The translations under genes and the position numbers were made by a program. DNA of 64,000 nt. Origin: an uncultured bacterium. GTDB lineage: Bacteria; Krumholzibacteriota; Krumholzibacteriia; LZORAL124-64-63. The stretch spans positions 1-64,000 of the forward strand of contig CAVSGO010000006.1 in NCBI GenBank assembly GCA_963727525.1, written 5' to 3'. The notes beneath the pieces were generated by a model. The model did not search any database, was not told the origin of the DNA, and saw nothing but the letters and a program-made list of their open reading frames with translations. Shown in pieces: positions 1-64,000 of this stretch. Every line of letters begins with the position of its first letter. Position 1 is the first letter of the stretch.

Positions 1-143
1 TTCGAGCCTGCCGCACGCAACAGCTCACGAGTCGTGAGATTTGCCCTGTCTCCGCGCACCGGTGATTTCGGGACCGTACCGCGCGTTGTTCGAGTGAGCA
101 GCGCCACGGCACGCACGACGTAGCGACGCGAAGGAGCTTGCTC

Positions 144-734
144 ATGGTACGAATAGTACTCGTGTTGGGGATGACCGCCCTCGTGGCTTCGGTCGCGTGG
201 GCCGACACTATCTCCATACCTCTGCCGCAGCTAGTCGGCCCGTACCAAGCGATTGAGGACCTTCCGCCCGGCAGCGGGCCGGTCGAGATGTTCACCACCC
301 TCGTCCTGCCACCCGAGGTAACGGTCATCGACAACTTGCGACTGGTGGTTTCCGGCGTTTGGCATGCGGGCGTCCAGTGGTGCTCGGGCGTCCAGGGTCC
401 GGAACCCAGCCCGTTCCAGCCAGGCCTGGCGATGTTCCTGGACCTTGGCGGCGCTCCCTTCCAATACTTCAGCGCCAGCGTTCTTCCACCCGATGGTGAG
501 TTCACAAACCTCGCCGACGAATTTCGCTCGTGTTGCCCGCCGGGTGCGCTTGCCTTCGACGAGCTGCTCGGAGTTCCCATCACCGTCCATTTCTTTGTCG
601 ACTGGGCGATCCTCGGCATCTGCTGGGTCGAGACGGACACATATGGCGAGCTCACCGACGTCCGGCTCGAGATCACCGGAACGGTACCGGTCGAGCCAAC
701 AGCGTGGGGTAGCATCAAGTCGCTCTGGAGGTAG
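144..734 (+). CDS. Secreted hypothetical protein with C-terminal 'PVEPTAWGSIKSLWR' motif
   Basis: AAGGAG RBS at 131-136 before ATG 144; signal-peptide-like N-terminus (IVLVLGMTALVASVAWA); terminal WGSxKSL motif shared with 37803-38522. Confidence 0.8.
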   Translation: MVRIVLVLGMTALVASVAWADTISIPLPQLVGPYQAIEDLPPGSGPVEMFTTLVLPPEVTVIDNLRLVVSGVWHAGVQWCSGVQGPEPSPFQPGLAMFLDLGGAPFQYFSASVLPPDGEFTNLADEFRSCCPPGALAFDELLGVPITVHFFVDWAILGICWVETDTYGELTDVRLEITGTVPVEPTAWGSIKSLWR

Positions 735-889
735 AGAAATCAGGATCGTATCGATGCAAAGCCGCATCTGGTCCAGCGCGGCGGCGACGACCAAAAGGTC
801 TTGCCGATGCAGTTACGGACGTGCAGTGGTGTCTGACCCGAGTAAGCCTTCGGTCACGTAATCGTGTGAGTACAAATAGGCGGTTTCCC

Positions 890-1513
890 ATGCGTTGCTT
901 CACCGTCATACTCGTCGTAATCTCGACAGTCGCCGTCGTGACGCCAGCCACTGCTCAGTGGGATAACTCGTTGTTTTGGAGCTGGCTCGCAGAAGTCGAC
1001 GGCTCGCTCTTGGTTTGTCCTTGCGGTGACGGATACAACCTGTACGAGGTGTACGATCAATGGGGACACCAAGTCGTCGGTACCCTCTATCTCCAACTCA
1101 TAGATTCTTTCGGCGAACCTGTCCCCAACTTCCCCGCCGAAGACATCTGGCTTGGTAGCAGCCAAGGCCATCTCGCTTTCAACCACCCCGGGACCTGCCC
1201 CGACCAGGACACAGATTTCGAAGGTACCACCTATTGGACAAGTCCGTTAGCCGCCGGCGGGTACCGCCGCGATACAGAGATCATACAGGTATTCGTATCG
1301 GGCGATCTGCTGAACGTGCCGCCGGTCCTTGAATTCCATTTCAACAGCCCAGACATCAATGGGGACCTCCGAGTCGACTTGGCTGACGTGACCCTCTTCG
1401 CCACCGATTACACTGGAGGCTATAATTACCGCTCAGACTTCGTCTGGGACAGCGAACTGAACTTGGCAGACCTCACGGAATTCGCTCGGCACCTTGGCCA
1501 CAGTTGTCCCTGA
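890..1513 (+). CDS. Secreted protein with C-terminal dockerin/EF-hand-like duplicated motif
   Basis: Signal peptide MRCFTVILVVISTVAVVTPATA; C-terminal DINGDLRVDLADV...DFVWDSELNLADL repeats. Confidence 0.7.
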   Translation: MRCFTVILVVISTVAVVTPATAQWDNSLFWSWLAEVDGSLLVCPCGDGYNLYEVYDQWGHQVVGTLYLQLIDSFGEPVPNFPAEDIWLGSSQGHLAFNHPGTCPDQDTDFEGTTYWTSPLAAGGYRRDTEIIQVFVSGDLLNVPPVLEFHFNSPDINGDLRVDLADVTLFATDYTGGYNYRSDFVWDSELNLADLTEFARHLGHSCP

Positions 1514-2040
1514 GATCGCTGCGACCCAATGCAGTCGGTTTGTAGGGACATTTGCCGGTTGGTGGCTCCCGCGGGGGTGGAGAGCAAGAAGCTACAGCTG
1601 ATCCAGTGACGCCAGGCCGTATCGGGCGACGAGGAAGATGGTGCTGACTAGGTGAGTTGCCCTTGGAATGGATACCCGTCCGGGGCGGAGACGGGAAGGA
1701 TAGTAGTAGTCAGATAGTCGGCTCGGTGCAGGTAGTTCGTTGAAAGTGAATGGAAGACGGGGCCAATCGATGAGCACTCAACAGGATCTGGAACGCATGA
1801 AGTCGGCCTGGGAACGGCTTGGCGTTGATCGGCAGTTTCCCCGTGTACACCACTTCGTGTCCGATAGGTTTTCGTCCCGAGCGTGTGGCTTGCGCCACTT
1901 CTACAACTGGTGTAGCTGCCGAGAAATTAGGGAAGAGAAGCGGCAGACTTTGAAGGCTCTCCTGGCATGATTGTGGGTGAATTCACCCCTGCCGGCGCCG
2001 TTTAACTCCAACTATATCATAGAAATACGCACGGATCCAT

Positions 2041-2740
2041 GGCTCTATGGAGTTGCTCAACTTCTAAGCCAAGGAGGGACCCGTGCGCCTGACTACCGTA
2101 CTGAAGAAACTCATCGCCGTCACGTCCATCTTCGCCACCGGTGCCGCGTTCGTCGACGGGGGGATCGTCGTCGATGTCCGGCCGACCTGGCGCCGGCCGC
2201 GCTGCGGTCTGTGCCAGCGTCCGTGCTCTGGATACGACACCCACCCACCGCGCCTCTGGCGCCACCTCTCGCTGGTCAGCGTCCGGATCTGGCTGCGCTA
2301 CGCGCCCCGGCGGGCCTGTTGTACCCGCTGTAACGCGGTCCGGGTTGAGCACCTGCCCTGGGCCCAGCCAAACTCCGGCTTCACGGTGGTGTTCGAGGAG
2401 CTCTGCGCCTACCTCGCCCAGATCACCGATCGGACCTCGGTCACCAAACTGCTGGGCATCGACTGGCGGACAGTCGGCGCCATTGTCGGGCGGGTCGTCG
2501 AGCGCAAACTCGACCCTCATCGGCTCGAGGGGCTGCGCCGCATCGGTGTCGACGAGTTCAGTTACCGCAAGCGGCACCGCTACCTCACCATCGTCGTGGA
2601 TCACGACAGCCGCCGCGTGGTCTGGACTGGCGAGGGCAAGGGCGCGGCGGCCCTGACGCGATTCTTTGCCGAGATCGGCCCAGAAGCATGTCAGAAGCTC
2701 GAAACCGTGACCATGGACATGTCCGCCGGCTACCGAGCCA
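2041..2740 (+). mobile_element. Truncated ISL3-family insertion sequence (left end plus 5' part of transposase)
   Basis: Starts with GGCTCT, the typical ISL3 terminus; AGGAGG RBS; no matching right end seen. Confidence 0.75.
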
Positions 2741-2928
2741 TCAGTTTTGAGGATTCTTGCGGGTGGTTTTCGGCGATTAGCCGTTTTGGGTCCGCCAGTA
2801 TCGTGAGCAAGTCGAACACACCGGCAAATCTCGCCACGAGGCGCGGCCTCGCCCGCGCTATGGGACCCGGCAGTGATATTGCGTTCATGCTCGTCTCTCC
2901 TTGCGCGAATGGCCGTGGCCAGGTCTAG
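2083..2928 (+). pseudogene. ISL3 transposase, C-terminally truncated (recognisable to ~2740, then read-through into unrelated sequence)
   Basis: Zn-finger (CGLC...CTRC), R-WRHL, HLPWA, IGVDEFSYRKRHRYLTIVVD and VTMDMSAGY motifs; the later catalytic region and C-terminal xGF motif are missing. Confidence 0.85.
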
Positions 2929-3632
2929 CTCGACAAGGGCTCGGGAATTTCCGTAAGCGGCTCGCGTACACCCACGATCAGCAACCACAGCATCAACGCC
3001 GCCTCTCCAAAGAGGACGGGGGTGGCGAACGTGGCGACTGTTTTGGCGTGATGCGGCCAGAGGATTCCGGTCGCGCTGATCACCAGATAGGCAAGGCCGT
3101 TGGCGAAAAGCCATAATCCCAGGAATCGCGGCAGGAAACGAGAACGATGGACCAACACCCCGAGCGGAAGGAGCCAGAGCCCCCAGAAGACCTCGGATAC
3201 GTACGCGCCGAGGCCGTCAAAGTTGATCAGCAGCGTGGCCAAGACGTCGCGTTGCGGCCCCTCGAACGCCGACAGGAATCCGGAGCCGCGTAGGTACGTG
3301 AGGGTGGCGACTTCGTTCGCCGTTCCCAGGAGCGCCAGCGGCGCTTCGACCAGGACTACGATCACCATGAGGGCCGCGAGTTCAGTGCCGACCCCGTTTA
3401 GCAGGCGATAGAGTACCAAGACGACTGCGATAAACAGTAGCTCCGAAACCAGGCCGATCACGATGTGGGCCCGGAACAGCGACTGGTGGGCCAGGATGTT
3501 GCTTGCCGTCGCAGTCGCATCCCCGGATACGAACAGCTTGCCGGGCACGTAGATGAGGAGGAACGGACCGGAGAGTACGACCAACAGGTATAACAAGCCC
3601 GCGACCCGCGCCGTCTTCTTGAGTGGATGCAT
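2925..3632 (-). CDS. DUF4386-like multi-pass membrane protein
   Basis: KKTARVAGLLYL...DATATASNILAH...VFWGLWLLPLGVLV.RSRFLPRFLG...GE pattern; AAGGAGG RBS before MHPLKK. Confidence 0.8.
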   Translation of the reverse strand: MHPLKKTARVAGLLYLLVVLSGPFLLIYVPGKLFVSGDATATASNILAHQSLFRAHIVIGLVSELLFIAVVLVLYRLLNGVGTELAALMVIVVLVEAPLALLGTANEVATLTYLRGSGFLSAFEGPQRDVLATLLINFDGLGAYVSEVFWGLWLLPLGVLVHRSRFLPRFLGLWLFANGLAYLVISATGILWPHHAKTVATFATPVLFGEAALMLWLLIVGVREPLTEIPEPLSS

Positions 3633-3938
3633 TGCCTTGTCCTCCTTGGTCGGCGCCGACAACTCGCAGATCGAAGGGCCGATTCCCTGCTCCGGGGTAT
3701 GCCCAGGCGCGCAATACGTCGCTTGTGGGACGATTGCATAGGCGGGATCTACGTCCTAGACCATTCTTGGTTGCTGTACTTCAAAACTCAATCTGCCACG
3801 GGGGCGCTCGCTGGTATCGCGATCAATTCGAGACCATCGCCGGGAGTGCAGCCGGCTTTCACCCGCGCTATTCTGATCGGGACGCCGACCGACGAACCCC
3901 AGGGGTGCTTTCAGGCGACTAACGCGGGACCGGGTACC

Positions 3939-5633
3939 ATGATCATTCGTACGCGAGCTTGCCGTCCGGCTGCCGTCTTGTTCCTCATGGGAGTGATTGC
4001 GACGGCTGCGAGCGGCGCCTCCTCGCCGCCTGGCCTTGCCGAGGCCGGGGCGTGCCTGCAATCTGGCGACAATGCCGGGGCCGTCACGATCCTCCGGGAT
4101 GTGACGGCGCGTGAGCCCGACAATGCCCGGGCCTGGCGCATGCTGGGCTATGTCTGCATCCAGACCGATGCCCTGAACGACGCGATCACCGCATATGAGA
4201 AGCTGCTGACGCTCGCACCGGAGACGCCGCAGGCATTCTGGAATCTCGGACTGATCTACGCGCGCAAGCACGATGCCGATCGCGCGCTCACGTGGCTCGG
4301 CCGCGCCAAGGCGACGGCCAAGCTCGACATGTCGGCCCTGGCGACCGACACGACGTTCGCCAGTATGCGCGACGATCCCCGTTTTCAGGCTCTGTTACCC
4401 AGGCCGGAGGACTTCGCCGATCCCTTCGTCGAGGACGTGACGATCCTTCATGAGTGGGACGGCGAGGCGGCGAACGATCAGTTCGGCTGGATCGCGCGCA
4501 ATGTCGGCGATGTCGATGGCGATGGCGTCGCCGATGTCGTGACCTCGGCGCCGACCCATGCGACGGGCGGAAAGGATGCCGGCCGTGTCTACGTCTTCTC
4601 GACCCGTAGCGGCGCACTCGTGTGGCAGGCCGACGGCGAGGCCGGTGATCGGCTGGGCACGGGCCTGGAGGCCGCGGGGGATACCGACGGCGACGGCACC
4701 TGCGACGTCATCGCCGGCGCACCCGGGGGTGGCTCGGCCACCGTCTTCTCTGGCCGCGACGGCCGCGTGCTGCTGCGGCTGCCGGCCGAGGCGAAGGACG
4801 ACGCCTTCGGTCGCCACACCGACGGCACCGGCGATGTCGATGGTGATGGTCATGCCGATGTGATCATCGGCGCCCCTGGCAACGACGCCGGCGGTGAGGA
4901 CGCAGGGCGCGCCTATCTCTACAGCGGTGCCGATGGACACCTTCTCATGACGTGGACCGGCGAGCGGGCCGGCGACGGCTTTGGCAGCACGGTCGCCGGT
5001 GCGAGCGACGGTGAGCACACCTTCCTGGTGGTCGGGGCGCCCAAGGCTGGTCCGAATCGGACCGGGCGCGTCTCCGTGTATGATGACCTGTCGGCGCAGC
5101 CCCGCTTCACGATCGAATCCGACGAGACGGGCCAGGGCCTCGGACTCATGTTCGTCTCGGTACCTGGCGACGTCGATGGCGACGGCGTCCCCGACATCTA
5201 CGCCTCGGACTGGGGGAATGCGGCGAAGGGCCCCTCGACCGGCCGCGTGTACGTGTACTCCGGACGGGATGGGCGTCCCTTGCTCACCCTGACCGGTGAG
5301 ACCGCCGGCGAGGGTTTCGGGACTTGCCCGGCGGTGGCCGGCGACGTCGATGGCGATGGACACGCCGATCTCATCGTCGGAGCGTGGCAGTACGCCGGCG
5401 GCGCGGTCAGCGGCGGTCGCGCCTATCTCTACAGTGGCGCCGATGCCTCGCTCGTACGGACGTACACCTGCCGCACGCCCGGCGACACATTCGGCTTCGA
5501 CGCGGTCGGTCTCGGCGATGTCGATGGCGACGGCACCATCGACTTCCTGATCACCTCCGGCTGGAGCGGCGTGCACGGCTTCCACTCGGGACGCGTGTTC
5601 GTGATCTCGAGCGGGGTGAAAGCCAAGACATAG
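3939..5633 (+). CDS. Secreted TPR plus FG-GAP (integrin-alpha-like beta-propeller) repeat protein
   Basis: Signal peptide, N-terminal TPR helices, about six GDVDGDG.D...GAP...GRxYxYSG repeats; start chosen at MIIRTR. Confidence 0.85.
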   Translation: MIIRTRACRPAAVLFLMGVIATAASGASSPPGLAEAGACLQSGDNAGAVTILRDVTAREPDNARAWRMLGYVCIQTDALNDAITAYEKLLTLAPETPQAFWNLGLIYARKHDADRALTWLGRAKATAKLDMSALATDTTFASMRDDPRFQALLPRPEDFADPFVEDVTILHEWDGEAANDQFGWIARNVGDVDGDGVADVVTSAPTHATGGKDAGRVYVFSTRSGALVWQADGEAGDRLGTGLEAAGDTDGDGTCDVIAGAPGGGSATVFSGRDGRVLLRLPAEAKDDAFGRHTDGTGDVDGDGHADVIIGAPGNDAGGEDAGRAYLYSGADGHLLMTWTGERAGDGFGSTVAGASDGEHTFLVVGAPKAGPNRTGRVSVYDDLSAQPRFTIESDETGQGLGLMFVSVPGDVDGDGVPDIYASDWGNAAKGPSTGRVYVYSGRDGRPLLTLTGETAGEGFGTCPAVAGDVDGDGHADLIVGAWQYAGGAVSGGRAYLYSGADASLVRTYTCRTPGDTFGFDAVGLGDVDGDGTIDFLITSGWSGVHGFHSGRVFVISSGVKAKT

Positions 5634-5885
5634 AGATGCGTGTCTGCAGGCTGTCGCTTCTGACGAGCCGTCGGCGTGACCGGGGGATGATGACTGGCGA
5701 CGCACTCCTGCCCATCGGGACCAGCAGTTCGTACGCACGCCGGGCACTGGAACCGGCTGCTGGGATCGGCGTGGATCGCGCGAAGTAGCCCTCTGGGCCG
5801 AATTCGCGTGCGTTCGGGGCGAAATACGGCTAAAATTGAATGATATTGATATGTCGCGTTCTCGACTGCAACCTGGGCCGCGTTC

Positions 5886-6761
5886 ATGAATCTCCTTGCC
5901 AAGGTGAACCTCATTCTCGTGCTCGTCTTCGTGTTCGCGCTGGTGCCGGCGGCGTTGATCTCGCGGCATCTGCTGGTCACGAACGCCGAGAGCCAGGTGA
6001 TCCGGAATGCGCGGATCATGATGGAGACGGCGCTGGCCATGCGGGGGTACACGGTCGATCAGGTGCGGCCGTTGCTCGCTCCGCTCATGGCGGATAAGTT
6101 CCTGCCGCAATCGGTGCCGGCGTTCGCGGCCACCGAGATCTTCAACAAGCTGCGGGCCGACTATCCGGAGTACACGTACAAGGAGGCCACGCTCAATCCC
6201 ACCAATCCGCGCAACCGGGCCGTCGACTGGGAGACGGATCTCGTCAACGAGTTCCGGCGCGACGACAAGCGGCGCGAGATCGTGGGCAGCCGCGACACGC
6301 CGCTGGGGCGGTCGTTCTATCTGAGCAAGCCGATCCGCGTGACGAATCAGGATTGCCTCGCGTGCCATACCCGGCCTGAGGAGGCGCCGGCCTCCATGGT
6401 GGCGATCTATGGGAACGAGGGCGGGTATGGGTGGAAGATGAACGAGGTGGTCGGTGCGCAGATCGTGCAGGTGCCGATGTCCGAGCCTGTGGGGCGGGCC
6501 GAGACGGCGTTTCGGCATCTTCTGATCGTCCTTGTCGCCGCCTTCGGGTTCACGCTGGTGGCGCTGAATATCCTGCTGACGTTGGTGGTGATCAGACCCG
6601 TCCGTCGCCTGGCCGCGCTGGCCGACCGCGTGAGCCGGGGCGACGTGGACGTACCCGACGTCGAGGTGAGGGGGCGCGACGAGGTCGCGGTCCTGGCCGG
6701 CTCGTTCCACCGCATGCGGATCAGCCTGGCCAAAGCAATGGCCATGCTCGAGGACGATTGA
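5886..6761 (+). CDS. Membrane sensor: periplasmic c-type heme domain (DUF3365/Tll0287-like) plus HAMP, no output domain
   Basis: Two TM segments, LNPTNPRN, heme motif CLACH, HAMP (IRPVRRLAALADRVSRGD...DEVAVLAGSFHRM), stops right after the HAMP. Confidence 0.85.
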   Translation: MNLLAKVNLILVLVFVFALVPAALISRHLLVTNAESQVIRNARIMMETALAMRGYTVDQVRPLLAPLMADKFLPQSVPAFAATEIFNKLRADYPEYTYKEATLNPTNPRNRAVDWETDLVNEFRRDDKRREIVGSRDTPLGRSFYLSKPIRVTNQDCLACHTRPEEAPASMVAIYGNEGGYGWKMNEVVGAQIVQVPMSEPVGRAETAFRHLLIVLVAAFGFTLVALNILLTLVVIRPVRRLAALADRVSRGDVDVPDVEVRGRDEVAVLAGSFHRMRISLAKAMAMLEDD

Positions 6762-6762
6762 G

Positions 6763-8148
6763 ATGACCGGCAGCGAAGAGCATGGCAGCTCGCCGTTCGA
6801 CCCCACCGTGGTCAACCCGAATCAGAACTGCTTGCCCGATCGCTACGAGGTCCTGAAGATCCTGGGCAGCGGCGGCATGGGCCGCGTGTTGCTGGCGCGC
6901 GATCGCGTGCTCGGCCGCGAGGTGGCCGTCAAGCTCCTGGTCGACCGCTTCGCCACCGACGAGACCTACGGTCAGCGGTTCCTCGCCGAGGCTCGCGTGG
7001 CCGCGAGCCTCAATCACCCCGGCATCGTGCAGATCTACGAGTTCGGGCGCACGGGAACCTGCGCGTATCTGGTCATGGAGTACGTGGACGGCTGTTCCTT
7101 GCGCGCCATGATTTCCGAGTATGGTCCCTACGGCGAGGGGCGCGCCTGTGAACTCGCGGCGGTCGCTTGCGAGGCGCTGGGCGCGGCGCACGCGCAGGGC
7201 ATCGTCCATCGCGACGTGAAACCCGACAACATGATGTTGACGCAGAGCGGCCAGTTCAAACTGGTCGATCTGGGGCTCGCCAAGTGCCTGCGCAGCGACA
7301 GCTCGCTCACGCAGAGCGGGCTTTCCATCGGTACGCCCCACTTCATCTCGCCGGAGCAGGTTCTCGGCGCTCGCGACATCGATCATCGTACCGACATCTA
7401 CTCCCTCGGTGCATCGTTGTACTGCCTGGCGACGGGCCAGGTGCCTTTCGGCGGTTCGAGCAGCGCGCATGTCATGGCGCGGCATCTCAACGATCCCGTG
7501 CCCGATCCGCGCCAGCACGCGCCGGACCTCAGCGACGCGTTCTGCGGCGTGGTGTACCGGGCCATGGCCAAGGATCCGGCGGCACGCTACCAGGACACGG
7601 CGGCGTTGCAGGCGGAGCTGATGGACGTCTGCGGGGCCGCGGCCGGGACCCCCGATCACGTGCCCGAGAGCGCCCGCGGTCCTGGGGCCTGCGACCCGGC
7701 GGACATGCCCGCGATCGAGAGCGCGCTCGCCCACGCCATCGGGCCGCTGGCCAGGGTGCTGGTCGAACGTGCGCGCCGCCAGGCACCGTCGCGCTCGGCG
7801 CTGCTGCACACGCTCGCGGATCACATCACCGACGAGGACGCGCGTCGGCGGTTCCTGCGCGAGTGCGGTGTGGAGGTCGGGAGCGACGTGAGCCCGCGCG
7901 TCAGCAGTTCCTCCACGCTCGTCTCCAGGCGCGCCAACGCGATCGACGCGGCCACTTTGGACACGGTCACCACCAAGCTGACCGACCAGATCGGACCCGT
8001 GGCCCGCATCGTCGTGAAGCGCGAGATCGCCGCCGGCGGCGACGCACGAGAACTCGTGCAACGGCTCGCTGCACAGATTCCGGATGCGAAGGCTCGGGGG
8101 GCATTTCTCGCGGCGGTGGCGCCGCTGGGGCTCGCCGCGGCCGAATGA
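6763..8148 (+). CDS. Hanks-type Ser/Thr protein kinase with duplicated C-terminal helical module
   Basis: LGSGGMG, VAVK, HRDVKPDN, DLG, GTPHFISPEQ; no TM segment; two IGPxARxxV...FL repeats. Confidence 0.92.
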   Translation: MTGSEEHGSSPFDPTVVNPNQNCLPDRYEVLKILGSGGMGRVLLARDRVLGREVAVKLLVDRFATDETYGQRFLAEARVAASLNHPGIVQIYEFGRTGTCAYLVMEYVDGCSLRAMISEYGPYGEGRACELAAVACEALGAAHAQGIVHRDVKPDNMMLTQSGQFKLVDLGLAKCLRSDSSLTQSGLSIGTPHFISPEQVLGARDIDHRTDIYSLGASLYCLATGQVPFGGSSSAHVMARHLNDPVPDPRQHAPDLSDAFCGVVYRAMAKDPAARYQDTAALQAELMDVCGAAAGTPDHVPESARGPGACDPADMPAIESALAHAIGPLARVLVERARRQAPSRSALLHTLADHITDEDARRRFLRECGVEVGSDVSPRVSSSSTLVSRRANAIDAATLDTVTTKLTDQIGPVARIVVKREIAAGGDARELVQRLAAQIPDAKARGAFLAAVAPLGLAAAE

Positions 8149-8185
8149 AGACCGGCAGGCGACCATTCCGAGCATCGGGGTATGA

Positions 8186-10828
<2,643 letters not shown>

Positions 10829-10918
10829 GCGACCAGTCCATTTCTCTCGGCCTGTACCGAGGACGATATCGTAATCTGATCATGCCGCGCCAACCGCAGT
10901 TTAATATATCCAAAAATC

Positions 10919-13171
10919 CTACTCCACCATCACCTGCCCCCAGAACACCCAGGCCTTGTCGCCGGCCGCCGGGTGCCAGGCTGGGCATGTAGCGCGTGGG
11001 GTGATCGTGATCTCGAGGTAGCGAAGGCGAGGCGAGTTGCCTGGCTCGACGGTGAAGTCCTGGACGAGGCGGTCCTGCACGGCGTCGCTCGTGTGGGCGA
11101 TGTCGGTACCGAGGGGTGCGAAGACCTTGCCGTCGAGGGAGCCGCGCACCGTCACCTCCAGCGGGAGCCAGATGTAACGGTTGGCGTCCTGCAGGAAGCG
11201 CAGGCGCAAGGTGTTGACATGCACGGGCCTGCGCAGGTCGAGGCTGGCGGTGACATGGGAGACGCCCTCCCAGGCGAGCCAGGTGCCGTCATGATAATCG
11301 ACGCTGCCGACGATGCCGTCGGTGAGCGGGTAGTCGATCGCGGGCGGGTAACGCGGGTCGGGCGCTGGTTCGACGGCGACGGTGCAGCCAAGGGCGCCGT
11401 TGGCGACGAGCGTGCAGGTGGCCGGCGTGCCGTAGGGTGTGCCGTCGATGAGGAGCTGGGCGGAGATGGCGCCGCCTTCGGTCAGCACACCTCGACTCGC
11501 CGCTGCCGGCGACCATGCGATCGTCCTCTCGCCTGCCGGCACGATGCCTGTGGTCTCGGTCTTCACGCGCCATGCGTCGTGATCGCGGTGGATCGCCAGC
11601 TTGATGGGGCGGCCTTCCGGTCCGCTCGCGATGCCGTCCGCGTCGAGTCTCGCGAGTTGCACCTTCGCGCGCTGCCAGAACTCCGTGAAGTCGCGGCCGA
11701 TGATGGCGGGGTCGCCCTCCTGCGGACCGGCCTGCGCGGCGTGCTTCGGAGCCGGCGACCACAGGGCTTCGCTCAACGCGAGCAGGCGCGGCAGGAGGCG
11801 GATGAAGACGAGGTCGTCCGGCGCGTACTCGGTCCACAGATTCATCTCGCCGCCAAGGACGTGGCGGGTTTCGGCGGCGGTGAGGGCGGCGGGCACCGGT
11901 TCGAAGGCGTAGGCGCGGGCGAGATCGGTGACGCCGATGTCGTAGTCGAGGTAGCAATGGCTGGTGGGTGAAACCACCACGTCGTGGCCGGCGCGCGCCG
12001 TGGCCACGGCGCCGTCGAGGCCGCGCCAGGATTGCACGATGGCGCCGGGGGGCAGGTCGCCGCCGGCGAGGATCTCGTCCCAGCCCACGAGACGGCGTCC
12101 GCGCTCGGCGAGCCAGTGGCCGATGCGGCCCACGAACCAGCTCTGCAGAGCGTCCTCGTCGGCGAGGTGTTCCTGCGCGATGCGCGCCTGACACTTCGGA
12201 CATTCGCGCCAGCGGCGCTTGGGTACCTCGTCGCCGCCGATGTGGATCTCCTCGGACGGGAAGATCGCCAGCACCTCCTCGAGCACGCCGGTGAGGAAGG
12301 TGAAGACCTCGTCGTTGCCGACGCAGTAGACATCGTCGAACACCCCCCAGGTGCTGGGTACGGGCTGCGTGGCGCCGGTGCACGAGAGCTGGGGATAGGC
12401 GGCGAGGGCGGCGCGACAGTGGCCCGGCAACTCGATCTCGGGCACCACGGTGATGCCGCGGTCGCGCGCATAGGCCACGATCTCGCGCGCGTCGGTGGCG
12501 GTGTAGAAGCCGCCGTACGTGGAGCCGTCGAGTTCGGTGCGCCAGGCGCCAACGTCCGTCAATTTCGGGTAGCGATCGCTCGCCAGGCGCCATGCCTGAT
12601 CCTCGGTGAGATGCCAGTGGAAGCGATTGAGCTTGAAGTCGGCCATGACATCGAGCACGCGCTCGATGACGGGCACCGGCATGAAGTGGCGGCAACAGTC
12701 GAGCATCACGCCGCGCCACGGGAAGCGCGGCCCGTCCTCGATGGCGACCGCCGGGACCGTCTTGCTGTGGGGCTGCGTGAGCTGGGCGATGGTGGCCAGG
12801 GCGTGCACCATGCCCGTGGGGCCGCCGGCGCGCAGCACGATGCGGCGGATGGTGACCTCGACGGTGTAGTCTTCCACCGGCGCGCCCACGAGGCGGCCGA
12901 GGAAAATGGCGCCGTCGCGCGGCGCGGGTTCCTCGTGCACCGGCAGGTCCTCGCCGCGCAGCCGGTAGAGCTGGTCGATCGCATTGGGCAGGGCGCGTCG
13001 GATACCCGGCTCTCCGGCCTGCACGATGAGCGCGGTGGCGGCGCCGAGCGCGAACGCGCCATCGCCCTCTTTGACCTCGCGCGGCCGTGGAACGATGGCG
13101 ATGGGCTGGGCACTCATGGTGGCGGGCACGCTCCCCAGGCCGAGGATGAGGGCGAGGATGAATCGGCGCAC
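10919..13171 (-). CDS. Beta-N-acetylhexosaminidase (GH20) with C-terminal discoidin-like domain
   Basis: WRGVMLDCCRHF, FHWHLTEDQAWR, PEIELPGH, catalytic HIGGDE, GWDEI; GGAGG RBS before GTG 13171; signal peptide. Confidence 0.93.
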   Translation of the reverse strand: MRRFILALILGLGSVPATMSAQPIAIVPRPREVKEGDGAFALGAATALIVQAGEPGIRRALPNAIDQLYRLRGEDLPVHEEPAPRDGAIFLGRLVGAPVEDYTVEVTIRRIVLRAGGPTGMVHALATIAQLTQPHSKTVPAVAIEDGPRFPWRGVMLDCCRHFMPVPVIERVLDVMADFKLNRFHWHLTEDQAWRLASDRYPKLTDVGAWRTELDGSTYGGFYTATDAREIVAYARDRGITVVPEIELPGHCRAALAAYPQLSCTGATQPVPSTWGVFDDVYCVGNDEVFTFLTGVLEEVLAIFPSEEIHIGGDEVPKRRWRECPKCQARIAQEHLADEDALQSWFVGRIGHWLAERGRRLVGWDEILAGGDLPPGAIVQSWRGLDGAVATARAGHDVVVSPTSHCYLDYDIGVTDLARAYAFEPVPAALTAAETRHVLGGEMNLWTEYAPDDLVFIRLLPRLLALSEALWSPAPKHAAQAGPQEGDPAIIGRDFTEFWQRAKVQLARLDADGIASGPEGRPIKLAIHRDHDAWRVKTETTGIVPAGERTIAWSPAAASRGVLTEGGAISAQLLIDGTPYGTPATCTLVANGALGCTVAVEPAPDPRYPPAIDYPLTDGIVGSVDYHDGTWLAWEGVSHVTASLDLRRPVHVNTLRLRFLQDANRYIWLPLEVTVRGSLDGKVFAPLGTDIAHTSDAVQDRLVQDFTVEPGNSPRLRYLEITITPRATCPAWHPAAGDKAWVFWGQVMVE

Positions 13172-13848
13172 GAGGTCCTCCGGTGGATTCAGCGGACGGT
13201 AGCGGTCGGTGCGAGCGGGATCAAGCTCGGATCGCGGGGTGCCGCCCGAGTCTGTGGTGCCGGCACCAGCCGTGGAACCAGTTACCAATAAGTAGGTTGC
13301 GTGGTTTTCCACAGAACGGCACCCGCCGCCTGCGGACTGTCCGGAGGTGTCCGGTGTGTTCGCGATCCGGGTGTCCTCGGCCAACATGTTGCTGCACAGC
13401 ATGTTGGATCTGTCCGTCGAGGCGACAGGGGCCGGGCGCGGCGATAGGTGTCCGGATGGGCACCCGAGCGGACACCTGTCACGCTTCCGGTGCGTGTTTA
13501 TAACTCGTTATGAATGAATTTGTTAGCAGTTTTATTGCCGTGGTCCCAGCGATGGTCCCGCACTTGCAATAATAAGCGTGCGGACAACGAGAACGCTGAC
13601 TCGCTTCCGCTGCCAATAGTGGCAACCCCCGTGGCGTACGAAGACCCTGGCAATGCCTGCCGCGCACGGTTTCTCCGTGAACCAGCCTTCGCGGTAGGCA
13701 TTCCGGGGTCGACTCTTTCCTCCCGTGTCCCCATGGATTCCGCGACCTTGCCCGACGTCGAGGCTCGGTGAGCCTCTGGACCCTGGACGGAGCACTTGCG
13801 ACGGCGGCCGGGCAGCTCGGCCTCGCGGACCGCTGACCCACCTCCTAT

Positions 13849-14026
13849 CCCACCTTATTCACGCTATCGCTACTGCGGCGGCGTAACGGTCTCTGTGAGC
13901 GGGCTTTCTCGGGTTTGCTTCGGTCACCGTACCGCTGCGGGTACGGTTCCCTCACAAACCCTGCGAGATCCCGCTCACAGAGTCCGTTCCACTCGCCTCG
14001 CTACGCGATAGCGTGAATAGGGTGGG
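13849..14026. repeat. 178-bp long imperfect palindrome (MITE/REP-like element), copy 1
   Basis: 22-bp terminal inverted arms (CCCACCTTATTCACGCTATCGC / GCGATAGCGTGAATAGGGTGGG) with nested inner stems; collinear second copy at 43819-43996. Confidence 0.9.
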
Positions 14027-14027
14027 C

Positions 14028-15134
14028 TTATCCTTGCGCCCGCCGGAACGACAGCACCGCCGCCGTCATCGCCGTCACGCCCATGGCCAGGAGCACGAGA
14101 AGATCGCGCATGAGATCGGCCACGCCGGCGCCGCGCAGCAGCACGCCGCGGACGATGCTCATGAAGAAGCGCATGGGGTTGAGCCAGGTGAGCACGCGCG
14201 CCCACGTGGGCATGTTTTCTACCGGGAAGAAGAACCCGCTGAGCAGGATCATGAACACGAGGAAGAACCACACGGTGAACATGGCCTGCTGCTGCGTGTC
14301 CGACACCGACGACGCGAGCAGGCCCAGCCCCAGTGTCACCAGCAGGTAGCATAGCACGCCCAGCAGCAGCACCCATGGCGAGCCGGTCATCGGCACATGG
14401 AACCAGGCCATCGCGAAGGTGGTGGCCAGTGCGAGGTCGACCAGTGCGATGATGGCGAAGGGCAATGTCTTGCCGACGATGAACTGCAGCGACGTGAGTG
14501 GCGTGACCATCACCTGCTCGAGGGTGCCGATCTCCTTCTCGCGCACCACGGCCATGCCGGTGACGAGAGCGGAGATGATGGTCACGAGCATGACGATGAT
14601 GCCAGGGACCATGTAGAGGCGGCTCTCGAGTTCGGGGTTGTAGAAGAAGCGAACGGCCTCTCCGACGGGCGGCTTGACCGCGCCGTCCGCGACCAGGGCG
14701 CGGCGGGCCTCGCGAGCGATCACGGCCTGGGCATAGCCGGCGCCGCGGCCGGCGATGCTGCTGTTGGTGCCGTCCACCACCACGGCCACCGTGGGCGAGC
14801 GGCCCGCCACGACGTCGCGCGCGAAGTGAGGGGGGATGTGGATGGCGAGGTCGCAGTCGCCGTGCTGCAGCAGGCGGTCGAGGTCGGCCGGACTCTGTGC
14901 ACGCGGCCCGATCGTGAACGTCTCCGAGTGCGGGAACGCCTCCACGATGTTGCGGCTCAGCGGTGTATGATCCTCGTCGAGCACGCCGACGCGGAGATTG
15001 CGCAGGTCGTTGTTCAATGCGTACGACAGGATCACGAGCTGCACGATAGGTAGCACCAGCACCAGCCGCAGGAGCGCGGGGTCGCGCCGGAGCTGGATGA
15101 ATTCCTTGCGGACGAGGCATCGCAACGCGCGCAC
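14028..15134 (-). CDS. ABC-2 type transporter permease (YbhR-like)
   Basis: KEFIQLRRD, FYNPEL, REKEIGTLEQVMVTP, LSGFFFPVENMP. Confidence 0.92.
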   Translation of the reverse strand: MRALRCLVRKEFIQLRRDPALLRLVLVLPIVQLVILSYALNNDLRNLRVGVLDEDHTPLSRNIVEAFPHSETFTIGPRAQSPADLDRLLQHGDCDLAIHIPPHFARDVVAGRSPTVAVVVDGTNSSIAGRGAGYAQAVIAREARRALVADGAVKPPVGEAVRFFYNPELESRLYMVPGIIVMLVTIISALVTGMAVVREKEIGTLEQVMVTPLTSLQFIVGKTLPFAIIALVDLALATTFAMAWFHVPMTGSPWVLLLGVLCYLLVTLGLGLLASSVSDTQQQAMFTVWFFLVFMILLSGFFFPVENMPTWARVLTWLNPMRFFMSIVRGVLLRGAGVADLMRDLLVLLAMGVTAMTAAVLSFRRAQG

Positions 15135-15139
15135 GGGTC

Positions 15140-16243
15140 TTACTCCAGTCTGAGCTTGAAGCGACGGATGGCGAGCGTGAGCAGGAGGATCGCCTGCGCG
15201 CCGAGAATCGCCGTCCGCAGCGGATACCAGTTCTCGCCCTTGAGCATGATACCGCGCAAGATCGCCAGGAAGTGCGTGGGCGGCAGGATACGACAGATCA
15301 CCTGCAGCGGCGCCGGCATGCTTGCGATGGGGAACATGAAGCCCGAGAGGATCATCGTGGGTAGCATGGTGACCATGATGGCGGCCATCATCGCCACGCG
15401 CAGGCTGCCCGCCACGGCCGAGATCAGCAGGCCCGCCGCCAGCGCGATGACGATGAACAGCAGGCAGTACGCGGCAAGGGCCAGCCACGATCCCTGCATG
15501 GGCACGCCGAACACGAGCCGGCCGATGGCCAGGATCATGGTCGCGTCGATCGCGGCGAGCACGATGTAGGGCAGCACCTTGCCGGCGATCACCTGGGCGG
15601 GGCGGACGGGCGTGGTGAGGATCTGCTCGAGCGTGCCCGTCTCCTTCTCGCGCGTGATCGTAATGCTGGTGAGGATGGCGCCGATCATCATGAGCACGAG
15701 CGCCACCAGCCCGGGCACCACGAAGTCGGCGCTCACCAGTTCGGGGTTGAACCACACGCGCGTGCGCGCGGTGAAGGGTAGCGCGCCTTCCGTGGCGCCC
15801 TGGCGCACGCGCTGCGCCTGCTGCTGCACCACCGCCTGCAGGTAGTTGCTCGCAATGGCGGCGGTGGCGGCGTCGGAACCGTCGACCAGCACCTGCACGT
15901 CGACGGGCTGGCCGCGCGTGATGCGCTCGGCGTAGTGCTGCGGGATGATGAGTGCGGCGAGGAACTGTCCGTGGCGGAATCCCGGTTCGATCTCGGCGCG
16001 ACTCGTGAGCCGCTCGGCGTCGACGATGAAGTCGCTTGCCGTCATGGCCCGGATGAACGCGCGGCTCTGGTCGCTATGGTCGAGATCCATGACGGCGACC
16101 TTGAGGTCGTGCAGCTCCATGTCGATGACCGCGCCGTAGAGCAGCACCATGATCACGGGCATGAGCACGGCCACGCCCAGGCTGCGCCGGTCGCGCAGGA
16201 TATGGATGACCTCCTTGGCCGCGATGGCGAGCACGCGCTTCAT
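15140..16243 (-). CDS. ABC-2 type transporter permease (YbhS-like)
   Basis: KEVIHILRD, WFNPEL, REKETGTLEQILTTP, LSGFMFPIASMP. Confidence 0.92.
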   Translation of the reverse strand: MKRVLAIAAKEVIHILRDRRSLGVAVLMPVIMVLLYGAVIDMELHDLKVAVMDLDHSDQSRAFIRAMTASDFIVDAERLTSRAEIEPGFRHGQFLAALIIPQHYAERITRGQPVDVQVLVDGSDAATAAIASNYLQAVVQQQAQRVRQGATEGALPFTARTRVWFNPELVSADFVVPGLVALVLMMIGAILTSITITREKETGTLEQILTTPVRPAQVIAGKVLPYIVLAAIDATMILAIGRLVFGVPMQGSWLALAAYCLLFIVIALAAGLLISAVAGSLRVAMMAAIMVTMLPTMILSGFMFPIASMPAPLQVICRILPPTHFLAILRGIMLKGENWYPLRTAILGAQAILLLTLAIRRFKLRLE

Positions 16244-16968
16244 GCTTCCACCAGCCTGAGGAAGACGTCCTGCATGTTCGCGCCGCCGGTGCTCTTCTTC
16301 AGCCCCGCCGGCGTGTCGAGTGCGATGATCTTGCCGGACACCATCACCGACACGCGGCCGCAGTACTCGGCCTCGTCCATGTAATGCGTGGTGACGAACA
16401 CGGTGACGCCGGCGGCGGCCTGTTCGTAGATGAGATCCCAGAAGCGCCGGCGGGCCACCGGGTCGACGCCGCCGGTGGGCTCGTCGAGGAAGACGATGCG
16501 CGGCTCGTGCAGCAGCGCGCAGCCCAGGGCGAGGCGCTGCTTGTAGCCCAGGGGCAGCGACGCGGTGAGGCGGCGTTCCTCGCCGGCGAGGTCGAGCTGG
16601 GGCAGCAGCGTGGCGGCGCGCTCGGCGATGCGGGCGCGATGCAGGCCGTAGATGCCGCCGAAGAAGTCGAGATTCTCGCCCACGGTGAGGTCGTCATAGA
16701 GGCTGAACTTCTGGCTCATGTAGCCGATGCGGCGTTTCAGGGCGCGGGCGTGGCGGCCCACCTGCACGCCCGCGACACGGGCCTCGCCACTGGTGGGCGG
16801 CAGGAGGCCGCAGAGCATCCGGATGGCGGTCGTCTTGCCGGCACCGTTGGCGCCGAGGAAGCCGAAGATCTCGCCCGGGGCGACGTCGAGGTCGATGCCG
16901 TCCACGGCCGTGAAGGTGCCGAACCTGCGTGTGAGTCCGCGGGCGCGGACGGCGAGGTCGTCGCTCAT
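16240..16968 (-). CDS. ABC transporter ATP-binding protein
   Basis: Walker A GANGAGKT, LPLGYKQRL signature, VFLDEPTGG, TTHY. Confidence 0.95.
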   Translation of the reverse strand: MSDDLAVRARGLTRRFGTFTAVDGIDLDVAPGEIFGFLGANGAGKTTAIRMLCGLLPPTSGEARVAGVQVGRHARALKRRIGYMSQKFSLYDDLTVGENLDFFGGIYGLHRARIAERAATLLPQLDLAGEERRLTASLPLGYKQRLALGCALLHEPRIVFLDEPTGGVDPVARRRFWDLIYEQAAAGVTVFVTTHYMDEAEYCGRVSVMVSGKIIALDTPAGLKKSTGGANMQDVFLRLVEA

Positions 16969-17897
16969 GGCGCGACCTCCGTCTCGGCGCGCCCCATGAG
17001 GGCCACGAACACGTCCTCGATGCCGGCTTCGATGGGGCGCACGGTAGTGTCGCGATCGGCGAGCACGGCGCGGATCGCGGCGACCTGCGCGTCAGTGTCG
17101 TGCACCACGTGCAAGCGATCGCCGAAGCGCTGCACGCTTACACCCGGGATTGTGGCGTCGCTGATCTGGCCGGCGACGGCGTGCAGGTCGCTTCCCGTGA
17201 TCTCGAGCAGGCGGCGTGGAAACGCCGCGGCCACCTCGCCGGGCGTGCCTTGCGCGATGGCCTGACCCGTGTGCATCAGCACCACGTGATGGCAAAGGTC
17301 GGCCTCGTCCATGTAGGGCGTGCTCACGAGCAGCGCGAGGCCCTGGTCGGCGAGCTGGCGCAGGATGCGCCAGAACTCGCGGCGGCTCACCGGGTCGACG
17401 CCGGTGGTGGGCTCGTCGAGGATGAGCACCTGCGGAGTGTGGATGAGGGTGCAGCTCAGGGCCAGCTTCTGCTTCATGCCGCCGGAGAGACGACCGGCGC
17501 GGCGGTCGCGGAATGGCCCCAGGCGACTGAATTCCATCAGCTCGGCGTCGCGCGTCTTGCGCTCGTCGGCAGGCACGGCGAAGAGGTCGGCGAAGAAGTG
17601 CAGGTTCTCGCCCACGGTGAGGTCGGGATACAGGCTGAAGCGCTGCGGCATGTAGCCCAGGTGCTCCTTGATCCAGCGCGCCTGGGTCACGCAGTCGTGG
17701 TCGAGTACGCGCGCAGTGCCGTCGTCGGGACGCAGGAGGCCGCAGAGGATGCGCATGGTGGTGGTCTTGCCCGCGCCGTCGGGGCCGATGAGCCCGCAGA
17801 TCGTGCCGCGCGCGACCCCGAGCGACAGCCCGCGCACCGCCGGGGTGGCGCCGTAGCTCTTGTGCAGGTCGTTCAGGGCGATGACGGCGTCGTTCAC
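16965..17897 (-). CDS. ABC transporter ATP-binding protein
   Basis: GPDGAGKT, LSGGMKQKL, ILDEPTTG. Confidence 0.95.
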   Translation of the reverse strand: MNDAVIALNDLHKSYGATPAVRGLSLGVARGTICGLIGPDGAGKTTTMRILCGLLRPDDGTARVLDHDCVTQARWIKEHLGYMPQRFSLYPDLTVGENLHFFADLFAVPADERKTRDAELMEFSRLGPFRDRRAGRLSGGMKQKLALSCTLIHTPQVLILDEPTTGVDPVSRREFWRILRQLADQGLALLVSTPYMDEADLCHHVVLMHTGQAIAQGTPGEVAAAFPRRLLEITGSDLHAVAGQISDATIPGVSVQRFGDRLHVVHDTDAQVAAIRAVLADRDTTVRPIEAGIEDVFVALMGRAETEVAP

Positions 17898-18775
17898 GGC
17901 AGGACCACCTCGGCCGGCATCCCCACGTGCAGGCGGCCGTCGCCGTTGTCCACGCGCAGCTTCACGGCGTAGACGAGCTGCGCGCGCGCGTGGCGCGTCT
18001 GTGCGTTCTTGGGCGTGAACTCCGCCTCATCGCTGATCCACGACACCCGGCCCTGGAGCTGCTGGCCCGGCAACGCATCCACCTTCACGGGCAGCGTCTG
18101 GTCGAGCTTCACGCGATCGAGATCGCCGGCTTCCAGGTAGACGCGCAGTTCCAGCGTCGACAGGTCGGCCAGGCGGAGCGCCGTGCGGCCGGCGCCGGCC
18201 ACCTCGCCCGGCTCGAGGGCGCGCGTGAGCACGGTGCCGTCACTGGGTGCGAGCACCACGCCGTCGCGGAGCTGGCGGTCGTAGACGGCGAGGGCGGCGT
18301 CGAGGTGGGCGACGTCGGCGTCGATGGCGGCCAGTCGGCCCTGCGCGGCGTCGATGCTCGCCTCGGCGACATCGCGCTGCGCGGTGAGGTCGTCCACCTG
18401 CTGCTGCGTGGCGGTGCCCTGCTTCTGGAGCGTCGTGGTGCGGGCGAGCGTGGTCTTCGCCAGGTCGAGCTGGCGCCTGGCCTTGGCGAGGTCGGCGGTG
18501 GCCACGCGTCGCTGGGCGCGCAGGCTGGCCTGGTTGGCGGCGGTCTCCGCGCGCTTGAGGGCCACCATCTCCATATCGAGCACGATGAGCGTGTCGCCAC
18601 GCGCCACGCTCTCGCCCTCGTCGCGGGTGACGCGCAGGGCGCGCCCGCTCACGGTGGGCGCCACGTCGACGACGGTGGTCTCGAAGGTGCCCGAGGGGCT
18701 GGGCAACTCACCGCGGGAGCAACCGGCCATGGCGGCCAGGAGCGCGAGTGCGGCGGTGATGAGTGAACTACGCAT
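17894..18775 (-). CDS. HlyD/YbhG-like periplasmic adaptor lipoprotein
   Basis: Lipobox MAGC, lipoyl-like halves around a coiled coil, AEFTPKNAQT...VYAVK; GAGGAG RBS. Confidence 0.9.
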   Translation of the reverse strand: MRSSLITAALALLAAMAGCSRGELPSPSGTFETTVVDVAPTVSGRALRVTRDEGESVARGDTLIVLDMEMVALKRAETAANQASLRAQRRVATADLAKARRQLDLAKTTLARTTTLQKQGTATQQQVDDLTAQRDVAEASIDAAQGRLAAIDADVAHLDAALAVYDRQLRDGVVLAPSDGTVLTRALEPGEVAGAGRTALRLADLSTLELRVYLEAGDLDRVKLDQTLPVKVDALPGQQLQGRVSWISDEAEFTPKNAQTRHARAQLVYAVKLRVDNGDGRLHVGMPAEVVLP

Positions 18776-18813
18776 GACGGATCTCCTCATCATTCGTCGA
18801 GTCATTCGCCGAG

Positions 18814-20145
18814 TCAATCGCCGAGGGTCCACAGCAGCGCGGACTCCGCGAGTCGCAGGCGCGTGCGGGCCAGGGCGAGGTCGATGTCGGCTTGGGTGAG
18901 ATCGTCCTGGGCGTCCAGGTACTCGGTCTCGGTGGCGCTGGCCTGCGCGTAGCGCTGGCCCACGAGGTCGGCGATGCGGTGTTGCAGGTCGGCGCGAGCC
19001 GCGGCCTGCTCGAGCTGGGCGCCGGCGGCCGCGAGCTGCGACTGCACGGTGGCGTGAGCTGCGGTGATCGCATCGAGAACGTCGGCGCGTCGCGCGGCGA
19101 TCCCGCGGGCCCGGGCCGCGGCCTGTTGCGCCCGGTCGCTGCGCGCGCCGGAATCCCAGAGCGGCCAGTCGAGGCTCACGCCCACGGTGGCGTAGCTCAT
19201 CCAGTCGTTCGTGAGCGCGTCGACGCCCGGCCGGCCGTAGTGGCCGCGGACATCGGCGGCCACGCGCGGCCAGAGACGGCCGCGGGCTGCGCGCGCCAGG
19301 TTCACCTGCCGCGACTCCTCGTGTGCGAGGGCGGCCAGGTCGGGGCGCTGGGCGACGCGGGCTGGATCGCGATCCTGATCGGCGAGGAGCGACTGTGCGA
19401 GCGACCCCGCCGGCCGAATGCTCGTGGTCGGCTGACCGAGCAGTCGGCCGAGGGCGATGCCCGCCGAGTCGCTCGCGGCGGCGGCTTGCAGGCGGCGCTG
19501 CTCGGCCTGGCTGAGGCGTGCAAGGGCGCGCAGCCGCGTTTCCTCGGTGGCGGCGCCGGCCTGCTGCGCGCCGGTGATGTCGTCGACGTGGCGCTGCAGG
19601 CGTGTCACGGCGAGGCTTGCGGCCGCAAGCTGCGACCGGCGTCCGAGCGCCGTGTAGAACGCCTGCCGCACGTCGCGGGTGAGATCCAGGCGGGTGGTCG
19701 CGCCCTGCAGCACCGCGGCGCTGTCGCCGGCTGCGGCGGCCTGCGCCGCGTGGCTCAGCTCGCCGCCGGTGAACAGCGGCACCGACAGGCCGAGGTTGAC
19801 GTCGGCCACGTGCCCGTCACCGAACTGCAGCGTGCGCGACGGCAGCCCTGGGCCGAGGGCGAGCGTCTGTTTCATGTATGTGCTCGTGTACTGGTAATTC
19901 GCACCGAGTCCCAGTGTGGGCAGGCGCCGGGCGCGCGCTTCGGAGAGTGCGGCATCGGCCTCGGCGACGGCCGCCCGCGCGGCGGCGAGGCTGGGCGCCT
20001 GGGCGATGGCCTGCACGAGGCAGGCCTCGAGGGTGAGTGACGTCGTGTCGGCGCGGGCCGGTGTTGCCGACGGCGTGGCTGGCTGAGCCACCGCCGGGGC
20101 CGCCAGCACCGCGAGTCCGAGCACGACGAGCAGCCATCTAGGCAT
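18814..20145 (-). CDS. TolC-family outer membrane efflux protein
   Basis: Signal peptide, LSVPLFTGG and LDWPLWDSG motifs, helical repeats, operon context. Confidence 0.9.
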   Translation of the reverse strand: MPRWLLVVLGLAVLAAPAVAQPATPSATPARADTTSLTLEACLVQAIAQAPSLAAARAAVAEADAALSEARARRLPTLGLGANYQYTSTYMKQTLALGPGLPSRTLQFGDGHVADVNLGLSVPLFTGGELSHAAQAAAAGDSAAVLQGATTRLDLTRDVRQAFYTALGRRSQLAAASLAVTRLQRHVDDITGAQQAGAATEETRLRALARLSQAEQRRLQAAAASDSAGIALGRLLGQPTTSIRPAGSLAQSLLADQDRDPARVAQRPDLAALAHEESRQVNLARAARGRLWPRVAADVRGHYGRPGVDALTNDWMSYATVGVSLDWPLWDSGARSDRAQQAAARARGIAARRADVLDAITAAHATVQSQLAAAGAQLEQAAARADLQHRIADLVGQRYAQASATETEYLDAQDDLTQADIDLALARTRLRLAESALLWTLGD

Positions 20146-20872
20146 CGTGGCGTCCTCCGGTCTCGGGTTCGGTGAGTATGCCGTGACGGATCAGGGTCTC
20201 GAGATGGCGCCGATGGGGCTGCCAGTGCTCGTCGTCGTCGAGGGCGAAGCCGATGACCTCGCGCGTGAGCGGATCCATGAGCACCAGCCCGTAAGCGTTG
20301 GCCATGAGGAAGAGCAGGAGGGAGCGCGCGGGCACGCCGACCACGTCACCGTCGTCCTGCGCCTCCTGGATGAGGCTGAGGAGCGGATGGCCCCCGCCGA
20401 GGATACCGTGCTCGTGCAGGCCACGGACGAGACGGCGCAGGCGCTCCGGTTCGGTGGACAGCGTCAGGCGCATGAGTTGCAGCCGTAGCGGGTCGCGCCG
20501 GAGCGTGTCGAGGACACGCAACGGAAAGCGGGCCAGCAGATCGGCGGTACTCGCCTGGGGGTCGATGCCCGACATGACATCCCGCAAGATCTGCAACACT
20601 TCCTGGGTGATGACGGCGTCGACCAGGCGGTCCTTGGTGCCGAAATAGTAGTGGATCATCGCCTGGTTGACGTCGGCGCCCTGGGCCACGGCCCGCACCG
20701 ACACCCGGGCGAGGCCGCCCTGGGCAAAGAGCAGGCGTGTGGCGGCGAGGATGCGCCCCGGGGCCGAATCGGGCGCCGGGGGCGCCAGCTCGGGCGGCAG
20801 GTTCTCGAAGAGGACCTGCAGACGGGCACCCGCCGAGCGGCCGTTGTGTTGGTGAGGGGTGCCTTCGGTCAT
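20138..20872 (-). CDS. TetR/AcrR-family regulator
   Basis: HTH ILAATRLLFAQGG...VSVRAVAQGADVNQAMIHYYFGTKD; AGGAG RBS. Confidence 0.92.
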   Translation of the reverse strand: MTEGTPHQHNGRSAGARLQVLFENLPPELAPPAPDSAPGRILAATRLLFAQGGLARVSVRAVAQGADVNQAMIHYYFGTKDRLVDAVITQEVLQILRDVMSGIDPQASTADLLARFPLRVLDTLRRDPLRLQLMRLTLSTEPERLRRLVRGLHEHGILGGGHPLLSLIQEAQDDGDVVGVPARSLLLFLMANAYGLVLMDPLTREVIGFALDDDEHWQPHRRHLETLIRHGILTEPETGGRHDA

Positions 20873-20909
20873 GGTCGGTGCTCCTGTTGGCTTCCGGTCA
20901 CGAGGTATC

Positions 20910-20947
20910 AGTATAGTCAAACGTTTGATTAAGTCAAACGATTAATT
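20910..20947 (-). promoter_or_regulatory. Sigma70-type promoter of the tetR-efflux operon overlapped by a palindromic operator
   Basis: Minus strand TTGACT (20937-20932), 16 nt, TATACT (20915-20910); palindrome TAGTCAAACGTTTGATTA 20914-20931 plus a degenerate second copy 20931-20947. Confidence 0.75.
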
Positions 20948-21066
20948 CGACTTTATTGAAGAAAGGAGAACTCATGCTCGATCGTGGCGGTATGAGGGCG
21001 TCCGGGCCCCCATAGCCCGACCATGGGAGGGATGTCAGCAGTCAGGACACGAGCAGGGAGGTATCC

Positions 21067-21849
21067 GTGAAGATCGATCTGAACGGCAAGCGCGCGATCG
21101 TCACCGGTGGCAACTCGGGCATCGGCAAGGCCATCGTTCAAGAGCTTGCCGAGGCGGGCGCGCAGGTCTGCGTCAACTACATCGCTCATCCGGAGGCGGC
21201 CGAGGAACTCCTCCAGCAGATCGAGAAGAATGGCGGCAAGGCCATGTCTCACGCGGCCGACGTGTCCGATCCCGACGCCGTGGCCGGCCTGTTCGAGGCC
21301 GTCGCGAAGGCCTGGGGCGGGGTCGACATCCTCGTGAACAACGCCGGGATCGACGGCGATCGGGCCGCGGCCTGGGAGGCCGACGTGGCCGCCTGGCGCA
21401 AGGTCATCGAGGTGAATCTCCTGGGCGCGTTCCACTGCGCGCGGGAGGCGCTGCGCCGCATGGTGGCGCAGCGGTCGGGCGTGATCATCAACATCAGCTC
21501 GGTGCACGAGGAGATCGCGTGGTCCGGCTACAGCGCGTACACCGCGAGCAAGGCGGCGGTGAGTATGCTCACGAAGACGTTGGCGCAGGAAGCGGCTCCG
21601 GCCGGCGTGCGCGTGCTCTCGGTGGCGCCGGGCGCCATCCGCACACCGATCAACAAGTCGGTTTGGAGCGATCCGCAGAACATGAAGGACCTGCTCGACA
21701 AGATTCCGCTGAACCGCATCGGCGAACCGCGGGAGGTGGCCCAGGTGGTGGCCGCGCTCGCATCGGACATCGGCTCCTACGTCACGGGGCGCACCGTCTT
21801 CGTGGACGGCGGCATGACCGATTACCCTGATTTTGCGCATGGTGGTTGA
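21067..21849 (+). CDS. SDR oxidoreductase, glucose 1-dehydrogenase-like
   Basis: TGGNSGIG, NNAG, SSVHE, YTASK, PGAIRTPIN. Confidence 0.92.
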   Translation: MKIDLNGKRAIVTGGNSGIGKAIVQELAEAGAQVCVNYIAHPEAAEELLQQIEKNGGKAMSHAADVSDPDAVAGLFEAVAKAWGGVDILVNNAGIDGDRAAAWEADVAAWRKVIEVNLLGAFHCAREALRRMVAQRSGVIINISSVHEEIAWSGYSAYTASKAAVSMLTKTLAQEAAPAGVRVLSVAPGAIRTPINKSVWSDPQNMKDLLDKIPLNRIGEPREVAQVVAALASDIGSYVTGRTVFVDGGMTDYPDFAHGG

Positions 21850-21907
21850 GCGCGGCCGTGGCATGATGGACGGCGTTCCAGAAGCGCGGACGAGGAACGG
21901 AGGCGAG

Positions 21908-24352
21908 ATGGCAACACCGGAGAACAGCGGCCCCGGCTGGCCCGGCATCCCGGCGCGCTGGACGTCGAGTGCCAAGTCGGGCGTCGGCGCGGCCCTCGGG
22001 CAGGCGAGTCGCGTGTGGTTCACCCTGAGCCACGGCATCTTCAACGAGATCTATTACCCGCGTGTCGATCAGGCATGCCTGCGAGACATGGGTTTGATCG
22101 TCACCGACGACGATGGCTTCCTCTCCGAGGAGAAGCGCGATGCCGAATCGCAGGTGCGGTGGCTGGCGCCGGGCGTACCCGCCTTTCGGCTCACCAATAC
22201 CTGCCGCGACGGCCGCTACCGCATCGAGAAGACGGTGCTCTGCGATCCGTGCCGTGACGTCGTGCTGCAGCACACGCGGTTCACTGCGCTGAAAGGCGAC
22301 GCCGCGCGCTACCACTTGCACGTGCTGCTCTCGCCCCACCTCGACAACCACGGCGCCAACAACACGGCCTGGGTGGGCGACACCAAGGGCACGCCCATGC
22401 TCTTTGCCGAGCGCGGCGCCAATGCGCTGGCGCTCGCGTGCTGCGCGCCATGGCGCAAGAGGTCGGCCGGCTACGTCGGCACGTCCGACGGCTGGCAGGA
22501 CCTCAGGCGACACGGACGTATGAACTGGGAGTACCCACGCGCCGAGAACGGCAACGTGGCGCTGACGGCGGAGATCGATCTCACGACCGCGAAGGGCGAG
22601 TTCGTGCTGGCGCTCGGCTTCGGACGCAACGCCGCCGAGGCAGGGCAGCGCGCCCTGGCATCGCTGCAGGATGGTTTCACCTCGGCCCAGGCGGCCTATG
22701 TCCAGCAGTGGCGCACATGGCTGGATACGCTGTTGCCCCTGGCCGACGCAGCGCCGGCATCGGCGATCGATCTCTATCGCATCAGCGCCACCGTGGTGCG
22801 CGTGCACGAGGCACCGAACTTCCCGGGCGGCATGATCGCGAGTCTCTCCATCCCCTGGGGCTTCCACAAGGGCGACGACGATCTCGGTGGCTACCACCTG
22901 GTGTGGCCCCGCGACCTCGTGGAGTCGGCCGGAGGCCTGCTCGCCGCCGGCGCCCATGCCGACGCGCGCCGTGTGCTCACCTACCTGCAAGCCACGCAGG
23001 AGGCCGACGGGCACTGGGCCCAGAACATGTGGCTCGACGGTTCGCCCTACTGGAACGGCATCCAGATGGACGAGACGGCGCTGCCGATCCTTCTCGTCGA
23101 CCTCGCCCGCCGGGAGCAGGCCCTGTGCGACGACGATATGGCGCGGTTCTGGCCCATGGTGCGCCGCGCGGCCGCGTACCTCGTGTGCACCGGCCCCGTG
23201 AGTGGGCAGGACCGGTGGGAGGAGGACCCGGGTTACTCGCCCTTCACGGTGGCGGCCGAGATCGCCGCGCTGCTGGCCGCGGCCGACCTGGCCGAACAGC
23301 GGGGCGAGGCGCAGGTCGCCGGCTACCTGCGCGAGACCGCCGATGTCTGGTACGACGCGATCGACCGCTGGATGTACGTCACCGGCACCGACTGGTGCCG
23401 CGAGTACGGCGTCGACGGCTATTACGTACGCATCGCGCCGGTGGACGGCGACGACGGCGTCACCCGACTGCAATCCTCTGTACCAGTGCGCAACGTCGAG
23501 CCGAGCCGCGATTCCAGCCCCGCGAACCATCTCGTGAGCCCCGACGCTCTCGCCCTCGTGCGTTTCGGCCTGCGCGCGCCCGACGACCCGCGCATTCGCG
23601 ACACCATCACGGTGATCGATGCGCTGCTGAAGCTCGATACCGCCACCGGGCCGGTGTGGCATCGCTACAACGGCGACGGCTATGGCGAGCACGCCGACGG
23701 CGAGCCCTTCGACGGCACGGGCGTGGGCCGGGCCTGGCCGCTGCTCACCGGCGAGCGCGCGCACTACGAGCTGGTAGCCGGACACCTCGACGAGGCGCGT
23801 CGCCTGCAGCAGGCCATGGCGTCGTTCGCGGGGGCCGAGGGCCTGCTGCCCGAGCAGATCTGGGACTCGGACGACATACCCGAACGCGAGCTCTTCCGCG
23901 GACGCCCCTCCGGCTCGGCCATGCCGCTGGTCTGGGCGCACGCGGAGTATCTGAAGCTGCTGCGCTCGCTGCGCGACGGACGCGTGTTCGACCTGCCACC
24001 GCAGACGGCAGATCGTTACCAGGGGACGCCGCTGCACGTGCCGTTCGCGGTGTGGCGTTTCAATCAGAAGGTGCGCGAGTTGCCGGCGAGCAAGACGCTA
24101 CGCGTGGAGACGCTGGCGCCAGCCACCGTGCGCTGGAGTGCCGACGGATGGAACACCAAGCACGAGTTGCCGACCCGCGACACCGGTCTGGCGATCCATG
24201 TCGCCGATCTCGACACCACCGGTCTGGCCGTCGGGTCGCAGGTCACCTTCACGCTCCACTGGACCGAGGCCGACCGCTGGGAGGGCGTGAACTTCACCGT
24301 CGACGTCGTGGCCGGCGCTCCGGTCCTGGCCCCGGAGACGCGCCTTGGGTGA
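21908..24352 (+). CDS. Glucan 1,4-alpha-glucosidase / glucodextranase (GH15)
   Basis: WTSSAKSGVG, EIYYPRVD, ASLSIPWG, YHLVWPRD, QDRWEE, RYNGDGYGE, LPEQIW, LVWAHAEY. Confidence 0.93.
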   Translation: MATPENSGPGWPGIPARWTSSAKSGVGAALGQASRVWFTLSHGIFNEIYYPRVDQACLRDMGLIVTDDDGFLSEEKRDAESQVRWLAPGVPAFRLTNTCRDGRYRIEKTVLCDPCRDVVLQHTRFTALKGDAARYHLHVLLSPHLDNHGANNTAWVGDTKGTPMLFAERGANALALACCAPWRKRSAGYVGTSDGWQDLRRHGRMNWEYPRAENGNVALTAEIDLTTAKGEFVLALGFGRNAAEAGQRALASLQDGFTSAQAAYVQQWRTWLDTLLPLADAAPASAIDLYRISATVVRVHEAPNFPGGMIASLSIPWGFHKGDDDLGGYHLVWPRDLVESAGGLLAAGAHADARRVLTYLQATQEADGHWAQNMWLDGSPYWNGIQMDETALPILLVDLARREQALCDDDMARFWPMVRRAAAYLVCTGPVSGQDRWEEDPGYSPFTVAAEIAALLAAADLAEQRGEAQVAGYLRETADVWYDAIDRWMYVTGTDWCREYGVDGYYVRIAPVDGDDGVTRLQSSVPVRNVEPSRDSSPANHLVSPDALALVRFGLRAPDDPRIRDTITVIDALLKLDTATGPVWHRYNGDGYGEHADGEPFDGTGVGRAWPLLTGERAHYELVAGHLDEARRLQQAMASFAGAEGLLPEQIWDSDDIPERELFRGRPSGSAMPLVWAHAEYLKLLRSLRDGRVFDLPPQTADRYQGTPLHVPFAVWRFNQKVRELPASKTLRVETLAPATVRWSADGWNTKHELPTRDTGLAIHVADLDTTGLAVGSQVTFTLHWTEADRWEGVNFTVDVVAGAPVLAPETRLG

Positions 24353-25220
24353 CCTGCTCCTGCTCCTCACGGCGACGATCTGGGGCCTCGCGTTCGTCGC
24401 CCAGCGGCTCGGCATGGAACACGTGGGGCCATTCGCGTTCAACGCCATCCGTTTCGCCATCGGCGCGCTCGTGCTGGTGCCGCTGGTACGCGCCCGCGCG
24501 CACCATGCCGAGGGTTGGCGCGATGACCTGTGCCATGGCGCCGTGCTCGGCTTGATACTCTTTGGTGGCGCCACGCTCCAGCAATGGGGCGTGGTGTTCA
24601 CCACCGCCGGCAAGGCCGGCTTCATCACCGGACTCTACGTGGTGCTCGTGCCGTTCCTCGGCCTGTTCGTGGGGCAGCGCACGGCTCTGGGCACCTGGCT
24701 CGGCGCCGTGGTCGCCGTGGTCGGCCTCTACCTGCTCGCCATGAACGAGAGTCTGACCATCGCGCGAGGCGACCTCCTGGTGCTGATCGGCGCGCTCTTC
24801 TGGGCCGTGCACGTGCTGGTGATCGGAAGGTACTCGCCGCGCACCGATCCCGTGCGTCTGGCCTGCCTGCAGTTCGCCACCTGCGCGGTGTTGAGCACCA
24901 TGGCGGCGCTCACGCTGGAGTCGACCACGTGGTCGGGCGTGCGCGGCGCCGCCTGGCCCATCCTCTATGCAGGGCTCCTCTCCACCGGAGTGGCCTATAC
25001 GCTGCAGGTCATCGCCCAGCGGCGCGCCCCCGCCGCGCACGCCGCGGTGATCCTGAGCCTCGAGGCCGTCTTCGCAGCGCTGGGTGGTGCGCTCATGCTC
25101 GGTGAGACGCTGGGTCTGCGCGCTCTCGTGGGCTGCGCGCTCATGCTCGCGGGTATGATCCTCTCGCAGGTGGGGCCCGGTACGCGCCCCGTGGCCGTCG
25201 AAGAGCACGTGCCATGCTGA
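24345..25220 (+). CDS. DMT/EamA-family transporter
   Basis: IWGLAFVAQ, about 10 TM helices, duplicated EamA pattern. Confidence 0.9.
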   Translation: MGDLLLLLTATIWGLAFVAQRLGMEHVGPFAFNAIRFAIGALVLVPLVRARAHHAEGWRDDLCHGAVLGLILFGGATLQQWGVVFTTAGKAGFITGLYVVLVPFLGLFVGQRTALGTWLGAVVAVVGLYLLAMNESLTIARGDLLVLIGALFWAVHVLVIGRYSPRTDPVRLACLQFATCAVLSTMAALTLESTTWSGVRGAAWPILYAGLLSTGVAYTLQVIAQRRAPAAHAAVILSLEAVFAALGGALMLGETLGLRALVGCALMLAGMILSQVGPGTRPVAVEEHVPC

Positions 25221-25513
25221 CGGTCGAGTGCGCGACGGCCTTCCCCAACGCGTCCCTGGCGATCGACCGCCAACGCATGTCCGCTCCCTGACCACCCCCG
25301 CCGCCGGCGGTGGTCACGGGCCGCCACCCCGGTGCTCACGGGTTCCTGCCAGAACTTTGACAAATCGCTGATATTGCTGGCGTTACATTGACCGCCCTGA
25401 AACTTGCGACCCCGGCACGCCCCGTGCTTGCTTCCGGGACGATGCATTGGGATGGACGAGGCGGCGCCGCGAATTCCCCCCCCGCGGCGCCGCTCCTAGA
25501 GGAGGCACCTGGC

Positions 25514-25708
25514 ATGACCGTATCCCCCGAGACCCTGGTTCACGAACGCACCACGCACTTCGACCGCCTGCAGAGAGCCCTCGAGGATGGACTACGCGCC
25601 ATCAATGCCGCCCGTTCGCCCGAGGAGGCCGAGACCGCGCGCCAGCGCGCTCGAGCGCGGCTGGCGGAGCTGAACCAGATCTACGAGGAGACCTGCTGCC
25701 AGCAGTAA
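25514..25708 (+). CDS. Small helical hypothetical protein (64 aa)
   Basis: GAGGAGG RBS, coiled-coil-like sequence, downstream hairpin. Confidence 0.6.
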   Translation: MTVSPETLVHERTTHFDRLQRALEDGLRAINAARSPEEAETARQRARARLAELNQIYEETCCQQ

Positions 25709-25731
25709 CCGCATGTCCCAGATAGAGTTGA

Positions 25732-25763
25732 AGCGGCGGCGCCTCTTTGGAGGCGGCGCCGCT
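25732..25763 (+). terminator. GC-rich stem-loop after the small ORF (possible terminator, no U-tract)
   Basis: AGCGGCGGCGCCTC-TTTG-GAGGCGGCGCCGCT, 14-bp stem with one mismatch. Confidence 0.4.
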
Positions 25764-25850
25764 CGCGTCTCGGGCTGAAACAACCCAGGCGGTCTCGCGT
25801 ACGATGCGGTCGCAGCCCCCCGGATCCATGCTCTCGCGAAGGAGTGAACC

Positions 25851-26951
25851 ATGCTCGCCCCCACGCGCGTTTCCCGTGCCCTGATCGCGGCCCTGTTTTC
25901 CCTGTGCGCGGCCAGCGCCGTCCTCGCCGACGATCTCACACAGACCATCACCCTCGACTCCCAGGATGTCGAACTCGTCAACCTTATCGGCACGATCACC
26001 GTCGGTCCCGCGAGCGGTTCGACGTTCGAGGCGACGATCACCATCCATGGTGCGGACGCGAAGCCCGGCCTCATCGATGTCGTGACCGAGGACGGCGATC
26101 ACGGCCGCATCCTCATCAAGTTCCCCGTCGACGAGTATCGCGACTACGTCTACCCGGCGCTCGGCCGCAACAGCCACACCTCGGTGACGCCCGACGACGG
26201 CGAACACCGCGGGCTGATCGGTAAGATCATCCACGGTTTCGGCGCCGAACGTATCAACGTGCGCGGCCACGGCAAGGGCCTCGAGGTATGGACCGACGTG
26301 GAGCTGCGCGTGCCCGCTGACCATGATGCGAAGGTGGCCGTCTCGGTCGGCGGGATCGACGCGGCGGACGTCGTCGGCGCCCTCGTGCTCGATACGGGCA
26401 GCGGCGCCATCTCGGCCCATCACCACACCGGCGATCTGCTCTGCGACACCGGCAGCGGCGCTGTCGAGGTGGCCGACGTGCAGGGCGAGCTGAGCGTGGA
26501 CACCGGCAGTGGCGGCGTGCAGGTGCGCAACCACACCGGCGCGTCGCTCAAGGTGGACACCGGCAGTGGCAGCGTGCGCGTGGAGAACGTCGATACCGGC
26601 AAGCTCGACATCGACACGGGCAGCGGCAGCGTGAAGGCCTATGCCGTCAAGACCGATGGCGCCCGCATCGACACCGGGAGCGGCTCGGTGACGTTCACCC
26701 TGGCGCGCATGGGCGCCGGCAGGTTCCTCGTCGACACGGGCAGCGGCAGCGTCGACGTGCAGTTGCCGCGCGACGCCTCCGCCGACATCACCATCGATGT
26801 CGGCAGCGGCAGCATCCGCTGCGACGTACCCGAAGCCGAGGTCCTGCACAAGGAAGACGACGAGCTGCACGTGCGCGTGGGAACCGGCGACGCCCACTTC
26901 GTCATCGACACCGGCAGCGGCGGCGCACATGTGACCCAGGAGCCGTCCTGA
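25851..26951 (+). CDS. Secreted DUF4097-like beta-strand repeat (adhesin-like) protein
   Basis: AAGGAG RBS, signal peptide, eight DTGSG plus one DVGSG repeats, mostly at a ~19-20 aa period. Confidence 0.85.
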   Translation: MLAPTRVSRALIAALFSLCAASAVLADDLTQTITLDSQDVELVNLIGTITVGPASGSTFEATITIHGADAKPGLIDVVTEDGDHGRILIKFPVDEYRDYVYPALGRNSHTSVTPDDGEHRGLIGKIIHGFGAERINVRGHGKGLEVWTDVELRVPADHDAKVAVSVGGIDAADVVGALVLDTGSGAISAHHHTGDLLCDTGSGAVEVADVQGELSVDTGSGGVQVRNHTGASLKVDTGSGSVRVENVDTGKLDIDTGSGSVKAYAVKTDGARIDTGSGSVTFTLARMGAGRFLVDTGSGSVDVQLPRDASADITIDVGSGSIRCDVPEAEVLHKEDDELHVRVGTGDAHFVIDTGSGGAHVTQEPS

Positions 26952-26959
26952 TGTATTCC

Positions 26960-26991
26960 CGGCGCGCGGCCTTTCTCCGGGCCGCGCGCCG
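26960..26991. terminator. Stem-loop between convergent genes
   Basis: Perfect 12-bp stem CGGCGCGCGGCC / GGCCGCGCGCCG, 8-nt loop. Confidence 0.55.
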
Positions 26992-27028
26992 CTGACCTGG
27001 GGATCGGTCAAGTCTCCCTACATGTAGC

Positions 27029-27862
27029 TCATCCGGCCCGTGCCCGACCCTTGGCCGGTAGCAGTCGCATCGTCCCGGGAAACCGCATGCCGAAGGTCTC
27101 GGCGAACACGTGGCGCAGGGCGTCGTCGTCGGCGATGGCATGGATCTCGCGTTCCGTGCCGCGGTCGATGATCAGTTCCTGGTCGCGGAGCGTGAAGCGC
27201 GCGCGGGGGGTGGTGCGCTGGGCGGTGAGGGTCTGGCGGAAGCGCGACTGGGGGTGGGTGGATGTGTAGTGGTTCGCCATCTCGTAGTCGACGAGGTGTT
27301 GTGGCTCCAGGGTGAAGGCGTAGAGGTCGCGCCAGTCGGGGTCGCGCGGGGTGAGGACTTGCAGGACGAAGAGGCCGGTACTCTCCTCGTGCACGCGAAA
27401 CGTCCACGGGCCCTGGATCGACTCACGCTCGCCGCCGAACGGCACCGGGCGTAGAGGACCGTCGCCGCCGAAGCCGACGTCGGTGAGCCAGCGGTCGCTT
27501 TCGGCGTCGACGAGCATCAGCATGTGAGTGCGCGGGTTGAAGCGGCCGTTCACGCGGACGCGAGCGGCGAGCGGCAAGACTGGAAAGCCGAGGTCCTCCA
27601 GGGCGGCACGGAAGAGTCCGTTCTGCTCGAAGCAATATCCCCCGCGGCCGGCCGCGACCAGCTTGCCCTGCAGGCTCGCCAGGTCGAGGCGGATGGGCCG
27701 TCCCCGTATCACGTCGATATTCTCGAAGGGGATGGCGCCCACGTGGGCCTGGTGCAGGCCGGCGAGCACGGCGGCCGTGGCGTCGGTGGGGCCGGTGTAC
27801 CTGATGCGGTGCAGGTACGGTTCGCGCTCGAATCGTGATTCGGATGTGGCGGTCATGGTCAC
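27029..27862 (-). CDS. Arylamine N-acetyltransferase
   Basis: IPFENID, RGGYCFEQN (Cys), THM (His), DVGFG (Asp) triad. Confidence 0.95.
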   Translation of the reverse strand: MTMTATSESRFEREPYLHRIRYTGPTDATAAVLAGLHQAHVGAIPFENIDVIRGRPIRLDLASLQGKLVAAGRGGYCFEQNGLFRAALEDLGFPVLPLAARVRVNGRFNPRTHMLMLVDAESDRWLTDVGFGGDGPLRPVPFGGERESIQGPWTFRVHEESTGLFVLQVLTPRDPDWRDLYAFTLEPQHLVDYEMANHYTSTHPQSRFRQTLTAQRTTPRARFTLRDQELIIDRGTEREIHAIADDDALRHVFAETFGMRFPGTMRLLPAKGRARAG

Positions 27863-28081
27863 CTCATGGGGCGGAGTGTTGACGGGGCAAGCTACGACAG
27901 AACCTCCGAGCGGGCCATGGGACGAGATCTAGGTAATTTCTGTATCTATGGGGTCTTCCCGGATACCGTGTGATTTTTCTCCAGTATTCGCGTCTGGATC
28001 TGATATCGTGCGTCGCACGACCCTGGAGAGCCATCAGGATCTGCTCCGACACGCCCGCTTCGCTCTCCCCGCACCCGGCGA

Positions 28082-31000
28082 ATGGACCCGTGGATGAAGC
28101 TGGGCGACCTCCTTGATATGGTCTCGCGCCTCGACCTCGTGCAGGGGGTCGAGGGCGACCTGCGCCAACGCAAGCGCAAGGGCGTGGTGGCGCTCGTCGT
28201 GGCGGGCATCGTGCAGGTGGTGCTGGCGGCGGCCCAGAAGGACTACCTGCGCGAGGTCGGTCAGCTCGTCAAGAACCTCGCCACCGGCCGGTGGCGCGAG
28301 ATCTTCGCCACCGCAAATCTCGACACGTTGTTCGGCGTGGTGGTGCTCGTGGCGGGGGTGACGATCTTCATCCTCGTGCGCTGGAGCCGCTTCCTGCTGC
28401 ACGAGTCGCAGGCGCCGTTCCGCTACACCTTCTCCATCGCGCCATTCAAGTCGATGCCCGAGGGAGCACCGCCGTCCGACGATCCCCTCGTCGGCAACCT
28501 CGCCCTGCTGCACGACGACCTGATCGACAAGCTCAATGCCAACATCCGCCGCTTCTCGATCCTCGATGTCGATGCGATCAAGACGGCGGCCAGCCAGGAT
28601 CTCAGCTCACACATTCACGTGCACGGCCACTTCGCCCGGCGCGCGCTCGACAGCGGCGAGGACGGCGTGCAGGTGATGACCCGCATCCGCATCGGCAATC
28701 CGGAGCGTCCCGAGCAACAGGCGCCGCGGGTCGACTTCGCCACGACCGATGCCACGGTCACACCCGACGCGCAATACCGCCAGCTCCGGGAGCTGGTGTA
28801 CTCGCGCGTGGCCACGGCAATCTATCACCAGATCCGCGACGACATCCGCCAGAAGATCACGCTGTTTCCCACCTGGTCGTTGCGGGCGGTGGGGCTTTAC
28901 CACGAGGCCAAGGACTTCGAGGAATCGAACACCGTCGACGCCTACGACTACGCAATCGAGCTTTATCAGGAGGCGCTGAACGCTTTCGAGAAGCGCGGCG
29001 GACGGGGGCTGCGCGCCGCCCTCCTGAAGTGGCCCCTGCTGTGGCGCGTCGTGTGCCGGTCGCAGCTGATCGAGGCGCGCACCCGCATCGCCTATAGCCG
29101 TTGCCTCGTGTACCGCGCCACGGTGTCCACCCTCGCTGGCCGCGCGAGCAACCCCCTGTTTCCGGTGCCGGAGCAGCTCGAAGCGGCGCTGGCGGTGTTG
29201 CGCACCCTCTACGACCGCGCACGCGGCGGCCGCGACACCTTCGTGACCTACCCGCGAGCCTGGCGCGCCTCGCATCGGGAGCCGCGCTTCCAGGAGTATC
29301 GGCGCGCGTTGTTCGAGGCGCTGTCCGTGGCTTCGCTGGCGTGGAGCCAGATCGGGTCGACCGACCGGGCCATCGAGCACCTCGACGCGGCCAAGGATGT
29401 GGCGCCCGATCTCACGGAGAACGACGCCCTCTACCTCCTGGCGCAGGCCGAGACCGTGTCCGACTTGCACACGCGCTTGCAGCTCCTGCGCACTGCGTCC
29501 GACATGGCGCCCACCTTCGAGATCGTGCGCTACCGCCTGGCCGACCAGTCGGATCTGCAACTCCGCACGCGCAACGAATTGACGCCCGAGCGGGCGGCGC
29601 CGGTGCTGGCGGCCTTCCTCGACGTTTTGCGCATCAATCCGGGCAACATCGGGGCCTACGCGGCCTTCGGTCACCTCAAATGGCTGCTCGGCGACCATGA
29701 TGCCGCGTCCCGCGCCTTCCGCGAGGGGCTCGCGGTCAAGGCTATCCGCATGCAGACGTACGTGGGCGACCTGAATTACGGTCTGGCGCGGATCGCCGCC
29801 GAGGCCGGTCGGTTCAACGAGAGCTTCGATCTCTACCAGAAGGCGCTGGCGGCCGATCCGGGCGTGGGCGTGCACATCGCGCTGCGCACCCGCTCGCTCA
29901 CGCGGTACTACGATCGCATGGTCGACTCCATGCTCGAGCGCTACGAGCGCTTCATGACGACCGCCATCGCCCGCGGCGGCCAGTGCGACACGGTGAGCGA
30001 CCGCACCCTCGGCGGTGTGCTCAGTTTCGTGCTCAACGACTACGGCAACGCGGCCTTCCAGTACTTCGTGCGCACGGGCCAGGTCGCCTGCTGCGACCGC
30101 GCGCGCGAATCGTACCAGCACGCGATCAAGCGTTTCCCCGAGAATGCCGTGGCGTACTTCAACCTGAGCCGCACGCTCGGCTGGACCGGCTCCTCTACCG
30201 AGGAGAGCATCACGTATCTCGCGCGCGCCGAGCGCCTCGAGCCGAGCTGGCATGCGTTGCAGACGTATTCCATCGAGCAGCACATCACGATCATCCGCAA
30301 GGCGATCCAGTCGCTCGAGAACGACCGCAACGCTGCGCTGCGCCGCCGTTCCGAGCTGGAACGCGAGAGGGCGGAACTCGAGACCCAGCGCGCGTCGCTC
30401 GACGAGAACTACGAGGCGCAGCGGGCGCCCACCACGGCAAAATATGAAGCCGCCAGCCTGACCAAGGGGCCGGATGTGCGGGGCCGTCTCGACGCCGAGT
30501 TGCAGCGCAATGCCGAGGTGCAGACGACCGTCGCGACCGAGATCGACACCATCGGCGAGAAGATCAACAACTACCGGGAGTCGCACCGCACGGAGATCCT
30601 GCCGCGTCTGCGCCGGATGATCCGCGCGTCGAGCCTCAGTTCGTTCCTCGATCTCACTGAACGGCACGACATGACCGAGTCCGTGGCCTCGCTCCTGCAG
30701 AGCCGGCTGCGCAATGACCGGCTCGACGAGAAGTCGGCCACCACCCTGCGCATCCTCGCCAAGCTGATGCCCGATCTGCTCGACGATGCCGACGATCACC
30801 GGAAGCTCGAATGCTGCCGCGACTTCTGCCGCTACGTGATGGACCGCTTCTACCCGGAAGACTTCGAGCTGACGATCACCCTGCAGAACCTGTACGTGCA
30901 ACTCGGCGACCACGACGGCGAGATCGCCTCGATCCAGTCCGTGCGCCGCGCGATCTCGTGGGCGCTGGACGATGATGGTACGAACTGGAATCTCCTCGAC

Positions 31001-32647
31001 TGGGCGCTGAGCTACTTCGACCGGCCGCTCTTCTCGTTCATCCGCGATGACGAGACGGGCCCTGCGCTGGACCGTGCGTTCGCGACCTCCGACAACGAGG
31101 CCGTGCTCGTGCCCGCCGCCGTGGACGATCTGTTCCGCAAGCAGGGCGTGCATCTGTCCGCGAGCGCCATGCTGCGCACGGTGGAGGCGGGGCGTCACTG
31201 GATCATCAGCGATGAGCACAAGCGCACCACGTACAGCCTCGCGCGCGGTAGCGGCGACGGCCGCTTCGACGTGACGTTCGACCTCCATCGCCGCGAGCGC
31301 CACCTGCTCCGTGCGCTCGACAACCTGAACGACATCCGCGACAAGCGACGCAACGCCGTCCTGCACGCCATGCTGGGCGGGGTCTATCGCGACGCCGGAC
31401 GCGACACCGAGGCCGTGATCCAGTACGAGAAGGCCGCCGCCCTGGATCCGCAGGCCTCCACGTACTTCACTCAGCTCGGCAATCATCATTACGTCCACGA
31501 TCGGTACGACCAGGCGGCGCAGGCTTACGACAAGGCGACCCGGCTCGAACCGACCAGCGACACGGCATTCTCCAACCTGGCGCTGGCCGAAGCGGCGGGC
31601 GAGACCGTGGCTCACTGGCAACGTGCCCTCGCGGCGCTCGAGCTGGCGGCGGCGCTGGTGCCCGGCAGCGGCAAGTACGACGATCGGCTCGCGGTGCTGC
31701 GCGAGAAGCTGAAGGCTGCGTCGTGCGTGGGTGAGGCGAATCTCGCGCGATATCCGGTGGTCACGCCCATCGCGTTGGAGGTGGCGGCAGACCTCGTGCC
31801 CTTCGTGGAAGGTCCGCCGGACAGCTCCGACATCTCGATGACCCTCGCCGAGCTGATCCGCCAGATGCGGCAGGGCATCCAGGACCAGTACGGCGTTCGA
31901 ATTCCCGGTGTGCGGGTGCGCGGCAACGAAGGCGACATGGTGCTGGGCACCTACCTGATCATGGTGAACGAGGTGCCGCTCGTGATGCAGTCGGTGCATG
32001 TCGACGCCGCTACGGGCGGCGCCCATGCTCTCGGCGCGATCGTCGCCCAGCTGCGCCTCGTGCTCGAGAACAACCTCGCCGGGTTCGTGGGCGTGCAGGA
32101 AGTGGCGAACCTGCTTGCCGAGGACGACGCGCTGCCGCGGCTCGAGGGGCAGTCGCTTTGCGCCTTCGCCCAGGTGCTGCGGGCGCTCGTCGAGGAGCGC
32201 GTGTCGATCAAGCCGCTGGGGGCCTTGCTCGGGTGCTTCCTGGCCGGCAGTGCGACGAACACACCGCTGTCGGTCATCGTGGAGCAGATGCGGGCGCTTG
32301 CGGATGTGACACCGTCATTGCCCGGTACGGCGTCAGGCGAGCGGCTGCTGCGGTTCGATGATGCGCTGACGGCCAGACTGGCGGCCGGACTGATCATCGA
32401 GGGTGATGTCGCCATGCTGCGCGGCGAACCGGCGCTCATCCAGGATACCCTCGCTGCCGTGCGCGAGGCCACATCCGGCGCCCTGGTCGGGACGGCGTCG
32501 GTCCTGGTGGTGGACGACCCGCGCCTGCGGCGGCCGTTGCGGCGGATCGTCGAGCTGGAGTTCACCGATCTGCCGGTGCTGGCGCGAAGCGAGCTGCCGC
32601 CGTCGGTCTCGGCGGACACGGCGCAGACGATCGGGGGCACGCCATGA
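28082..32647 (+). CDS. Membrane-anchored TPR/coiled-coil protein with C-terminal FlhA/SctV (FHIPEP) cytoplasmic domain
   Basis: Two N-terminal hydrophobic segments, many TPR-like helices, coiled coil; from ~31760 VTPIALEVAADLVP...MRQGIQDQYGVRIPGVRVRGN...FVGVQEV...VLRALVEERVSI...LRRPLRRIVELEFTDLPVLARSEL. Confidence 0.85.
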   Translation: MDPWMKLGDLLDMVSRLDLVQGVEGDLRQRKRKGVVALVVAGIVQVVLAAAQKDYLREVGQLVKNLATGRWREIFATANLDTLFGVVVLVAGVTIFILVRWSRFLLHESQAPFRYTFSIAPFKSMPEGAPPSDDPLVGNLALLHDDLIDKLNANIRRFSILDVDAIKTAASQDLSSHIHVHGHFARRALDSGEDGVQVMTRIRIGNPERPEQQAPRVDFATTDATVTPDAQYRQLRELVYSRVATAIYHQIRDDIRQKITLFPTWSLRAVGLYHEAKDFEESNTVDAYDYAIELYQEALNAFEKRGGRGLRAALLKWPLLWRVVCRSQLIEARTRIAYSRCLVYRATVSTLAGRASNPLFPVPEQLEAALAVLRTLYDRARGGRDTFVTYPRAWRASHREPRFQEYRRALFEALSVASLAWSQIGSTDRAIEHLDAAKDVAPDLTENDALYLLAQAETVSDLHTRLQLLRTASDMAPTFEIVRYRLADQSDLQLRTRNELTPERAAPVLAAFLDVLRINPGNIGAYAAFGHLKWLLGDHDAASRAFREGLAVKAIRMQTYVGDLNYGLARIAAEAGRFNESFDLYQKALAADPGVGVHIALRTRSLTRYYDRMVDSMLERYERFMTTAIARGGQCDTVSDRTLGGVLSFVLNDYGNAAFQYFVRTGQVACCDRARESYQHAIKRFPENAVAYFNLSRTLGWTGSSTEESITYLARAERLEPSWHALQTYSIEQHITIIRKAIQSLENDRNAALRRRSELERERAELETQRASLDENYEAQRAPTTAKYEAASLTKGPDVRGRLDAELQRNAEVQTTVATEIDTIGEKINNYRESHRTEILPRLRRMIRASSLSSFLDLTERHDMTESVASLLQSRLRNDRLDEKSATTLRILAKLMPDLLDDADDHRKLECCRDFCRYVMDRFYPEDFELTITLQNLYVQLGDHDGEIASIQSVRRAISWALDDDGTNWNLLDWALSYFDRPLFSFIRDDETGPALDRAFATSDNEAVLVPAAVDDLFRKQGVHLSASAMLRTVEAGRHWIISDEHKRTTYSLARGSGDGRFDVTFDLHRRERHLLRALDNLNDIRDKRRNAVLHAMLGGVYRDAGRDTEAVIQYEKAAALDPQASTYFTQLGNHHYVHDRYDQAAQAYDKATRLEPTSDTAFSNLALAEAAGETVAHWQRALAALELAAALVPGSGKYDDRLAVLREKLKAASCVGEANLARYPVVTPIALEVAADLVPFVEGPPDSSDISMTLAELIRQMRQGIQDQYGVRIPGVRVRGNEGDMVLGTYLIMVNEVPLVMQSVHVDAATGGAHALGAIVAQLRLVLENNLAGFVGVQEVANLLAEDDALPRLEGQSLCAFAQVLRALVEERVSIKPLGALLGCFLAGSATNTPLSVIVEQMRALADVTPSLPGTASGERLLRFDDALTARLAAGLIIEGDVAMLRGEPALIQDTLAAVREATSGALVGTASVLVVDDPRLRRPLRRIVELEFTDLPVLARSELPPSVSADTAQTIGGTP

Positions 32648-34233
32648 CGCCCCCGCGCACCATCACGGTCCGACTGGGAACCGAGCTGGCGGCGCTCGCG
32701 ACGGGCGTGCCCGCGCTCGCGGATCGCCTCACCGGCGTCGTGCGCGACCTGGTCCACGATCTGGCGATCCCGGTCGACTACACGGTGGAGGTGGTCGGCG
32801 CCGAGGATGGGCGCCAGGTCACGGTGACGATCGACGGCCAGCCCTGCCGCATACCGGTTTCCGTGGCGAGCACCAGCACCGCGACAGGCGACGACCTTGC
32901 GCGCGAACTCGTCGCCGCGCTGCACGCCAGCCGCGAGCTGCTGCTGCCTGCCGACGTCGCCGCGGCGTGCTGGTGCGACTGGATCGACACGACCTCGCCA
33001 CCGCCGGCGGGCACGCTCGCGCTGATGCGTGGTGTGCTGCGGCGCGGTGTCCGCCTCGAACGCCTTCGCGCGGTTCTCGGTTCGCCGATCTCCGATGCCG
33101 ATGCCCTCGAGCAGGCGCTCGCGGCGGTCGACGGACCGCGTTTGCGGGTCTTCGTGAGCACGGAGCAGCACCGGCGACTGTATGACGCGCATGGCGAACC
33201 CATCGCGCTGATTGGCGACTATCCCTCCATCGCGCGGTTGCTGGCCCTCGTCGCGGATGGCCTGTTCTACGAGCTGGGCATCGTGTATCGTCTCGACCAG
33301 GTGGAGACTGACCCGACGCTCGCCCCGGGCGAGATGCGCTTCGCGATCAACGGCATGCGCACGCCGGTGCGGATGGGGCTTCAGCCGGACGAGGTGATGG
33401 TCAACACCACCGTCGATCGGCTCGACCTCGGGGGCCGGCCGACGGTGAATCCGGCGAACCTCAACCCCTGCACCGTGCTGGCGCAGTCGCCGGACGCGCA
33501 GCAGGCGATCACCAGGCAGGGTCTCACGTCGTGGGACGACCATGGCTACCTCATCCTCGAGCTGAGCCAGGCCGTGCGTCGGTACGCCGGCTCGCTCATG
33601 AGCACGGCAGTGGCGCAGTTCCTCTGCGAGCGCTTGCAACTCGCCTTCCCCGACCTCGTGGCGGCGGCCTGCGATCGCTACGACCACGGCACGCTCGCCC
33701 GCGTCCTGCGCGGATTGCTCGACGAGGACATCTGTATCCGCGACCTGCGTACGATTCTCGAGACCCTGCTTGCCTTCCACGGCGTCGTGGACGCGCCGAC
33801 GGGCGAGCTGATCACGTTCCTCTCATCGCCGGGCATCGCGTTGCCCGTCGACGCCGGTTCGCTGCCCTTCCGCGACCCGGTGGTGGCGCGTGTGGAATGC
33901 GTACGCACCATGATGCAACGGGAGATCTCCTCCAGGTACACCCGCGGCCAGTCGGTGCTCACGCCCTTCCTGATCGATCCCGATATCGAGTCGCGGCTGA
34001 AGGACGAGGCCCCGCTGTCGGCCGATGAGCACGCGCGCCTGATCGACGCCATCGGGGTCGAGGTGATGCCGGATCCTGCGCCCACGGCGCCCGTGATCCT
34101 GACCACGGCCACGGTACGCTTGCGCCTGCACCGTGAGATCGAATACGAATACCCGCACGTCGTGGTCCTGGCCTACCAGGACCTGAGTCCCGCGCTGAAC
34201 CTCGAGGTGGCGGCGCGGATCACCTGGAACTGA
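32644..34233 (+). CDS. Soluble FlhA/SctV (FHIPEP) cytoplasmic-domain protein
   Basis: LFYELGI...DPTL, AFPDLV, VLRGLLDEDICIRDLRTILETL, ECVR...REIS, IDPDIE, PVILTT..VR, VLAYQDL; no TM segment; ATGA overlap with the upstream gene. Confidence 0.88.
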   Translation: MTPPRTITVRLGTELAALATGVPALADRLTGVVRDLVHDLAIPVDYTVEVVGAEDGRQVTVTIDGQPCRIPVSVASTSTATGDDLARELVAALHASRELLLPADVAAACWCDWIDTTSPPPAGTLALMRGVLRRGVRLERLRAVLGSPISDADALEQALAAVDGPRLRVFVSTEQHRRLYDAHGEPIALIGDYPSIARLLALVADGLFYELGIVYRLDQVETDPTLAPGEMRFAINGMRTPVRMGLQPDEVMVNTTVDRLDLGGRPTVNPANLNPCTVLAQSPDAQQAITRQGLTSWDDHGYLILELSQAVRRYAGSLMSTAVAQFLCERLQLAFPDLVAAACDRYDHGTLARVLRGLLDEDICIRDLRTILETLLAFHGVVDAPTGELITFLSSPGIALPVDAGSLPFRDPVVARVECVRTMMQREISSRYTRGQSVLTPFLIDPDIESRLKDEAPLSADEHARLIDAIGVEVMPDPAPTAPVILTTATVRLRLHREIEYEYPHVVVLAYQDLSPALNLEVAARITWN

Positions 34234-34246
34234 AGGGAGGTGTCCC

Positions 34247-34429
34247 ATGCCCAAGGCCAGACGGAAGACGGCCAGGAAATCCCCGACGACGTCCAGGACC
34301 AAGCGATGGAACTGGACGCCCCGCCGGCTCGAGACACACACGCCGGATCAGCCGCGCGCCGCCGACAGCGACGCGCTCGTCGACCGGCTCAACGCGCAGC
34401 AACCGGAGCAGCCCCGTTCGCGCAAGTAG
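34247..34429 (+). CDS. Small basic hypothetical protein (60 aa)
   Basis: GGGAGGT RBS at 34235-34241, 5 nt before ATG; fills the gap between operon genes. Confidence 0.55.
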   Translation: MPKARRKTARKSPTTSRTKRWNWTPRRLETHTPDQPRAADSDALVDRLNAQQPEQPRSRK

Positions 34430-34466
34430 TCCGACCACGACCGTGTGGTGACACAAAGGAGAAGGC

Positions 34467-34853
34467 ATGCCTGCCATGACGGAAATCGTGCGCTTCGATC
34501 CCAGCGCCCCGATCCAGATCAACATCGTCTCGCGCTCGCCGCACGTGGTGGCTTTCCGCGTGTGGACGCAAGCGCCCGGTCAGGCCGACTGGGCTACCGT
34601 CTTCACCGGCAAGACCGACGACAATGTGCCCGACCACATCGAGATCGCCGCCTTGCCCGACAACGCGCTCATCGCGTGGTGGCTCGGCGTGGGCGGCAAC
34701 GCCAAGACGCCGTTCCGTACCGTGATCACGCTCGCTCAGGACGGCCGTATCCTCGACGGCGGCACGCGTCTGGAAGAGGGCAAGGTCGACGACGACGGCC
34801 TTGCCTTCGTCGAGGGCAAGATCAACCTCGTCGCCCAGAGGGAGACACCATGA
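34467..34853 (+). CDS. Hypothetical beta-strand-rich cytoplasmic protein (128 aa)
   Basis: AAGGAG RBS, natural composition, ATGA overlap with the next gene. Confidence 0.75.
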   Translation: MPAMTEIVRFDPSAPIQINIVSRSPHVVAFRVWTQAPGQADWATVFTGKTDDNVPDHIEIAALPDNALIAWWLGVGGNAKTPFRTVITLAQDGRILDGGTRLEEGKVDDDGLAFVEGKINLVAQRETP

Positions 34854-35920
34854 CCACGCGAATCCGGATCACGTGTGCAATGTTCGTGCTGGTCGCCGCG
34901 GGGCTCGTGTCTCTGGTGCCGGCACCACTCCTGGCGGTCGACGATGCGAGCAGCGGACTCGATCTGCTATCGCCCCCGGCCTCGCCGGCGTTCACCCTGC
35001 TCGGCGCCACGCCGGAGACGATCCATCGCCCGGAGACGCTCCAGGATCTGGGCGTGGACATGCGGTCGGGCGTTAGCGGCGACGGTCGGGCGGTGAGCGG
35101 ATTCGCGCTCGAGTTCTCGGCCAATCAGATCCTCAAGCCGGCCATCGATCTGAAGCGATACCGCGAGAGCTGGTCGGCCTTCGCGCTGCAGAACCTGCGC
35201 GTGTCGCTGGCCACAGTGCGCGCGGCCGGCGATTCGACGGCCACCGACCTCGCGCTCGGGCTCAGCTTCCCGCTCTTCAACCGCGCCGATCCCATGCGCG
35301 ACAAGGCGTACAGCGATGCCCTCGGCGAGGTTCTCCTGAACGCGGCGCCGTCGCAACCAGGCCAGGACCGCACGATGCTCGAGGCCCGGGCGCGCGAGCA
35401 GCGCCAGGCGCTCTTCGCGCAGTGGCGCGCCGATCACTGGAACGCCTCGCGCGCCGAGATCGCGATGGCGGTGGGCGGCCGGCTCATGGATTCGAAGTTC
35501 GACCAGCTCTACGGCTCGCGCGTCGCGGTGTGGTCGACCCTCGGGCTCCGGCTCGGCACCTGGGGCCAGTTCCTTGCCCTCGCGCGCTACGATCACCTGT
35601 GGGACATCCCGGATCAGCCGGGCGGCGACCAGATCCAGTACGGCGGTCGGATCATCGCGGGTTCGGGTTCGTTCAATCTCTACGTCGAGATGCTAGGGCG
35701 ACGCACGTCCTTCGACACCGCCGTGCTGCCTGATGGCAGCGACTCGGACACGAGCGGTTCGTGGGCCTTCGGCGCCGAGTATCGCATCGCGCAGGGCATC
35801 TGGGTCATGACTGGGCTGGGCAGCCGCTTCGACGAGGCCGTCGCCGGCGCCAGCCGCACGCAGGTGGCTCTGGGCTTGAAGTGGGGCCTCGCCCGCGCGT
35901 CGCGGCTGGGAACGCATTGA
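34850..35920 (+). CDS. Secreted protein, probable outer-membrane beta-barrel
   Basis: Signal peptide, PASPAFTLLG motif, amphipathic strands (WAFGAEYRIAQGIWV, VALGLKWGL). Confidence 0.7.
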   Translation: MTTRIRITCAMFVLVAAGLVSLVPAPLLAVDDASSGLDLLSPPASPAFTLLGATPETIHRPETLQDLGVDMRSGVSGDGRAVSGFALEFSANQILKPAIDLKRYRESWSAFALQNLRVSLATVRAAGDSTATDLALGLSFPLFNRADPMRDKAYSDALGEVLLNAAPSQPGQDRTMLEARAREQRQALFAQWRADHWNASRAEIAMAVGGRLMDSKFDQLYGSRVAVWSTLGLRLGTWGQFLALARYDHLWDIPDQPGGDQIQYGGRIIAGSGSFNLYVEMLGRRTSFDTAVLPDGSDSDTSGSWAFGAEYRIAQGIWVMTGLGSRFDEAVAGASRTQVALGLKWGLARASRLGTH

Positions 35921-35937
35921 TCTGGGACGCCTCGGGG

Positions 35938-37662
35938 TCACCTCGTGAGCATCACCTTCACCGAGCCCGCCCCTGCCGCGGTCTCCAGCCGCACCAGGTA
36001 CGGCCCGGACGCCACGGCGCGGCCAGTGGTGTCGGTGCCGTCCCAGCGCACGATGCGATGGCCCGTCGCCAGAGCGGCGCTGACCAGGGTGGCGATATGG
36101 CGGCCGGCGGCGTCGTACACGCGCAATGACACGTCGCCCGCCACGCACACGTCGAAGGCGACGGCGACCTGCGGGTTGAACGGATTCGGAGCCGCCGTCA
36201 GCGCGAGATCGGTGCGCACCGGCGTATCGTGCGCGCCCACCGAGGGAGCGGCGGCGTCACGCACGAGGCGTACGAAATTGAAGATGCGGATGGCGTCGCC
36301 CTGCGGTCCGTGGCCCTCGTGGTAGTTGGCCGGATCGCCGAACTTGGGATCGCTACGCTGCGCGCCCGCGCCGTGCACGTCGACCCAGCCGCCGTTCATG
36401 TAGCCGAGCGCGCGGCCGAACGCGACGTACGCCGCGAATCCCCCACTCACGGGCCCGCCATTCTGGTGGGTCGTGCTCGACCAGTAGTAGGGGAAGTCGG
36501 TCTGGCCGGCCTCGTTGACGATGGTCGTGGCGGTGAAGAGCGGATCGATGGCAGCCGAACCCGAGGTGTCGGGTGAGCGGGTGTAGTCGACCAGGGATTG
36601 CAGCTCCTTGACGTTCGGGAGACGCCAGTCGTCGTGGCCGAGGAACTGCTCAGCGTTGCACGCGTCAGCCCAGGCGAGCGCATCTTCCCAGGCCATGCCC
36701 TCGCCGCTATCATTCTGGCTCCACATCAGCCCGGTAGCCTGGTCGGTGACCGTGCCGTCGCCATTGTCGACGTAGGCCGTCGTCGCGTACAACGGATTCC
36801 CGCGCACGCACTTCACGTAGAACGTCTTCTGGGTGCCGCCCATGTCCAGTCCGTAGCGCTTGATGCGGCCGTCGGCGAAGTTCACGCCGAAGAGGAGCGA
36901 ACCCGCGGCCTGGCTGACGTAGAGCGTGCGCGAGCCGTACTTGGCGTCGATGACCCGCTCGCCGGCGGCCTCGTCGCCATATGCGAAGTCGAAGACCGAG
37001 GTGTCGAGAAACGGTACCAGGTTGACGGGATCGGACTCGCCGCTCGGGTCGAGGCCACGGAAGTCGATCAGCGAGAACAGCTCCTCGATCATGGGCAGAC
37101 GCCAGTCGTCGTGGCCGCCGTAGTCGATCGCGTCGAGAGTGGCCGGATTGGCTTGCAGCTCGTCCCACGTGAACTTGTCGTCGGCGTCGATGGTGCCGTT
37201 GCCGGCGGTGACCGTGAACGCGGCGCTGGCGCCGGGTACGACGGTGAGCGACTGCGGCTGCCCGGTGATGATCGGCGGCATGTCGCCGCCGGTCGTGATC
37301 GTGAACGCGCCCGGGCCGTTGAACACCAGCTCACCATCGGGGGTCGAGAAGGTGACGACGGCATCCACGGAGCCTGGTGTCGTGTCGGCTGGTAGATCGA
37401 AGCTGGCAATGACGGTGTCCTGGGACGGGTGCGAGATCCCGGTGCCGGTGACGTCGCCGATCGTCACGGCCGCTGGCGCGACGCCCGCCGGCGGCGGAGG
37501 CGGCACGTCGGTATCGAGCGTGAATGTCACGAGCAGACCCACCGTGCCGGCGGGGGCCGTGTCGGGCGCGATGGCCACGATCTCGTTCGTATTCTGGGCA
37601 AACCCACTGGCCGTGGTGGCCACGAGCAGGATGGAGGCAAGCATGGTGACTCGGTGATGCAT
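35938..37662 (-). CDS. Secreted DUF1566 (Lcl C-terminal) domain protein with C-terminal FlgD-like domain
   Basis: Two GHDDWRLP..EL.SL motifs, DNGDGTVTDQATGLMW, YWSSTT, VRLVR; PNPFNP tail. Confidence 0.85.
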   Translation of the reverse strand: MHHRVTMLASILLVATTASGFAQNTNEIVAIAPDTAPAGTVGLLVTFTLDTDVPPPPPAGVAPAAVTIGDVTGTGISHPSQDTVIASFDLPADTTPGSVDAVVTFSTPDGELVFNGPGAFTITTGGDMPPIITGQPQSLTVVPGASAAFTVTAGNGTIDADDKFTWDELQANPATLDAIDYGGHDDWRLPMIEELFSLIDFRGLDPSGESDPVNLVPFLDTSVFDFAYGDEAAGERVIDAKYGSRTLYVSQAAGSLLFGVNFADGRIKRYGLDMGGTQKTFYVKCVRGNPLYATTAYVDNGDGTVTDQATGLMWSQNDSGEGMAWEDALAWADACNAEQFLGHDDWRLPNVKELQSLVDYTRSPDTSGSAAIDPLFTATTIVNEAGQTDFPYYWSSTTHQNGGPVSGGFAAYVAFGRALGYMNGGWVDVHGAGAQRSDPKFGDPANYHEGHGPQGDAIRIFNFVRLVRDAAAPSVGAHDTPVRTDLALTAAPNPFNPQVAVAFDVCVAGDVSLRVYDAAGRHIATLVSAALATGHRIVRWDGTDTTGRAVASGPYLVRLETAAGAGSVKVMLTR

Positions 37663-37802
37663 GGCGAGACTCCCCAGCACGAATGAACCGGTGGGACGAA
37701 TATGAAAGTCAACGCACGAACCACCAGGAAGCAGCGATCGATCTCGTGCGAACGAGGCCCCCGCGCCGGTCGCGGGGGCCTCACCGAAGTCCGCGTTGTC
37801 GA

Positions 37803-38522
37803 TTACCGGTACAGCGACTTCACCGAACCCCACGTCGATGCGTCTGTCTGCATCGACTTGTCGTTCGCACCTTCGATCTCGATCTCCACCTCGGAGCCCG
37901 TGCCGGGGTCGATGCCGACCACGCACACGTCGTCGATCCAGAATTCCTGGCCCCCCACGGCGAAGTGACGCACCGGCCCGCGGAGCTGGCCGACACCCTT
38001 CTTGCCGCCGGGTACCGGAACCTCGCGCACGCCGTACACGACGCCCGGCGCGATGGCGACCGGAGCCATGTCCAGTTCACCGGCGTACACGGGTGCCGCG
38101 TTCACGCGCAGGTTCTCGAACCCGCCCAGGTCGAGCCAGCGGAAGCGCACGCCCGTGACGCGGATGCCGAGTCCCGTGAGATCAAAATCCAGATTCACGT
38201 TATTCTCGCGGCAGATGTTGATCACGCCGAAGTTGGTCGGCGCGCCGGTCGCCGGCTCGATGCGGGCTCCGCCGAAGCCCGACCCACCGCCGGGGAAAAG
38301 GAGCTCGTGAATCGTGACGTCGATCCCGTCCTCGTTGAAGAGCCAGTCGCCCGGCGCGTAGCCGCCGCCGGGGGCGTATACGGTTCCTGCGGCGAGCCCG
38401 TCGAAGGTGACCTCGGCATCGCAGGCGAAGGCGGAACCGGTCAGGCCCGTGAGAGCCGCGAACACCAGACCCAGCGCCACCGCCCCGATCCTCGACACAA
38501 AATCTTGATGAAACTTACGCAT
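37803..38522 (-). CDS. Secreted hypothetical protein ending in TWGSVKSLYR
   Basis: AGGAGG RBS, signal peptide, GGQEFWIDDVC beta-sandwich-like end, terminal motif. Confidence 0.8.
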   Translation of the reverse strand: MRKFHQDFVSRIGAVALGLVFAALTGLTGSAFACDAEVTFDGLAAGTVYAPGGGYAPGDWLFNEDGIDVTIHELLFPGGGSGFGGARIEPATGAPTNFGVINICRENNVNLDFDLTGLGIRVTGVRFRWLDLGGFENLRVNAAPVYAGELDMAPVAIAPGVVYGVREVPVPGGKKGVGQLRGPVRHFAVGGQEFWIDDVCVVGIDPGTGSEVEIEIEGANDKSMQTDASTWGSVKSLYR

Positions 38523-38853
38523 GTCTTGCCTCCTGGCGTGCGAGGCGACTGTTGTGCCCGGGACCATCCCGTGCCGTCCGTCGACCTCGTCTGCCAGCAC
38601 ATGCGCGGAAGGAGATCCGGGTGTGCAGAACAGATCGCTAGTGTGGATGATCCTCGTGGAGCACGGCGGCGGGAAATCCGACCAAACAGCCATCGAACGC
38701 GGCGCCCTGACCCTTCGACAGGCACAGAATCGAATCGTTGTCGCAGTGATCGCGGCCACTGCGGTAGCCCACCACCGCCCCTGTCGTGCCTCCAAACCCT
38801 CCTCTCGAAATCGCCTCGCCAGGCGGGGTGCCGGCCGCCAGGCCAGTCAGATC

Positions 38854-39552
38854 TCACGCCAGATCGAACAGCATGACCTCCGCGTCGCTCGCCGCGGTCA
38901 CGGTCAATGTCTCCTCATCGCTGACCGCGACGCCGTCACTGGTACCGAGCGGCACGCTATTAAGCGTCACCCGGCCGCGCAGTACCTGCAGCCACGCATG
39001 CCGGTCATTCGCGAGTTCGTGGGTGACGGACGCGTTGGAGTCGAGCTGGCCCAGATAGATGTGCAAGTCCTGGTGGATCGTGAGCGACCCCGCAGCGCCG
39101 ACGGGGGACGTGACGAGCTGGAGCGCGTTACGGCGACCCGCCTCGGCGAAGCGCTTCTGCTCGTAGCTCGGCGTGATGCCGGCCCTCTCAGGCAGAAGCC
39201 AGATCTGGTAGAAGTGCAATGGCGTCTCGGACGACGGATTGAACTCACTGTGAGTGATGCCGGTGCCTGCCGACATACGCTGGATCTCGCCGGGTCGCAG
39301 CACCTCGCCGTTGCCCATGGAATCGCGATGTTCGATCGCGCCCTCGAGGACGTAGGTCACGATCTCTATATCGCGATGGGGATGTGTGCCGAATCCCTCG
39401 CCGGGCCGGACGCGGTCCTCGTTGATCACCCGCAAGGCGCGAAATCCCATGTGCTCGGGGTCGTGGTAGCGACCGAACGAGAATGTGTGGTACGTGTTGA
39501 GCCAGCCATGATCGAGGTGGCCGCGTTCCTCGGCTTTCCGGATCGCGAACAT
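38854..39552 (-). CDS. Pirin family protein (YhhW-like)
   Basis: HGWLNTYHTFSF, LRVINED, GFGTHPHRDIEI, HRDSMGN, MSAGTGITHSE. Confidence 0.95.
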   Translation of the reverse strand: MFAIRKAEERGHLDHGWLNTYHTFSFGRYHDPEHMGFRALRVINEDRVRPGEGFGTHPHRDIEIVTYVLEGAIEHRDSMGNGEVLRPGEIQRMSAGTGITHSEFNPSSETPLHFYQIWLLPERAGITPSYEQKRFAEAGRRNALQLVTSPVGAAGSLTIHQDLHIYLGQLDSNASVTHELANDRHAWLQVLRGRVTLNSVPLGTSDGVAVSDEETLTVTAASDAEVMLFDLA

Positions 39553-39673
39553 GTCGACTTCCTTTCTGCCGCGCGCCACATCGGGCGCCGCTGGCGAGAA
39601 GGTACGCACAGGCGAAAAAGACGACAAGAAGGCACCGAATGGATACCGAGTCGCCGCATGGGAGCGAGACGAC

Positions 39674-40414
39674 ATGAACGCATCACCGTCCAGGATCATG
39701 GGGCCAGTCGTGATCCTCATCGGGTTACTCGCGGCCCCTCTCCTTGCGCAGAGTCCCGATACTACCGCGACCGGTCACGACCCCGCACATCCGCCCATCG
39801 ATTGTCCGCTGCGCAAGCAGGGCATCGATCCCGCCCACATGCGGCCGTTCGCGGACGTCGAGAAGTACATCGCGTTTCTCGACCGAGATGATCGGGCCGT
39901 GTGGCAGAAGCCGGACGAGGTGGTGTCGGCTCTCGGTCTCGAAGGCGATGAGACCATCGTCGACCTCGGAGCCGGGTCGGGCTACTTCTCATTCCGGCTA
40001 GCGAAGGCCGTACCGCAAGGCAAGGTGATCGCTGCCGACATCGAACCCGAGATGATTCGCCACATCCACCACAGAGCCATGACCGAAGGCGTGGGTAATA
40101 TCGAGGCGAAGCTCATTACCGCCGCCGACCCCGGGATTCCGGCCGACGTCGATCTGGTGTTCATCTGCGACGTGCTGCACCACGTCCCGGATCGTCACGT
40201 CTGGCTCGAGAAGATTGCGAACGCAATGCCGTCCGGCGCCCGTCTCGTCCTGATCGAGTTCAGGGCGGGCGATCTGCCCGAGGGCCCTCCGGAGTCGGCG
40301 AAGATCCCCCGTGATCGACTCGTGCAACTGGTGACGGACGCCGGTTTCAAGCTGGTGGGAGCGCATGACGAGCTCCTCCCGTACCAGACGTTCCTGATCT
40401 TCGAGAGAGAATGA
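39674..40414 (+). CDS. Class I SAM-dependent methyltransferase with signal-peptide-like N-terminus
   Basis: WQKPDEVV, VDLGAGSGYF, AADIEPEM, DVLHH, LPYQ. Confidence 0.88.
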   Translation: MNASPSRIMGPVVILIGLLAAPLLAQSPDTTATGHDPAHPPIDCPLRKQGIDPAHMRPFADVEKYIAFLDRDDRAVWQKPDEVVSALGLEGDETIVDLGAGSGYFSFRLAKAVPQGKVIAADIEPEMIRHIHHRAMTEGVGNIEAKLITAADPGIPADVDLVFICDVLHHVPDRHVWLEKIANAMPSGARLVLIEFRAGDLPEGPPESAKIPRDRLVQLVTDAGFKLVGAHDELLPYQTFLIFERE

Positions 40415-40538
40415 GCTGCGCGGTCCGCACGGGCTGCGGTGGCGCGGATCGTCGCCTCCAATCCATGTCGAATGGTGTTGAAGGAGCGCCCGACACCGCG
40501 CATCATCCCGAGTGGTTCCCCATACGAGAGGAGACGAC

Positions 40539-41060
40539 GTGCCGCGGATTCCCAGGCCCGGACCCGGCGACCACGCTGCTTACTATGGCCAGTATATGGC
40601 CCGCTTCCTCGATCACGACGTGCTGGTCGATCTTACCGCGCAGTCCGACGAGTTGGCGGCGCGGCTGCGCCCCCTCGATGACGACGCCGCGCGGTTTCGC
40701 TACGCTGCGGGCAAGTGGAGCGTGAAGGAGGTGCTCGGCCATCTGGTCGACACGGAGCGCATGTTCACGTATCGCGCCATGAGCATCGCGCGAGGTGACC
40801 CCGCCGCGTTGCCCGGCATGGACGAGAACGCATGGGTCGCCGGCGCCACTTTCGACGCGCAGCCGCTCGGCGACCTGGTCGACGAGTTCGTCGCGGTGCG
40901 AGCCGTCACCCTGCTCTTCTTCGCCGGCCTGTCGCCGGAAGCCTACAACCGCCGTGGCATGGCCAACGACAGCCCGATCGTCGTCCGCGCATTGCCGTTC
41001 ATCATCTGCGGGCATGCCGCCCATCATCTCGAGATACTGCAGGAGCGGTATCGGGTCTGA
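40539..41060 (+). CDS. DinB family protein
   Basis: RYAAGKWSVKEVLGHLVDTER...GHAAHH; GAGGAG RBS. Confidence 0.9.
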   Translation: MPRIPRPGPGDHAAYYGQYMARFLDHDVLVDLTAQSDELAARLRPLDDDAARFRYAAGKWSVKEVLGHLVDTERMFTYRAMSIARGDPAALPGMDENAWVAGATFDAQPLGDLVDEFVAVRAVTLLFFAGLSPEAYNRRGMANDSPIVVRALPFIICGHAAHHLEILQERYRV

Positions 41061-41086
41061 CGGGCGGGCGACCGCCGTATCCCTGC

Positions 41087-43738
41087 CTAGCGAGCCACCA
41101 CGAGTTTCCGCGTAACGACGCCGCCATCGGTCCAGAGGCGGGCCAGGTACATCCCGCTGGCGACGGCACGGCCCGCGCGGTCGTGGCCGTCCCAGGTCAC
41201 CACGTGGTGACCGGCTTCCAGGGACCCTTGGGTGAGCACGGCCACGCGCTGGCCGCGCAGATCGATCACGTCGAGCCGCACCACGCTCGCGCGATCGAGG
41301 GTGAAGGTGACGCGGGTGGTCGGGTTGAATGGATTGGGTGCGGCTGTCATCTGCGGCCCGGTGACCGCGGGTAGGTCGCCCGGTGCCGCCGTGGGCTCGG
41401 GCGCCGTGATCGAGAACATGCTGCGCCCATGCGTTCCGGCCACGAGCATCCGTGTGGGCTGATGAAACGCAAGGTCCAGCACCGGCACGCGTGGCAGTCC
41501 CGTGCCCAGCGGCGCCCAGTCCGCGCCCGGGTCCTCTGTCACGTACACGCCGACGTCCGTGGCCACGTAGAGCGTGGACGGATGGTCCGGGTCCACGACG
41601 ATGTCATTGACCGGCGCCGCCGGCAACCCCTGCCCGATGTCCTGCCACGAGGCGCCACTGTTCTGGGAGCGGTAGACGTAGCTGATGGGCTCATCCCAGC
41701 GCAACCCGCTGAACGTGACGTAGACGATCTGCGCGCTGGTGGGATCGACAGTGACGCAGGTGACCCAGCGTTGCGGCAAACCGGCAGTGATGTCCGTCCA
41801 GTTGCCCATGAGCGGATTGAGGCGCCACAGACGCCCATCGTCCGTGCCGGCATACACGACGCTCGTTGTCGAAGGCGCCACGGCGATCGTCGTGATCGTG
41901 CCATAGCCCATGCCGTGATCGCCGTATGTGAGGTCGCTGCTGATCGGCTGCCACGAGCCGGCGGCATCGGTGGTCCGGTAGACGCGCTGGCTGCCGTAAT
42001 AGAGAACATCCGGGTTCGACGGGTCCATCACCACCGGCGTCATCCAGTTGTGTCGATCGTTGCCGCCGATGCCGTCGGTGGCGGGGTTGAAAAAGGTTCC
42101 GCCGTTGGTCGACTTGTAGAGGTTGCCATACTGGTACTCGGCGTAGATGACGTCGCTGTCGGTGGGATCGACGAGACAGTAGAATCCGTCACCGCCGAAG
42201 ATCGCTTCCCAGTTGTCCGCCCCGCCCGCGGGCGTGCGCAGCGAACCGTTGTCCTGGGTGCCGCCATACAGACGCTGCGGCTGAAGCTCATCGACGGCGA
42301 TGGCGTAGAACTGGCTCGTGGGCTGATCGTAGAGCTTGCTCCAGTTCGAACCGCTGTCGCCCGTGTGGTAGAGTCCGCCGTCGTTTCCCTCGTAGGCGAC
42401 CGCGGGCTGACCGAGGCAGAACGCCAGCGCGTGGTGATCGACGTGCATGTTGCCGCCCTCTTCGAACCAGCTCGAGCCGCCGTTCGTGGATCGGACCATG
42501 GGCACGCCGAGCGCGAATACGTTGTTCGGATTCGAGGGATCCACGCGGATGTTGCCGAAGTACCAGCCGAAATCGCTGTACATGCCAGACAGGGCGGCGT
42601 CATTGGTGCGCGTCCAGGTGTCGCCGCCGTTGGTGCTCTTGTAGACCCCCGCGAAACCGGCAGCGGCATCGGCGTAGATGGCATAGAGCACGTTCGCCTG
42701 GCTGACGCACTGGGTCAGGCCGATGCGGCCCACGTTGCTGCCCGAGGGGAGACCATTGGTCAGTTCCTGCCACGTGTCGCCACCATCGGTGGTGCGCCAG
42801 ATGCCGCTCGACGGGCCGCCGCTACGCCGATAGTTCAGACCGCGCACGCGCTCCCACATGGCGGCGAACAGGATGTCGGGGTTCGTGGGATCCATGACGA
42901 GATCGGTCGCGGCCGTGGAGTCGGTGAGGGCGAGACAACGATCCCACGTGGTGCCCCCGTCGTTCGTCCGGTAGATCCCGCGATTCGGCCCGGTGCCGAA
43001 GAGCTTGCCCGTGGCCGCGACGTAGATGCGGTTGGCGTCGGTAGGGTGCACGCGGATGCGCGCGATGTAGCGCGTGTCCGCGAGGCCGATGTTCTGCCAG
43101 GTCGCGCCGGCGTCGGGCGACCGGTAGAGCCCCAGGCCGAAGAAACTGTAGCTGTTGGCGTTGGCCTCGCCGGTGCCGGCGTAGATCACGTCGGGGTTCT
43201 GTGGATCGAGTGCGACGGCCCCGACCGGCAACACGGCCTGAGCGTCGAAAAGCGGCTCCCAGGTGACGCCGCCGTCGCTCGTACGCAGCACACCGCCACT
43301 GGCCGTGGCCGCGTAGGCGATGTTCGCATCGGTGGGATGCACCGCGAGATCGGTGATCCTGGCGCCGATGTTGGTGGGCCCGCGCTGTTCCCAGACGCCG
43401 TCCAGCAGCAAGCTCTTGTCTCCGGCGTCCCGCCGCAGCGCCTGCAACTGGTCGAGAGCCTCGGCGTCCGCGAGCATGGTGCGTAGTGCGTTGGCCTTGA
43501 TATCTCCGTGCGGATAGGCGCGCTGTCTCCAGAACCACTCGTTGGGCCGGGCGTTCGGCTCTTCGCCTTCGGCTTCCTCGTGTTCCAGCGGTGGCGTCGC
43601 ATCGGCGTCCATGCTTGCAGCAGGCAGCATGGCGAGATCGGCGTTTGCAGGTTCACTGGCACCGCGGGGTCGCAGGACGAGAGCCCCCAGGGCGATCACG
43701 ACGAAGATGACGACGAGTGCGAGGATACGGCGGTGCAT
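41087..43738 (-). CDS. Secreted VPS10/BNR-repeat beta-propeller protein with C-terminal FlgD-like domain
   Basis: Many S/TxDGGxTW Asp-box repeats, HVDHHAL, GNDGG, GGTQDNG, THGR; PNPFNP tail. Confidence 0.9.
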   Translation of the reverse strand: MHRRILALVVIFVVIALGALVLRPRGASEPANADLAMLPAASMDADATPPLEHEEAEGEEPNARPNEWFWRQRAYPHGDIKANALRTMLADAEALDQLQALRRDAGDKSLLLDGVWEQRGPTNIGARITDLAVHPTDANIAYAATASGGVLRTSDGGVTWEPLFDAQAVLPVGAVALDPQNPDVIYAGTGEANANSYSFFGLGLYRSPDAGATWQNIGLADTRYIARIRVHPTDANRIYVAATGKLFGTGPNRGIYRTNDGGTTWDRCLALTDSTAATDLVMDPTNPDILFAAMWERVRGLNYRRSGGPSSGIWRTTDGGDTWQELTNGLPSGSNVGRIGLTQCVSQANVLYAIYADAAAGFAGVYKSTNGGDTWTRTNDAALSGMYSDFGWYFGNIRVDPSNPNNVFALGVPMVRSTNGGSSWFEEGGNMHVDHHALAFCLGQPAVAYEGNDGGLYHTGDSGSNWSKLYDQPTSQFYAIAVDELQPQRLYGGTQDNGSLRTPAGGADNWEAIFGGDGFYCLVDPTDSDVIYAEYQYGNLYKSTNGGTFFNPATDGIGGNDRHNWMTPVVMDPSNPDVLYYGSQRVYRTTDAAGSWQPISSDLTYGDHGMGYGTITTIAVAPSTTSVVYAGTDDGRLWRLNPLMGNWTDITAGLPQRWVTCVTVDPTSAQIVYVTFSGLRWDEPISYVYRSQNSGASWQDIGQGLPAAPVNDIVVDPDHPSTLYVATDVGVYVTEDPGADWAPLGTGLPRVPVLDLAFHQPTRMLVAGTHGRSMFSITAPEPTAAPGDLPAVTGPQMTAAPNPFNPTTRVTFTLDRASVVRLDVIDLRGQRVAVLTQGSLEAGHHVVTWDGHDRAGRAVASGMYLARLWTDGGVVTRKLVVAR

Positions 43739-43818
43739 GGTCCAGGGTCCCTTCTGTCGGTTCGAGAATGGATCGTTCTGGCGGAATCCGGATTCGATGC
43801 GTCGAGAACGACTCTGAG

Positions 43819-43996
43819 CCCATCTTGTTCATGCTATCGCTACTGCGGCGGCGTCATGGTCTCTGCGAGCGGGCTTTCTCGGGTTTGCTTCGGTCACCGT
43901 ACCCCGGCGGGTACGGCTCCCTCACAAACCCTGCGAGATCCCGCTCACAGAGACCGTTCCACTCGCCTCGCTACGCGATAGCATGAATATGGTGGG
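43819..43996. repeat. 178-bp long imperfect palindrome (MITE/REP-like element), copy 2
   Basis: Ungapped match to 13849-14026 (offset 29970), same nested stems. Confidence 0.9.
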
Positions 43997-44233
43997 CTGA
44001 GTATACCACAAGATGATTTCGGGCGGCCATGACCTGGTCGCAGTTGCCGGCGGTGAAGGCGTCGGCGGCGCCGAGTCCTCTGGCCCGTGGTGACCGGCTG
44101 CGTCCAGAGATACGCTCGCAACAATGGGCACGGCCAACGGCAGGCCGTCGCGCTGATTGATCGGGCTATTTTGGTATCGTAGCGTCGGACGCGTGGTCGT
44201 TGGACATCGCTCTGCAGGAAGTCATGGTGAAGG

Positions 44234-45085
44234 ATGAGGGTCTCGCGCGATCGGACAACACCGCCTGCACGCCGCGGCCTGTGGTCGCGCTGGCACGATC
44301 TGGAGCAGGTTGCCGACCTCGGTAGCTTGTCGCTCTATGGCGCCGAGGCTCTGGGCACAGCGCTGCTCCTCATCGGGGGCCTCTCGGCCGTGATCATGAT
44401 GATCTCACCCGCCTCTCCGGTCGCGGCGTGGGGATTGCCCGGTTGGCTCGCGCGCGCGTGTGCGGGTGCGCTGTTCGGTCTCACGGGAACCGCGGTGACG
44501 CTGTCGCCGTTCGGGCGGCACAGCGGCGCTCACATCAACCCGGCGATGACCCTGGCGTTTCTGCTCGAGGGGCGCATCAGCCGATCGCACGCCCTGGGGT
44601 ACGCCATCGCTCAGTGCCTCGGTGCGACGGCAGGCGCATTCGTCATCCTGGCCTGGGGCCGCTACGGAAAACCGCTGCAGTTCGGCGCAACCGTCCCCGA
44701 GGCTGGCCTGCCCCTTCCGGTTGCCGTCGCGCTGGAGGCGCTGGCCACCGGCGTTCTCGTGACCGTGGTGTTCACATTCCTGGCTCGGCCAGTGCTCCGC
44801 GATCTGACGCCTTGGACCATGGGTCCGCTGTACGCCGCGATGGTCAGCATCGAGGCGCCCCTCACCGGCACCAGCACCAACCCGGCTCGATCGCTCGGCC
44901 CGGCCATCGCCACGGGCGAATGGACGCACTTCTGGGTCTACCTGGCTGGGCCCGCCCTGGGTGCGGCGGTGGCGGTGGTGCTCGTGGGATGGGCATCGCG
45001 CGGCAAGCACCGGGTGGAACTTGCCAGGTTGGTGCAGCATGCGGGCGATCCGAACGGGCGCTCGGGTCAATTCCATCGCGAGTGA
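44234..45085 (+). CDS. MIP/aquaporin family channel
   Basis: SGAHINPA and STNPARSLGP motifs. Confidence 0.93.
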   Translation: MRVSRDRTTPPARRGLWSRWHDLEQVADLGSLSLYGAEALGTALLLIGGLSAVIMMISPASPVAAWGLPGWLARACAGALFGLTGTAVTLSPFGRHSGAHINPAMTLAFLLEGRISRSHALGYAIAQCLGATAGAFVILAWGRYGKPLQFGATVPEAGLPLPVAVALEALATGVLVTVVFTFLARPVLRDLTPWTMGPLYAAMVSIEAPLTGTSTNPARSLGPAIATGEWTHFWVYLAGPALGAAVAVVLVGWASRGKHRVELARLVQHAGDPNGRSGQFHRE

Positions 45086-45130
45086 GACTTCTACGGGAGT
45101 CTCGCTATGGCCACTCGTGAGTCGGTCGGG

Positions 45131-46636
45131 CTACGGCGCGCGGTTCTCGTCCGGCAGCGTCGTCGGGGTGGAACCGGCGGCGGCCGCGTCCTGAATCAGG
45201 CGCCGGAGCAATGGGATCAACATGAGCAGCACGACGCCCGCCGCGATGCTGCCCAGGCCCAGCTTGGCGAACAGGGACGCGTACTGGGGATTGGTCGCGG
45301 CCGCCGTGGTCCCGGACGGCTCGGGGACCATGCCGGAGAAATCGCCGGCGAAGATCGAGGCCAATCCGGTGACAAGCATCCAGCTGCCCATCATGATGCC
45401 CTGGTACTTGCTCGGCGCCAGCTTGCCGATCATGGCGTAGCCGATGGGGGAGATCAGCAGCTCGCCCACGGACTGGAGCAGGTAGCTGAGGAACAGCCAG
45501 AAGAACGGCGAACGACCCGTCACGTCGGCTCGCCAGATCCCGACCGGGAGCGCCAGGAATCCGAGCCCCATCAGGAACAGTGACGCCGTGAACTGCTGGG
45601 GAATGTCGATCCGCCAGCCGCGGTTGCGTAGCTTCGAGAACAGCGATGCCAGGATGGGGCCGCCAACGACGATCACGACGGTATTGATGTTCTGGACCCA
45701 CTGCGGCGCGATGTCGTGGCCCAGCAAGCGCAGGCGCACGTTGTTCACCGCGAAAAGCTGCAGGCCGTTCGGTGCCATCTGATACAGCGACCAGAACACG
45801 AGCGACCCCAGCGAGAGGATGAGGTAGGCCCACATGTTGTTCTTCTCGCGCCGGTCTTGATGCGTCAACGTGAGGTAGACGAGGGTGGCGGCGACACCGA
45901 TGCTCACGAGCTTCATGATCGCGGCGGTCAGGGTCGTATGCTGCAACAGCACCCAGACCAGCGGGGGGACGCCGGCGAGGATGGCGATGCCGATCAGCGT
46001 CCTCGTCCGGAACTGGGCCCGGGTCGCCTTGAGCAACGGCGTATCCAGGTCGGCGACGGATCTCCAGTTCAGCAACGCGAACACGATGGCCAGGAAGTTG
46101 CCGATGGTGGCGAAGTAGAACAGGTGCGTATAGCTCTCGGTCTGCTGGTAATGGCCGGCCACGGCGAAGCCGATGAAGAACCCGATGTTCATGCCGGCGT
46201 AGTTCCAGAGGAAGGCGCTCTCGCGGCGCTCATCCTGGGGCGAGAATCGCTGCGTGAGCATCATGTTGATGCAGGTGACATTGAGGCCGCTGCCGGTGAG
46301 GAAGAAGGCCAGCCCCCAGTACATCATGGCCGTGGTGCCGAGTGCGATCGTGGCGCATCCCAATACCTGCAGCAACATGCCGCCGACGAACAGGTTGCGA
46401 TTGCTGAGGAACCTACCACCCAGATAGCCGCCGAACAGGTGCAGACCGTAGTTGAAGGCGCCGAACACGCCCATGATCGCGGCCGCGTTCCTGGCGGTGA
46501 AGTTCAGGTGCTTCGTCGCGTAGAGGACGAGCGTGGAATAGAGCACAGCGAAGCCGAGGGTGGAGAAGATCTGGATGAAGAATAGCGCGGCACTGCCTTC
46601 GGGAATCTGCGAAAGTCGGCTCTTGAGGGTGGGCAA
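45131..46636 (-). CDS. POT/PTR-family peptide MFS transporter
   Basis: GGYLGGRFL, RRESAFLWNYAGMNIG, GELLISPIG; 12-14 TM helices; TTG start after GGAG. Confidence 0.88.
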   Translation of the reverse strand: MPTLKSRLSQIPEGSAALFFIQIFSTLGFAVLYSTLVLYATKHLNFTARNAAAIMGVFGAFNYGLHLFGGYLGGRFLSNRNLFVGGMLLQVLGCATIALGTTAMMYWGLAFFLTGSGLNVTCINMMLTQRFSPQDERRESAFLWNYAGMNIGFFIGFAVAGHYQQTESYTHLFYFATIGNFLAIVFALLNWRSVADLDTPLLKATRAQFRTRTLIGIAILAGVPPLVWVLLQHTTLTAAIMKLVSIGVAATLVYLTLTHQDRREKNNMWAYLILSLGSLVFWSLYQMAPNGLQLFAVNNVRLRLLGHDIAPQWVQNINTVVIVVGGPILASLFSKLRNRGWRIDIPQQFTASLFLMGLGFLALPVGIWRADVTGRSPFFWLFLSYLLQSVGELLISPIGYAMIGKLAPSKYQGIMMGSWMLVTGLASIFAGDFSGMVPEPSGTTAAATNPQYASLFAKLGLGSIAAGVVLLMLIPLLRRLIQDAAAAGSTPTTLPDENRAP

Positions 46637-46809
46637 CGCGGGCTCCCGTGGGATGCGGACGGTGAAATGACGTGGGACGACCGAAACCCTCGGAATCCGC
46701 TGGGCCTTTCAATATAGCAGCCTGGTTACGGGCCGCATCCTCTCCCGGGCTCGACAGTAAACCGCCCCACGACTCGGGGCCGCGGGGCGCAGTGGCGACG
46801 TGATGGGAT

Positions 46810-48720
46810 CTATTTCAGCAGGGTGCACTTCCTGGTCAAATTCGTTTGTCCGGCGCGCAGGCGGTAGACATAGGTGCCCGACGCGAGGTCGCGCGGTTGC
46901 CACGTGATTTCGTGACGGCCGGCTTCCAGCGAACCGCGAACCAGGTTTGCGACCTCGCGTCCGGCCATGTCGTACACCGTCAGCGACACGGGCGCGGCCG
47001 AGTCGAGGCGGAAGGCGATCAAGGTGGCCGGGTTGAACGGGTTGGGCGAGTTCTGCGCGAGGGCCACCGTGGCGCCGGCTCCTGGCACGTCGGTGATGCC
47101 GGCCGTTTCGGCAAGGGTGACCGAGCGCGTCGTCTGCCCGTCCACGACACAGTGGTAGACGCCGTAGTCGGCTGCGGTCACGCCCGCGAGCGCGAGGTCG
47201 GCGGCCGTTTCACCCGGGAGCGGCGCACCGTCGCGGTACCACTGGTAGCTGCTGCCGCTCAGCTCGGATTCGATCGCGAAGGTGACGACGGCGAGGCCCT
47301 GAGATCCGGCTCCGACTGCCTGATCGGTGGTGCCTGCCATCGTGATCTTGGTATTGGTGAATGCGCCCTGGTTCACGAGGTCACCCGTGGCGCGGATCCG
47401 CAGGGGATAGGTGCCGTCCTGCACGGTGCCGGTGTTCTGCAGCGTGCCTTCGATGACCGCCTCGGCGCCCTGATAGTAGTCGCAGGTCACCGTGCCGACG
47501 ATCGTCAGCCCGGCGGTGAATGTGGTCGTGCCTGCGATCTTCGCATCGCCCAGCACGCCGTGGTCCACGGTCACGCCCGAGATGGAGCCGGACCCGGTCA
47601 CGCGGATCACGTTGCCATTGGCGATCACGGTGCCCGATCCCAGACCGCCGAAGTTCGTGAACTCGAGCGAGCTCCCGGGAGCCAGTGCGAGGGTGCCGAC
47701 GCCGAGTCCGACGCCGCTGGCCAGGCGCAGCGGGGTGTCGGCGACGATGGTCGCCGCCTGGAACTCCGGCAGGAAGATCGGAGCCGTGCACACGGCGTCC
47801 GGGCTCATGCTCAGGTGGTGGGTCGTACCCACGCCCGTGAGCTCGAGCGTCGGGTTGCTGATCGTGCCATTGTTCTCGACATCGCCTCTCACGCTGAGCG
47901 AGAAGCCGTAGTCGTCGTTGGTGATGAGCCCGTTATTGACGAGATCACCATTGACGACGACGCCACCACCGCCCGTGGCGGTGGGATTCCGCAGGCTGTT
48001 CATGACGACCAGCCGCGTGACGACCGTCGCTCCCGCGGAGCGCGCGTCGCCGACGAAGACGACATCGTCGAGCGTGCAGGACTGGAGATACGAGTACGAC
48101 TCGAACCGCAGCTCGTTCCCGTTGGCGGCGATGGGGCCCTTGCAGATGGTGGCGGTGAGGGTGAGCGGGCAGTCGGGGGACAGGACGAGGCGGCCCCCGG
48201 TGAAGTCGATGTCGCCGCCCACACTGATGGGCGTGGTGGCGACCAGGTCGCCCGAGGCGCCGGCCGCGAACGACAGCGTCGTGTTGCAGTCGCTCCCGGC
48301 GCCCTGCGACATCATCCGCGTGGCACTTCCGGTGACGCGGGCCCGCCAGGGCGTGAAGACGCCGGAGTTGTGGAAGCTGCCGCCGAACTCGACCTCGAGA
48401 TAGTACCCATTCACGTTGCCGACGGCGCCGAGGTTTGTGAAGTCGCCGGCCACCTGCAACGTGCGCGGCGGCGCGACCAGGGCGCCGTTCACCGATCCCA
48501 GGGCTTCGACAGCGATGGTCTGGCACGGGTCGAGGCCATCGATGAGCACGGGCCCGGCGACCACGACATCGTCGCCGGCACCCGGAACGACGCCGCCAAC
48601 CCACGTGGCCGCGCTCGACCAGTTGCCGCCGGCGGCAGTGGAAGTGATTGTGGCGGCCTCGGATAGCGAGGCCAGGGATATCAGGACAAGCGCCATGATG
48701 AGGAACGAGCGAGTTCTCAT
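46810..48720 (-). CDS. Secreted beta-helix/Ig-domain protein with C-terminal T9SS/FlgD-like domain
   Basis: Signal peptide, GNWSSAATWVGGVVP, SYQWYRDG...DYGVYHC Ig motif, QNSPNPFNP...SGTYVYRL. Confidence 0.82.
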   Translation of the reverse strand: MRTRSFLIMALVLISLASLSEAATITSTAAGGNWSSAATWVGGVVPGAGDDVVVAGPVLIDGLDPCQTIAVEALGSVNGALVAPPRTLQVAGDFTNLGAVGNVNGYYLEVEFGGSFHNSGVFTPWRARVTGSATRMMSQGAGSDCNTTLSFAAGASGDLVATTPISVGGDIDFTGGRLVLSPDCPLTLTATICKGPIAANGNELRFESYSYLQSCTLDDVVFVGDARSAGATVVTRLVVMNSLRNPTATGGGGVVVNGDLVNNGLITNDDYGFSLSVRGDVENNGTISNPTLELTGVGTTHHLSMSPDAVCTAPIFLPEFQAATIVADTPLRLASGVGLGVGTLALAPGSSLEFTNFGGLGSGTVIANGNVIRVTGSGSISGVTVDHGVLGDAKIAGTTTFTAGLTIVGTVTCDYYQGAEAVIEGTLQNTGTVQDGTYPLRIRATGDLVNQGAFTNTKITMAGTTDQAVGAGSQGLAVVTFAIESELSGSSYQWYRDGAPLPGETAADLALAGVTAADYGVYHCVVDGQTTRSVTLAETAGITDVPGAGATVALAQNSPNPFNPATLIAFRLDSAAPVSLTVYDMAGREVANLVRGSLEAGRHEITWQPRDLASGTYVYRLRAGQTNLTRKCTLLK

Positions 48721-48845
48721 GATTCATCCCCTTGCTGGCGTCATATGGGTGAGGGCATGGTCGATGGCATAAAGGCTACCATAATTGTTCGTTTTAATTC
48801 AATGAAAATATGATATCAAAACCGGCGTCACGCGGCGCCGGGAGG

Positions 48846-48881
48846 ATCCTGTTGAAAACAGGATGAAAATTCATCTATAAT
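48846..48881 (+). promoter_or_regulatory. Sigma70-type promoter with two inverted repeats
   Basis: TTGAAA 48852-48857, 18 nt, TATAAT 48876-48881; ATCCTGTT-GAA-AACAGGAT and GATGAA-AA-TTCATC overlap it; AT-rich divergent region. Confidence 0.6.
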
Positions 48882-48951
48882 CCCTCATTCCATCGTGACC
48901 GCTGCACATCCCGACGCGAAATCACGCATCTCCCTCAAAGGGAGGTCCAGG

Positions 48952-51900
48952 ATGGATACGAAGCTGCTCGTCTTGCTGGCCGCGCTCGCGCTTGCCGCGC
49001 CGGCTCTTGCCGTCACCCGGGTCGTCGATCTGGGTGGAGGTGGCGATTTCATGACCATTCAGCCGGCGATCGACGCATCCGCCAGTGGCGATGTCATCGT
49101 CGTGCACGCCGGGACGTACACCGGCTCCGGCAACACCGGGCTCAATTTCGGTGGGCGCAATCTCACACTGCAGGCGTCGAGTGGTGCCGATGTCACCGTG
49201 ATCGACGCGGAGCAGTCGGCTCGCCTGTTCGTCTTCGCCAGCGGCGAGACCGCGGCGGCCCGGGTCGAGGGGTTCACACTCACGCATGGGCTGAGCGGGA
49301 GTGTCGGCGGGGCGGTGTACATCCAGGATGCGTCGCCAACCTTCGTGGACTGCTATCTCGTGGAGAACAGTAGCGATGCGCACGGCGGCGCCGTGTACGT
49401 GCAGGGTGGGGAACCCAGCTTCGACGGTTGCACCTTCGTGGGCAACACCACGCAGGGGCGCGGGGGCGCGCTCTGGATCGACGGCGCCGCCTTCGTCACC
49501 ATCGACCAGGCCACGATCACGGGCAACACGGCCAACCTGAGCGGCCTTTCGCACAACGGCGGTGGGCTGGTCGTTTCGGGCGATTCGCATCTCCAGCTCA
49601 CGCGGTCGATTCTCTGGGGCAACCGCGCGGGCGACTTCGATGATCTCTACGTGCTCGGCACGTCGTCGGCGGCGATCTCGTGCTGCGATGTCGACAGCGG
49701 CGGGATCGGCGGGGCAGGGGGCGTGGACTACGGCGCGGGTGTCGTCGTCAGCGATCCGCATTTCTGCCAGCCGGCCTATTGCCGCGCGTCGCCCTGGGGT
49801 GATGGCGACTATGGACTGGCCGCCAACTCGCCCTGCCTCCCCACGAACAACGCCTGCGGCGAGCGGATCGGCGCCTGGCCGCAGTCCTGTGGCGAGGTGG
49901 TGGTGTGGACCGGCGGTGCCGGCACCACGGCGTGGGAGAACCCGAACAACTGGAGCACGCACAATCTACCGGGACCGGGGGACAACGTGCAGATCACCAC
50001 GGGGGACGTGGTGCTGGCATCGACGGCCGAGATCGGTATTCTCACGCAGTGCAGTGAGAGCGACGACTCCGACCTCACGCTCACGATCACGACGGGCGGT
50101 CACCTGCTGCTCGCGTCCGGCGTCACCGACAAGGAAGTGCATGTGGCCACCGTCACTTCCGACAAGACGGTGATCGAGAACGGAGGTGAGGCGAGCACCG
50201 GCACGAACAACGTTCCGCAGCTCTGGCATCTCCTGGGCGAGTTCGATCTGAATAACGGTCACGTGAACGGCGCCCTCACCCTGGACGGTTCGGGGGCGGC
50301 CAATTCCAGTGGTAACAGTTCGCTGGGCCACGACACCAGTGTCATCAACCGCGGGCACACGCCGAACAAGGTGGCAGGCGCACCTGGTCTGAACGTGGTG
50401 AGCGGTACGCTCACGGTGGACGGCACGCTAAAGAACCACGGCGACATCAGCATCGCCGGCGGCGCCGCGCTGCAGCTCGGCGGCACGCTCGATAATCTCG
50501 CCGACGGGGCCATCGCGCTGGAAGGCAGCATCACCGGCAACGGCAGCCTATCCAATCGCGGCGCCATGACCAAGACGGGTGCGACTGCGAGCGATGTCGT
50601 GCCCGGCGTGACCAACCTGCGCGACGCCGGTGGTGCCGGCACCATCGTCGTGAGCGAGAACGTGTGGCGCGTGGGTGGCGCGTTCAGCAACAGTGGACTC
50701 GTGGGCATCGCCGACGGCGCCACGCTGCGGCGTACGGGTACGATCACCAATGCGGCCGACGGCATCATCCAGCTTGCCGGCAACATCGGCGGTGGTGGCC
50801 TGCTCACCAATCAGGGGCTGGTGCAGCGCAGTGGCGCCGGCACCAGTACCGTGACCGGCACCATCGCGAACACCGCCGACTTGGACACGGGCGACCGGGG
50901 TCGGTTGCTCGTGCCGACCGGGGCCTTGAACCTGACCACGCTACGCAGCGACGGCATCGTCGATGTGAGCGCGGGCGCCGCGCTCACCGTCACGAGTGAA
51001 CTCATCAGCGGCGACGACGCGCGGCTTTCCGGGGGCGGCTCCGTCGACGTGGTGACAGCCTCGTTCACCAACACCGGCCGCGTGCGGCCCGGCGCCTCGC
51101 CCGGTACGCTCACCGTGGTGGGCGACTACCCGTCCACGCCGTCCACGCGCCTCTTCGTGGAGCTGGGCGGCACGGCGCCCGGCACCCAGTACGACCGGCT
51201 CGTCGCCACGGGCACGGCCACGCTCGGTGGTGCGATGCACGTGGCGCTGATCAACGGCTTCGTGCCCAGCGTCGGCGATACGTTCACCGTGCTCACGGCG
51301 GCGAGCGTGCTTGCGACGTTCGACTGCGTGTCCGGCCTGCCCGTGGCGCCCGGTTTGCGCCTGGTGCCGAGCGTGCTGAGCGACCGCGTGCTACTCGTGG
51401 CCACGGCGGGCGACGATGGCGATCAAGCCCCTCTGGCGGTGCGCGACGACGTGATCGTGTCCGACAGCCTACCCTCGACGTTGTCGCCGCTGGCCAACGA
51501 TAGCGATCCCGATGGCGACGGACTCACCCTGGTGAGCGTGATCGTGGCGGCCACCGCAGGCACGGCGCGGGTGAGCGTGGACGGCGAGACCATCACCTAC
51601 TGGCCGCCGGCCGCGTCCACAGCGCTGGACAGCCTCGTCTACGTGGTCACCGACTGCGCCGGCGCAGTCGATTCGGCCACCGTGGTGCTGCACCTGGCCA
51701 ACACCACGGCCACGCCCGATCCGCCCGAGCCGTTGCCCGATGCGGCGTACAAGCTGTACCCGAACACGCCCAATCCGTTCAACCCGTTCACGAGCATCCG
51801 TTTCGACGTGGCGCGGCCGGGGCCGATGCGCGTGGCGATCTACGATCTGCGCGGCCGCCTCGTGCAGACGCTCACCGATGGCTTCCACGCGGCCGGTACC

Positions 51901-52023
51901 TATGCCACGTCATGGCTCGGGCAGGACGCCCTCGGGCAGTCCGTGGCCTCGGGGGTGTACGTGGCGCGCCTCGAGGCGCCGGGCCGGGTGGTGGCCACGC
52001 GCAAGCTCACGCTCGTACGGTGA
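48952..52023 (+). CDS. Large secreted protein: right-handed beta-helix, autotransporter-passenger-like repeats, cadherin/Ig-like and FlgD-like domains
   Basis: GGGAGG RBS, TIQPAID, GGAVY repeats, PGASPGTLTV, LANDSDPDGD, PNPFNP. Confidence 0.85.
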   Translation: MDTKLLVLLAALALAAPALAVTRVVDLGGGGDFMTIQPAIDASASGDVIVVHAGTYTGSGNTGLNFGGRNLTLQASSGADVTVIDAEQSARLFVFASGETAAARVEGFTLTHGLSGSVGGAVYIQDASPTFVDCYLVENSSDAHGGAVYVQGGEPSFDGCTFVGNTTQGRGGALWIDGAAFVTIDQATITGNTANLSGLSHNGGGLVVSGDSHLQLTRSILWGNRAGDFDDLYVLGTSSAAISCCDVDSGGIGGAGGVDYGAGVVVSDPHFCQPAYCRASPWGDGDYGLAANSPCLPTNNACGERIGAWPQSCGEVVVWTGGAGTTAWENPNNWSTHNLPGPGDNVQITTGDVVLASTAEIGILTQCSESDDSDLTLTITTGGHLLLASGVTDKEVHVATVTSDKTVIENGGEASTGTNNVPQLWHLLGEFDLNNGHVNGALTLDGSGAANSSGNSSLGHDTSVINRGHTPNKVAGAPGLNVVSGTLTVDGTLKNHGDISIAGGAALQLGGTLDNLADGAIALEGSITGNGSLSNRGAMTKTGATASDVVPGVTNLRDAGGAGTIVVSENVWRVGGAFSNSGLVGIADGATLRRTGTITNAADGIIQLAGNIGGGGLLTNQGLVQRSGAGTSTVTGTIANTADLDTGDRGRLLVPTGALNLTTLRSDGIVDVSAGAALTVTSELISGDDARLSGGGSVDVVTASFTNTGRVRPGASPGTLTVVGDYPSTPSTRLFVELGGTAPGTQYDRLVATGTATLGGAMHVALINGFVPSVGDTFTVLTAASVLATFDCVSGLPVAPGLRLVPSVLSDRVLLVATAGDDGDQAPLAVRDDVIVSDSLPSTLSPLANDSDPDGDGLTLVSVIVAATAGTARVSVDGETITYWPPAASTALDSLVYVVTDCAGAVDSATVVLHLANTTATPDPPEPLPDAAYKLYPNTPNPFNPFTSIRFDVARPGPMRVAIYDLRGRLVQTLTDGFHAAGTYATSWLGQDALGQSVASGVYVARLEAPGRVVATRKLTLVR

Positions 52024-52045
52024 CGGCGCGCACCGGGAGGTGCCC

Positions 52046-52627
52046 ATGACGGAAGAATCGCGGGTCGACGTGACGCGCATGCTGCAGTCCATCGAAGGTT
52101 CGGCCGCCGACGAAGGCGCGGCCAATCGCCTCTTCGCGGCCGTCTATGACGAGCTGCACGGCATCGCCGCCGGGCTCATGCGCCGCGAGCGTGACGACCA
52201 CACCCTGCAGCCCACGGCCCTCGTGCACGAGGCGTACATGCGCCTCGTCGACCAGACCCGGGCCGACTGGCAGAACCGTGCCCACTTCTACGGCATCGCC
52301 GCGCGCGCGATGCGCCAGATCCTGGTGGATCACGCGCGCAAGCACACCGCCGACAAGCGCGGTGGCCAGTGGCGCCGCGTGACCCTGGACGACAACGTGG
52401 CCGAGGCCGAGCAACTCTCCCTCGATATCCTCGCCGTACACGAGGCCCTCGAGCAACTCGCCCTCCGGGACGAGCGCATGGCGAAGGTGGTGGAGCTGCG
52501 CATCTTCGCGGGCCTGCACGCGCGCGAGGCCGCGCACGTGCTCGGGGTGTCGAAGCGCACCGTGGACGAGGACTGGCGCGTGGCGCGCATGCTGCTGGGC
52601 CGCGCGCTGTCGGCGGGCGCGGATTGA
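52046..52627 (+). CDS. ECF sigma factor of the Ser/Thr-kinase-associated type
   Basis: VYDELHGIA, HTLQPTALVHEAYMRL, WQNRAHF, MRQILVDHAR...KRGG, VVELRIFAGL; GGGAGG RBS. Confidence 0.92.
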   Translation: MTEESRVDVTRMLQSIEGSAADEGAANRLFAAVYDELHGIAAGLMRRERDDHTLQPTALVHEAYMRLVDQTRADWQNRAHFYGIAARAMRQILVDHARKHTADKRGGQWRRVTLDDNVAEAEQLSLDILAVHEALEQLALRDERMAKVVELRIFAGLHAREAAHVLGVSKRTVDEDWRVARMLLGRALSAGAD

Positions 52628-55287
52628 TGAACGACGAGCGCTTCGCCCGGTTGCGCGCCATCCTGCTGCATGCCGCCGACCTGCCGGTCGACGCGCGCAG
52701 TGCCTACCTTGGCGATGCCTGCGCCGGCGACGCGGAGCTGCGGGCCGAGGTGGAGGCGCTTCTGCCCCATGACGTGGATGCGCCGTCGATCGTCGCCACG
52801 TCCGGCCTTGGCCGTCGTCTCGCCGCGGAGGCGGGGCAGGCATTCCTGCGCGCGCCGAACGCCGCACCCCCGGAGCGCATCGGTCCCTATCGTATCCTGG
52901 AGGTGCTCGGCGAGGGCGGCATGGGCGTGGTCTATCGCGCGGAGCAGGAGGAGCCCATACGCCGCGAGGTGGCGCTCAAGCTCGTGCGCTGGGGCTTCGA
53001 CACCGATCAGGTGGCCACGCGCTTCGCCGCCGAACGCCAGGTGCTGGCGCGCATGGAACACCCGCACATCGCGCGCGTGCTCGACGCCGGTCAGGACGAC
53101 GCCGGCCGACCTTACTTCGTGATGGAGCTGGTGCGGGGTGTGCCCATCACGGCGTACTGCGAGCAGCACGCGCTGTCGGTCGACGGCCGGCTGGCCCTAA
53201 TGCTCGCCATCTGTCGCGCCGTGCAGCATGCGCATCAGAAGGGCGTGATCCACCGCGACCTCAAGCCCTCGAACCTGCTCGTGAGCGAGAGCGATGGCGC
53301 GCCGCTGCCCAAGGTGATCGACTTTGGTATTGCCAAGGCTCTCGACCAGGCCGACGACGGTCTCACGCGCGAGGGCCAGCCCATCGGCACGGTGCGCTAC
53401 ATGAGCCCGGAGCAGGCGCGCGGCGTGAGCAGCGAGATCGACGTGCGCAGCGATGTGTATGCCCTCGGCGTGATCCTCTACGAGCTGCTCACCGGGGCGC
53501 CACCCTACGTCGCCGATGAGACCTCGCTGATCGGTCAGATGCGGGTGGTGATCGAGGCGCCGCCCCGGTCGTTTCGCGAGACCGCACCCGCCGATCGCCA
53601 CCTCGACGCTGACCTGGAGACGATCGTCCGCAAGGCCCTGGCGAAGGACCCGGCCGAACGCTACCAGAGCGCCGCTGCCCTGGGTGAGGACATCGAGCGC
53701 TTCCAGGCCTCGCTACCCATCCTCGCGCGCCCGCCCAGCGCCATGTATCAGCTCCGCAAACTGGTGGCGCGCAACCGCGTGCCATCGACATTGATCGCGG
53801 GCATCGTGCTGCTGATCGTGGGCTTCGGCATCTGGATGAGCGTGCTCTACGTGCGATCGGCGCGCAATCTGCGCCGCGCCGTCGTCGCCGAGAGCGAGTC
53901 GCGTCAGGTGACGGACTTCGTCACCGGTCTGTTCGAGATCTCGCATCCGAGCGAGTCGCGCGGCAATGCGGTGACGGCGCGCGAGATCCTCGACACCGGC
54001 GCCGAGAAGATCGAGACCGAACTGGGCGATCAGCCGGAGGTGCAGGAGCGGCTGCTGCACACGCTCGGCGTGGTGTACTCGGGTCTGGGGCTCTATGACA
54101 GATCGGGAGAGCTGCTGGAGGCCGCCCTCGCGCGCCGTCGCGCCGTCGGCCACGATGACAACCTCGAGGTCGCGTCGGTGCTCACCGACCTGGGCGCCAT
54201 CTATCGCACGCGCGGCCAGGTCGCCCAGGCCGACACCGCCTACCAGGCTGCCCTGGACATCCGCCAGCGTCTGCTGCCCGCCACCGACTGGCGCGTGGCC
54301 GCGGCCGAGGCCAACGTCGGCGGGATCCGGGCGCTGCAGGGCCAGACCGACGAGGCGGCCCGGATGCTCGTGGACGCCGCCTCCTCGCTCGAAGCCCACG
54401 CGCCGGCCGGCTCGCTCGAGCTGCCGGCCACCTGGAACAGCCTGGCGCAGGTGCGCAAGGCGCAGCGCGATTTCGCCGCCGCCGAGTCGCTCGACACGCG
54501 GGCCCTCGCCCGTCGCGAGGAGCTGCTGCCGCCCGACCACCCGGAGATCGCCGAGTCGCTCAACAACCTCGCCGCCCTCTACTGGGCCCAGGGTCGTCTC
54601 GACGAGGCGGCACCCCTGGCCGAGCGCGCCCTCGCCATCCAGGAGAAGATCCTCGGCGCCGACCACCCCGACTTCGCCCTGGCGTTGCTCAACCAGGCCG
54701 CCATCGACCAGGACGTGGGCCGCCTCGAGATCGCCGAGCGCGAGCTGACGCGCGCGGTGGGCATTCTCGAGCGCAGCCTCGGCCCCGACGACGTGCAGGT
54801 GGCGTACGCCCTGAACAACCTCGGCACCCTGTACCGCAAGCAGGACCGCCTGGATCTCGCCGCGTCCACCCTCGAGCGTTCCCTCGCGATCAAGCGCGCG
54901 AAGCTGGGCGACGATCACCTCTCGGTGGCTACCGCCCGCAACAACCTCGGTGAGGTGCGCCTGGCTCAGGGCCAGACCCGCATCGCCATCGCACTCTTCA
55001 CCGAGGCCATGGCCATCCGCACGCAGCACTACGGCGGCGACGACGCCCGCACGGCATTGCCCATGCACAACCTCGGCCTCGCGTATCTGAAGTCCGGCCG
55101 GCTGGACTCGGCAAGCGCCGACCTCGACCGCGCCCTCGCCATTCGCGTCGCGAAGCTGGGCCCGGTGCACGTGCGGATCGCGGAATCCCTGGAGGCCTGC
55201 GCCGAGCTGGCGCGGAAACTGGGGCAGAGTGCGAGGGCGGACTCCTTGCTGGCGCGAGCGAAGGCGGTACGGGGGAAGCTCGAGTAG
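52627..55287 (+). CDS. Ser/Thr kinase with TM segment and C-terminal TPR repeats
   Basis: LGEGGMG, HRDLKPSN, DFG, YMSPEQ; TM; SLNNLA-type TPRs; TGATG overlap with the sigma gene. Confidence 0.93.
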   Translation: MNDERFARLRAILLHAADLPVDARSAYLGDACAGDAELRAEVEALLPHDVDAPSIVATSGLGRRLAAEAGQAFLRAPNAAPPERIGPYRILEVLGEGGMGVVYRAEQEEPIRREVALKLVRWGFDTDQVATRFAAERQVLARMEHPHIARVLDAGQDDAGRPYFVMELVRGVPITAYCEQHALSVDGRLALMLAICRAVQHAHQKGVIHRDLKPSNLLVSESDGAPLPKVIDFGIAKALDQADDGLTREGQPIGTVRYMSPEQARGVSSEIDVRSDVYALGVILYELLTGAPPYVADETSLIGQMRVVIEAPPRSFRETAPADRHLDADLETIVRKALAKDPAERYQSAAALGEDIERFQASLPILARPPSAMYQLRKLVARNRVPSTLIAGIVLLIVGFGIWMSVLYVRSARNLRRAVVAESESRQVTDFVTGLFEISHPSESRGNAVTAREILDTGAEKIETELGDQPEVQERLLHTLGVVYSGLGLYDRSGELLEAALARRRAVGHDDNLEVASVLTDLGAIYRTRGQVAQADTAYQAALDIRQRLLPATDWRVAAAEANVGGIRALQGQTDEAARMLVDAASSLEAHAPAGSLELPATWNSLAQVRKAQRDFAAAESLDTRALARREELLPPDHPEIAESLNNLAALYWAQGRLDEAAPLAERALAIQEKILGADHPDFALALLNQAAIDQDVGRLEIAERELTRAVGILERSLGPDDVQVAYALNNLGTLYRKQDRLDLAASTLERSLAIKRAKLGDDHLSVATARNNLGEVRLAQGQTRIAIALFTEAMAIRTQHYGGDDARTALPMHNLGLAYLKSGRLDSASADLDRALAIRVAKLGPVHVRIAESLEACAELARKLGQSARADSLLARAKAVRGKLE

Positions 55288-55417
55288 GAACGCGGATGAC
55301 ATGCCCCGGGCCCGACCTGTATCCTGGGCGAGCCAGCGGCCGCTGGAGGTGGGCGAAGATCCGATCCTGGCGTTCGTGACCCGCATGGTCGACGATAGCG
55401 CTACGGGAGGTGCGCCG

Positions 55418-56074
55418 ATGTCGATCACCGCAGACGAGGAACGCCGGATCCAGGCAACCGCCGATCAGCTCGAGGCGAGGACCGGCGTGCAGGTGCTCGC
55501 GGCCGTCATCGGGAAGGCGGATCACTATCCGGAGGTACCCTGGAAGGCGTTCGCCCTGGCCGCGGCTCTGGCGGCTTCCGTCCTCATCGTGCGAGCCTTC
55601 GTGGCTCCATCCTGGTTCGCACCCTTCGATGCCGCCATGGACGCCGTGGTCGTGCTCGGGGTCGGCATGCTCGCGGCCGTGCTGGCGGCCTGCTGGCCGC
55701 CGCTGGCCCGCCGGATCGTCGGGTCCCCACGGCTGCAGGGCGAGGTCGAGCAATATGCGCGAGCGTTCTTCCTCGAACGCGAGCTGTTCGCGACGCGCGA
55801 GCGCAACGGCATCCTCCTGCTGATCAGTCTCTTCGAGCGCAAGGTCGTCGTGCTGCCGGACAGCGGCGTCGCGGCTCGGCTGAGCGACGGCGCCCTGGCC
55901 GGGGTGATCGATGGCATGCGCACTCCACTCGCTCGCGGTCGGCGAGCCGAGGCGGTGCTGGCGGGCCTCACGGCCCTCGAGAACGCGCTGCTCGCCGCCG
56001 GCGTGCGTGAGACAGCGGGAGGTCCGGACGAGATTCCGTCCGAGTTCGTCGAGGACAGGGGGGAGGAGCGATGA
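55418..56074 (+). CDS. TPM-domain membrane protein
   Basis: EARTGVQV, TRERNGILLLISLFERKVVVLPDSG; GGGAGG RBS. Confidence 0.85.
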   Translation: MSITADEERRIQATADQLEARTGVQVLAAVIGKADHYPEVPWKAFALAAALAASVLIVRAFVAPSWFAPFDAAMDAVVVLGVGMLAAVLAACWPPLARRIVGSPRLQGEVEQYARAFFLERELFATRERNGILLLISLFERKVVVLPDSGVAARLSDGALAGVIDGMRTPLARGRRAEAVLAGLTALENALLAAGVRETAGGPDEIPSEFVEDRGEER

Positions 56075-57036
56075 GAACGCGCCTGCGCAACGCCGGCACC
56101 CTGGTCGTCACTCTCCTTGTCGTGACCATGGCCAGCGCCACGCGTGGCGAGGTGGCGGTTCCCTATCTTACCGGCCGCGTCGTCGACACGGCAGAGATCC
56201 TGGGTTCGGACGCCAGGGCACGGGTCACCGAGCACCTGCGTGCCCACGAGGAGCGTAGCGGCGACCAGATCGCAGTGCTCACGATACCCAGCCTCGAGGG
56301 CGAGAGCGTTGAAGACTTCGCCCAGCGGGTCTTCGAGGCATGGCGGCTGGGTCAAGCCGACCGCGATAACGGCGTGTTGATGGTGGTGGCCGCCGCGGAT
56401 CGTCGGATGCGCATCCAGGTCGGATATGGCCTGGAGCCCACGCTCACGGATCTCGCCGCGGGGCGCATCATCCGCAACGTCATCACGCCGCCTTTCCGCG
56501 AGGGCGACTACGACGCGGGCGTCGAGGCCGGTGTGGACGCGATCGTCGCTGTTCTCGAAGGACAAGGTGCTCCTGCGGAAGCACCTGTGGCGGAGAGTCA
56601 TCATGCGAATTTCCACATGGAAGGCCCCGACCTGTCGGTCATGGAACGCATTCTTTTCGGCGCCTTCATCTTCGGCATCATCGGTCTCTTCACGGTGCTC
56701 GGCGTGCTGATGCCGGGCGGCGGCTGGGCTCTCTACCCCTTCCTCATCCCCTTCTGGGCGACCTTCCCGATCGTCGTCGTCGGCGTGCGCGGGGCCTTCG
56801 TGCTGCTCATCGCCTACCTCGTGCTCTTCCCTGTTGCCAAGATCCTGGTGTCGCGGTCTCCCCGGTACCGGCACGCCCGCCACGCGCTGAAGACGAAGGG
56901 TGTCGCCCATGTCGGAGGTTTCACCTTCGGCGGCGGCGGTAGCGCCGGTTCGCATGGCTCGTGGAGCTCTGGCAGTAGCAGCTTCTCCGGCGGCGGCGGG
57001 CATTCCGGCGGCGGCGGTGCTTCCGGAAGCTGGTGA
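56071..57036 (+). CDS. TPM-domain (YgcG-like) protein with Gly-rich tail
   Basis: GRVVDTAEIL, DNGVL, RIQVGYGLE, FSGGGGHSGGGGASGSW. Confidence 0.92.
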   Translation: MRTRLRNAGTLVVTLLVVTMASATRGEVAVPYLTGRVVDTAEILGSDARARVTEHLRAHEERSGDQIAVLTIPSLEGESVEDFAQRVFEAWRLGQADRDNGVLMVVAAADRRMRIQVGYGLEPTLTDLAAGRIIRNVITPPFREGDYDAGVEAGVDAIVAVLEGQGAPAEAPVAESHHANFHMEGPDLSVMERILFGAFIFGIIGLFTVLGVLMPGGGWALYPFLIPFWATFPIVVVGVRGAFVLLIAYLVLFPVAKILVSRSPRYRHARHALKTKGVAHVGGFTFGGGGSAGSHGSWSSGSSSFSGGGGHSGGGGASGSW

Positions 57037-57242
57037 TCTGCTGCGCTGGCCAGCAGATCCGGAATAAGTGCTGCAGCACGAGGCGCGGTTTCCGCCCGAA
57101 CATCCAGGGATCAACGGAATCGGAGCGAAGTTGAGGCTGCGATGCCAGCAGGCGCGTTTGCGCCAGCGCGAATACCGGAGGATCATGGTGGCAAGGCAGG
57201 ATGGTTCGACCTGCCTTCACCCTCGATCCGGAGGCGACGATC

Positions 57243-57695
57243 ATGGCGTTCGTGCACAACATGGCCGAAGACAGTGTCGGCATCGTGTGGATCTATGACG
57301 TGAATTTCAGCGTGGGGCCCGGCCGCCGCAACCATCAGGCCGATGTCCAGCTCGTGCAGCACGGGCTCAACACGCTGCTGGCCCCGCTGGTCATCCCCGG
57401 CAAGAACGGGTTGCCCATCAAGAACTACCTGAAGCGCGATGGTATCTACGGACGGAAGACGTCCGAGGCGATTCACGGATTCCAGAAACGGTTGCAACAG
57501 CTCGGCCTGTTCGTTGCTTCCGACGGGATCGTGAGTCCGTCCAGCCCGTCGGGCTGGAACAAGGACGGCTCCCGACAATACACCATCGTCTATCTCAACC
57601 GCATGCACCGCGATATCTATGGCACGATGATGGACGAAGAGCAGTTCCCGGAGCCGTTGAAGTCCAACGTGAAAGCGAATGCCGTCGTTGGATGA
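57243..57695 (+). CDS. Peptidoglycan-binding-domain (PG_binding_1-like) protein
   Basis: SVG...N...DVQLVQHGLN...DGIYGRKTSEAIHGFQ...DGIVSP; GGAGG RBS. Confidence 0.75.
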   Translation: MAFVHNMAEDSVGIVWIYDVNFSVGPGRRNHQADVQLVQHGLNTLLAPLVIPGKNGLPIKNYLKRDGIYGRKTSEAIHGFQKRLQQLGLFVASDGIVSPSSPSGWNKDGSRQYTIVYLNRMHRDIYGTMMDEEQFPEPLKSNVKANAVVG

Positions 57696-57726
57696 CAGAT
57701 GGTGACTCGATTCGTCGCGGGCGCGA

Positions 57727-58368
57727 TCAGCGCCGATCCAGCGCCAGCCGCAGGCCGAGTCCCACGAGGACCAACCCGCATACCGCTTCCAGGCGACGAC
57801 GCACCGCCGACCGCATGAGCTGGCGGCGGGCGGCGTCGGCCAGGAACGAGACGCCGGTGAGCCAGACGAGGCCCTCGGCGCCGTGGATAGCGGCCAGCAG
57901 GAGCGACTTGCGCAGGACCGGGTCGCCGGGGCTGATGAACTGGGGCAGGAAGGCAAGGTAGAAGACGGCGACCTTCGGGTTCAGAACGTTGCAGAGAAAA
58001 CCGTCGAGCAGGCATCGTCCGGTGGCTGTGGGCATCGGGACCGGCCCGTCCGGCGTCATGGCGGCGCCGTGGCGCTGACCACGGAAGGCTTCCCACAGGG
58101 ACCGTGCGCCGAGCCAGACCAGGTAGCAAGCTCCCGCGAGCTTGACGGCGCCGAACAGCTCGGCCGAGCGGGTCAGGATCACGGAGACGCCGATGGCCGA
58201 CAGGGTGGCGTGGACGAAGAGGCCGGCACAGATACCCCACATGGTGGCCAGTCCGTCGCGGCGACCGCCGCGCAGCACGCTGCGCAGGACGAGCATGGTG
58301 TCGGCGCCCGGCGTGATCGTCAGCACGCCGGCGACGAGGGTGAAGGCGAGGACCTGGGAGTCGAACAT
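57727..58368 (-). CDS. LysE/RhtB family exporter
   Basis: TPGADTMLV, GACYLVWLG, NVLNPKVAVFYLAFLPQF. Confidence 0.93.
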   Translation of the reverse strand: MFDSQVLAFTLVAGVLTITPGADTMLVLRSVLRGGRRDGLATMWGICAGLFVHATLSAIGVSVILTRSAELFGAVKLAGACYLVWLGARSLWEAFRGQRHGAAMTPDGPVPMPTATGRCLLDGFLCNVLNPKVAVFYLAFLPQFISPGDPVLRKSLLLAAIHGAEGLVWLTGVSFLADAARRQLMRSAVRRRLEAVCGLVLVGLGLRLALDRR

Positions 58369-58385
58369 CGCGAGGCCTTCCGTGT

Positions 58386-60623
58386 TCACACCTGGAACAG
58401 ATACTGCAGCTTGAGAAAGTAGCTCCGTTCCGATAGCCGCCAGCCCGGCTGCGGCAACTCCGTCTCGCCGTAACCCCGGTAGTCCCGCGTGGACCCCACG
58501 TAGAAGATCGAGAACGGGTTGATGCGGTACGTGATCAGCGGATCCACTTCCCACAGGCGATCGAAGTCGTCGTACTGCAGCACGAGGCGTAGCGACAGCT
58601 CGCGGGTCAACTGCATGCCGAGGCGGGTGCGGGCGACCCAGCCGGAGAAGAGGGCCTCGCCGGTGCCGCGGTCGACGCTTCGCGTGAAGTCATAGGACGA
58701 TTCCAGGATCAGGCGGTCCCAGGGCTTGAGGTTGAGCCACAGGCTCGTGCTGTTCTGACGACCGAGCACGAGGGCGGTGCGGGCGATGCGATGGCCGTGG
58801 GCGAGGTTGATGCCGCCGGAGACGGCGGAACTGGGCTTGGCCTCGATGTTGATGGAGGCCTGCCAGATGTCGTCGAACTGGATGTCGTGGAACAGCTCGT
58901 TGCTGTAGAGGACGTCGAGATTGATCTGGGTCTGGGCCCAGGCGAGGCGCAGGTAGAGGTGGGGATCGATCCACTCGTCCTTCTTCGTGCCGGCGAAGTT
59001 CCAGACGCGGGCCACGTTGATCTGCGGTTGGACGCGGTCGACGAAGCCGTCGGTGTAGAACGTGTAACCCGTCCACACGCTCGTCTCGTGACGATCGTTC
59101 CGGGGCTCGAAACCGTTCTCGGCGCGGAAAGTGGGGCTGCGGCGCCAGTAGTCGAAGTCGAAGTCCCAGTGGCGAGCGCTGCGCTCGAGGCTGGCGTAGA
59201 GGCCGTGGCCCCAGAAGCGCTCGCCGTCGAAGGCGGCGGTGTGGGCGCCGCGGTCGAAGGTGAGGTCGTTGATGCCCGCGGTGAGCGTGGTGTCGTTCGG
59301 CTCGGCGGTGTGGGTGGCGAGGGCCTGCACCTCGATCTGCCAGTTGCGGTCGAGGCGCTGGCGCCAGTCGACGCCCATGAGCGAGCCGGAGCCGCCGTCG
59401 TCGTGGCGGCGATCGGTGATGACGAGGCCCACGTGGGAACCATCGCCGAGGCTGTGCTGGTAGCGTGCAAGGGTCGAGGTGCTCTTGCGGCCGGCGACGA
59501 AGACGCTGCGCTCGGCGAAGGGCAGGATGAAGGGCGAGTGCTCGTCGCGCGCCACGAGCACGGCGAGGTTATCGGCGCCGGGGCGCCCCACGAGCTTGGC
59601 GGCGAAGAGGGGGTCGTTGATCGTGCGCGTGTAGACGGTGGTGAACCAGCTTGCGAAGAGGTCGCTGCCCTCCTGGAAGAAGGGCCGCTTCTCGGAGTAG
59701 TACAGCGCGAAGGTGGAGTTGACGTCGATCTGCGCGGCGTCCGACTCCACCTGGCTGAAGTCGGGGTTGAGCGTGGCCTCGGCCGAGAGCGTGGAGCTGA
59801 GGTTGTCACGGACGCTGAGGCCGGCCTGGGCCGTGACGGCACCGTGGTCGAAGGCGCCGTCGTCCTGACGATGGGAGGCCTGCGTGGTGACCACCGAGGG
59901 CAACACGGCGAGTCCCCTGCCTGGTTGCACGCCCGAGATGCCGCGCACCGTGCCCCACTTGCAGGGCCAGCACGGCTCGTCGCGATCGTAGGCGGCCCAG
60001 GAGTACTGCTCGCGTACCTCGCGGGGACGGTTGCGCCAGAAGTCGACGCGCCACACCTGGTCGGTGGTGTCGGGGAAGCGCAGGCTGTTCCAGGGGATGG
60101 CCATCTCCACCTGCCAGCCGTCTGCCGTGATGCGGGAAGCGGTGGCGAAGACGAGGTCGTAGGTCAGGTCCTCGTCGCCGTTGAGCGACCAGAGCAGATC
60201 GCCCTGGATGCCGTAGGGGTTGGCGGCGATCTCGTAGGCCTGCGCCTGCTTCCCGAAGGTGTCGAGGCAGAGGATGACGTAGTCGTCGCTCCAGATACGG
60301 TCGCGCTCGGTGAAGCTGGCGCGTAGCTCGGTCGGGTCGTCGTGGCAGACGAAGGCGGCGTAGAGGTAGGTGTCGTCGTAGGTGAGCCAGGCTTCGGTGG
60401 CGACCGGCGGCTCCACCTGATCGCCCGGGTTGTGCTCGGCGAAGTTGTCGGCGCGGCCCGCGTATCGCCAGCCGGGATCGCCGAGATCGCCGTCGACGAC
60501 GATGGCGGACGGCGTGCGCTGCACGGTGAGTTCGGGGTGGTAGACGGGGGTGAAGGCGCGCGCGCTGGCGGCACCGAGCACGACACCGAGCGTGGCGGCG
60601 AAAAGAAGGGCGCGGTGGGGCAT
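58386..60623 (-). CDS. CBM9-like plus DUF5916 outer-membrane protein
   Basis: VDGDLGDPGW, EMAIPW, NPDFSQVESD, EKRPFFQEG, YTRTI; C-terminal FLKLQYLF strand. Confidence 0.88.
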   Translation of the reverse strand: MPHRALLFAATLGVVLGAASARAFTPVYHPELTVQRTPSAIVVDGDLGDPGWRYAGRADNFAEHNPGDQVEPPVATEAWLTYDDTYLYAAFVCHDDPTELRASFTERDRIWSDDYVILCLDTFGKQAQAYEIAANPYGIQGDLLWSLNGDEDLTYDLVFATASRITADGWQVEMAIPWNSLRFPDTTDQVWRVDFWRNRPREVREQYSWAAYDRDEPCWPCKWGTVRGISGVQPGRGLAVLPSVVTTQASHRQDDGAFDHGAVTAQAGLSVRDNLSSTLSAEATLNPDFSQVESDAAQIDVNSTFALYYSEKRPFFQEGSDLFASWFTTVYTRTINDPLFAAKLVGRPGADNLAVLVARDEHSPFILPFAERSVFVAGRKSTSTLARYQHSLGDGSHVGLVITDRRHDDGGSGSLMGVDWRQRLDRNWQIEVQALATHTAEPNDTTLTAGINDLTFDRGAHTAAFDGERFWGHGLYASLERSARHWDFDFDYWRRSPTFRAENGFEPRNDRHETSVWTGYTFYTDGFVDRVQPQINVARVWNFAGTKKDEWIDPHLYLRLAWAQTQINLDVLYSNELFHDIQFDDIWQASINIEAKPSSAVSGGINLAHGHRIARTALVLGRQNSTSLWLNLKPWDRLILESSYDFTRSVDRGTGEALFSGWVARTRLGMQLTRELSLRLVLQYDDFDRLWEVDPLITYRINPFSIFYVGSTRDYRGYGETELPQPGWRLSERSYFLKLQYLFQV

Positions 60624-60772
60624 CGCGGGTCGTCCTGATCCGGTGTGTGCGGCCGCGCCCGGGGGGCAGACGCGTCCGGTGACCGAACTCCTACGGGCGA
60701 CCGGCCGGCGAGGTTTCATCGCGTCGTGGTCGTCGTCGCGACTGGGCTTGCGCCGGCCCGGAATGCCGACGT

Positions 60773-62524
60773 CTATCGCACCTTCACCACCCGTCCCGTC
60801 GCGGTCTCGACACCCGCGGTGAGCCGGTAAAGGTAGACGCCGCTCGCCATCGTGGTGCCGGCACCATTGCGGCCGTCCCAGACGAGCGTGTGCGAGCCCG
60901 CGGCGCCGTCATTCGCGACGAGTGTGCGCACGCGGCGGCCGGCGAGGTCGAAGATGTCGAGGCGGGCGGCGCCGTCGCGCGGCTGGGCGAAGCGGATCGT
61001 CGTGGTGCCGCTGAAGGGCGTCACCGCGCCGAGGAGGCGCAGGCCGCTCTTGCCGGCCACGTCGGGGGCTGGCGTGAGGGTCAGCAGCTGGCCTACGGCG
61101 GCGCCAAGGTCGGGGCGCGGGCCGATCAACTTCACCGTGTCGAGGGCGGGGATGCCCGTGTCGTGCAGGAGCGCGCGCAGCATGGCTGGCGTGAGGGCCT
61201 GGCCGAGGTTGGCCTTGGCGATGCCCTGCAGGCAGAGGGCGCTGCCGGTGATCATGGGCGATGCTCCGGAGGTGCCGCCAAAATCACTGGTGTAGCGCGT
61301 GCGCTCGGAGCCGGCCGTGTAGAGGTCGCCGTAGCCGGTGGTGACGATCGCCGAGCCCCATGCGTGTACGTCCATGCGGCTGCCATAGTTGGTGAACCAC
61401 TCGGCCACGCGGCCCGTCGGTGTGCCGGCGCCCACCATGATGGCGCCCGAGTCGCGAACGTTGCGATCGAAGACGCCGTTCCAGGTGGGAGCGTCGAGGT
61501 CCTGGGACCCATTGGCGCCGGCCTCGACGCAGACCACGCCCTGCGACCAGCAGCCGGTCCAGATGACGTCGTAGTTCACCTGGAGCCACTCCATGGGCGT
61601 GGCGTCGCGGCTGGGCGGGAACATCTGCAGCTCGATGAGCCACACGTCGCCCGGTTGCAACTGGTCGACGGCTTCCTGGAAGTAGCTCGGCAGGGTGGGC
61701 CACTCGGCCCCGGGGATGCCGACGGTGCCCCACGCGACGTCGCCCGCGAAGCCGGTGACGCCGAAGCCGTTGTCCTGGGCGAGAATCTCGCCGAGCACCG
61801 CCGTACCGTGGTCGCGGTAGCCTTCGATGTCGTTGCTGAAGCCGCCCTGATAGAACTGGCGCAGCGTGTCGAAATCCTCGTGGTCCCACACCCAGTCGAG
61901 TTCCACGTCGACGAAGTGCATGCCCGCGCCGTGGCCGCCGGCCTGGGCCCAGGCGGCCGGAGCGGCCAGGCCCACGGGCGGATCATAGAGGTAGTCCTGC
62001 TGGCCCGTGAAATCGGGCGTGGGCAGCCACGCCGGCAGGAGGGGCTCCGCCACGGGGGCGATGACGGCGGGCTCGCACACCGGTGCCGGGTGCGCGATCT
62101 CCACCGCAGGCAACGCGTTGAGGGCGTTGATCACGTCGGCCAGGTGGGCGCGGCCGGTGGGAAGCTGCACGTCGTACCAGAGAGAGAGGTCGGGGCCGGT
62201 CTGGCCGCTGGCCAGTTCGCCCGCGTGCTTGCGCGCGCGCAGCACGTCAGGATCGCCGGCGAAGGTGCGACGCATGATGAGAGCATCGGCGAGGATATCG
62301 TTCACGTTGGAGAGATCACGCCCGGCCGTGTCGGCGAAGCGTCCGCTCGCGAGCGACACGCGGGAGCCCTCTACGAATTTCAGGTGGAGCCAGGCGGGGT
62401 CGAAGCGGTCGAGGCCGGCGGTCGTCCAGGTGACGACGGGGCCGACGGGGCGGGTGGCCGTATCGAGAGCCGCGGCGGGCAAGGCCACGAGCAGGGCGAG
62501 GGCGAGAAGCCAGGGATAGCGCAT
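60773..62524 (-). CDS. Secreted S8 (subtilisin-like) peptidase with FlgD-like C-terminal domain
   Basis: FVDVE (Asp), DHGTAV (His), AGANG, GGTSGASP (Ser); WDGRN...SGVYLYRL; GGAGG RBS. Confidence 0.9.
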   Translation of the reverse strand: MRYPWLLALALLVALPAAALDTATRPVGPVVTWTTAGLDRFDPAWLHLKFVEGSRVSLASGRFADTAGRDLSNVNDILADALIMRRTFAGDPDVLRARKHAGELASGQTGPDLSLWYDVQLPTGRAHLADVINALNALPAVEIAHPAPVCEPAVIAPVAEPLLPAWLPTPDFTGQQDYLYDPPVGLAAPAAWAQAGGHGAGMHFVDVELDWVWDHEDFDTLRQFYQGGFSNDIEGYRDHGTAVLGEILAQDNGFGVTGFAGDVAWGTVGIPGAEWPTLPSYFQEAVDQLQPGDVWLIELQMFPPSRDATPMEWLQVNYDVIWTGCWSQGVVCVEAGANGSQDLDAPTWNGVFDRNVRDSGAIMVGAGTPTGRVAEWFTNYGSRMDVHAWGSAIVTTGYGDLYTAGSERTRYTSDFGGTSGASPMITGSALCLQGIAKANLGQALTPAMLRALLHDTGIPALDTVKLIGPRPDLGAAVGQLLTLTPAPDVAGKSGLRLLGAVTPFSGTTTIRFAQPRDGAARLDIFDLAGRRVRTLVANDGAAGSHTLVWDGRNGAGTTMASGVYLYRLTAGVETATGRVVKVR

Positions 62525-62717
62525 CGTGAGCCTCCGGTTCGGGGGGCGGGGGGCAGGCATCGCGCCGGGATTATACCACGACGCGCGCCAGGTGCGCGAA
62601 GGAAACGAGACGAGGAAGGCATGCGATACGGTGAACACGGCGGACCTGGCCGGTCGTGGTGCCGGCGTCATCGCCGTCGACCTGCAGGTCACGGCGGTGC
62701 GCAGGATAGCGAATGGG

Positions 62718-63740
62718 CTACCCGATTTGCCCGCTGGCGTGGAGCTGTGCCGCCACACGGTAGAACGTGAAGGACGAGCACGTGGTGCCGCCGCAGACCT
62801 CGTCGAGCAGTCGGTCCTGCTTCAGGGCCACGAGGATGGCCTTGGCGATGTCGAGCGTGCAATCGTCGTCCCACTTCAGCTTCTTGGTCATGGCGCCATA
62901 GACCTTGGTGTCTGCCTGGAGCTGGTGCTTGATCTCGGCCAGTTCGTCGGCGCGGCGCATGGCCTCCATCATGAGGTGCACGGTGGGAACGGCGATCTCG
63001 ACGGCGCTCACGGAATCAGGGTCCGACTCGGCCTGACTGCGGAAATAGAACTCTCCGTCGTCGCGGTGCAGGAAGATCTCGTGGAAAGCCTCCTCGCCCT
63101 CGAGTCCGGCGCAGCGGGCGCGATCGACCTGGCCGCCACGCAGCAGCACCTGGGCGAAGATCTCCTGCGTATCGTTCACCATGGCGAGGAGGCCGGTCTG
63201 GCCGGAATTGATGAGCGTCTGCACGACCGTGGGCATGTCGAAGTAACGGAGCTTGCCCGTCAGCTCGCGCCGTCGCGCCTGGCGCCGCATGTGGGTGATC
63301 ATGTCCTGCAGACGCCGCGCGAACATGCGGGTCAGCTCCATGCCGTAGTCCGGAATGTCGCGCGCGAGCTGGTCGAACTGGGCGCGCGTGAGCGACCACA
63401 CCCGGGCGTACTCGGGCACGCGACCGTCGGAACGGCGCGGGCTGCCGGTGAACAGGGCCATGTCGCCGATCAGCTCGCCGGGCGTGATGTAGGCCACCGG
63501 GACGGGCTCGGGACTCTCGGCGGTCGAACGTACGATCTCGATGGCGCCGTCGAGCAGCAGGTGCACGCAATCCGACGCTTCGCGGGTACGGAACAGGTAC
63601 TCGCCCCGCTGGTACTCCTGGATCTGTCCCGCCGCGGCCGTTTCGCGGACCATGGCCTCGGACAGCATCTCGAACAGTTCGGTATTGCGAAGGGCATCAA
63701 TGATTTCCTGGAGTTCGCAGGTCACGGTCTTCATCGCCAT
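62718..63740 (-). CDS. Cyclic-nucleotide-binding domain plus DUF4388 (PatA-N-like) protein
   Basis: PGELIGDMALFTGSPRRS (cNMP); LTGKLRYFDMPTVVQTL...TGLL...GEEAF...GEFYF...HLMMEAMRRADE; GAGGAG RBS. Confidence 0.85.
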   Translation of the reverse strand: MAMKTVTCELQEIIDALRNTELFEMLSEAMVRETAAAGQIQEYQRGEYLFRTREASDCVHLLLDGAIEIVRSTAESPEPVPVAYITPGELIGDMALFTGSPRRSDGRVPEYARVWSLTRAQFDQLARDIPDYGMELTRMFARRLQDMITHMRRQARRRELTGKLRYFDMPTVVQTLINSGQTGLLAMVNDTQEIFAQVLLRGGQVDRARCAGLEGEEAFHEIFLHRDDGEFYFRSQAESDPDSVSAVEIAVPTVHLMMEAMRRADELAEIKHQLQADTKVYGAMTKKLKWDDDCTLDIAKAILVALKQDRLLDEVCGGTTCSSFTFYRVAAQLHASGQIG

Positions 63741-64000
63741 ACTCCTCTGCCATGACGTCGGATCCGCCCGCGGGGCGATCGGTTGTGCCGTATGTCCGCC
63801 CGGTCAGGTTCGGCAGCTCGTACGGGCATGTTAGGAATATCGAGCGCGATGGAAACCTCAGTAAGCAATGCCTTTACTCGATTTTCACTAAGGTCCGACG
63901 TCGAGTAGCCGATCGCTGAGGTCATGATTAGCCCGGGGGGCTGGGAGAGGCAGCAGATCGTTATGCCATACGCGCGGGATCTCGAAGCCATGTCGGTGCT

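Follow-up and report, generated by a model that had tools for sequence, protein, structure and literature searches.

Two genes, g1 and g2, at the head of a five-gene block in the window (the whole 64,000-nt stretch of DNA that we analysed) each end in a cytoplasmic domain of the FlhA/SctV type (FlhA-C). They are best explained as one case of a widespread two-component module for which we found no description, and the best explanation of the data is also that this pair works independently of any type III secretion system (T3SS). We put the probability at about 0.5 that the pair is a T3SS-independent, heteromeric FlhA-C hub of a conflict or immune-type system. The initial annotation had proposed an undescribed system here, and indeed no description of an FlhA-C gene pair was found in print.

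The five genes (28082-35920) are co-directional on the plus strand and tightly spaced, with the features listed below.

27863-28081, no strand: upstream intergenic region, GC 0.59 against about 0.68 around it
28082-32647, plus: g1, the "long-form" protein, 1521 aa, GC3 0.89
28175-28399, plus: g1 aa 32-106, pair of hydrophobic helices resembling TM segments (Kyte-Doolittle windows >=1.6)
28400-30481, plus: g1 aa 107-800, long-form-specific region (phmmer, invariant columns)
31298-31681, plus: g1 aa 1073-1200, canonical TPR block adjoining FlhA-C (Pfam)
31718-32632, plus: g1 aa 1213-1517, type-1 FlhA/SctV-C with subdomain 2 deleted (Pfam, alignment)
32644-34233, plus: g2, soluble protein, 529 aa, with a further domain at the N-terminus followed by a complete type-2 FlhA/SctV-C
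32644-33228, plus: g2 aa 1-195, family-specific N-terminal domain (high-pLDDT model)
33229-34230, plus: g2 aa 196-529, type-2 FlhA/SctV-C with invariant DGLFYELG (Foldseek, profile)
34247-34429, plus: g3, basic, probably disordered, 60 aa, GC3 0.89, GGGAGG 7 nt upstream
34467-34853, plus: g4, acidic, no recognised family, 128 aa
34850-35920, plus: g5, putative outer-membrane beta-barrel, 356 aa, hydrophobic signal-like N-terminus

The arrangement given in the initial annotation was confirmed in the sequence. ATGA overlaps join g1 to g2 (32644-32647) and g4 to g5 (34850-34853), gaps of 13 and 37 nt separate g2 from g3 and g3 from g4, and ribosome-binding sites stand just 5' of g3 (GGGAGG), g4 (AAGGAGAAGG) and g5 (GGGAGA). 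GC3 is 0.87-0.89 in all five genes. The AT-richer patch upstream is presumed to be the promoter region of the block; a sequence scan of it found no sigma-70 consensus. The flanking genes are unrelated and both on the minus strand, one encoding an arylamine N-acetyltransferase (NAT, PF00797) and the other an Lcl_C/DUF1566 protein (PF07603), and the wider neighbours include NAT, DUF4097, EamA and glucodextranase genes. No recognisable defence island surrounds g1-g5. PADLOC-DB 2.0 matched no defence family in the five genes, the sole match being one to LmuB, at chance level (E 0.006) and within the coiled-coil stretch of g1, and Pfam and NCBIfam profiles found no protease, EAD, TIR or NTPase domain in them.

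From N- to C-terminus, g1 consists of a TM hairpin, a conserved helical, TPR-like region, a coiled coil, TPRs and the type-1 domain; the public gene call begins at M5 (28094) and gives 1517 aa. The TM-like segments span aa 32-54 and 73-106. The structure model has long helices at 24-49 and 80-110 with low pLDDT, and it is poor at the N-terminus (pLDDT below 50 for residues 1-34). The hairpin is kept in nine other long-form proteins and is possibly a membrane anchor and output module; in Pfam it matched no known pore-forming domain, and no recognisable channel or energy-coupling domain lies beside the two helices. Residues 107-800 comprise a small alpha/beta domain with the motifs PFRYTF, SHIHIxG and RIGP, then TPR-like helices and then the coiled coil. 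This region was modelled with TPR-like folds only and was matched by phmmer at E values of 1e-55 to 1e-236 in nine loci (L066, L111, L064, L019, L016, L120, L031, L163 and L102). The canonical TPR block matched TPR_1, TPR_2, TPR_8, TPR_11 and TPR_12. The C-terminal domain scored 65.9 bits against FHIPEP (E 3.5e-18), residues 1319-1509 corresponding to profile positions 456-656 and a second stretch to positions 323-406, and the family profile of this domain (g1C) scored best against CdsV (2e-62). Positions 81-126 of the type-1 HMM are empty in only 2 of 44 type-1 domains, those of the window g1 and L169, so the window g1 may be atypical; because subdomain 2 is deleted, it has the four-subdomain cytoplasmic domain only in part. 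Neither this deletion nor the two TM-like segments were mentioned in the initial annotation.

That domain is whole in g2, with all four subdomains in the predicted structure. FHIPEP scored 98.7 bits on g2 (profile positions 363-533 and 545-655), and both proteins exceed the cut-off of 29.1 bits, while their scores against NCBIfam TIGR01398/TIGR01399 are 48-87 bits versus cut-offs of 692-772. Profile positions 1-310 were unmatched in g1 and in g2; g1 has only its two TM-like segments and g2 has none of note. The initial reading, that both genes carry C-domain motifs and lack the polytopic gate domain, thus stands. The g2 model (pLDDT 93.2, pTM 0.93) bore out the fold as well. Foldseek matched it to whole CdsV, FlhA-C and SctV-C chains at E values of 1e-17 to 1e-23, with target-normalised TM-scores (TMt) of 0.70-0.84 among the matches listed and 0.76-0.84 for CdsV chains. 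Among solved structures, Chlamydia CdsV-C (6wa6, E 1e-23) and Yersinia YscV-C (7qij, 7alw) stand nearest, and the g2 profile matched CdsV at 3.8e-70. The N-terminal part of g2 aligned collinearly with the C-terminal part by hhalign (E 3.6e-4), and residues 1-195 may represent an incomplete, degenerated duplicate of subdomains 1 and 3 of FlhA-C.

We modelled g1C with g2 as a 1:1 heterodimer. The model reached an ipSAE of 0.84, compared with 0.01 for the best of three controls; 58 of 80 solved complexes attain that value, as do 2 of 110 mismatched pairs, counts that hold only roughly because our own alignments were used. At least 95% of the contacts recur between runs, with a partner pLDDT of at least 86, and the predicted interface consists of the g1C linker and the subdomain-3 helices of both chains. 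Homomeric FlhA/SctV-C rings have already been solved, so that the result may reflect likeness to these rings and not binding of these particular copies. If the two chains alternate strictly, they cannot form a nine-subunit ring like the homo-nonamer beneath the FlhA/SctV gate.

The label "orphan" in the initial annotation proved wrong, since the g1-g2 pair belongs to a large family: searches with g2 returned 1688 cluster representatives at E<=1e-3, of which 342 pass E<=1e-30. We compared 160 related loci, a biased sample because they were chosen by two motifs from g2, DGLFYELG and VLSYQELSP. Canonical-length proteins with TM and C domains accounted for 87 loci and 17 more were cut at a contig edge, leaving 56 with upstream context, several of which duplicate one another. 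In 55 of these 56, a TPR protein with a C-terminal type-1 FlhA-C stands directly before a type-2 FlhA-C protein (47 adjacent pairs) or is fused to it (8), bearing out the proposed conserved pairing and TPR coupling; the single exception has an integrase ORF upstream. The type-1 copy is always C-terminal on a TPR-rich protein, and the type-2 copy is the next gene or fused behind. In a tree, 43 of 44 g1C rows grouped in a single clade (support 99) and 44 g2C rows in another (support 90), and mirror-tree comparison of 44 pairs gave r=0.72, the maximum of 1000 permutations being 0.33. The type-1 and type-2 copies are diverged paralogues that co-diversified.

The phyletic pattern is patchy, with lateral spread. 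Of 208 genomes from the host phylum, only the window's own yielded a match to the pair at E<=1e-20; it was not found in the 207 others. Judged by record titles, relatives occur in at least eight phylum-level groups, with a lean to Chloroflexota, Acidobacteriota, Bacteroidota and Myxococcota; the module is scattered across bacterial phyla and bins labelled archaeal, and in Bacteroidota and such bins neither FliP nor a gate domain accompanies it. No relative of the pair was found in viral contigs, and a plasmid search returned canonical SctV or FlhA only. The long-form N-terminal architecture of g1 was found in nine further loci. The flanks of long-form loci are unrelated housekeeping genes, and a CHAT or caspase gene is absent from all five long-form loci whose upstream context could be seen. 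Membrane tethering recurs in the family, since one protein (P0107) joins a DUF4118 membrane domain to two FHIPEP-C domains.

Elsewhere the commonest neighbours are of immune type. Among 125 nearest-neighbour ORFs from 43 de-duplicated loci, the commonest families were CHAT (10), caspase C14 (9), TPR (7) and EAD2 (6), followed by TIR_2 (3), NACHT (2) and FGE-sulfatase (2). Where 1.5 kb or more of upstream sequence was available (28 de-duplicated loci), a CHAT or caspase gene lay upstream in 16, or in 17 counting L017. Four loci (L009, L014, L104 and L169) have NACHT, STAND or AAA_16 proteins upstream and most have none; those of L014 and L104 are TIR-NACHT-FGE-sulfatase proteins, and that of L009 is a STAND NTPase bearing a third FHIPEP-C domain. 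FGE-sulfatase is also fused to g2-type proteins in relatives. EAD2 occurs only on two upstream caspase proteins, never on FlhA-C proteins, and EAD7 was a weak match on one CHAT protein of a relative. Because the pair elsewhere adjoins caspase-like proteases and immune-type sensors, defence or signalling is more likely than export; for the window itself the conflict role is carried over from these relatives, because g1-g5 encode no protease, EAD, TIR or NTPase.

Among known systems, the pair shares with FlhA/SctV (FHIPEP, PF00771) the cytoplasmic fold, predicted with all four subdomains in g2, as well as conserved linker and C-terminal motifs and a predicted lateral contact through the linker and subdomain 3. 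Unlike FlhA/SctV it has neither a polytopic gate of about eight TM helices nor FliP/Q/R-FlhB (SctR/S/T/U) partners; it comprises two obligately paired paralogues where FlhA/SctV is homomeric; TPR arrays, and in some cases STAND, DUF4118 or FGE-sulfatase domains, are joined to its FlhA-C domains; it is found in taxa without any T3SS; and its g1 copy lacks subdomain 2. Canonical-length SctV-like proteins (about 705-790 aa) share DGLFYELG and VLSYQELSP with the pair family and group with the g2 type in the tree (support 97-99). They nevertheless keep the N-terminal TM domain and are single genes with no TPR/FlhA-C partner, and their records are nearly all labelled Myxococcota, Deltaproteobacteria or Bdellovibrionales.

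The vocabulary of the EAD-coupled conflict systems in multicellular prokaryotes (Kaur, Burroughs, Iyer and Aravind 2020, PMC7159879) includes EADs, FGS domains and caspases. These systems resemble the pair in their patchy spread and the lean of their host range, and share caspase/CHAT, EAD2/EAD7, TIR, NACHT/STAND, FGS and TPR domains with the surroundings of its relatives. Those systems, however, are centred on an NTPase (STAND, MoxR-vWA or GTPase) and combine EAD pairs and an effector in an operon, whereas the core of the pair is FlhA-C, and g1-g5 have no such NTPase and no EAD, peptidase or TIR. FlhA, FHIPEP, SctV, T3SS and flagella go unmentioned in the main texts of PMC7159879 and PMC8195603. 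The TPR-CHAT protein Csx29 of the type III-E CRISPR "Craspase" likewise links a TPR array functionally with a CHAT protease as part of an immune system, but there a single protein carries both parts and binds a Cas effector. In the relatives, by contrast, CHAT is a separate gene upstream of the TPR/FlhA-C gene; the window has no CHAT, and no CRISPR component was seen.

We propose that the type-1 and type-2 copies would pack laterally, with the linker and subdomain 3 making the contact as between neighbours in the FlhA ring, to yield a heteromeric, ring-like hub. The TPR array would sense a ligand, and the hub would then switch on an output by induced proximity. In most relatives this output would be the adjacent CHAT/caspase protease, in some cases joined by TIR-NACHT or STAND proteins; in the window, which has the long form, it would be the membrane-inserted N-terminal hairpin of g1, acting for example by membrane perturbation, a purely conjectural effector. 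The module would serve conflict, immunity or regulated cell death. More tentatively, and with less than even odds, the TPR-gated hub could be an "apoptosome without an NTPase", or could be plugged into STAND proteins, switching on caspase-family proteases or the g1 hairpin for immunity or programmed death in bacteria and apparently archaea. If so, the evolution of a secretion-gate ring would be tied to that of immune signalosomes.

Several other explanations were weighed against the conflict hub. The initial annotation allowed that the proteins modulate the host FlhA ring; one such modulator would be a soluble decoy that titrates chaperones or intercalates into the ring. The host does own one flagellar export gate: besides g1 and g2, the genome's FHIPEP, FliP and FlhB matches are confined to 975306-980177 of another contig (C7), where FliP and FlhB lie beside canonical FlhA. 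In addition, g2 retains all four subdomains. However, none of five tested genomes holding the pair has FliP or a gate domain; their FHIPEP matches fall only at profile positions from 311 onward and solely in the pair. The pair is also absent from all other flagellated relatives, both paralogues score nearer to injectisome-type SctV-C (CdsV, YscV) than to FlhA-C, and g2 has only 32% identity to the host FlhA-C over 172 residues. We regard a decoy as very improbable. That g1 and g2 arose by decay of an earlier T3SS locus, or reflect faulty annotation, is less credible still and can practically be dismissed: only C-terminal domains are present and g1 has lost subdomain 2, but both reading frames are long, uninterrupted and host-like in GC3, confidence in the modelled fold is high, the architecture is common to hundreds of relatives, and among 40 host relatives none has a T3SS locus at the syntenic place or a second FHIPEP protein, close relatives being without g1/g2 altogether.

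An export or sorting device was also considered, FlhA/SctV-C being established as a docking site for chaperone-substrate complexes. In a minimal, non-canonical version, a ring tethered by the TM-like segments of g1 would dock g3 as a small client, with the acidic g4 as a chaperone-like protein, and hand it on to the envelope, where g5 would be the outer-membrane component. The spacing of g3-g5 behind g2 fits such a device, as does the signal-like N-terminus of g5 (hydrophobic at aa 4-32); the nearest named Atlas clusters to g5 are outer-membrane barrel families, at just 0.87-0.88 compared with 0.97 for unnamed clusters. Like g1 and g2, g5 is missing from host relatives (0 of 40). It is, however, also missing from the five long-form genomes, and homologues of g3, g4 and g5 were found in none of the 160 related loci, so that the coupling to an outer-membrane protein suggested initially is not supported. 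Moreover, the pair occurs in bins labelled archaeal by record titles, where an outer membrane is not expected, each g1 has two TM helices and no recognisable channel or energy-coupling domain, and the neighbours elsewhere are proteases and STAND/TIR proteins, not envelope proteins. We consider export improbable. A non-immune scaffold for regulated proteolysis or signalling, for instance developmental or stress-related in filamentous or social microbes, with TPRs recruiting clients, accommodates the same anatomy; caspase/CHAT proteases and TPR scaffolds also serve non-immune signalling, and the locus has neither a defence island nor a PADLOC match. We hold it unlikely, if rather less so than export. 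Against it stand the extreme patchiness, the variable partners (TIR, NACHT, EAD2, FGE-sulfatase) and the turnover of accessory genes, which are typical of conflict systems and less so of conserved developmental pathways. Among the functions listed in the initial annotation, defence or signalling fits best, given the neighbour families elsewhere, and the host-FlhA modulator and the outer-membrane coupling are not supported.

To our knowledge, all published work on FlhA/SctV-C concerns its role as the ring that sorts substrates in flagella and injectisomes. A gateless, conserved and co-evolving pair in non-flagellated Bacteroidota and archaeal-labelled bins shows that the ring is a portable assembly module, and its wiring to TPR, caspase/CHAT and STAND/TIR proteins points the same way. 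Should the pair be an immune or cell-death hub, it would be a new kind of core scaffold for prokaryotic immunity and would give T3SS structural biology a soluble, naturally heteromeric ring in which to follow assembly and gating.

The genes g3-g5 downstream of g2 lie outside the conserved module, as local passengers or a lineage-specific add-on, and may matter locally because they are tightly coupled to g2. Profile searches found no family match for g3, whose alternative 79-aa frame has a GC3 of 0.59, and g5 had three homologues in a large database. One source calls such proteins "TPR repeat protein" or "type III secretion protein V", names that can falsely imply a secretion system in genomes that have none.

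We analyzed five co-directional genes of the window, g1 to g5, and use type 1 and type 2 for FlhA/SctV C-terminal (FHIPEP-C) domains like those of g1 and g2, respectively:

28082-32647, +, g1, TPR protein with a type-1 domain, 1521 aa
32644-34233, +, g2, type-2 protein, 529 aa
34247-34429, +, g3, small protein, 60 aa
34467-34853, +, g4, small protein, 128 aa
34850-35920, +, g5, downstream protein, 356 aa

The initial annotation had described these genes as a tightly coupled orphan operon. Both ATGA overlaps were confirmed, Shine-Dalgarno-like motifs precede g3, g4 and g5, the AT-richer patch 5' of g1 is present (spacer GC 0.59), and the opposite-strand genes on either side do encode an arylamine N-acetyltransferase (NAT) and an Lcl_C/DUF1566 protein. 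All five open reading frames showed host-like codon bias, with a third-position GC (GC3) of 0.87-0.89; for g3, GC3 was coding-like in the 60-aa frame and not in the 79-aa GTG frame. A scan of 27600-36300 found no promoters or terminators. Pfam placed the FHIPEP C-domain in both g1 (65.9 bits) and g2 (98.7 bits), each matching only the C-terminal half of the profile, and g1 additionally contained TPRs, a coiled coil and two N-terminal TM-like helices. Of the type III secretion (T3SS) genes, which had been claimed to be missing from the window, FliP, FlhB and the gate region of FHIPEP had their sole matches in the genome side by side on another contig (C7:975306-980177). The gene layout, the FHIPEP matches and the location of the gate genes therefore bear out the earlier description, except for the word "orphan", since the pair belongs to a large conserved family (342 g2 representatives at E<=1e-30).

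The model of g2, built from a 64-sequence alignment, was of high confidence (pLDDT 93.2, pTM 0.93). When searched with Foldseek, residues ~196-529 folded like whole FlhA/SctV-C chains (E 1e-17 to 1e-23, target-normalised TM-score 0.70-0.84), as the initial annotation had predicted; CdsV-C, FlhA-C, YscV-C, EscV-C, InvA-C, MxiA-C and SsaV-C were all superposed on this region. The g1 copy aligned over its full length with the type-1 domains of relatives, save for a deleted subdomain 2, a deletion found in only 2 of 44 type-1 domains (the locus L066 is outside that set). Both are real FlhA/SctV-C domains. Family profiles of the two types matched the injectisome-type SctV proteins CdsV and YscV best (E 1e-57 to 1e-70) and flagellar FlhA more weakly (E 1e-26 to 1e-40), and the closest homologues (P0006, P0007 and P0019) shared 40-53% identity. 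The first 195 residues of g2 (32644-33228) form an extra, confidently modelled domain, and its weak collinear similarity to C-domain subdomains 1 and 3 (hhalign E 3.6e-4) hints that g2-type proteins may have gained their N-terminal domain by a partial, since degenerated, duplication of FlhA-C. This domain is absent from fused forms, which carry a ~60-aa linker in its place.

An exhaustive HMMER search with g2 returned 1688 cluster representatives at E<=1e-3, 966 at E<=1e-10 and the 342 at E<=1e-30; the best 150 were mostly 330-700 aa long, with additional fusions of ~1,300-2,100 aa. Relatives numbered 456 in species-representative genomes and 107 in metagenomes; we fetched 80 loci from each set (160 in all) and classified their open reading frames with local HMMs, one per domain type. 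Canonical-length proteins with TM and C regions accounted for 87 loci, nearly all in records labelled Myxococcota, Deltaproteobacteria or Bdellovibrionales, and were picked up because they have the motifs DGLFYELG and VLSYQELSP in common; in another 17 the g2-type gene was at a contig edge. The neighbourhood survey revealed conserved pairing in the remaining 56 loci, with a type-1 protein immediately upstream in 47 (in L104 as overlapping ORFs) and type 1 fused to type 2, in that order, in a single chain in 8. The sole exception was L113:2501-5002, where a phage-integrase-family (tyrosine-recombinase) ORF runs in frame into the g2-type gene and no type-1 gene lies upstream, possibly the result of a mobile-element insertion. 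Seven type-1 proteins were scanned with Pfam; every one was TPR-rich and matched FHIPEP at profile positions ~311-656. Because the loci include duplicates (e.g. L096/L103, L059/L158/L159 and L100/L101), collapsing at >=90% identity left 43.

We placed 108 C-domains in a tree. The 44 type-2 domains formed a single clade (support 90), as did 43 of the 44 type-1 domains (support 99). The tree came from a quick IQ-TREE run (LG+G4, SH-aLRT) with rows collapsed at 90% identity and unpaired rows and L066 left out. The patristic distances of partners correlated at r=0.72, versus a maximum of 0.33 in 1000 permutations. SctV-like proteins of ~705-790 aa (in L021-L084 and L121-L157; e.g. L068:8825-10948) grouped with the g2 type (support 97-99), and the gate-less family may derive from, or have a common ancestor with, that SctV lineage, the sampling being biased by the scan motifs.

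The eight fusion loci and the strict adjacency elsewhere argue for a complex of the two copies, and we modelled g1 residues 1187-1521 with g2. The model reached an ipSAE of 0.84, compared with 0.01 for the best of three controls; among solved complexes 58 of 80 reached this mark, and among mismatched pairs 2 of 110, calibration counts that apply here only roughly since the model used our own alignments. Contacts agreed by at least 95% between runs and partner pLDDT was at least 86. The modelled interface involves the segment preceding the g1 domain, at the position of the FlhA linker, and subdomain 3 helices of both chains; FlhA/SctV rings make lateral contacts of this linker/subdomain 3 kind. 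The pass may reflect likeness to the homomeric rings of the family that have already been solved, and the score is silent on stoichiometry. The type-1 and type-2 copies probably bind each other.

To characterize the neighbours of the pair, we scanned up to two ORFs on each side in the 43 de-duplicated loci (125 ORFs, with four ORFs of L066 left out for their size). The commonest Pfam families were CHAT (10), caspase C14 (9), TPR_2 (7), EAD2 (6), TIR_2 (3), NACHT (2) and FGE-sulfatase (2), and most of the other 117 occurred once or twice. Of the de-duplicated loci, 28 have 1.5 kb or more of upstream sequence, and 16 of these carry a CHAT or caspase gene there; L017, which was missed by the overlap threshold, raises this to 17. 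One recurrent order runs from a 355-aa protein through a CHAT protease to the TPR/type-1 protein and the type-2 protein. The ~355-aa family (L006:4581-5636, L096:3969-5030 and eight others) is conserved and soluble, always sits two genes upstream of the pair, before CHAT, and had no Pfam, PHROG or other family match; in L009 and L105 its domain is fused to the type-1 protein. A second order places two EAD2-bearing caspase proteins before a fused type-1/type-2 protein; EAD2 on the fused proteins themselves was rejected (no match at E<=1). In L014 and L104 a TIR-NACHT-FGE-sulfatase protein is encoded upstream, and the type-2 protein carries a fused FGE-sulfatase as well. The gene upstream of the pair in a Candidatus Thiodiazotropha bin (L009:745-5223) encodes a 1493-aa STAND-type NTPase (nSTAND1/AAA_16) whose C-terminus holds another, divergent FHIPEP-C domain, the third of the locus. 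The pair commonly adjoins immune-type proteases and sensors. EADs, FGS domains and caspase peptidases make up the components of the conflict systems that PMC7159879 describes. We also noted a Pfam "double zinc ribbon" region common to CHAT proteins and some type-1 N-termini (L096:5066-6646, L023:5395-9324 and L098:381-3776), which may be a homotypic adaptor between protease and hub.

The first ~600-1000 residues of g1 are shared with nine other loci, which by label come from Pyrinomonadaceae, Blastocatellia, Promineifilaceae, Aquiflexum, an uncultured Bacteroidetes bacterium and four metagenome contigs. This long form begins with a short N-terminal helix, followed by two TM helices, a small alpha/beta domain and TPR-like helices, with an invariant PFRYTF directly after TM2 and the motifs SHIHIxG and RIGP in the alpha/beta domain. 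No protease was present in the five long-form loci whose upstream sequence was covered, and their flanks were unrelated housekeeping genes, so the long form looks self-contained. For g1 residues 1-480, ESM Atlas returned nothing but TPR-like clusters, and a fold search with the model of residues 1-520 (pLDDT 74) gave only TPR proteins and a low-TM CadC match, among which neither an enzyme nor a pore was recognised. We also rejected the idea that the N-terminus of g1 is a fused domain of the CHAT, caspase or 355-aa family, as HMMs gave no match at E<=0.01. P0107 joins two FHIPEP-C domains to DUF4118, a membrane domain of another kind. On one metagenome contig, a phage-tail-sheath-like gene (L102:1720-3291) lies directly upstream of a long-form pair.

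That the pair is what remains of a decayed T3SS has next to no probability, and a role as modulator of the flagellar ring is very improbable. Five pair-bearing genomes, two in bins labelled archaeal (Methanomicrobiales and Heimdallarchaeota) and three of Bacteroidota, had no FliP (0/5), and their FHIPEP matches were confined to the pair and to profile positions >=311; both archaeal-labelled bins had TFB genes, on contigs other than that of the pair. In 40 relatives of the host, the sole g2 match was canonical FlhA (E 4.5e-6 to 7.7e-17), whose frame was ~700-776 aa long unless truncated by the contig. Among 208 genomes of the phylum, only the window's own matched g2 at E<=1e-20, and the flanking NAT gene was present in just 3 of 30 relatives in an insertion-site synteny comparison. 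A scan of viral contigs found no relative, and the plasmid matches were all canonical SctV or FlhA, at <=26% identity. The pair is independent of T3SS and was laterally acquired. More widely, these FlhA-C paralogues co-evolve, one of them tethered to TPRs and here also to the membrane, and they have spread laterally and independently of T3SS.

We conclude, with a probability of roughly 0.9, that the pair is a T3SS-independent heteromeric module. In such a module, the two FlhA-C copies would form a heteromeric ring-like hub, the TPRs would gate its assembly or recruit a ligand, and assembly would activate an output by proximity. For most relatives this output would be proteases, and for the long form it would be the membrane hairpin module. 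A role in conflict or immunity is slightly favoured, while a membrane-effector step is a tentative suggestion. The pair could instead be a non-immune signalling scaffold, which we consider unlikely, or a mini export device using g3-g5, which is less likely still. No homologues of g3, g4 or g5 occurred in the 160 loci (phmmer E<=1), g5 was not found in the 40 host relatives, PHROGs had no match for g3-g5, and a PDB sequence search gave nothing credible for g4 and g5. ESM Atlas placed g5 in unnamed clusters, and a 5.8-billion-protein collection held just three g5 homologues, P0178 among them. On these searches, g3-g5 are local additions.

We rate the heteromeric module as a new kind of system made from a known domain, with a putative function. 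In the portion of the literature available to us, nothing described FlhA/SctV-C proteins without a gate, or linked such proteins to TPR proteins, CHAT proteins or caspases. FlhA, FHIPEP, SctV, T3SS and flagell- do not occur in the main texts of PMC7159879 and PMC8195603, whose supplements could list such architectures. PADLOC returned nothing for g1-g5 except a chance match on the coiled coil, and PHROGs gave a weak g2 match to one phrog of unannotated function. One public source names the pair proteins "type III secretion protein V" or "TPR repeat protein".

Beyond the five genes, two overlapping long ORFs (37803-38795, -, and 38521-39891, +) had no Pfam match in either. Two large secreted-looking proteins, Lcl_C/DUF1566 (35938-37926, -) and Sortilin-Vps10/BNR (41087-43738, -), both end in an FlgD_ig-like domain, perhaps a common C-terminal tag by which the two are sorted or anchored.

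Follow-up and report, generated by a model that had tools for sequence, protein, structure and literature searches.

A recurring pair of divergent SctV-type cytoplasmic domains lacking a secretion context: a candidate two-protein defence or signalling switch

The SctV/FlhA proteins form the export gate of flagella and injectisomes and are usually treated as dedicated markers of these systems. In the YscV ring, neighboring subunits are joined by the salt bridges E431-R560, D511-R592 and E517-R563; SD2 (residues 439-492) is an insertion that MxiA tolerates losing, and in the YscV:YscX:YscY complex a TPR protein docks on the SD2-SD4 cleft (PMC9163089). Here we describe a separate, widespread family without secretion context, in which two paralogous versions of this cytoplasmic domain, A and B, occur together. 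The pair has in common with the export gates (CdsV 6WA6, YscV 7ALW/7QIJ, FlhA 3MIX) the four-subdomain fold (Z about 25), with SD2 absent in A, and the residues of the inter-subunit interface. Unlike them, it has neither the SctV membrane domain nor export-apparatus genes alongside, comprises two paralogues with complementary faces instead of one homo-nonamer, shows fusions to TPR, STAND, TIR or two-helix heads, and includes archaeal members. YscV:YscX:YscY offers a precedent, but in the present pair the TPRs belong to the same chain as the A copy, and the B copy has the conserved SD2.

A second set of parallels comes from prokaryotic conflict systems. Avs/AVAST type 1 and Lamassu share a metallo-beta-lactamase (MBL) and protease cassette with a Pelagihabitans locus of the present family, and the TPR arrays of the A-B pair are candidate sensors; unlike in those systems, the Pelagihabitans A protein has no STAND match, no SMC gene is seen among the listed ORFs, and it is the SctV pair that stays constant as the core. 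EAD2, caspase, CHAT, TIR, NACHT/STAND and FGE-sulfatase partners are likewise shared with the EAD/caspase/CHAT/TIR conflict systems of Kaur et al. 2020, 2021 (PMC7159879, PMC8195603), but the constant component here is neither MoxR-vWA nor a GTPase, and neither FlhA nor FHIPEP appears in the main texts and searched supplements of those two papers. Literature searches whose coverage stopped short of subscription papers returned no description of the A+B family.

The pair analysed here lies in a 64,000-nucleotide stretch of DNA (the window) from an uncultured bacterium of the Krumholzibacteriota (Table 1). A sequence-only reading of gene A had described an ORF of 1521 residues with two N-terminal hydrophobic segments, TPR arrays, a coiled coil and a FlhA-C-like region. 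The ORF contains every quoted motif (YLIMVNEVPLV at residues 1291-1301, AIVAQL... from 1319); a hydropathy scan recovers both segments as the only ones in gene A above 1.7, with none in gene B, and matches to TPR families, together with a coiled coil, bear out the rest of the layout. As the loop between the two predicted transmembrane helices spans only about 30 residues, with no third helix in the inferred topology and no external sensor domain, any sensing by gene A would be cytoplasmic. The alpha/beta domain resembles CsgG/LpoB/CadC-C1 (scores 0.84-0.87 from language-model features, to be taken as a lead only). No P-loop motif or NTPase family was detected in the window gene A; among its relatives a STAND core is confined to one subclass of five proteins and to locus L007. 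The N-terminal class of the window protein has 28 entries in its cluster, itself included and one being a duplicate; as 27 other entries share this N-terminus, a chimeric assembly is unlikely, and the shared domain order holds for P0006 and P0007.

Table 1. Features of the A-B locus (coordinates are positions in the window)
Feature	Residues	Coordinates	Strand	Remarks
Gene A ORF	1521 aa	28082..32647	+	2 TM helices, alpha/beta domain, TPRs, coiled coil, helical region, TPRs, SctV-C type A
TM1	34-51	28181..28234	+	hydropathy; preceded by basic RQRKRK, conserved in family; N-terminus predicted cytoplasmic
TM2	83-99	28328..28378	+	hydropathy; followed by basic residues; all downstream predicted cytoplasmic
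Alpha/beta domain of A, conserved	~105-270	28394..28891	+	
N-terminal TPR-like array of A, conserved	~271-730	28892..30271	+	
Coiled-coil core of A	742-770	30305..30391	+	
Second TPR block of A	~1070-1205	31289..31696	+	
SctV cytoplasmic domain type A	1222-1521	31745..32644	+	acidic ring face kept; ring arginines gone
Stretch replacing SD2 insertion in A	17 residues	31985..32035	+	
Gene B, soluble	529 aa	32644..34233	+	degenerate SctV-like N-domain, then complete SctV-C type B
N-terminal domain of B		32644..33123	+	degenerate third SctV copy: SD1 and part of SD3; no SD2, no SD4
SctV-C type B		33124..34230	+	SD2 intact; basic ring face R366, R369, R426

The C-terminal region of gene A is matched by FHIPEP (E 3.5e-18, residues 1319-1509) along model positions above about 320 only, indicating that it lacks the membrane domain of several helices in which the FHIPEP loop lies; scores against TIGR01398/TIGR01399 were 48-87 bits, with cut-offs near 700-770. 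An AlphaFold model of residues 1222-1521 (pLDDT 93.8, pTM 0.90) superimposes on FlhA/SctV cytoplasmic domains with Z 25.7 and an rmsd of 2.8 A over 281 aligned residues, the best unrelated fold reaching Z 5.5. The SD2 deletion, with SD1, SD3 and SD4 kept, proposed in the earlier reading is seen on alignment to CdsV and YscV as an in-frame gap of about 42 residues: 14 residues connect the SD1 strand to the next helix against 56 in Chlamydia CdsV, and the corresponding stretch against Yersinia YscV is 21 versus 64. SD2 is present in 145/158 related domains, including both closest relatives of the window gene A, and absent in 12/158, a figure biased upward by a query that itself has no SD2; one of the twelve (P0161) falls outside the A clade. 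SD2 loss is thus a recurring side effect, and we reject it as the defining novelty of the family.

Gene B overlaps the stop codon of gene A, by 4 nt. Its N-terminal domain aligns to the A profile (HHalign 94.7%, E 6e-8), and its SctV-C domain carries a B-specific insert of about 30 residues within SD3. The distinction between the paralogues emerges from the positions of the YscV salt bridges. On the acidic side, Glu occupies the E431 site in 143/157 A domains but 5/57 B domains, and the D511 and E517 sites are acidic in 104 and 131 of the 157 A domains but in only 6 and none of the 57 B domains. On the basic side, Arg occupies the R560, R563 and R592 sites in 52/57, 47/57 and 42/57 B domains as against 13/157, 16/157 and 9/157 A domains. 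The window A protein has E1297 and E1340 on this acidic face, the third site being Gly; the Myxococcota set shows no conservation at the E531 site of YscV. More broadly, out of 350 positions of Myxococcota SctV, 36 are kept in A alone, 78 in B alone and 30 in both; the window B retains 56/78 B-specific residues, the 10th lowest of 57 and hence at the low end of conservation.

By its sequence, then, neither chain appears to carry both of the ring faces expected of a one-chain homo-nonamer, the acidic and basic partners being divided between A and B. The ipSAE of a predicted B-A complex reached 0.86, the best control scoring 0.00, with contact agreement in the complex of at least 94% and partner pLDDT of at least 84, a score that may reflect memory of solved SctV nonamers; the mark applied is reached by 116/157 solved pairs and 2/215 mismatched pairs. 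Together the split salt bridges and the predicted complex point to an obligate A-B heterodimer rather than a homo-ring. The earlier proposal that A retains the ring-forming part of the domain thus holds for SD1, SD3 and SD4 but only for the acidic half of the ring surface. Its comparison of gene A to a receptor is apt insofar as TPRs are joined to an assembly domain; with the basic face residing in B, A on its own would hardly serve as a homo-oligomerising output.

Gene A is directly upstream of, or fused to, B in 19/19 scorable genome loci, a count made without four loci at contig edges (L017, L054, L055, L066), a SctV fragment at another edge (L041) and a TIR-SctV pair that groups apart and was treated as of separate origin (L081); 27 retrieved proteins are A-B fusions. 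Among loci found through the A N-terminus, B follows in 10/10 with a SctV domain and in 0/9 ending in TPRs only. The pair is dispersed across many phyla and two archaea, yet patchily, being present in 1/208 genomes of the host phylum. In 17/24 carrier genomes, mostly incomplete MAGs, no membrane-domain FlhA/SctV match of near-full strength was found, and SctR/FliP was found in 0/5 tested carriers. Viral carriage was not observed in IMG/VR (45 pattern matches, 0 confirmed). All 214/214 A and B domains have Myxococcota SctV as the nearest source among the sequences sampled, in which other SctV is represented by only two candidates and Chlamydia not at all; B motifs served to fish the Myxococcota set, making the closeness of B, not that of A, partly one of construction. 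The FlhA-type label of the earlier reading is right as to the cytoplasmic domain, but flagellar FlhA is rejected as the nearest source on these sampled sequences. A and B form separate clades (one tree row, L081_A_193, carries a wrong label and duplicates L081_B2).

A CHAT, caspase, trypsin+MBL, TIR or STAND gene is directly upstream in 12/16 soluble-type loci, a count with no background control, and the catalytic His/Cys are intact in 5/5 aligned CHAT and 3/3 aligned caspase proteins. TIR and DUF4062 domains are fused directly in some members. In Pelagihabitans pacificus, a cultured flavobacteriaceal strain, the MBL and trypsin-like genes directly upstream of A-B match the PADLOC LmuA/Avs1a models with E 1e-112 and 3e-35. 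PADLOC has no match for the window A, B or two downstream ORFs, nor for eight related A/B proteins, its hits there being confined to partner or fused TIR domains. The membrane-type loci searched, several with short flanks, showed no CHAT, caspase or partner-gene match, and the window, whose pair is of this membrane-anchored subtype, has no adjacent effector gene. Its neighborhood of kinases, hydrolases and an ABC transporter is not a defence island. The ORFs at 34467 and 34853 downstream of gene B have no match in any other fetched locus and were rejected as parts of the system; a promoter and terminator scan found nothing.

The recurrence of the pair, often beside immune-type proteases, suggests an undescribed defence or signalling switch. 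Interchangeable effector partners and a sporadic spread across phyla are typical of conflict systems. We consider it on balance probable that the A-B pair is a secretion-independent heterodimer derived by duplication of the cytoplasmic domain of a Myxococcota-type SctV, with the surfaces shared out between the copies, and that it acts as an immune-type switch. By sequence, A retains the linker and acidic ring face, and B the basic ring face along with SD2 and SD4, the ligand-docking cleft of export gates; the model suggests that the two bind through the ancestral ring interface. With the cleft supplied by B, the SD2 of A might have become dispensable and been lost repeatedly. Sensing of a foreign or stress ligand by the TPRs of A or the cleft of B could alter the A-B assembly in the cytoplasm and thereby activate the linked CHAT, caspase, trypsin+MBL, TIR or STAND effector. 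In the window subtype, where A is probably tethered to the inner membrane, the output may, as a guess, come from the two-helix membrane head or from a partner whose gene lies elsewhere. It is conceivable, though somewhat doubtful, that a predatory-myxobacterial T3SS gate was split into a two-protein immune core that reached even the Asgard archaea, with the B cleft serving as a decoy for invader proteins and closure of an A-B ring firing the proteases or TIR or, in the window subtype, clustering the two-helix head to damage the membrane.

Nearest to the earlier reading would be a closed hetero-ring in which A and B alternate through both faces. Such a ring, the second face having co-diverged or being tether-held in fusions, could take the form (A-B)n, or comprise three copies of A-C/B-C/B-N in nine positions, clustering attached effectors. 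It would accommodate the A-B fusions, the degenerate third copy carried by B and the octamers, nonamers and decamers seen among SctV domain crystals (PMC9629515). We regard it as rather unlikely, for conservation is missing from the acidic face of B and the basic face of A whether the two proteins are fused or split, B-N has no SD4 whereas the nonamer needs SD3/SD4 (PMC9163089), and the A-to-B anchor motifs in fusions lie 87-105 residues apart, too few for B-N. The pair might instead be a general, non-immune scaffold on which cytoplasmic client proteins, alone or in complex with chaperones, dock at the membrane or are passed on to a regulatory protease: B retains the cleft that in YscV binds TPR chaperones (PMC9163089), a gene resembling SycD/LcrH comes after B in the two archaeal loci (102.5 and 102.7 bits, just under the cut-off of 104.8), and the membrane subtype has no effector neighbor. 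The exchange of TIR, STAND, caspase, CHAT and MBL partners and the scattered phyletic spread make this unlikely.

The Myxococcota ancestry, and the source-specific cleft residues that B retains even in archaea, would also fit a decoy mimicking the export gate of predatory myxobacteria and detecting secreted substrates inside the prey. M. xanthus lyses prey with a needle-less T3SS (PMC10849154), but that system also lacks a translocon, making substrate delivery into the prey cytoplasm uncertain; ancestry, moreover, says nothing of the ligand, and we find this reading very improbable. Nine relatives of the N-terminal part of gene A have no SctV domain, showing that the module is not needed for the membrane-TPR part to exist. 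Forms of this TPR-only kind recur at scattered points of the tree (5 changes, 4 forced), and degenerate or broken copies occur (L008, L056, L057, L148, L177), as would be expected were the module a decaying appendage, in the window lineage, of a membrane-TPR protein working without it. Both window ORFs are, however, intact and coupled, the window A has 31/36 A-specific residues (median 30), and its model is confident, leaving little room for decay. Least credible is regulation or poisoning of the host flagellar FlhA ring: the window genome does have FliP and a complete FlhA on a different contig (C7), with no export-apparatus genes beside A-B, but most carriers have no visible export gate, and the score of the window A is 32 bits with its own FlhA compared with about 140 for most Myxococcota SctV.

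Since an FlhA/SctV-type family exists without secretion context, FHIPEP matches in archaea, Bacteroidota or Chloroflexota may wrongly be annotated as secretion genes. The division of salt bridges between paralogues exemplifies a natural transition from homo-oligomer to heterodimer, and maps the surfaces that hold the SctV ring. If the immune reading is true, the pair would add a new core module to prokaryotic defence, and an effector-bearing A-B operon in a cultured strain makes it directly testable.

The A-B gene family, and not the deletion of subdomain SD2 alone, is the main novelty of this locus. No description of it emerged from our searches of listings and abstracts in the open literature, and neither the two papers of Kaur et al. 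(main text and all but one of the supplementary files) nor a ParA immunity preprint (main text) contained a term match; for the family's constant core we could find no described counterpart. The pair falls outside both FlhA/SctV and Avs and matches no PADLOC model, and it may work like the conflict systems that combine a TPR sensor with a protease effector.

The sequence-only reading of A as a protein with two hydrophobic segments, TPRs, a coiled coil and an FlhA-type C-terminus was borne out, the last by a match to the FlhA/SctV family FHIPEP (E 3.5e-18). B, which has no hydrophobic segment, matches FHIPEP at E 4e-28, and both proteins score far below the cut-offs for full-length FlhA/SctV. 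The claim that A has lost SD2, an insertion in SD1 (YscV residues 439-492; PMC9163089), also holds: alignment of its domain to solved structures splits into two blocks, and some 42 residues are missing from between them, leaving 14 residues at this site versus 56 in CdsV, or 21 versus 64 in YscV. The structure model of the A domain is confident (pLDDT 93.8) and matches FlhA/SctV structures over 281 residues (Z 25.7, rmsd 2.8 A), and that of B (pLDDT 85) finds its best match in CdsV. The first 160 residues of B are a third, degenerate SctV copy without SD2 and SD4 (HHalign 94.7%), which is missing from A-B fusions and may cap the free face of B.

Coordinates of genes in the window and in the compared loci
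Feature	Locus and positions	Strand	Remark
ORF A	window 28082-32647	+	1521 aa
ORF B	window 32644-34233	+	529 aa; overlaps A stop by four bases
Two ORFs after B	window 34467-35920	+	128 aa; 355 aa with apparent signal peptide
Five proteins with C-terminal FlgD-Ig domains	window 35938-62758
Kinase-TPR protein	window 52369-55287
SycD/LcrH-like chaperone gene	L011:11516-11983		Methanomicrobiales
SycD/LcrH-like chaperone gene	L012:11527-12012		Heimdallarchaeota
~350-aa protein before CHAT gene	L011:4581-5636; L012:4460-5527; L013:1388-2470; L056:2635-3714
Two A genes, single B	L007:745-11347
TIR-SctV-C fusion pair	L081:7953-11068		cyanobacterial
~663-aa protein and MBL-fold gene	L006:6092-9579; L058:11114-14462		opposite strands
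Phage-tail-sheath gene	L179:1720-3294

Among the best 80 loci kept from a GTDB scan with the B alignment, a full SctV/FlhA membrane domain was present in 55 (mostly Myxococcota) and absent in 24, the last locus being an edge fragment. Once one locus of separate origin and four at contig edges are set aside, 19 of these 24 remain, and in all 19 A lies directly upstream of B or is fused to it. An independent scan seeded on the N-terminal motifs of A gave 36 metagenome loci; where these were complete enough to score, B came next in 10/10 ending in the SctV domain and in 0/9 ending in long TPR arrays (two with at most 1 kb downstream). Hosts of the 19 GTDB loci include Chloroflexota, Acidobacteriota, Bacteroidota, Verrucomicrobiota, Gammaproteobacteria, Smithella and two archaea, one of Methanomicrobiales and one Heimdallarchaeote. 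Of 24 carrier genomes, mostly incomplete MAGs, 17 gave no hit to the FlhA/SctV membrane domain bar one weak sub-threshold match, and SctR/FliP turned up in 0/5 of those tested for it. The window's genome carries an FlhA and a FliP of its own, apart from the pair, on a different contig. It is also the only one of 208 genomes of its phylum with A or B, the remaining matches there being open frames of FlhA length.

Myxococcota SctV is the best match for 157/157 A, 30/30 B and 27/27 fused-B domains (mean 154-220 bits, versus 56-62 to FlhA), of which only the affinity of A is independent, since B motifs served to collect the Myxococcota sequences. In the tree the A clade (40 rows, support 99) is separate from the B clade (21 rows, support 100), and B falls among Myxococcota SctV, whose sequence reads like a mosaic of the motifs of A and B: 36 source positions persist in A only, 78 in B only and 30, mostly hydrophobic core, in both. 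The Myxococcota SctV cytoplasmic domain (L014-L085) is strikingly slow-evolving, with end branches of 0-0.1 versus a median of 0.51. The salt bridges of YscV (E431-R560, D511-R592 and E517-R563; PMC9163089) were mapped by hand through the alignment of the A domain to solved structures. Glu occupies the E431 site in 143/157 A versus 5/57 B (often Asp in split B), and acidic residues the D511 site in 104/157 versus 6/57 and the E517 site in 131/157 versus 0/57; Arg occupies the R560, R592 and R563 sites in 52/57, 42/57 and 47/57 B versus 13/157, 9/157 and 16/157 A. In the window, A carries an acidic residue at two of the three sites, and B has the complete set of arginines. This comparison is structural and serves as the independent test of the A/B partition.

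SctV rings being already solved, the pass of the predicted complex of B with the A domain (ipSAE 0.86 in three runs; the best of three controls gave 0.00) may reflect structures known to the predictor, and it speaks for likeness but not for binding. Contact agreement is 94% or higher and partner pLDDT 84 or higher, and the pass mark was reached by 116/157 solved and 2/215 mismatched pairs. On the A side the predicted contact columns, which are not independent, show identities to the source of 0.35 (A) and 0.19 (B), and on the B side of 0.14 (A) and 0.50 (B); they are those that each partner conserves.

At E 0.001 or better, a search with the A domain gave 936 cluster representatives, some of them ordinary FlhA/SctV, and the best 150 were examined. 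SD2 is kept in 145, lacking in 12 and intermediate in one of 158 scorable A-type domains. A tree built without SD2 columns implies nine changes, at least four forced by strongly supported branches, and one of the membrane subtype's N-terminal part at least three; in the latter the two closest relatives of the window's A keep SD2. SD2 is better conserved in B than in A (identity to source consensus 0.51 versus 0.27), which would be why A can drop it. Its loss is a side effect within the A family.

The N-terminus of A is modular: 155 entries include 59 soluble helical-TPR forms, 28 of the window's two-helix type, 23 with a ~300-aa domain without assignment and five STAND, besides single fusions to TIR, DUF4062 and DUF4118. 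By raw count, effector-type genes lie upstream in 12/16 soluble-type genome loci: CHAT in six, caspase in three (one with EAD2), and TIR-NACHT, STAND-A or MBL plus trypsin in the others. The remaining four comprise two contig edges, one broken locus and one with an MBL gene downstream. The catalytic His/Cys is intact in 5/5 aligned CHAT and 3/3 aligned caspases, and the Pelagihabitans MBL and protease match the PADLOC LmuA and Avs models. Against such an effector link stand the membrane-type loci, none of which, among those searched, matched CHAT, caspase or a partner gene, and the ordinary gene neighbourhood of the pair in the window. The SycD/LcrH-like gene directly after B in both archaeal loci, scoring just under the curated cut-off, fits an injectisome-type origin.

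To the observed fold, SD2 loss, linkage, distribution and interface-residue partition we would add a putative mechanism, in which A and B bind through the predicted ring interface as a cytoplasmic heterodimeric switch, B contributing the SD2-SD4 docking cleft and A the TPRs and variable head. In export gates, chaperones and the TPR protein YscY use this cleft (PMC8213127 and PMC9163089). An immune-type function is the most likely one, somewhat more probable than not for the family and somewhat less so than not for the window's subtype, which shows no evident effector. It is possible that an A-B ring closes upon activation, SctV crystals containing 8-, 9- and 10-mers (PMC9629515). That Myxococcus xanthus lyses prey with a needle-less T3SS (PMC10849154) raised the idea that the pair is a decoy, to which we assign a lower probability.

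Several further arrangements were observed. In L145, L146, L152, L153, L155, L158, L160, L172 and L176 the two-helix/alpha-beta/TPR part, a family of its own, leads into long TPR arrays, not SctV-C; several such members follow small lipoprotein-like or peptidoglycan-binding genes. One operon (L007) joins a STAND-A without SD2, a 650-aa type A and a single B, with an 879-aa gene between the two A genes that recurs in L051. The first TIR-SctV-C fusion of L081 lacks SD2. The second branches away from both A and B, so that the pair would seem to stem from a separate recruitment of this domain. The conserved ~350-aa protein preceding CHAT in four loci (28-54% identical) has no Pfam family, its largest Atlas cluster having 671 members. 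The ~663-aa and MBL-fold pair recurs downstream of A-B in L006 and L058, which belong to unrelated phyla. In the window, the two ORFs after B have no Pfam, NCBIfam or PADLOC match, nor a counterpart elsewhere among the fetched loci. In L179 alone, a membrane-type A-B pair is immediately preceded by a phage-tail-sheath gene.
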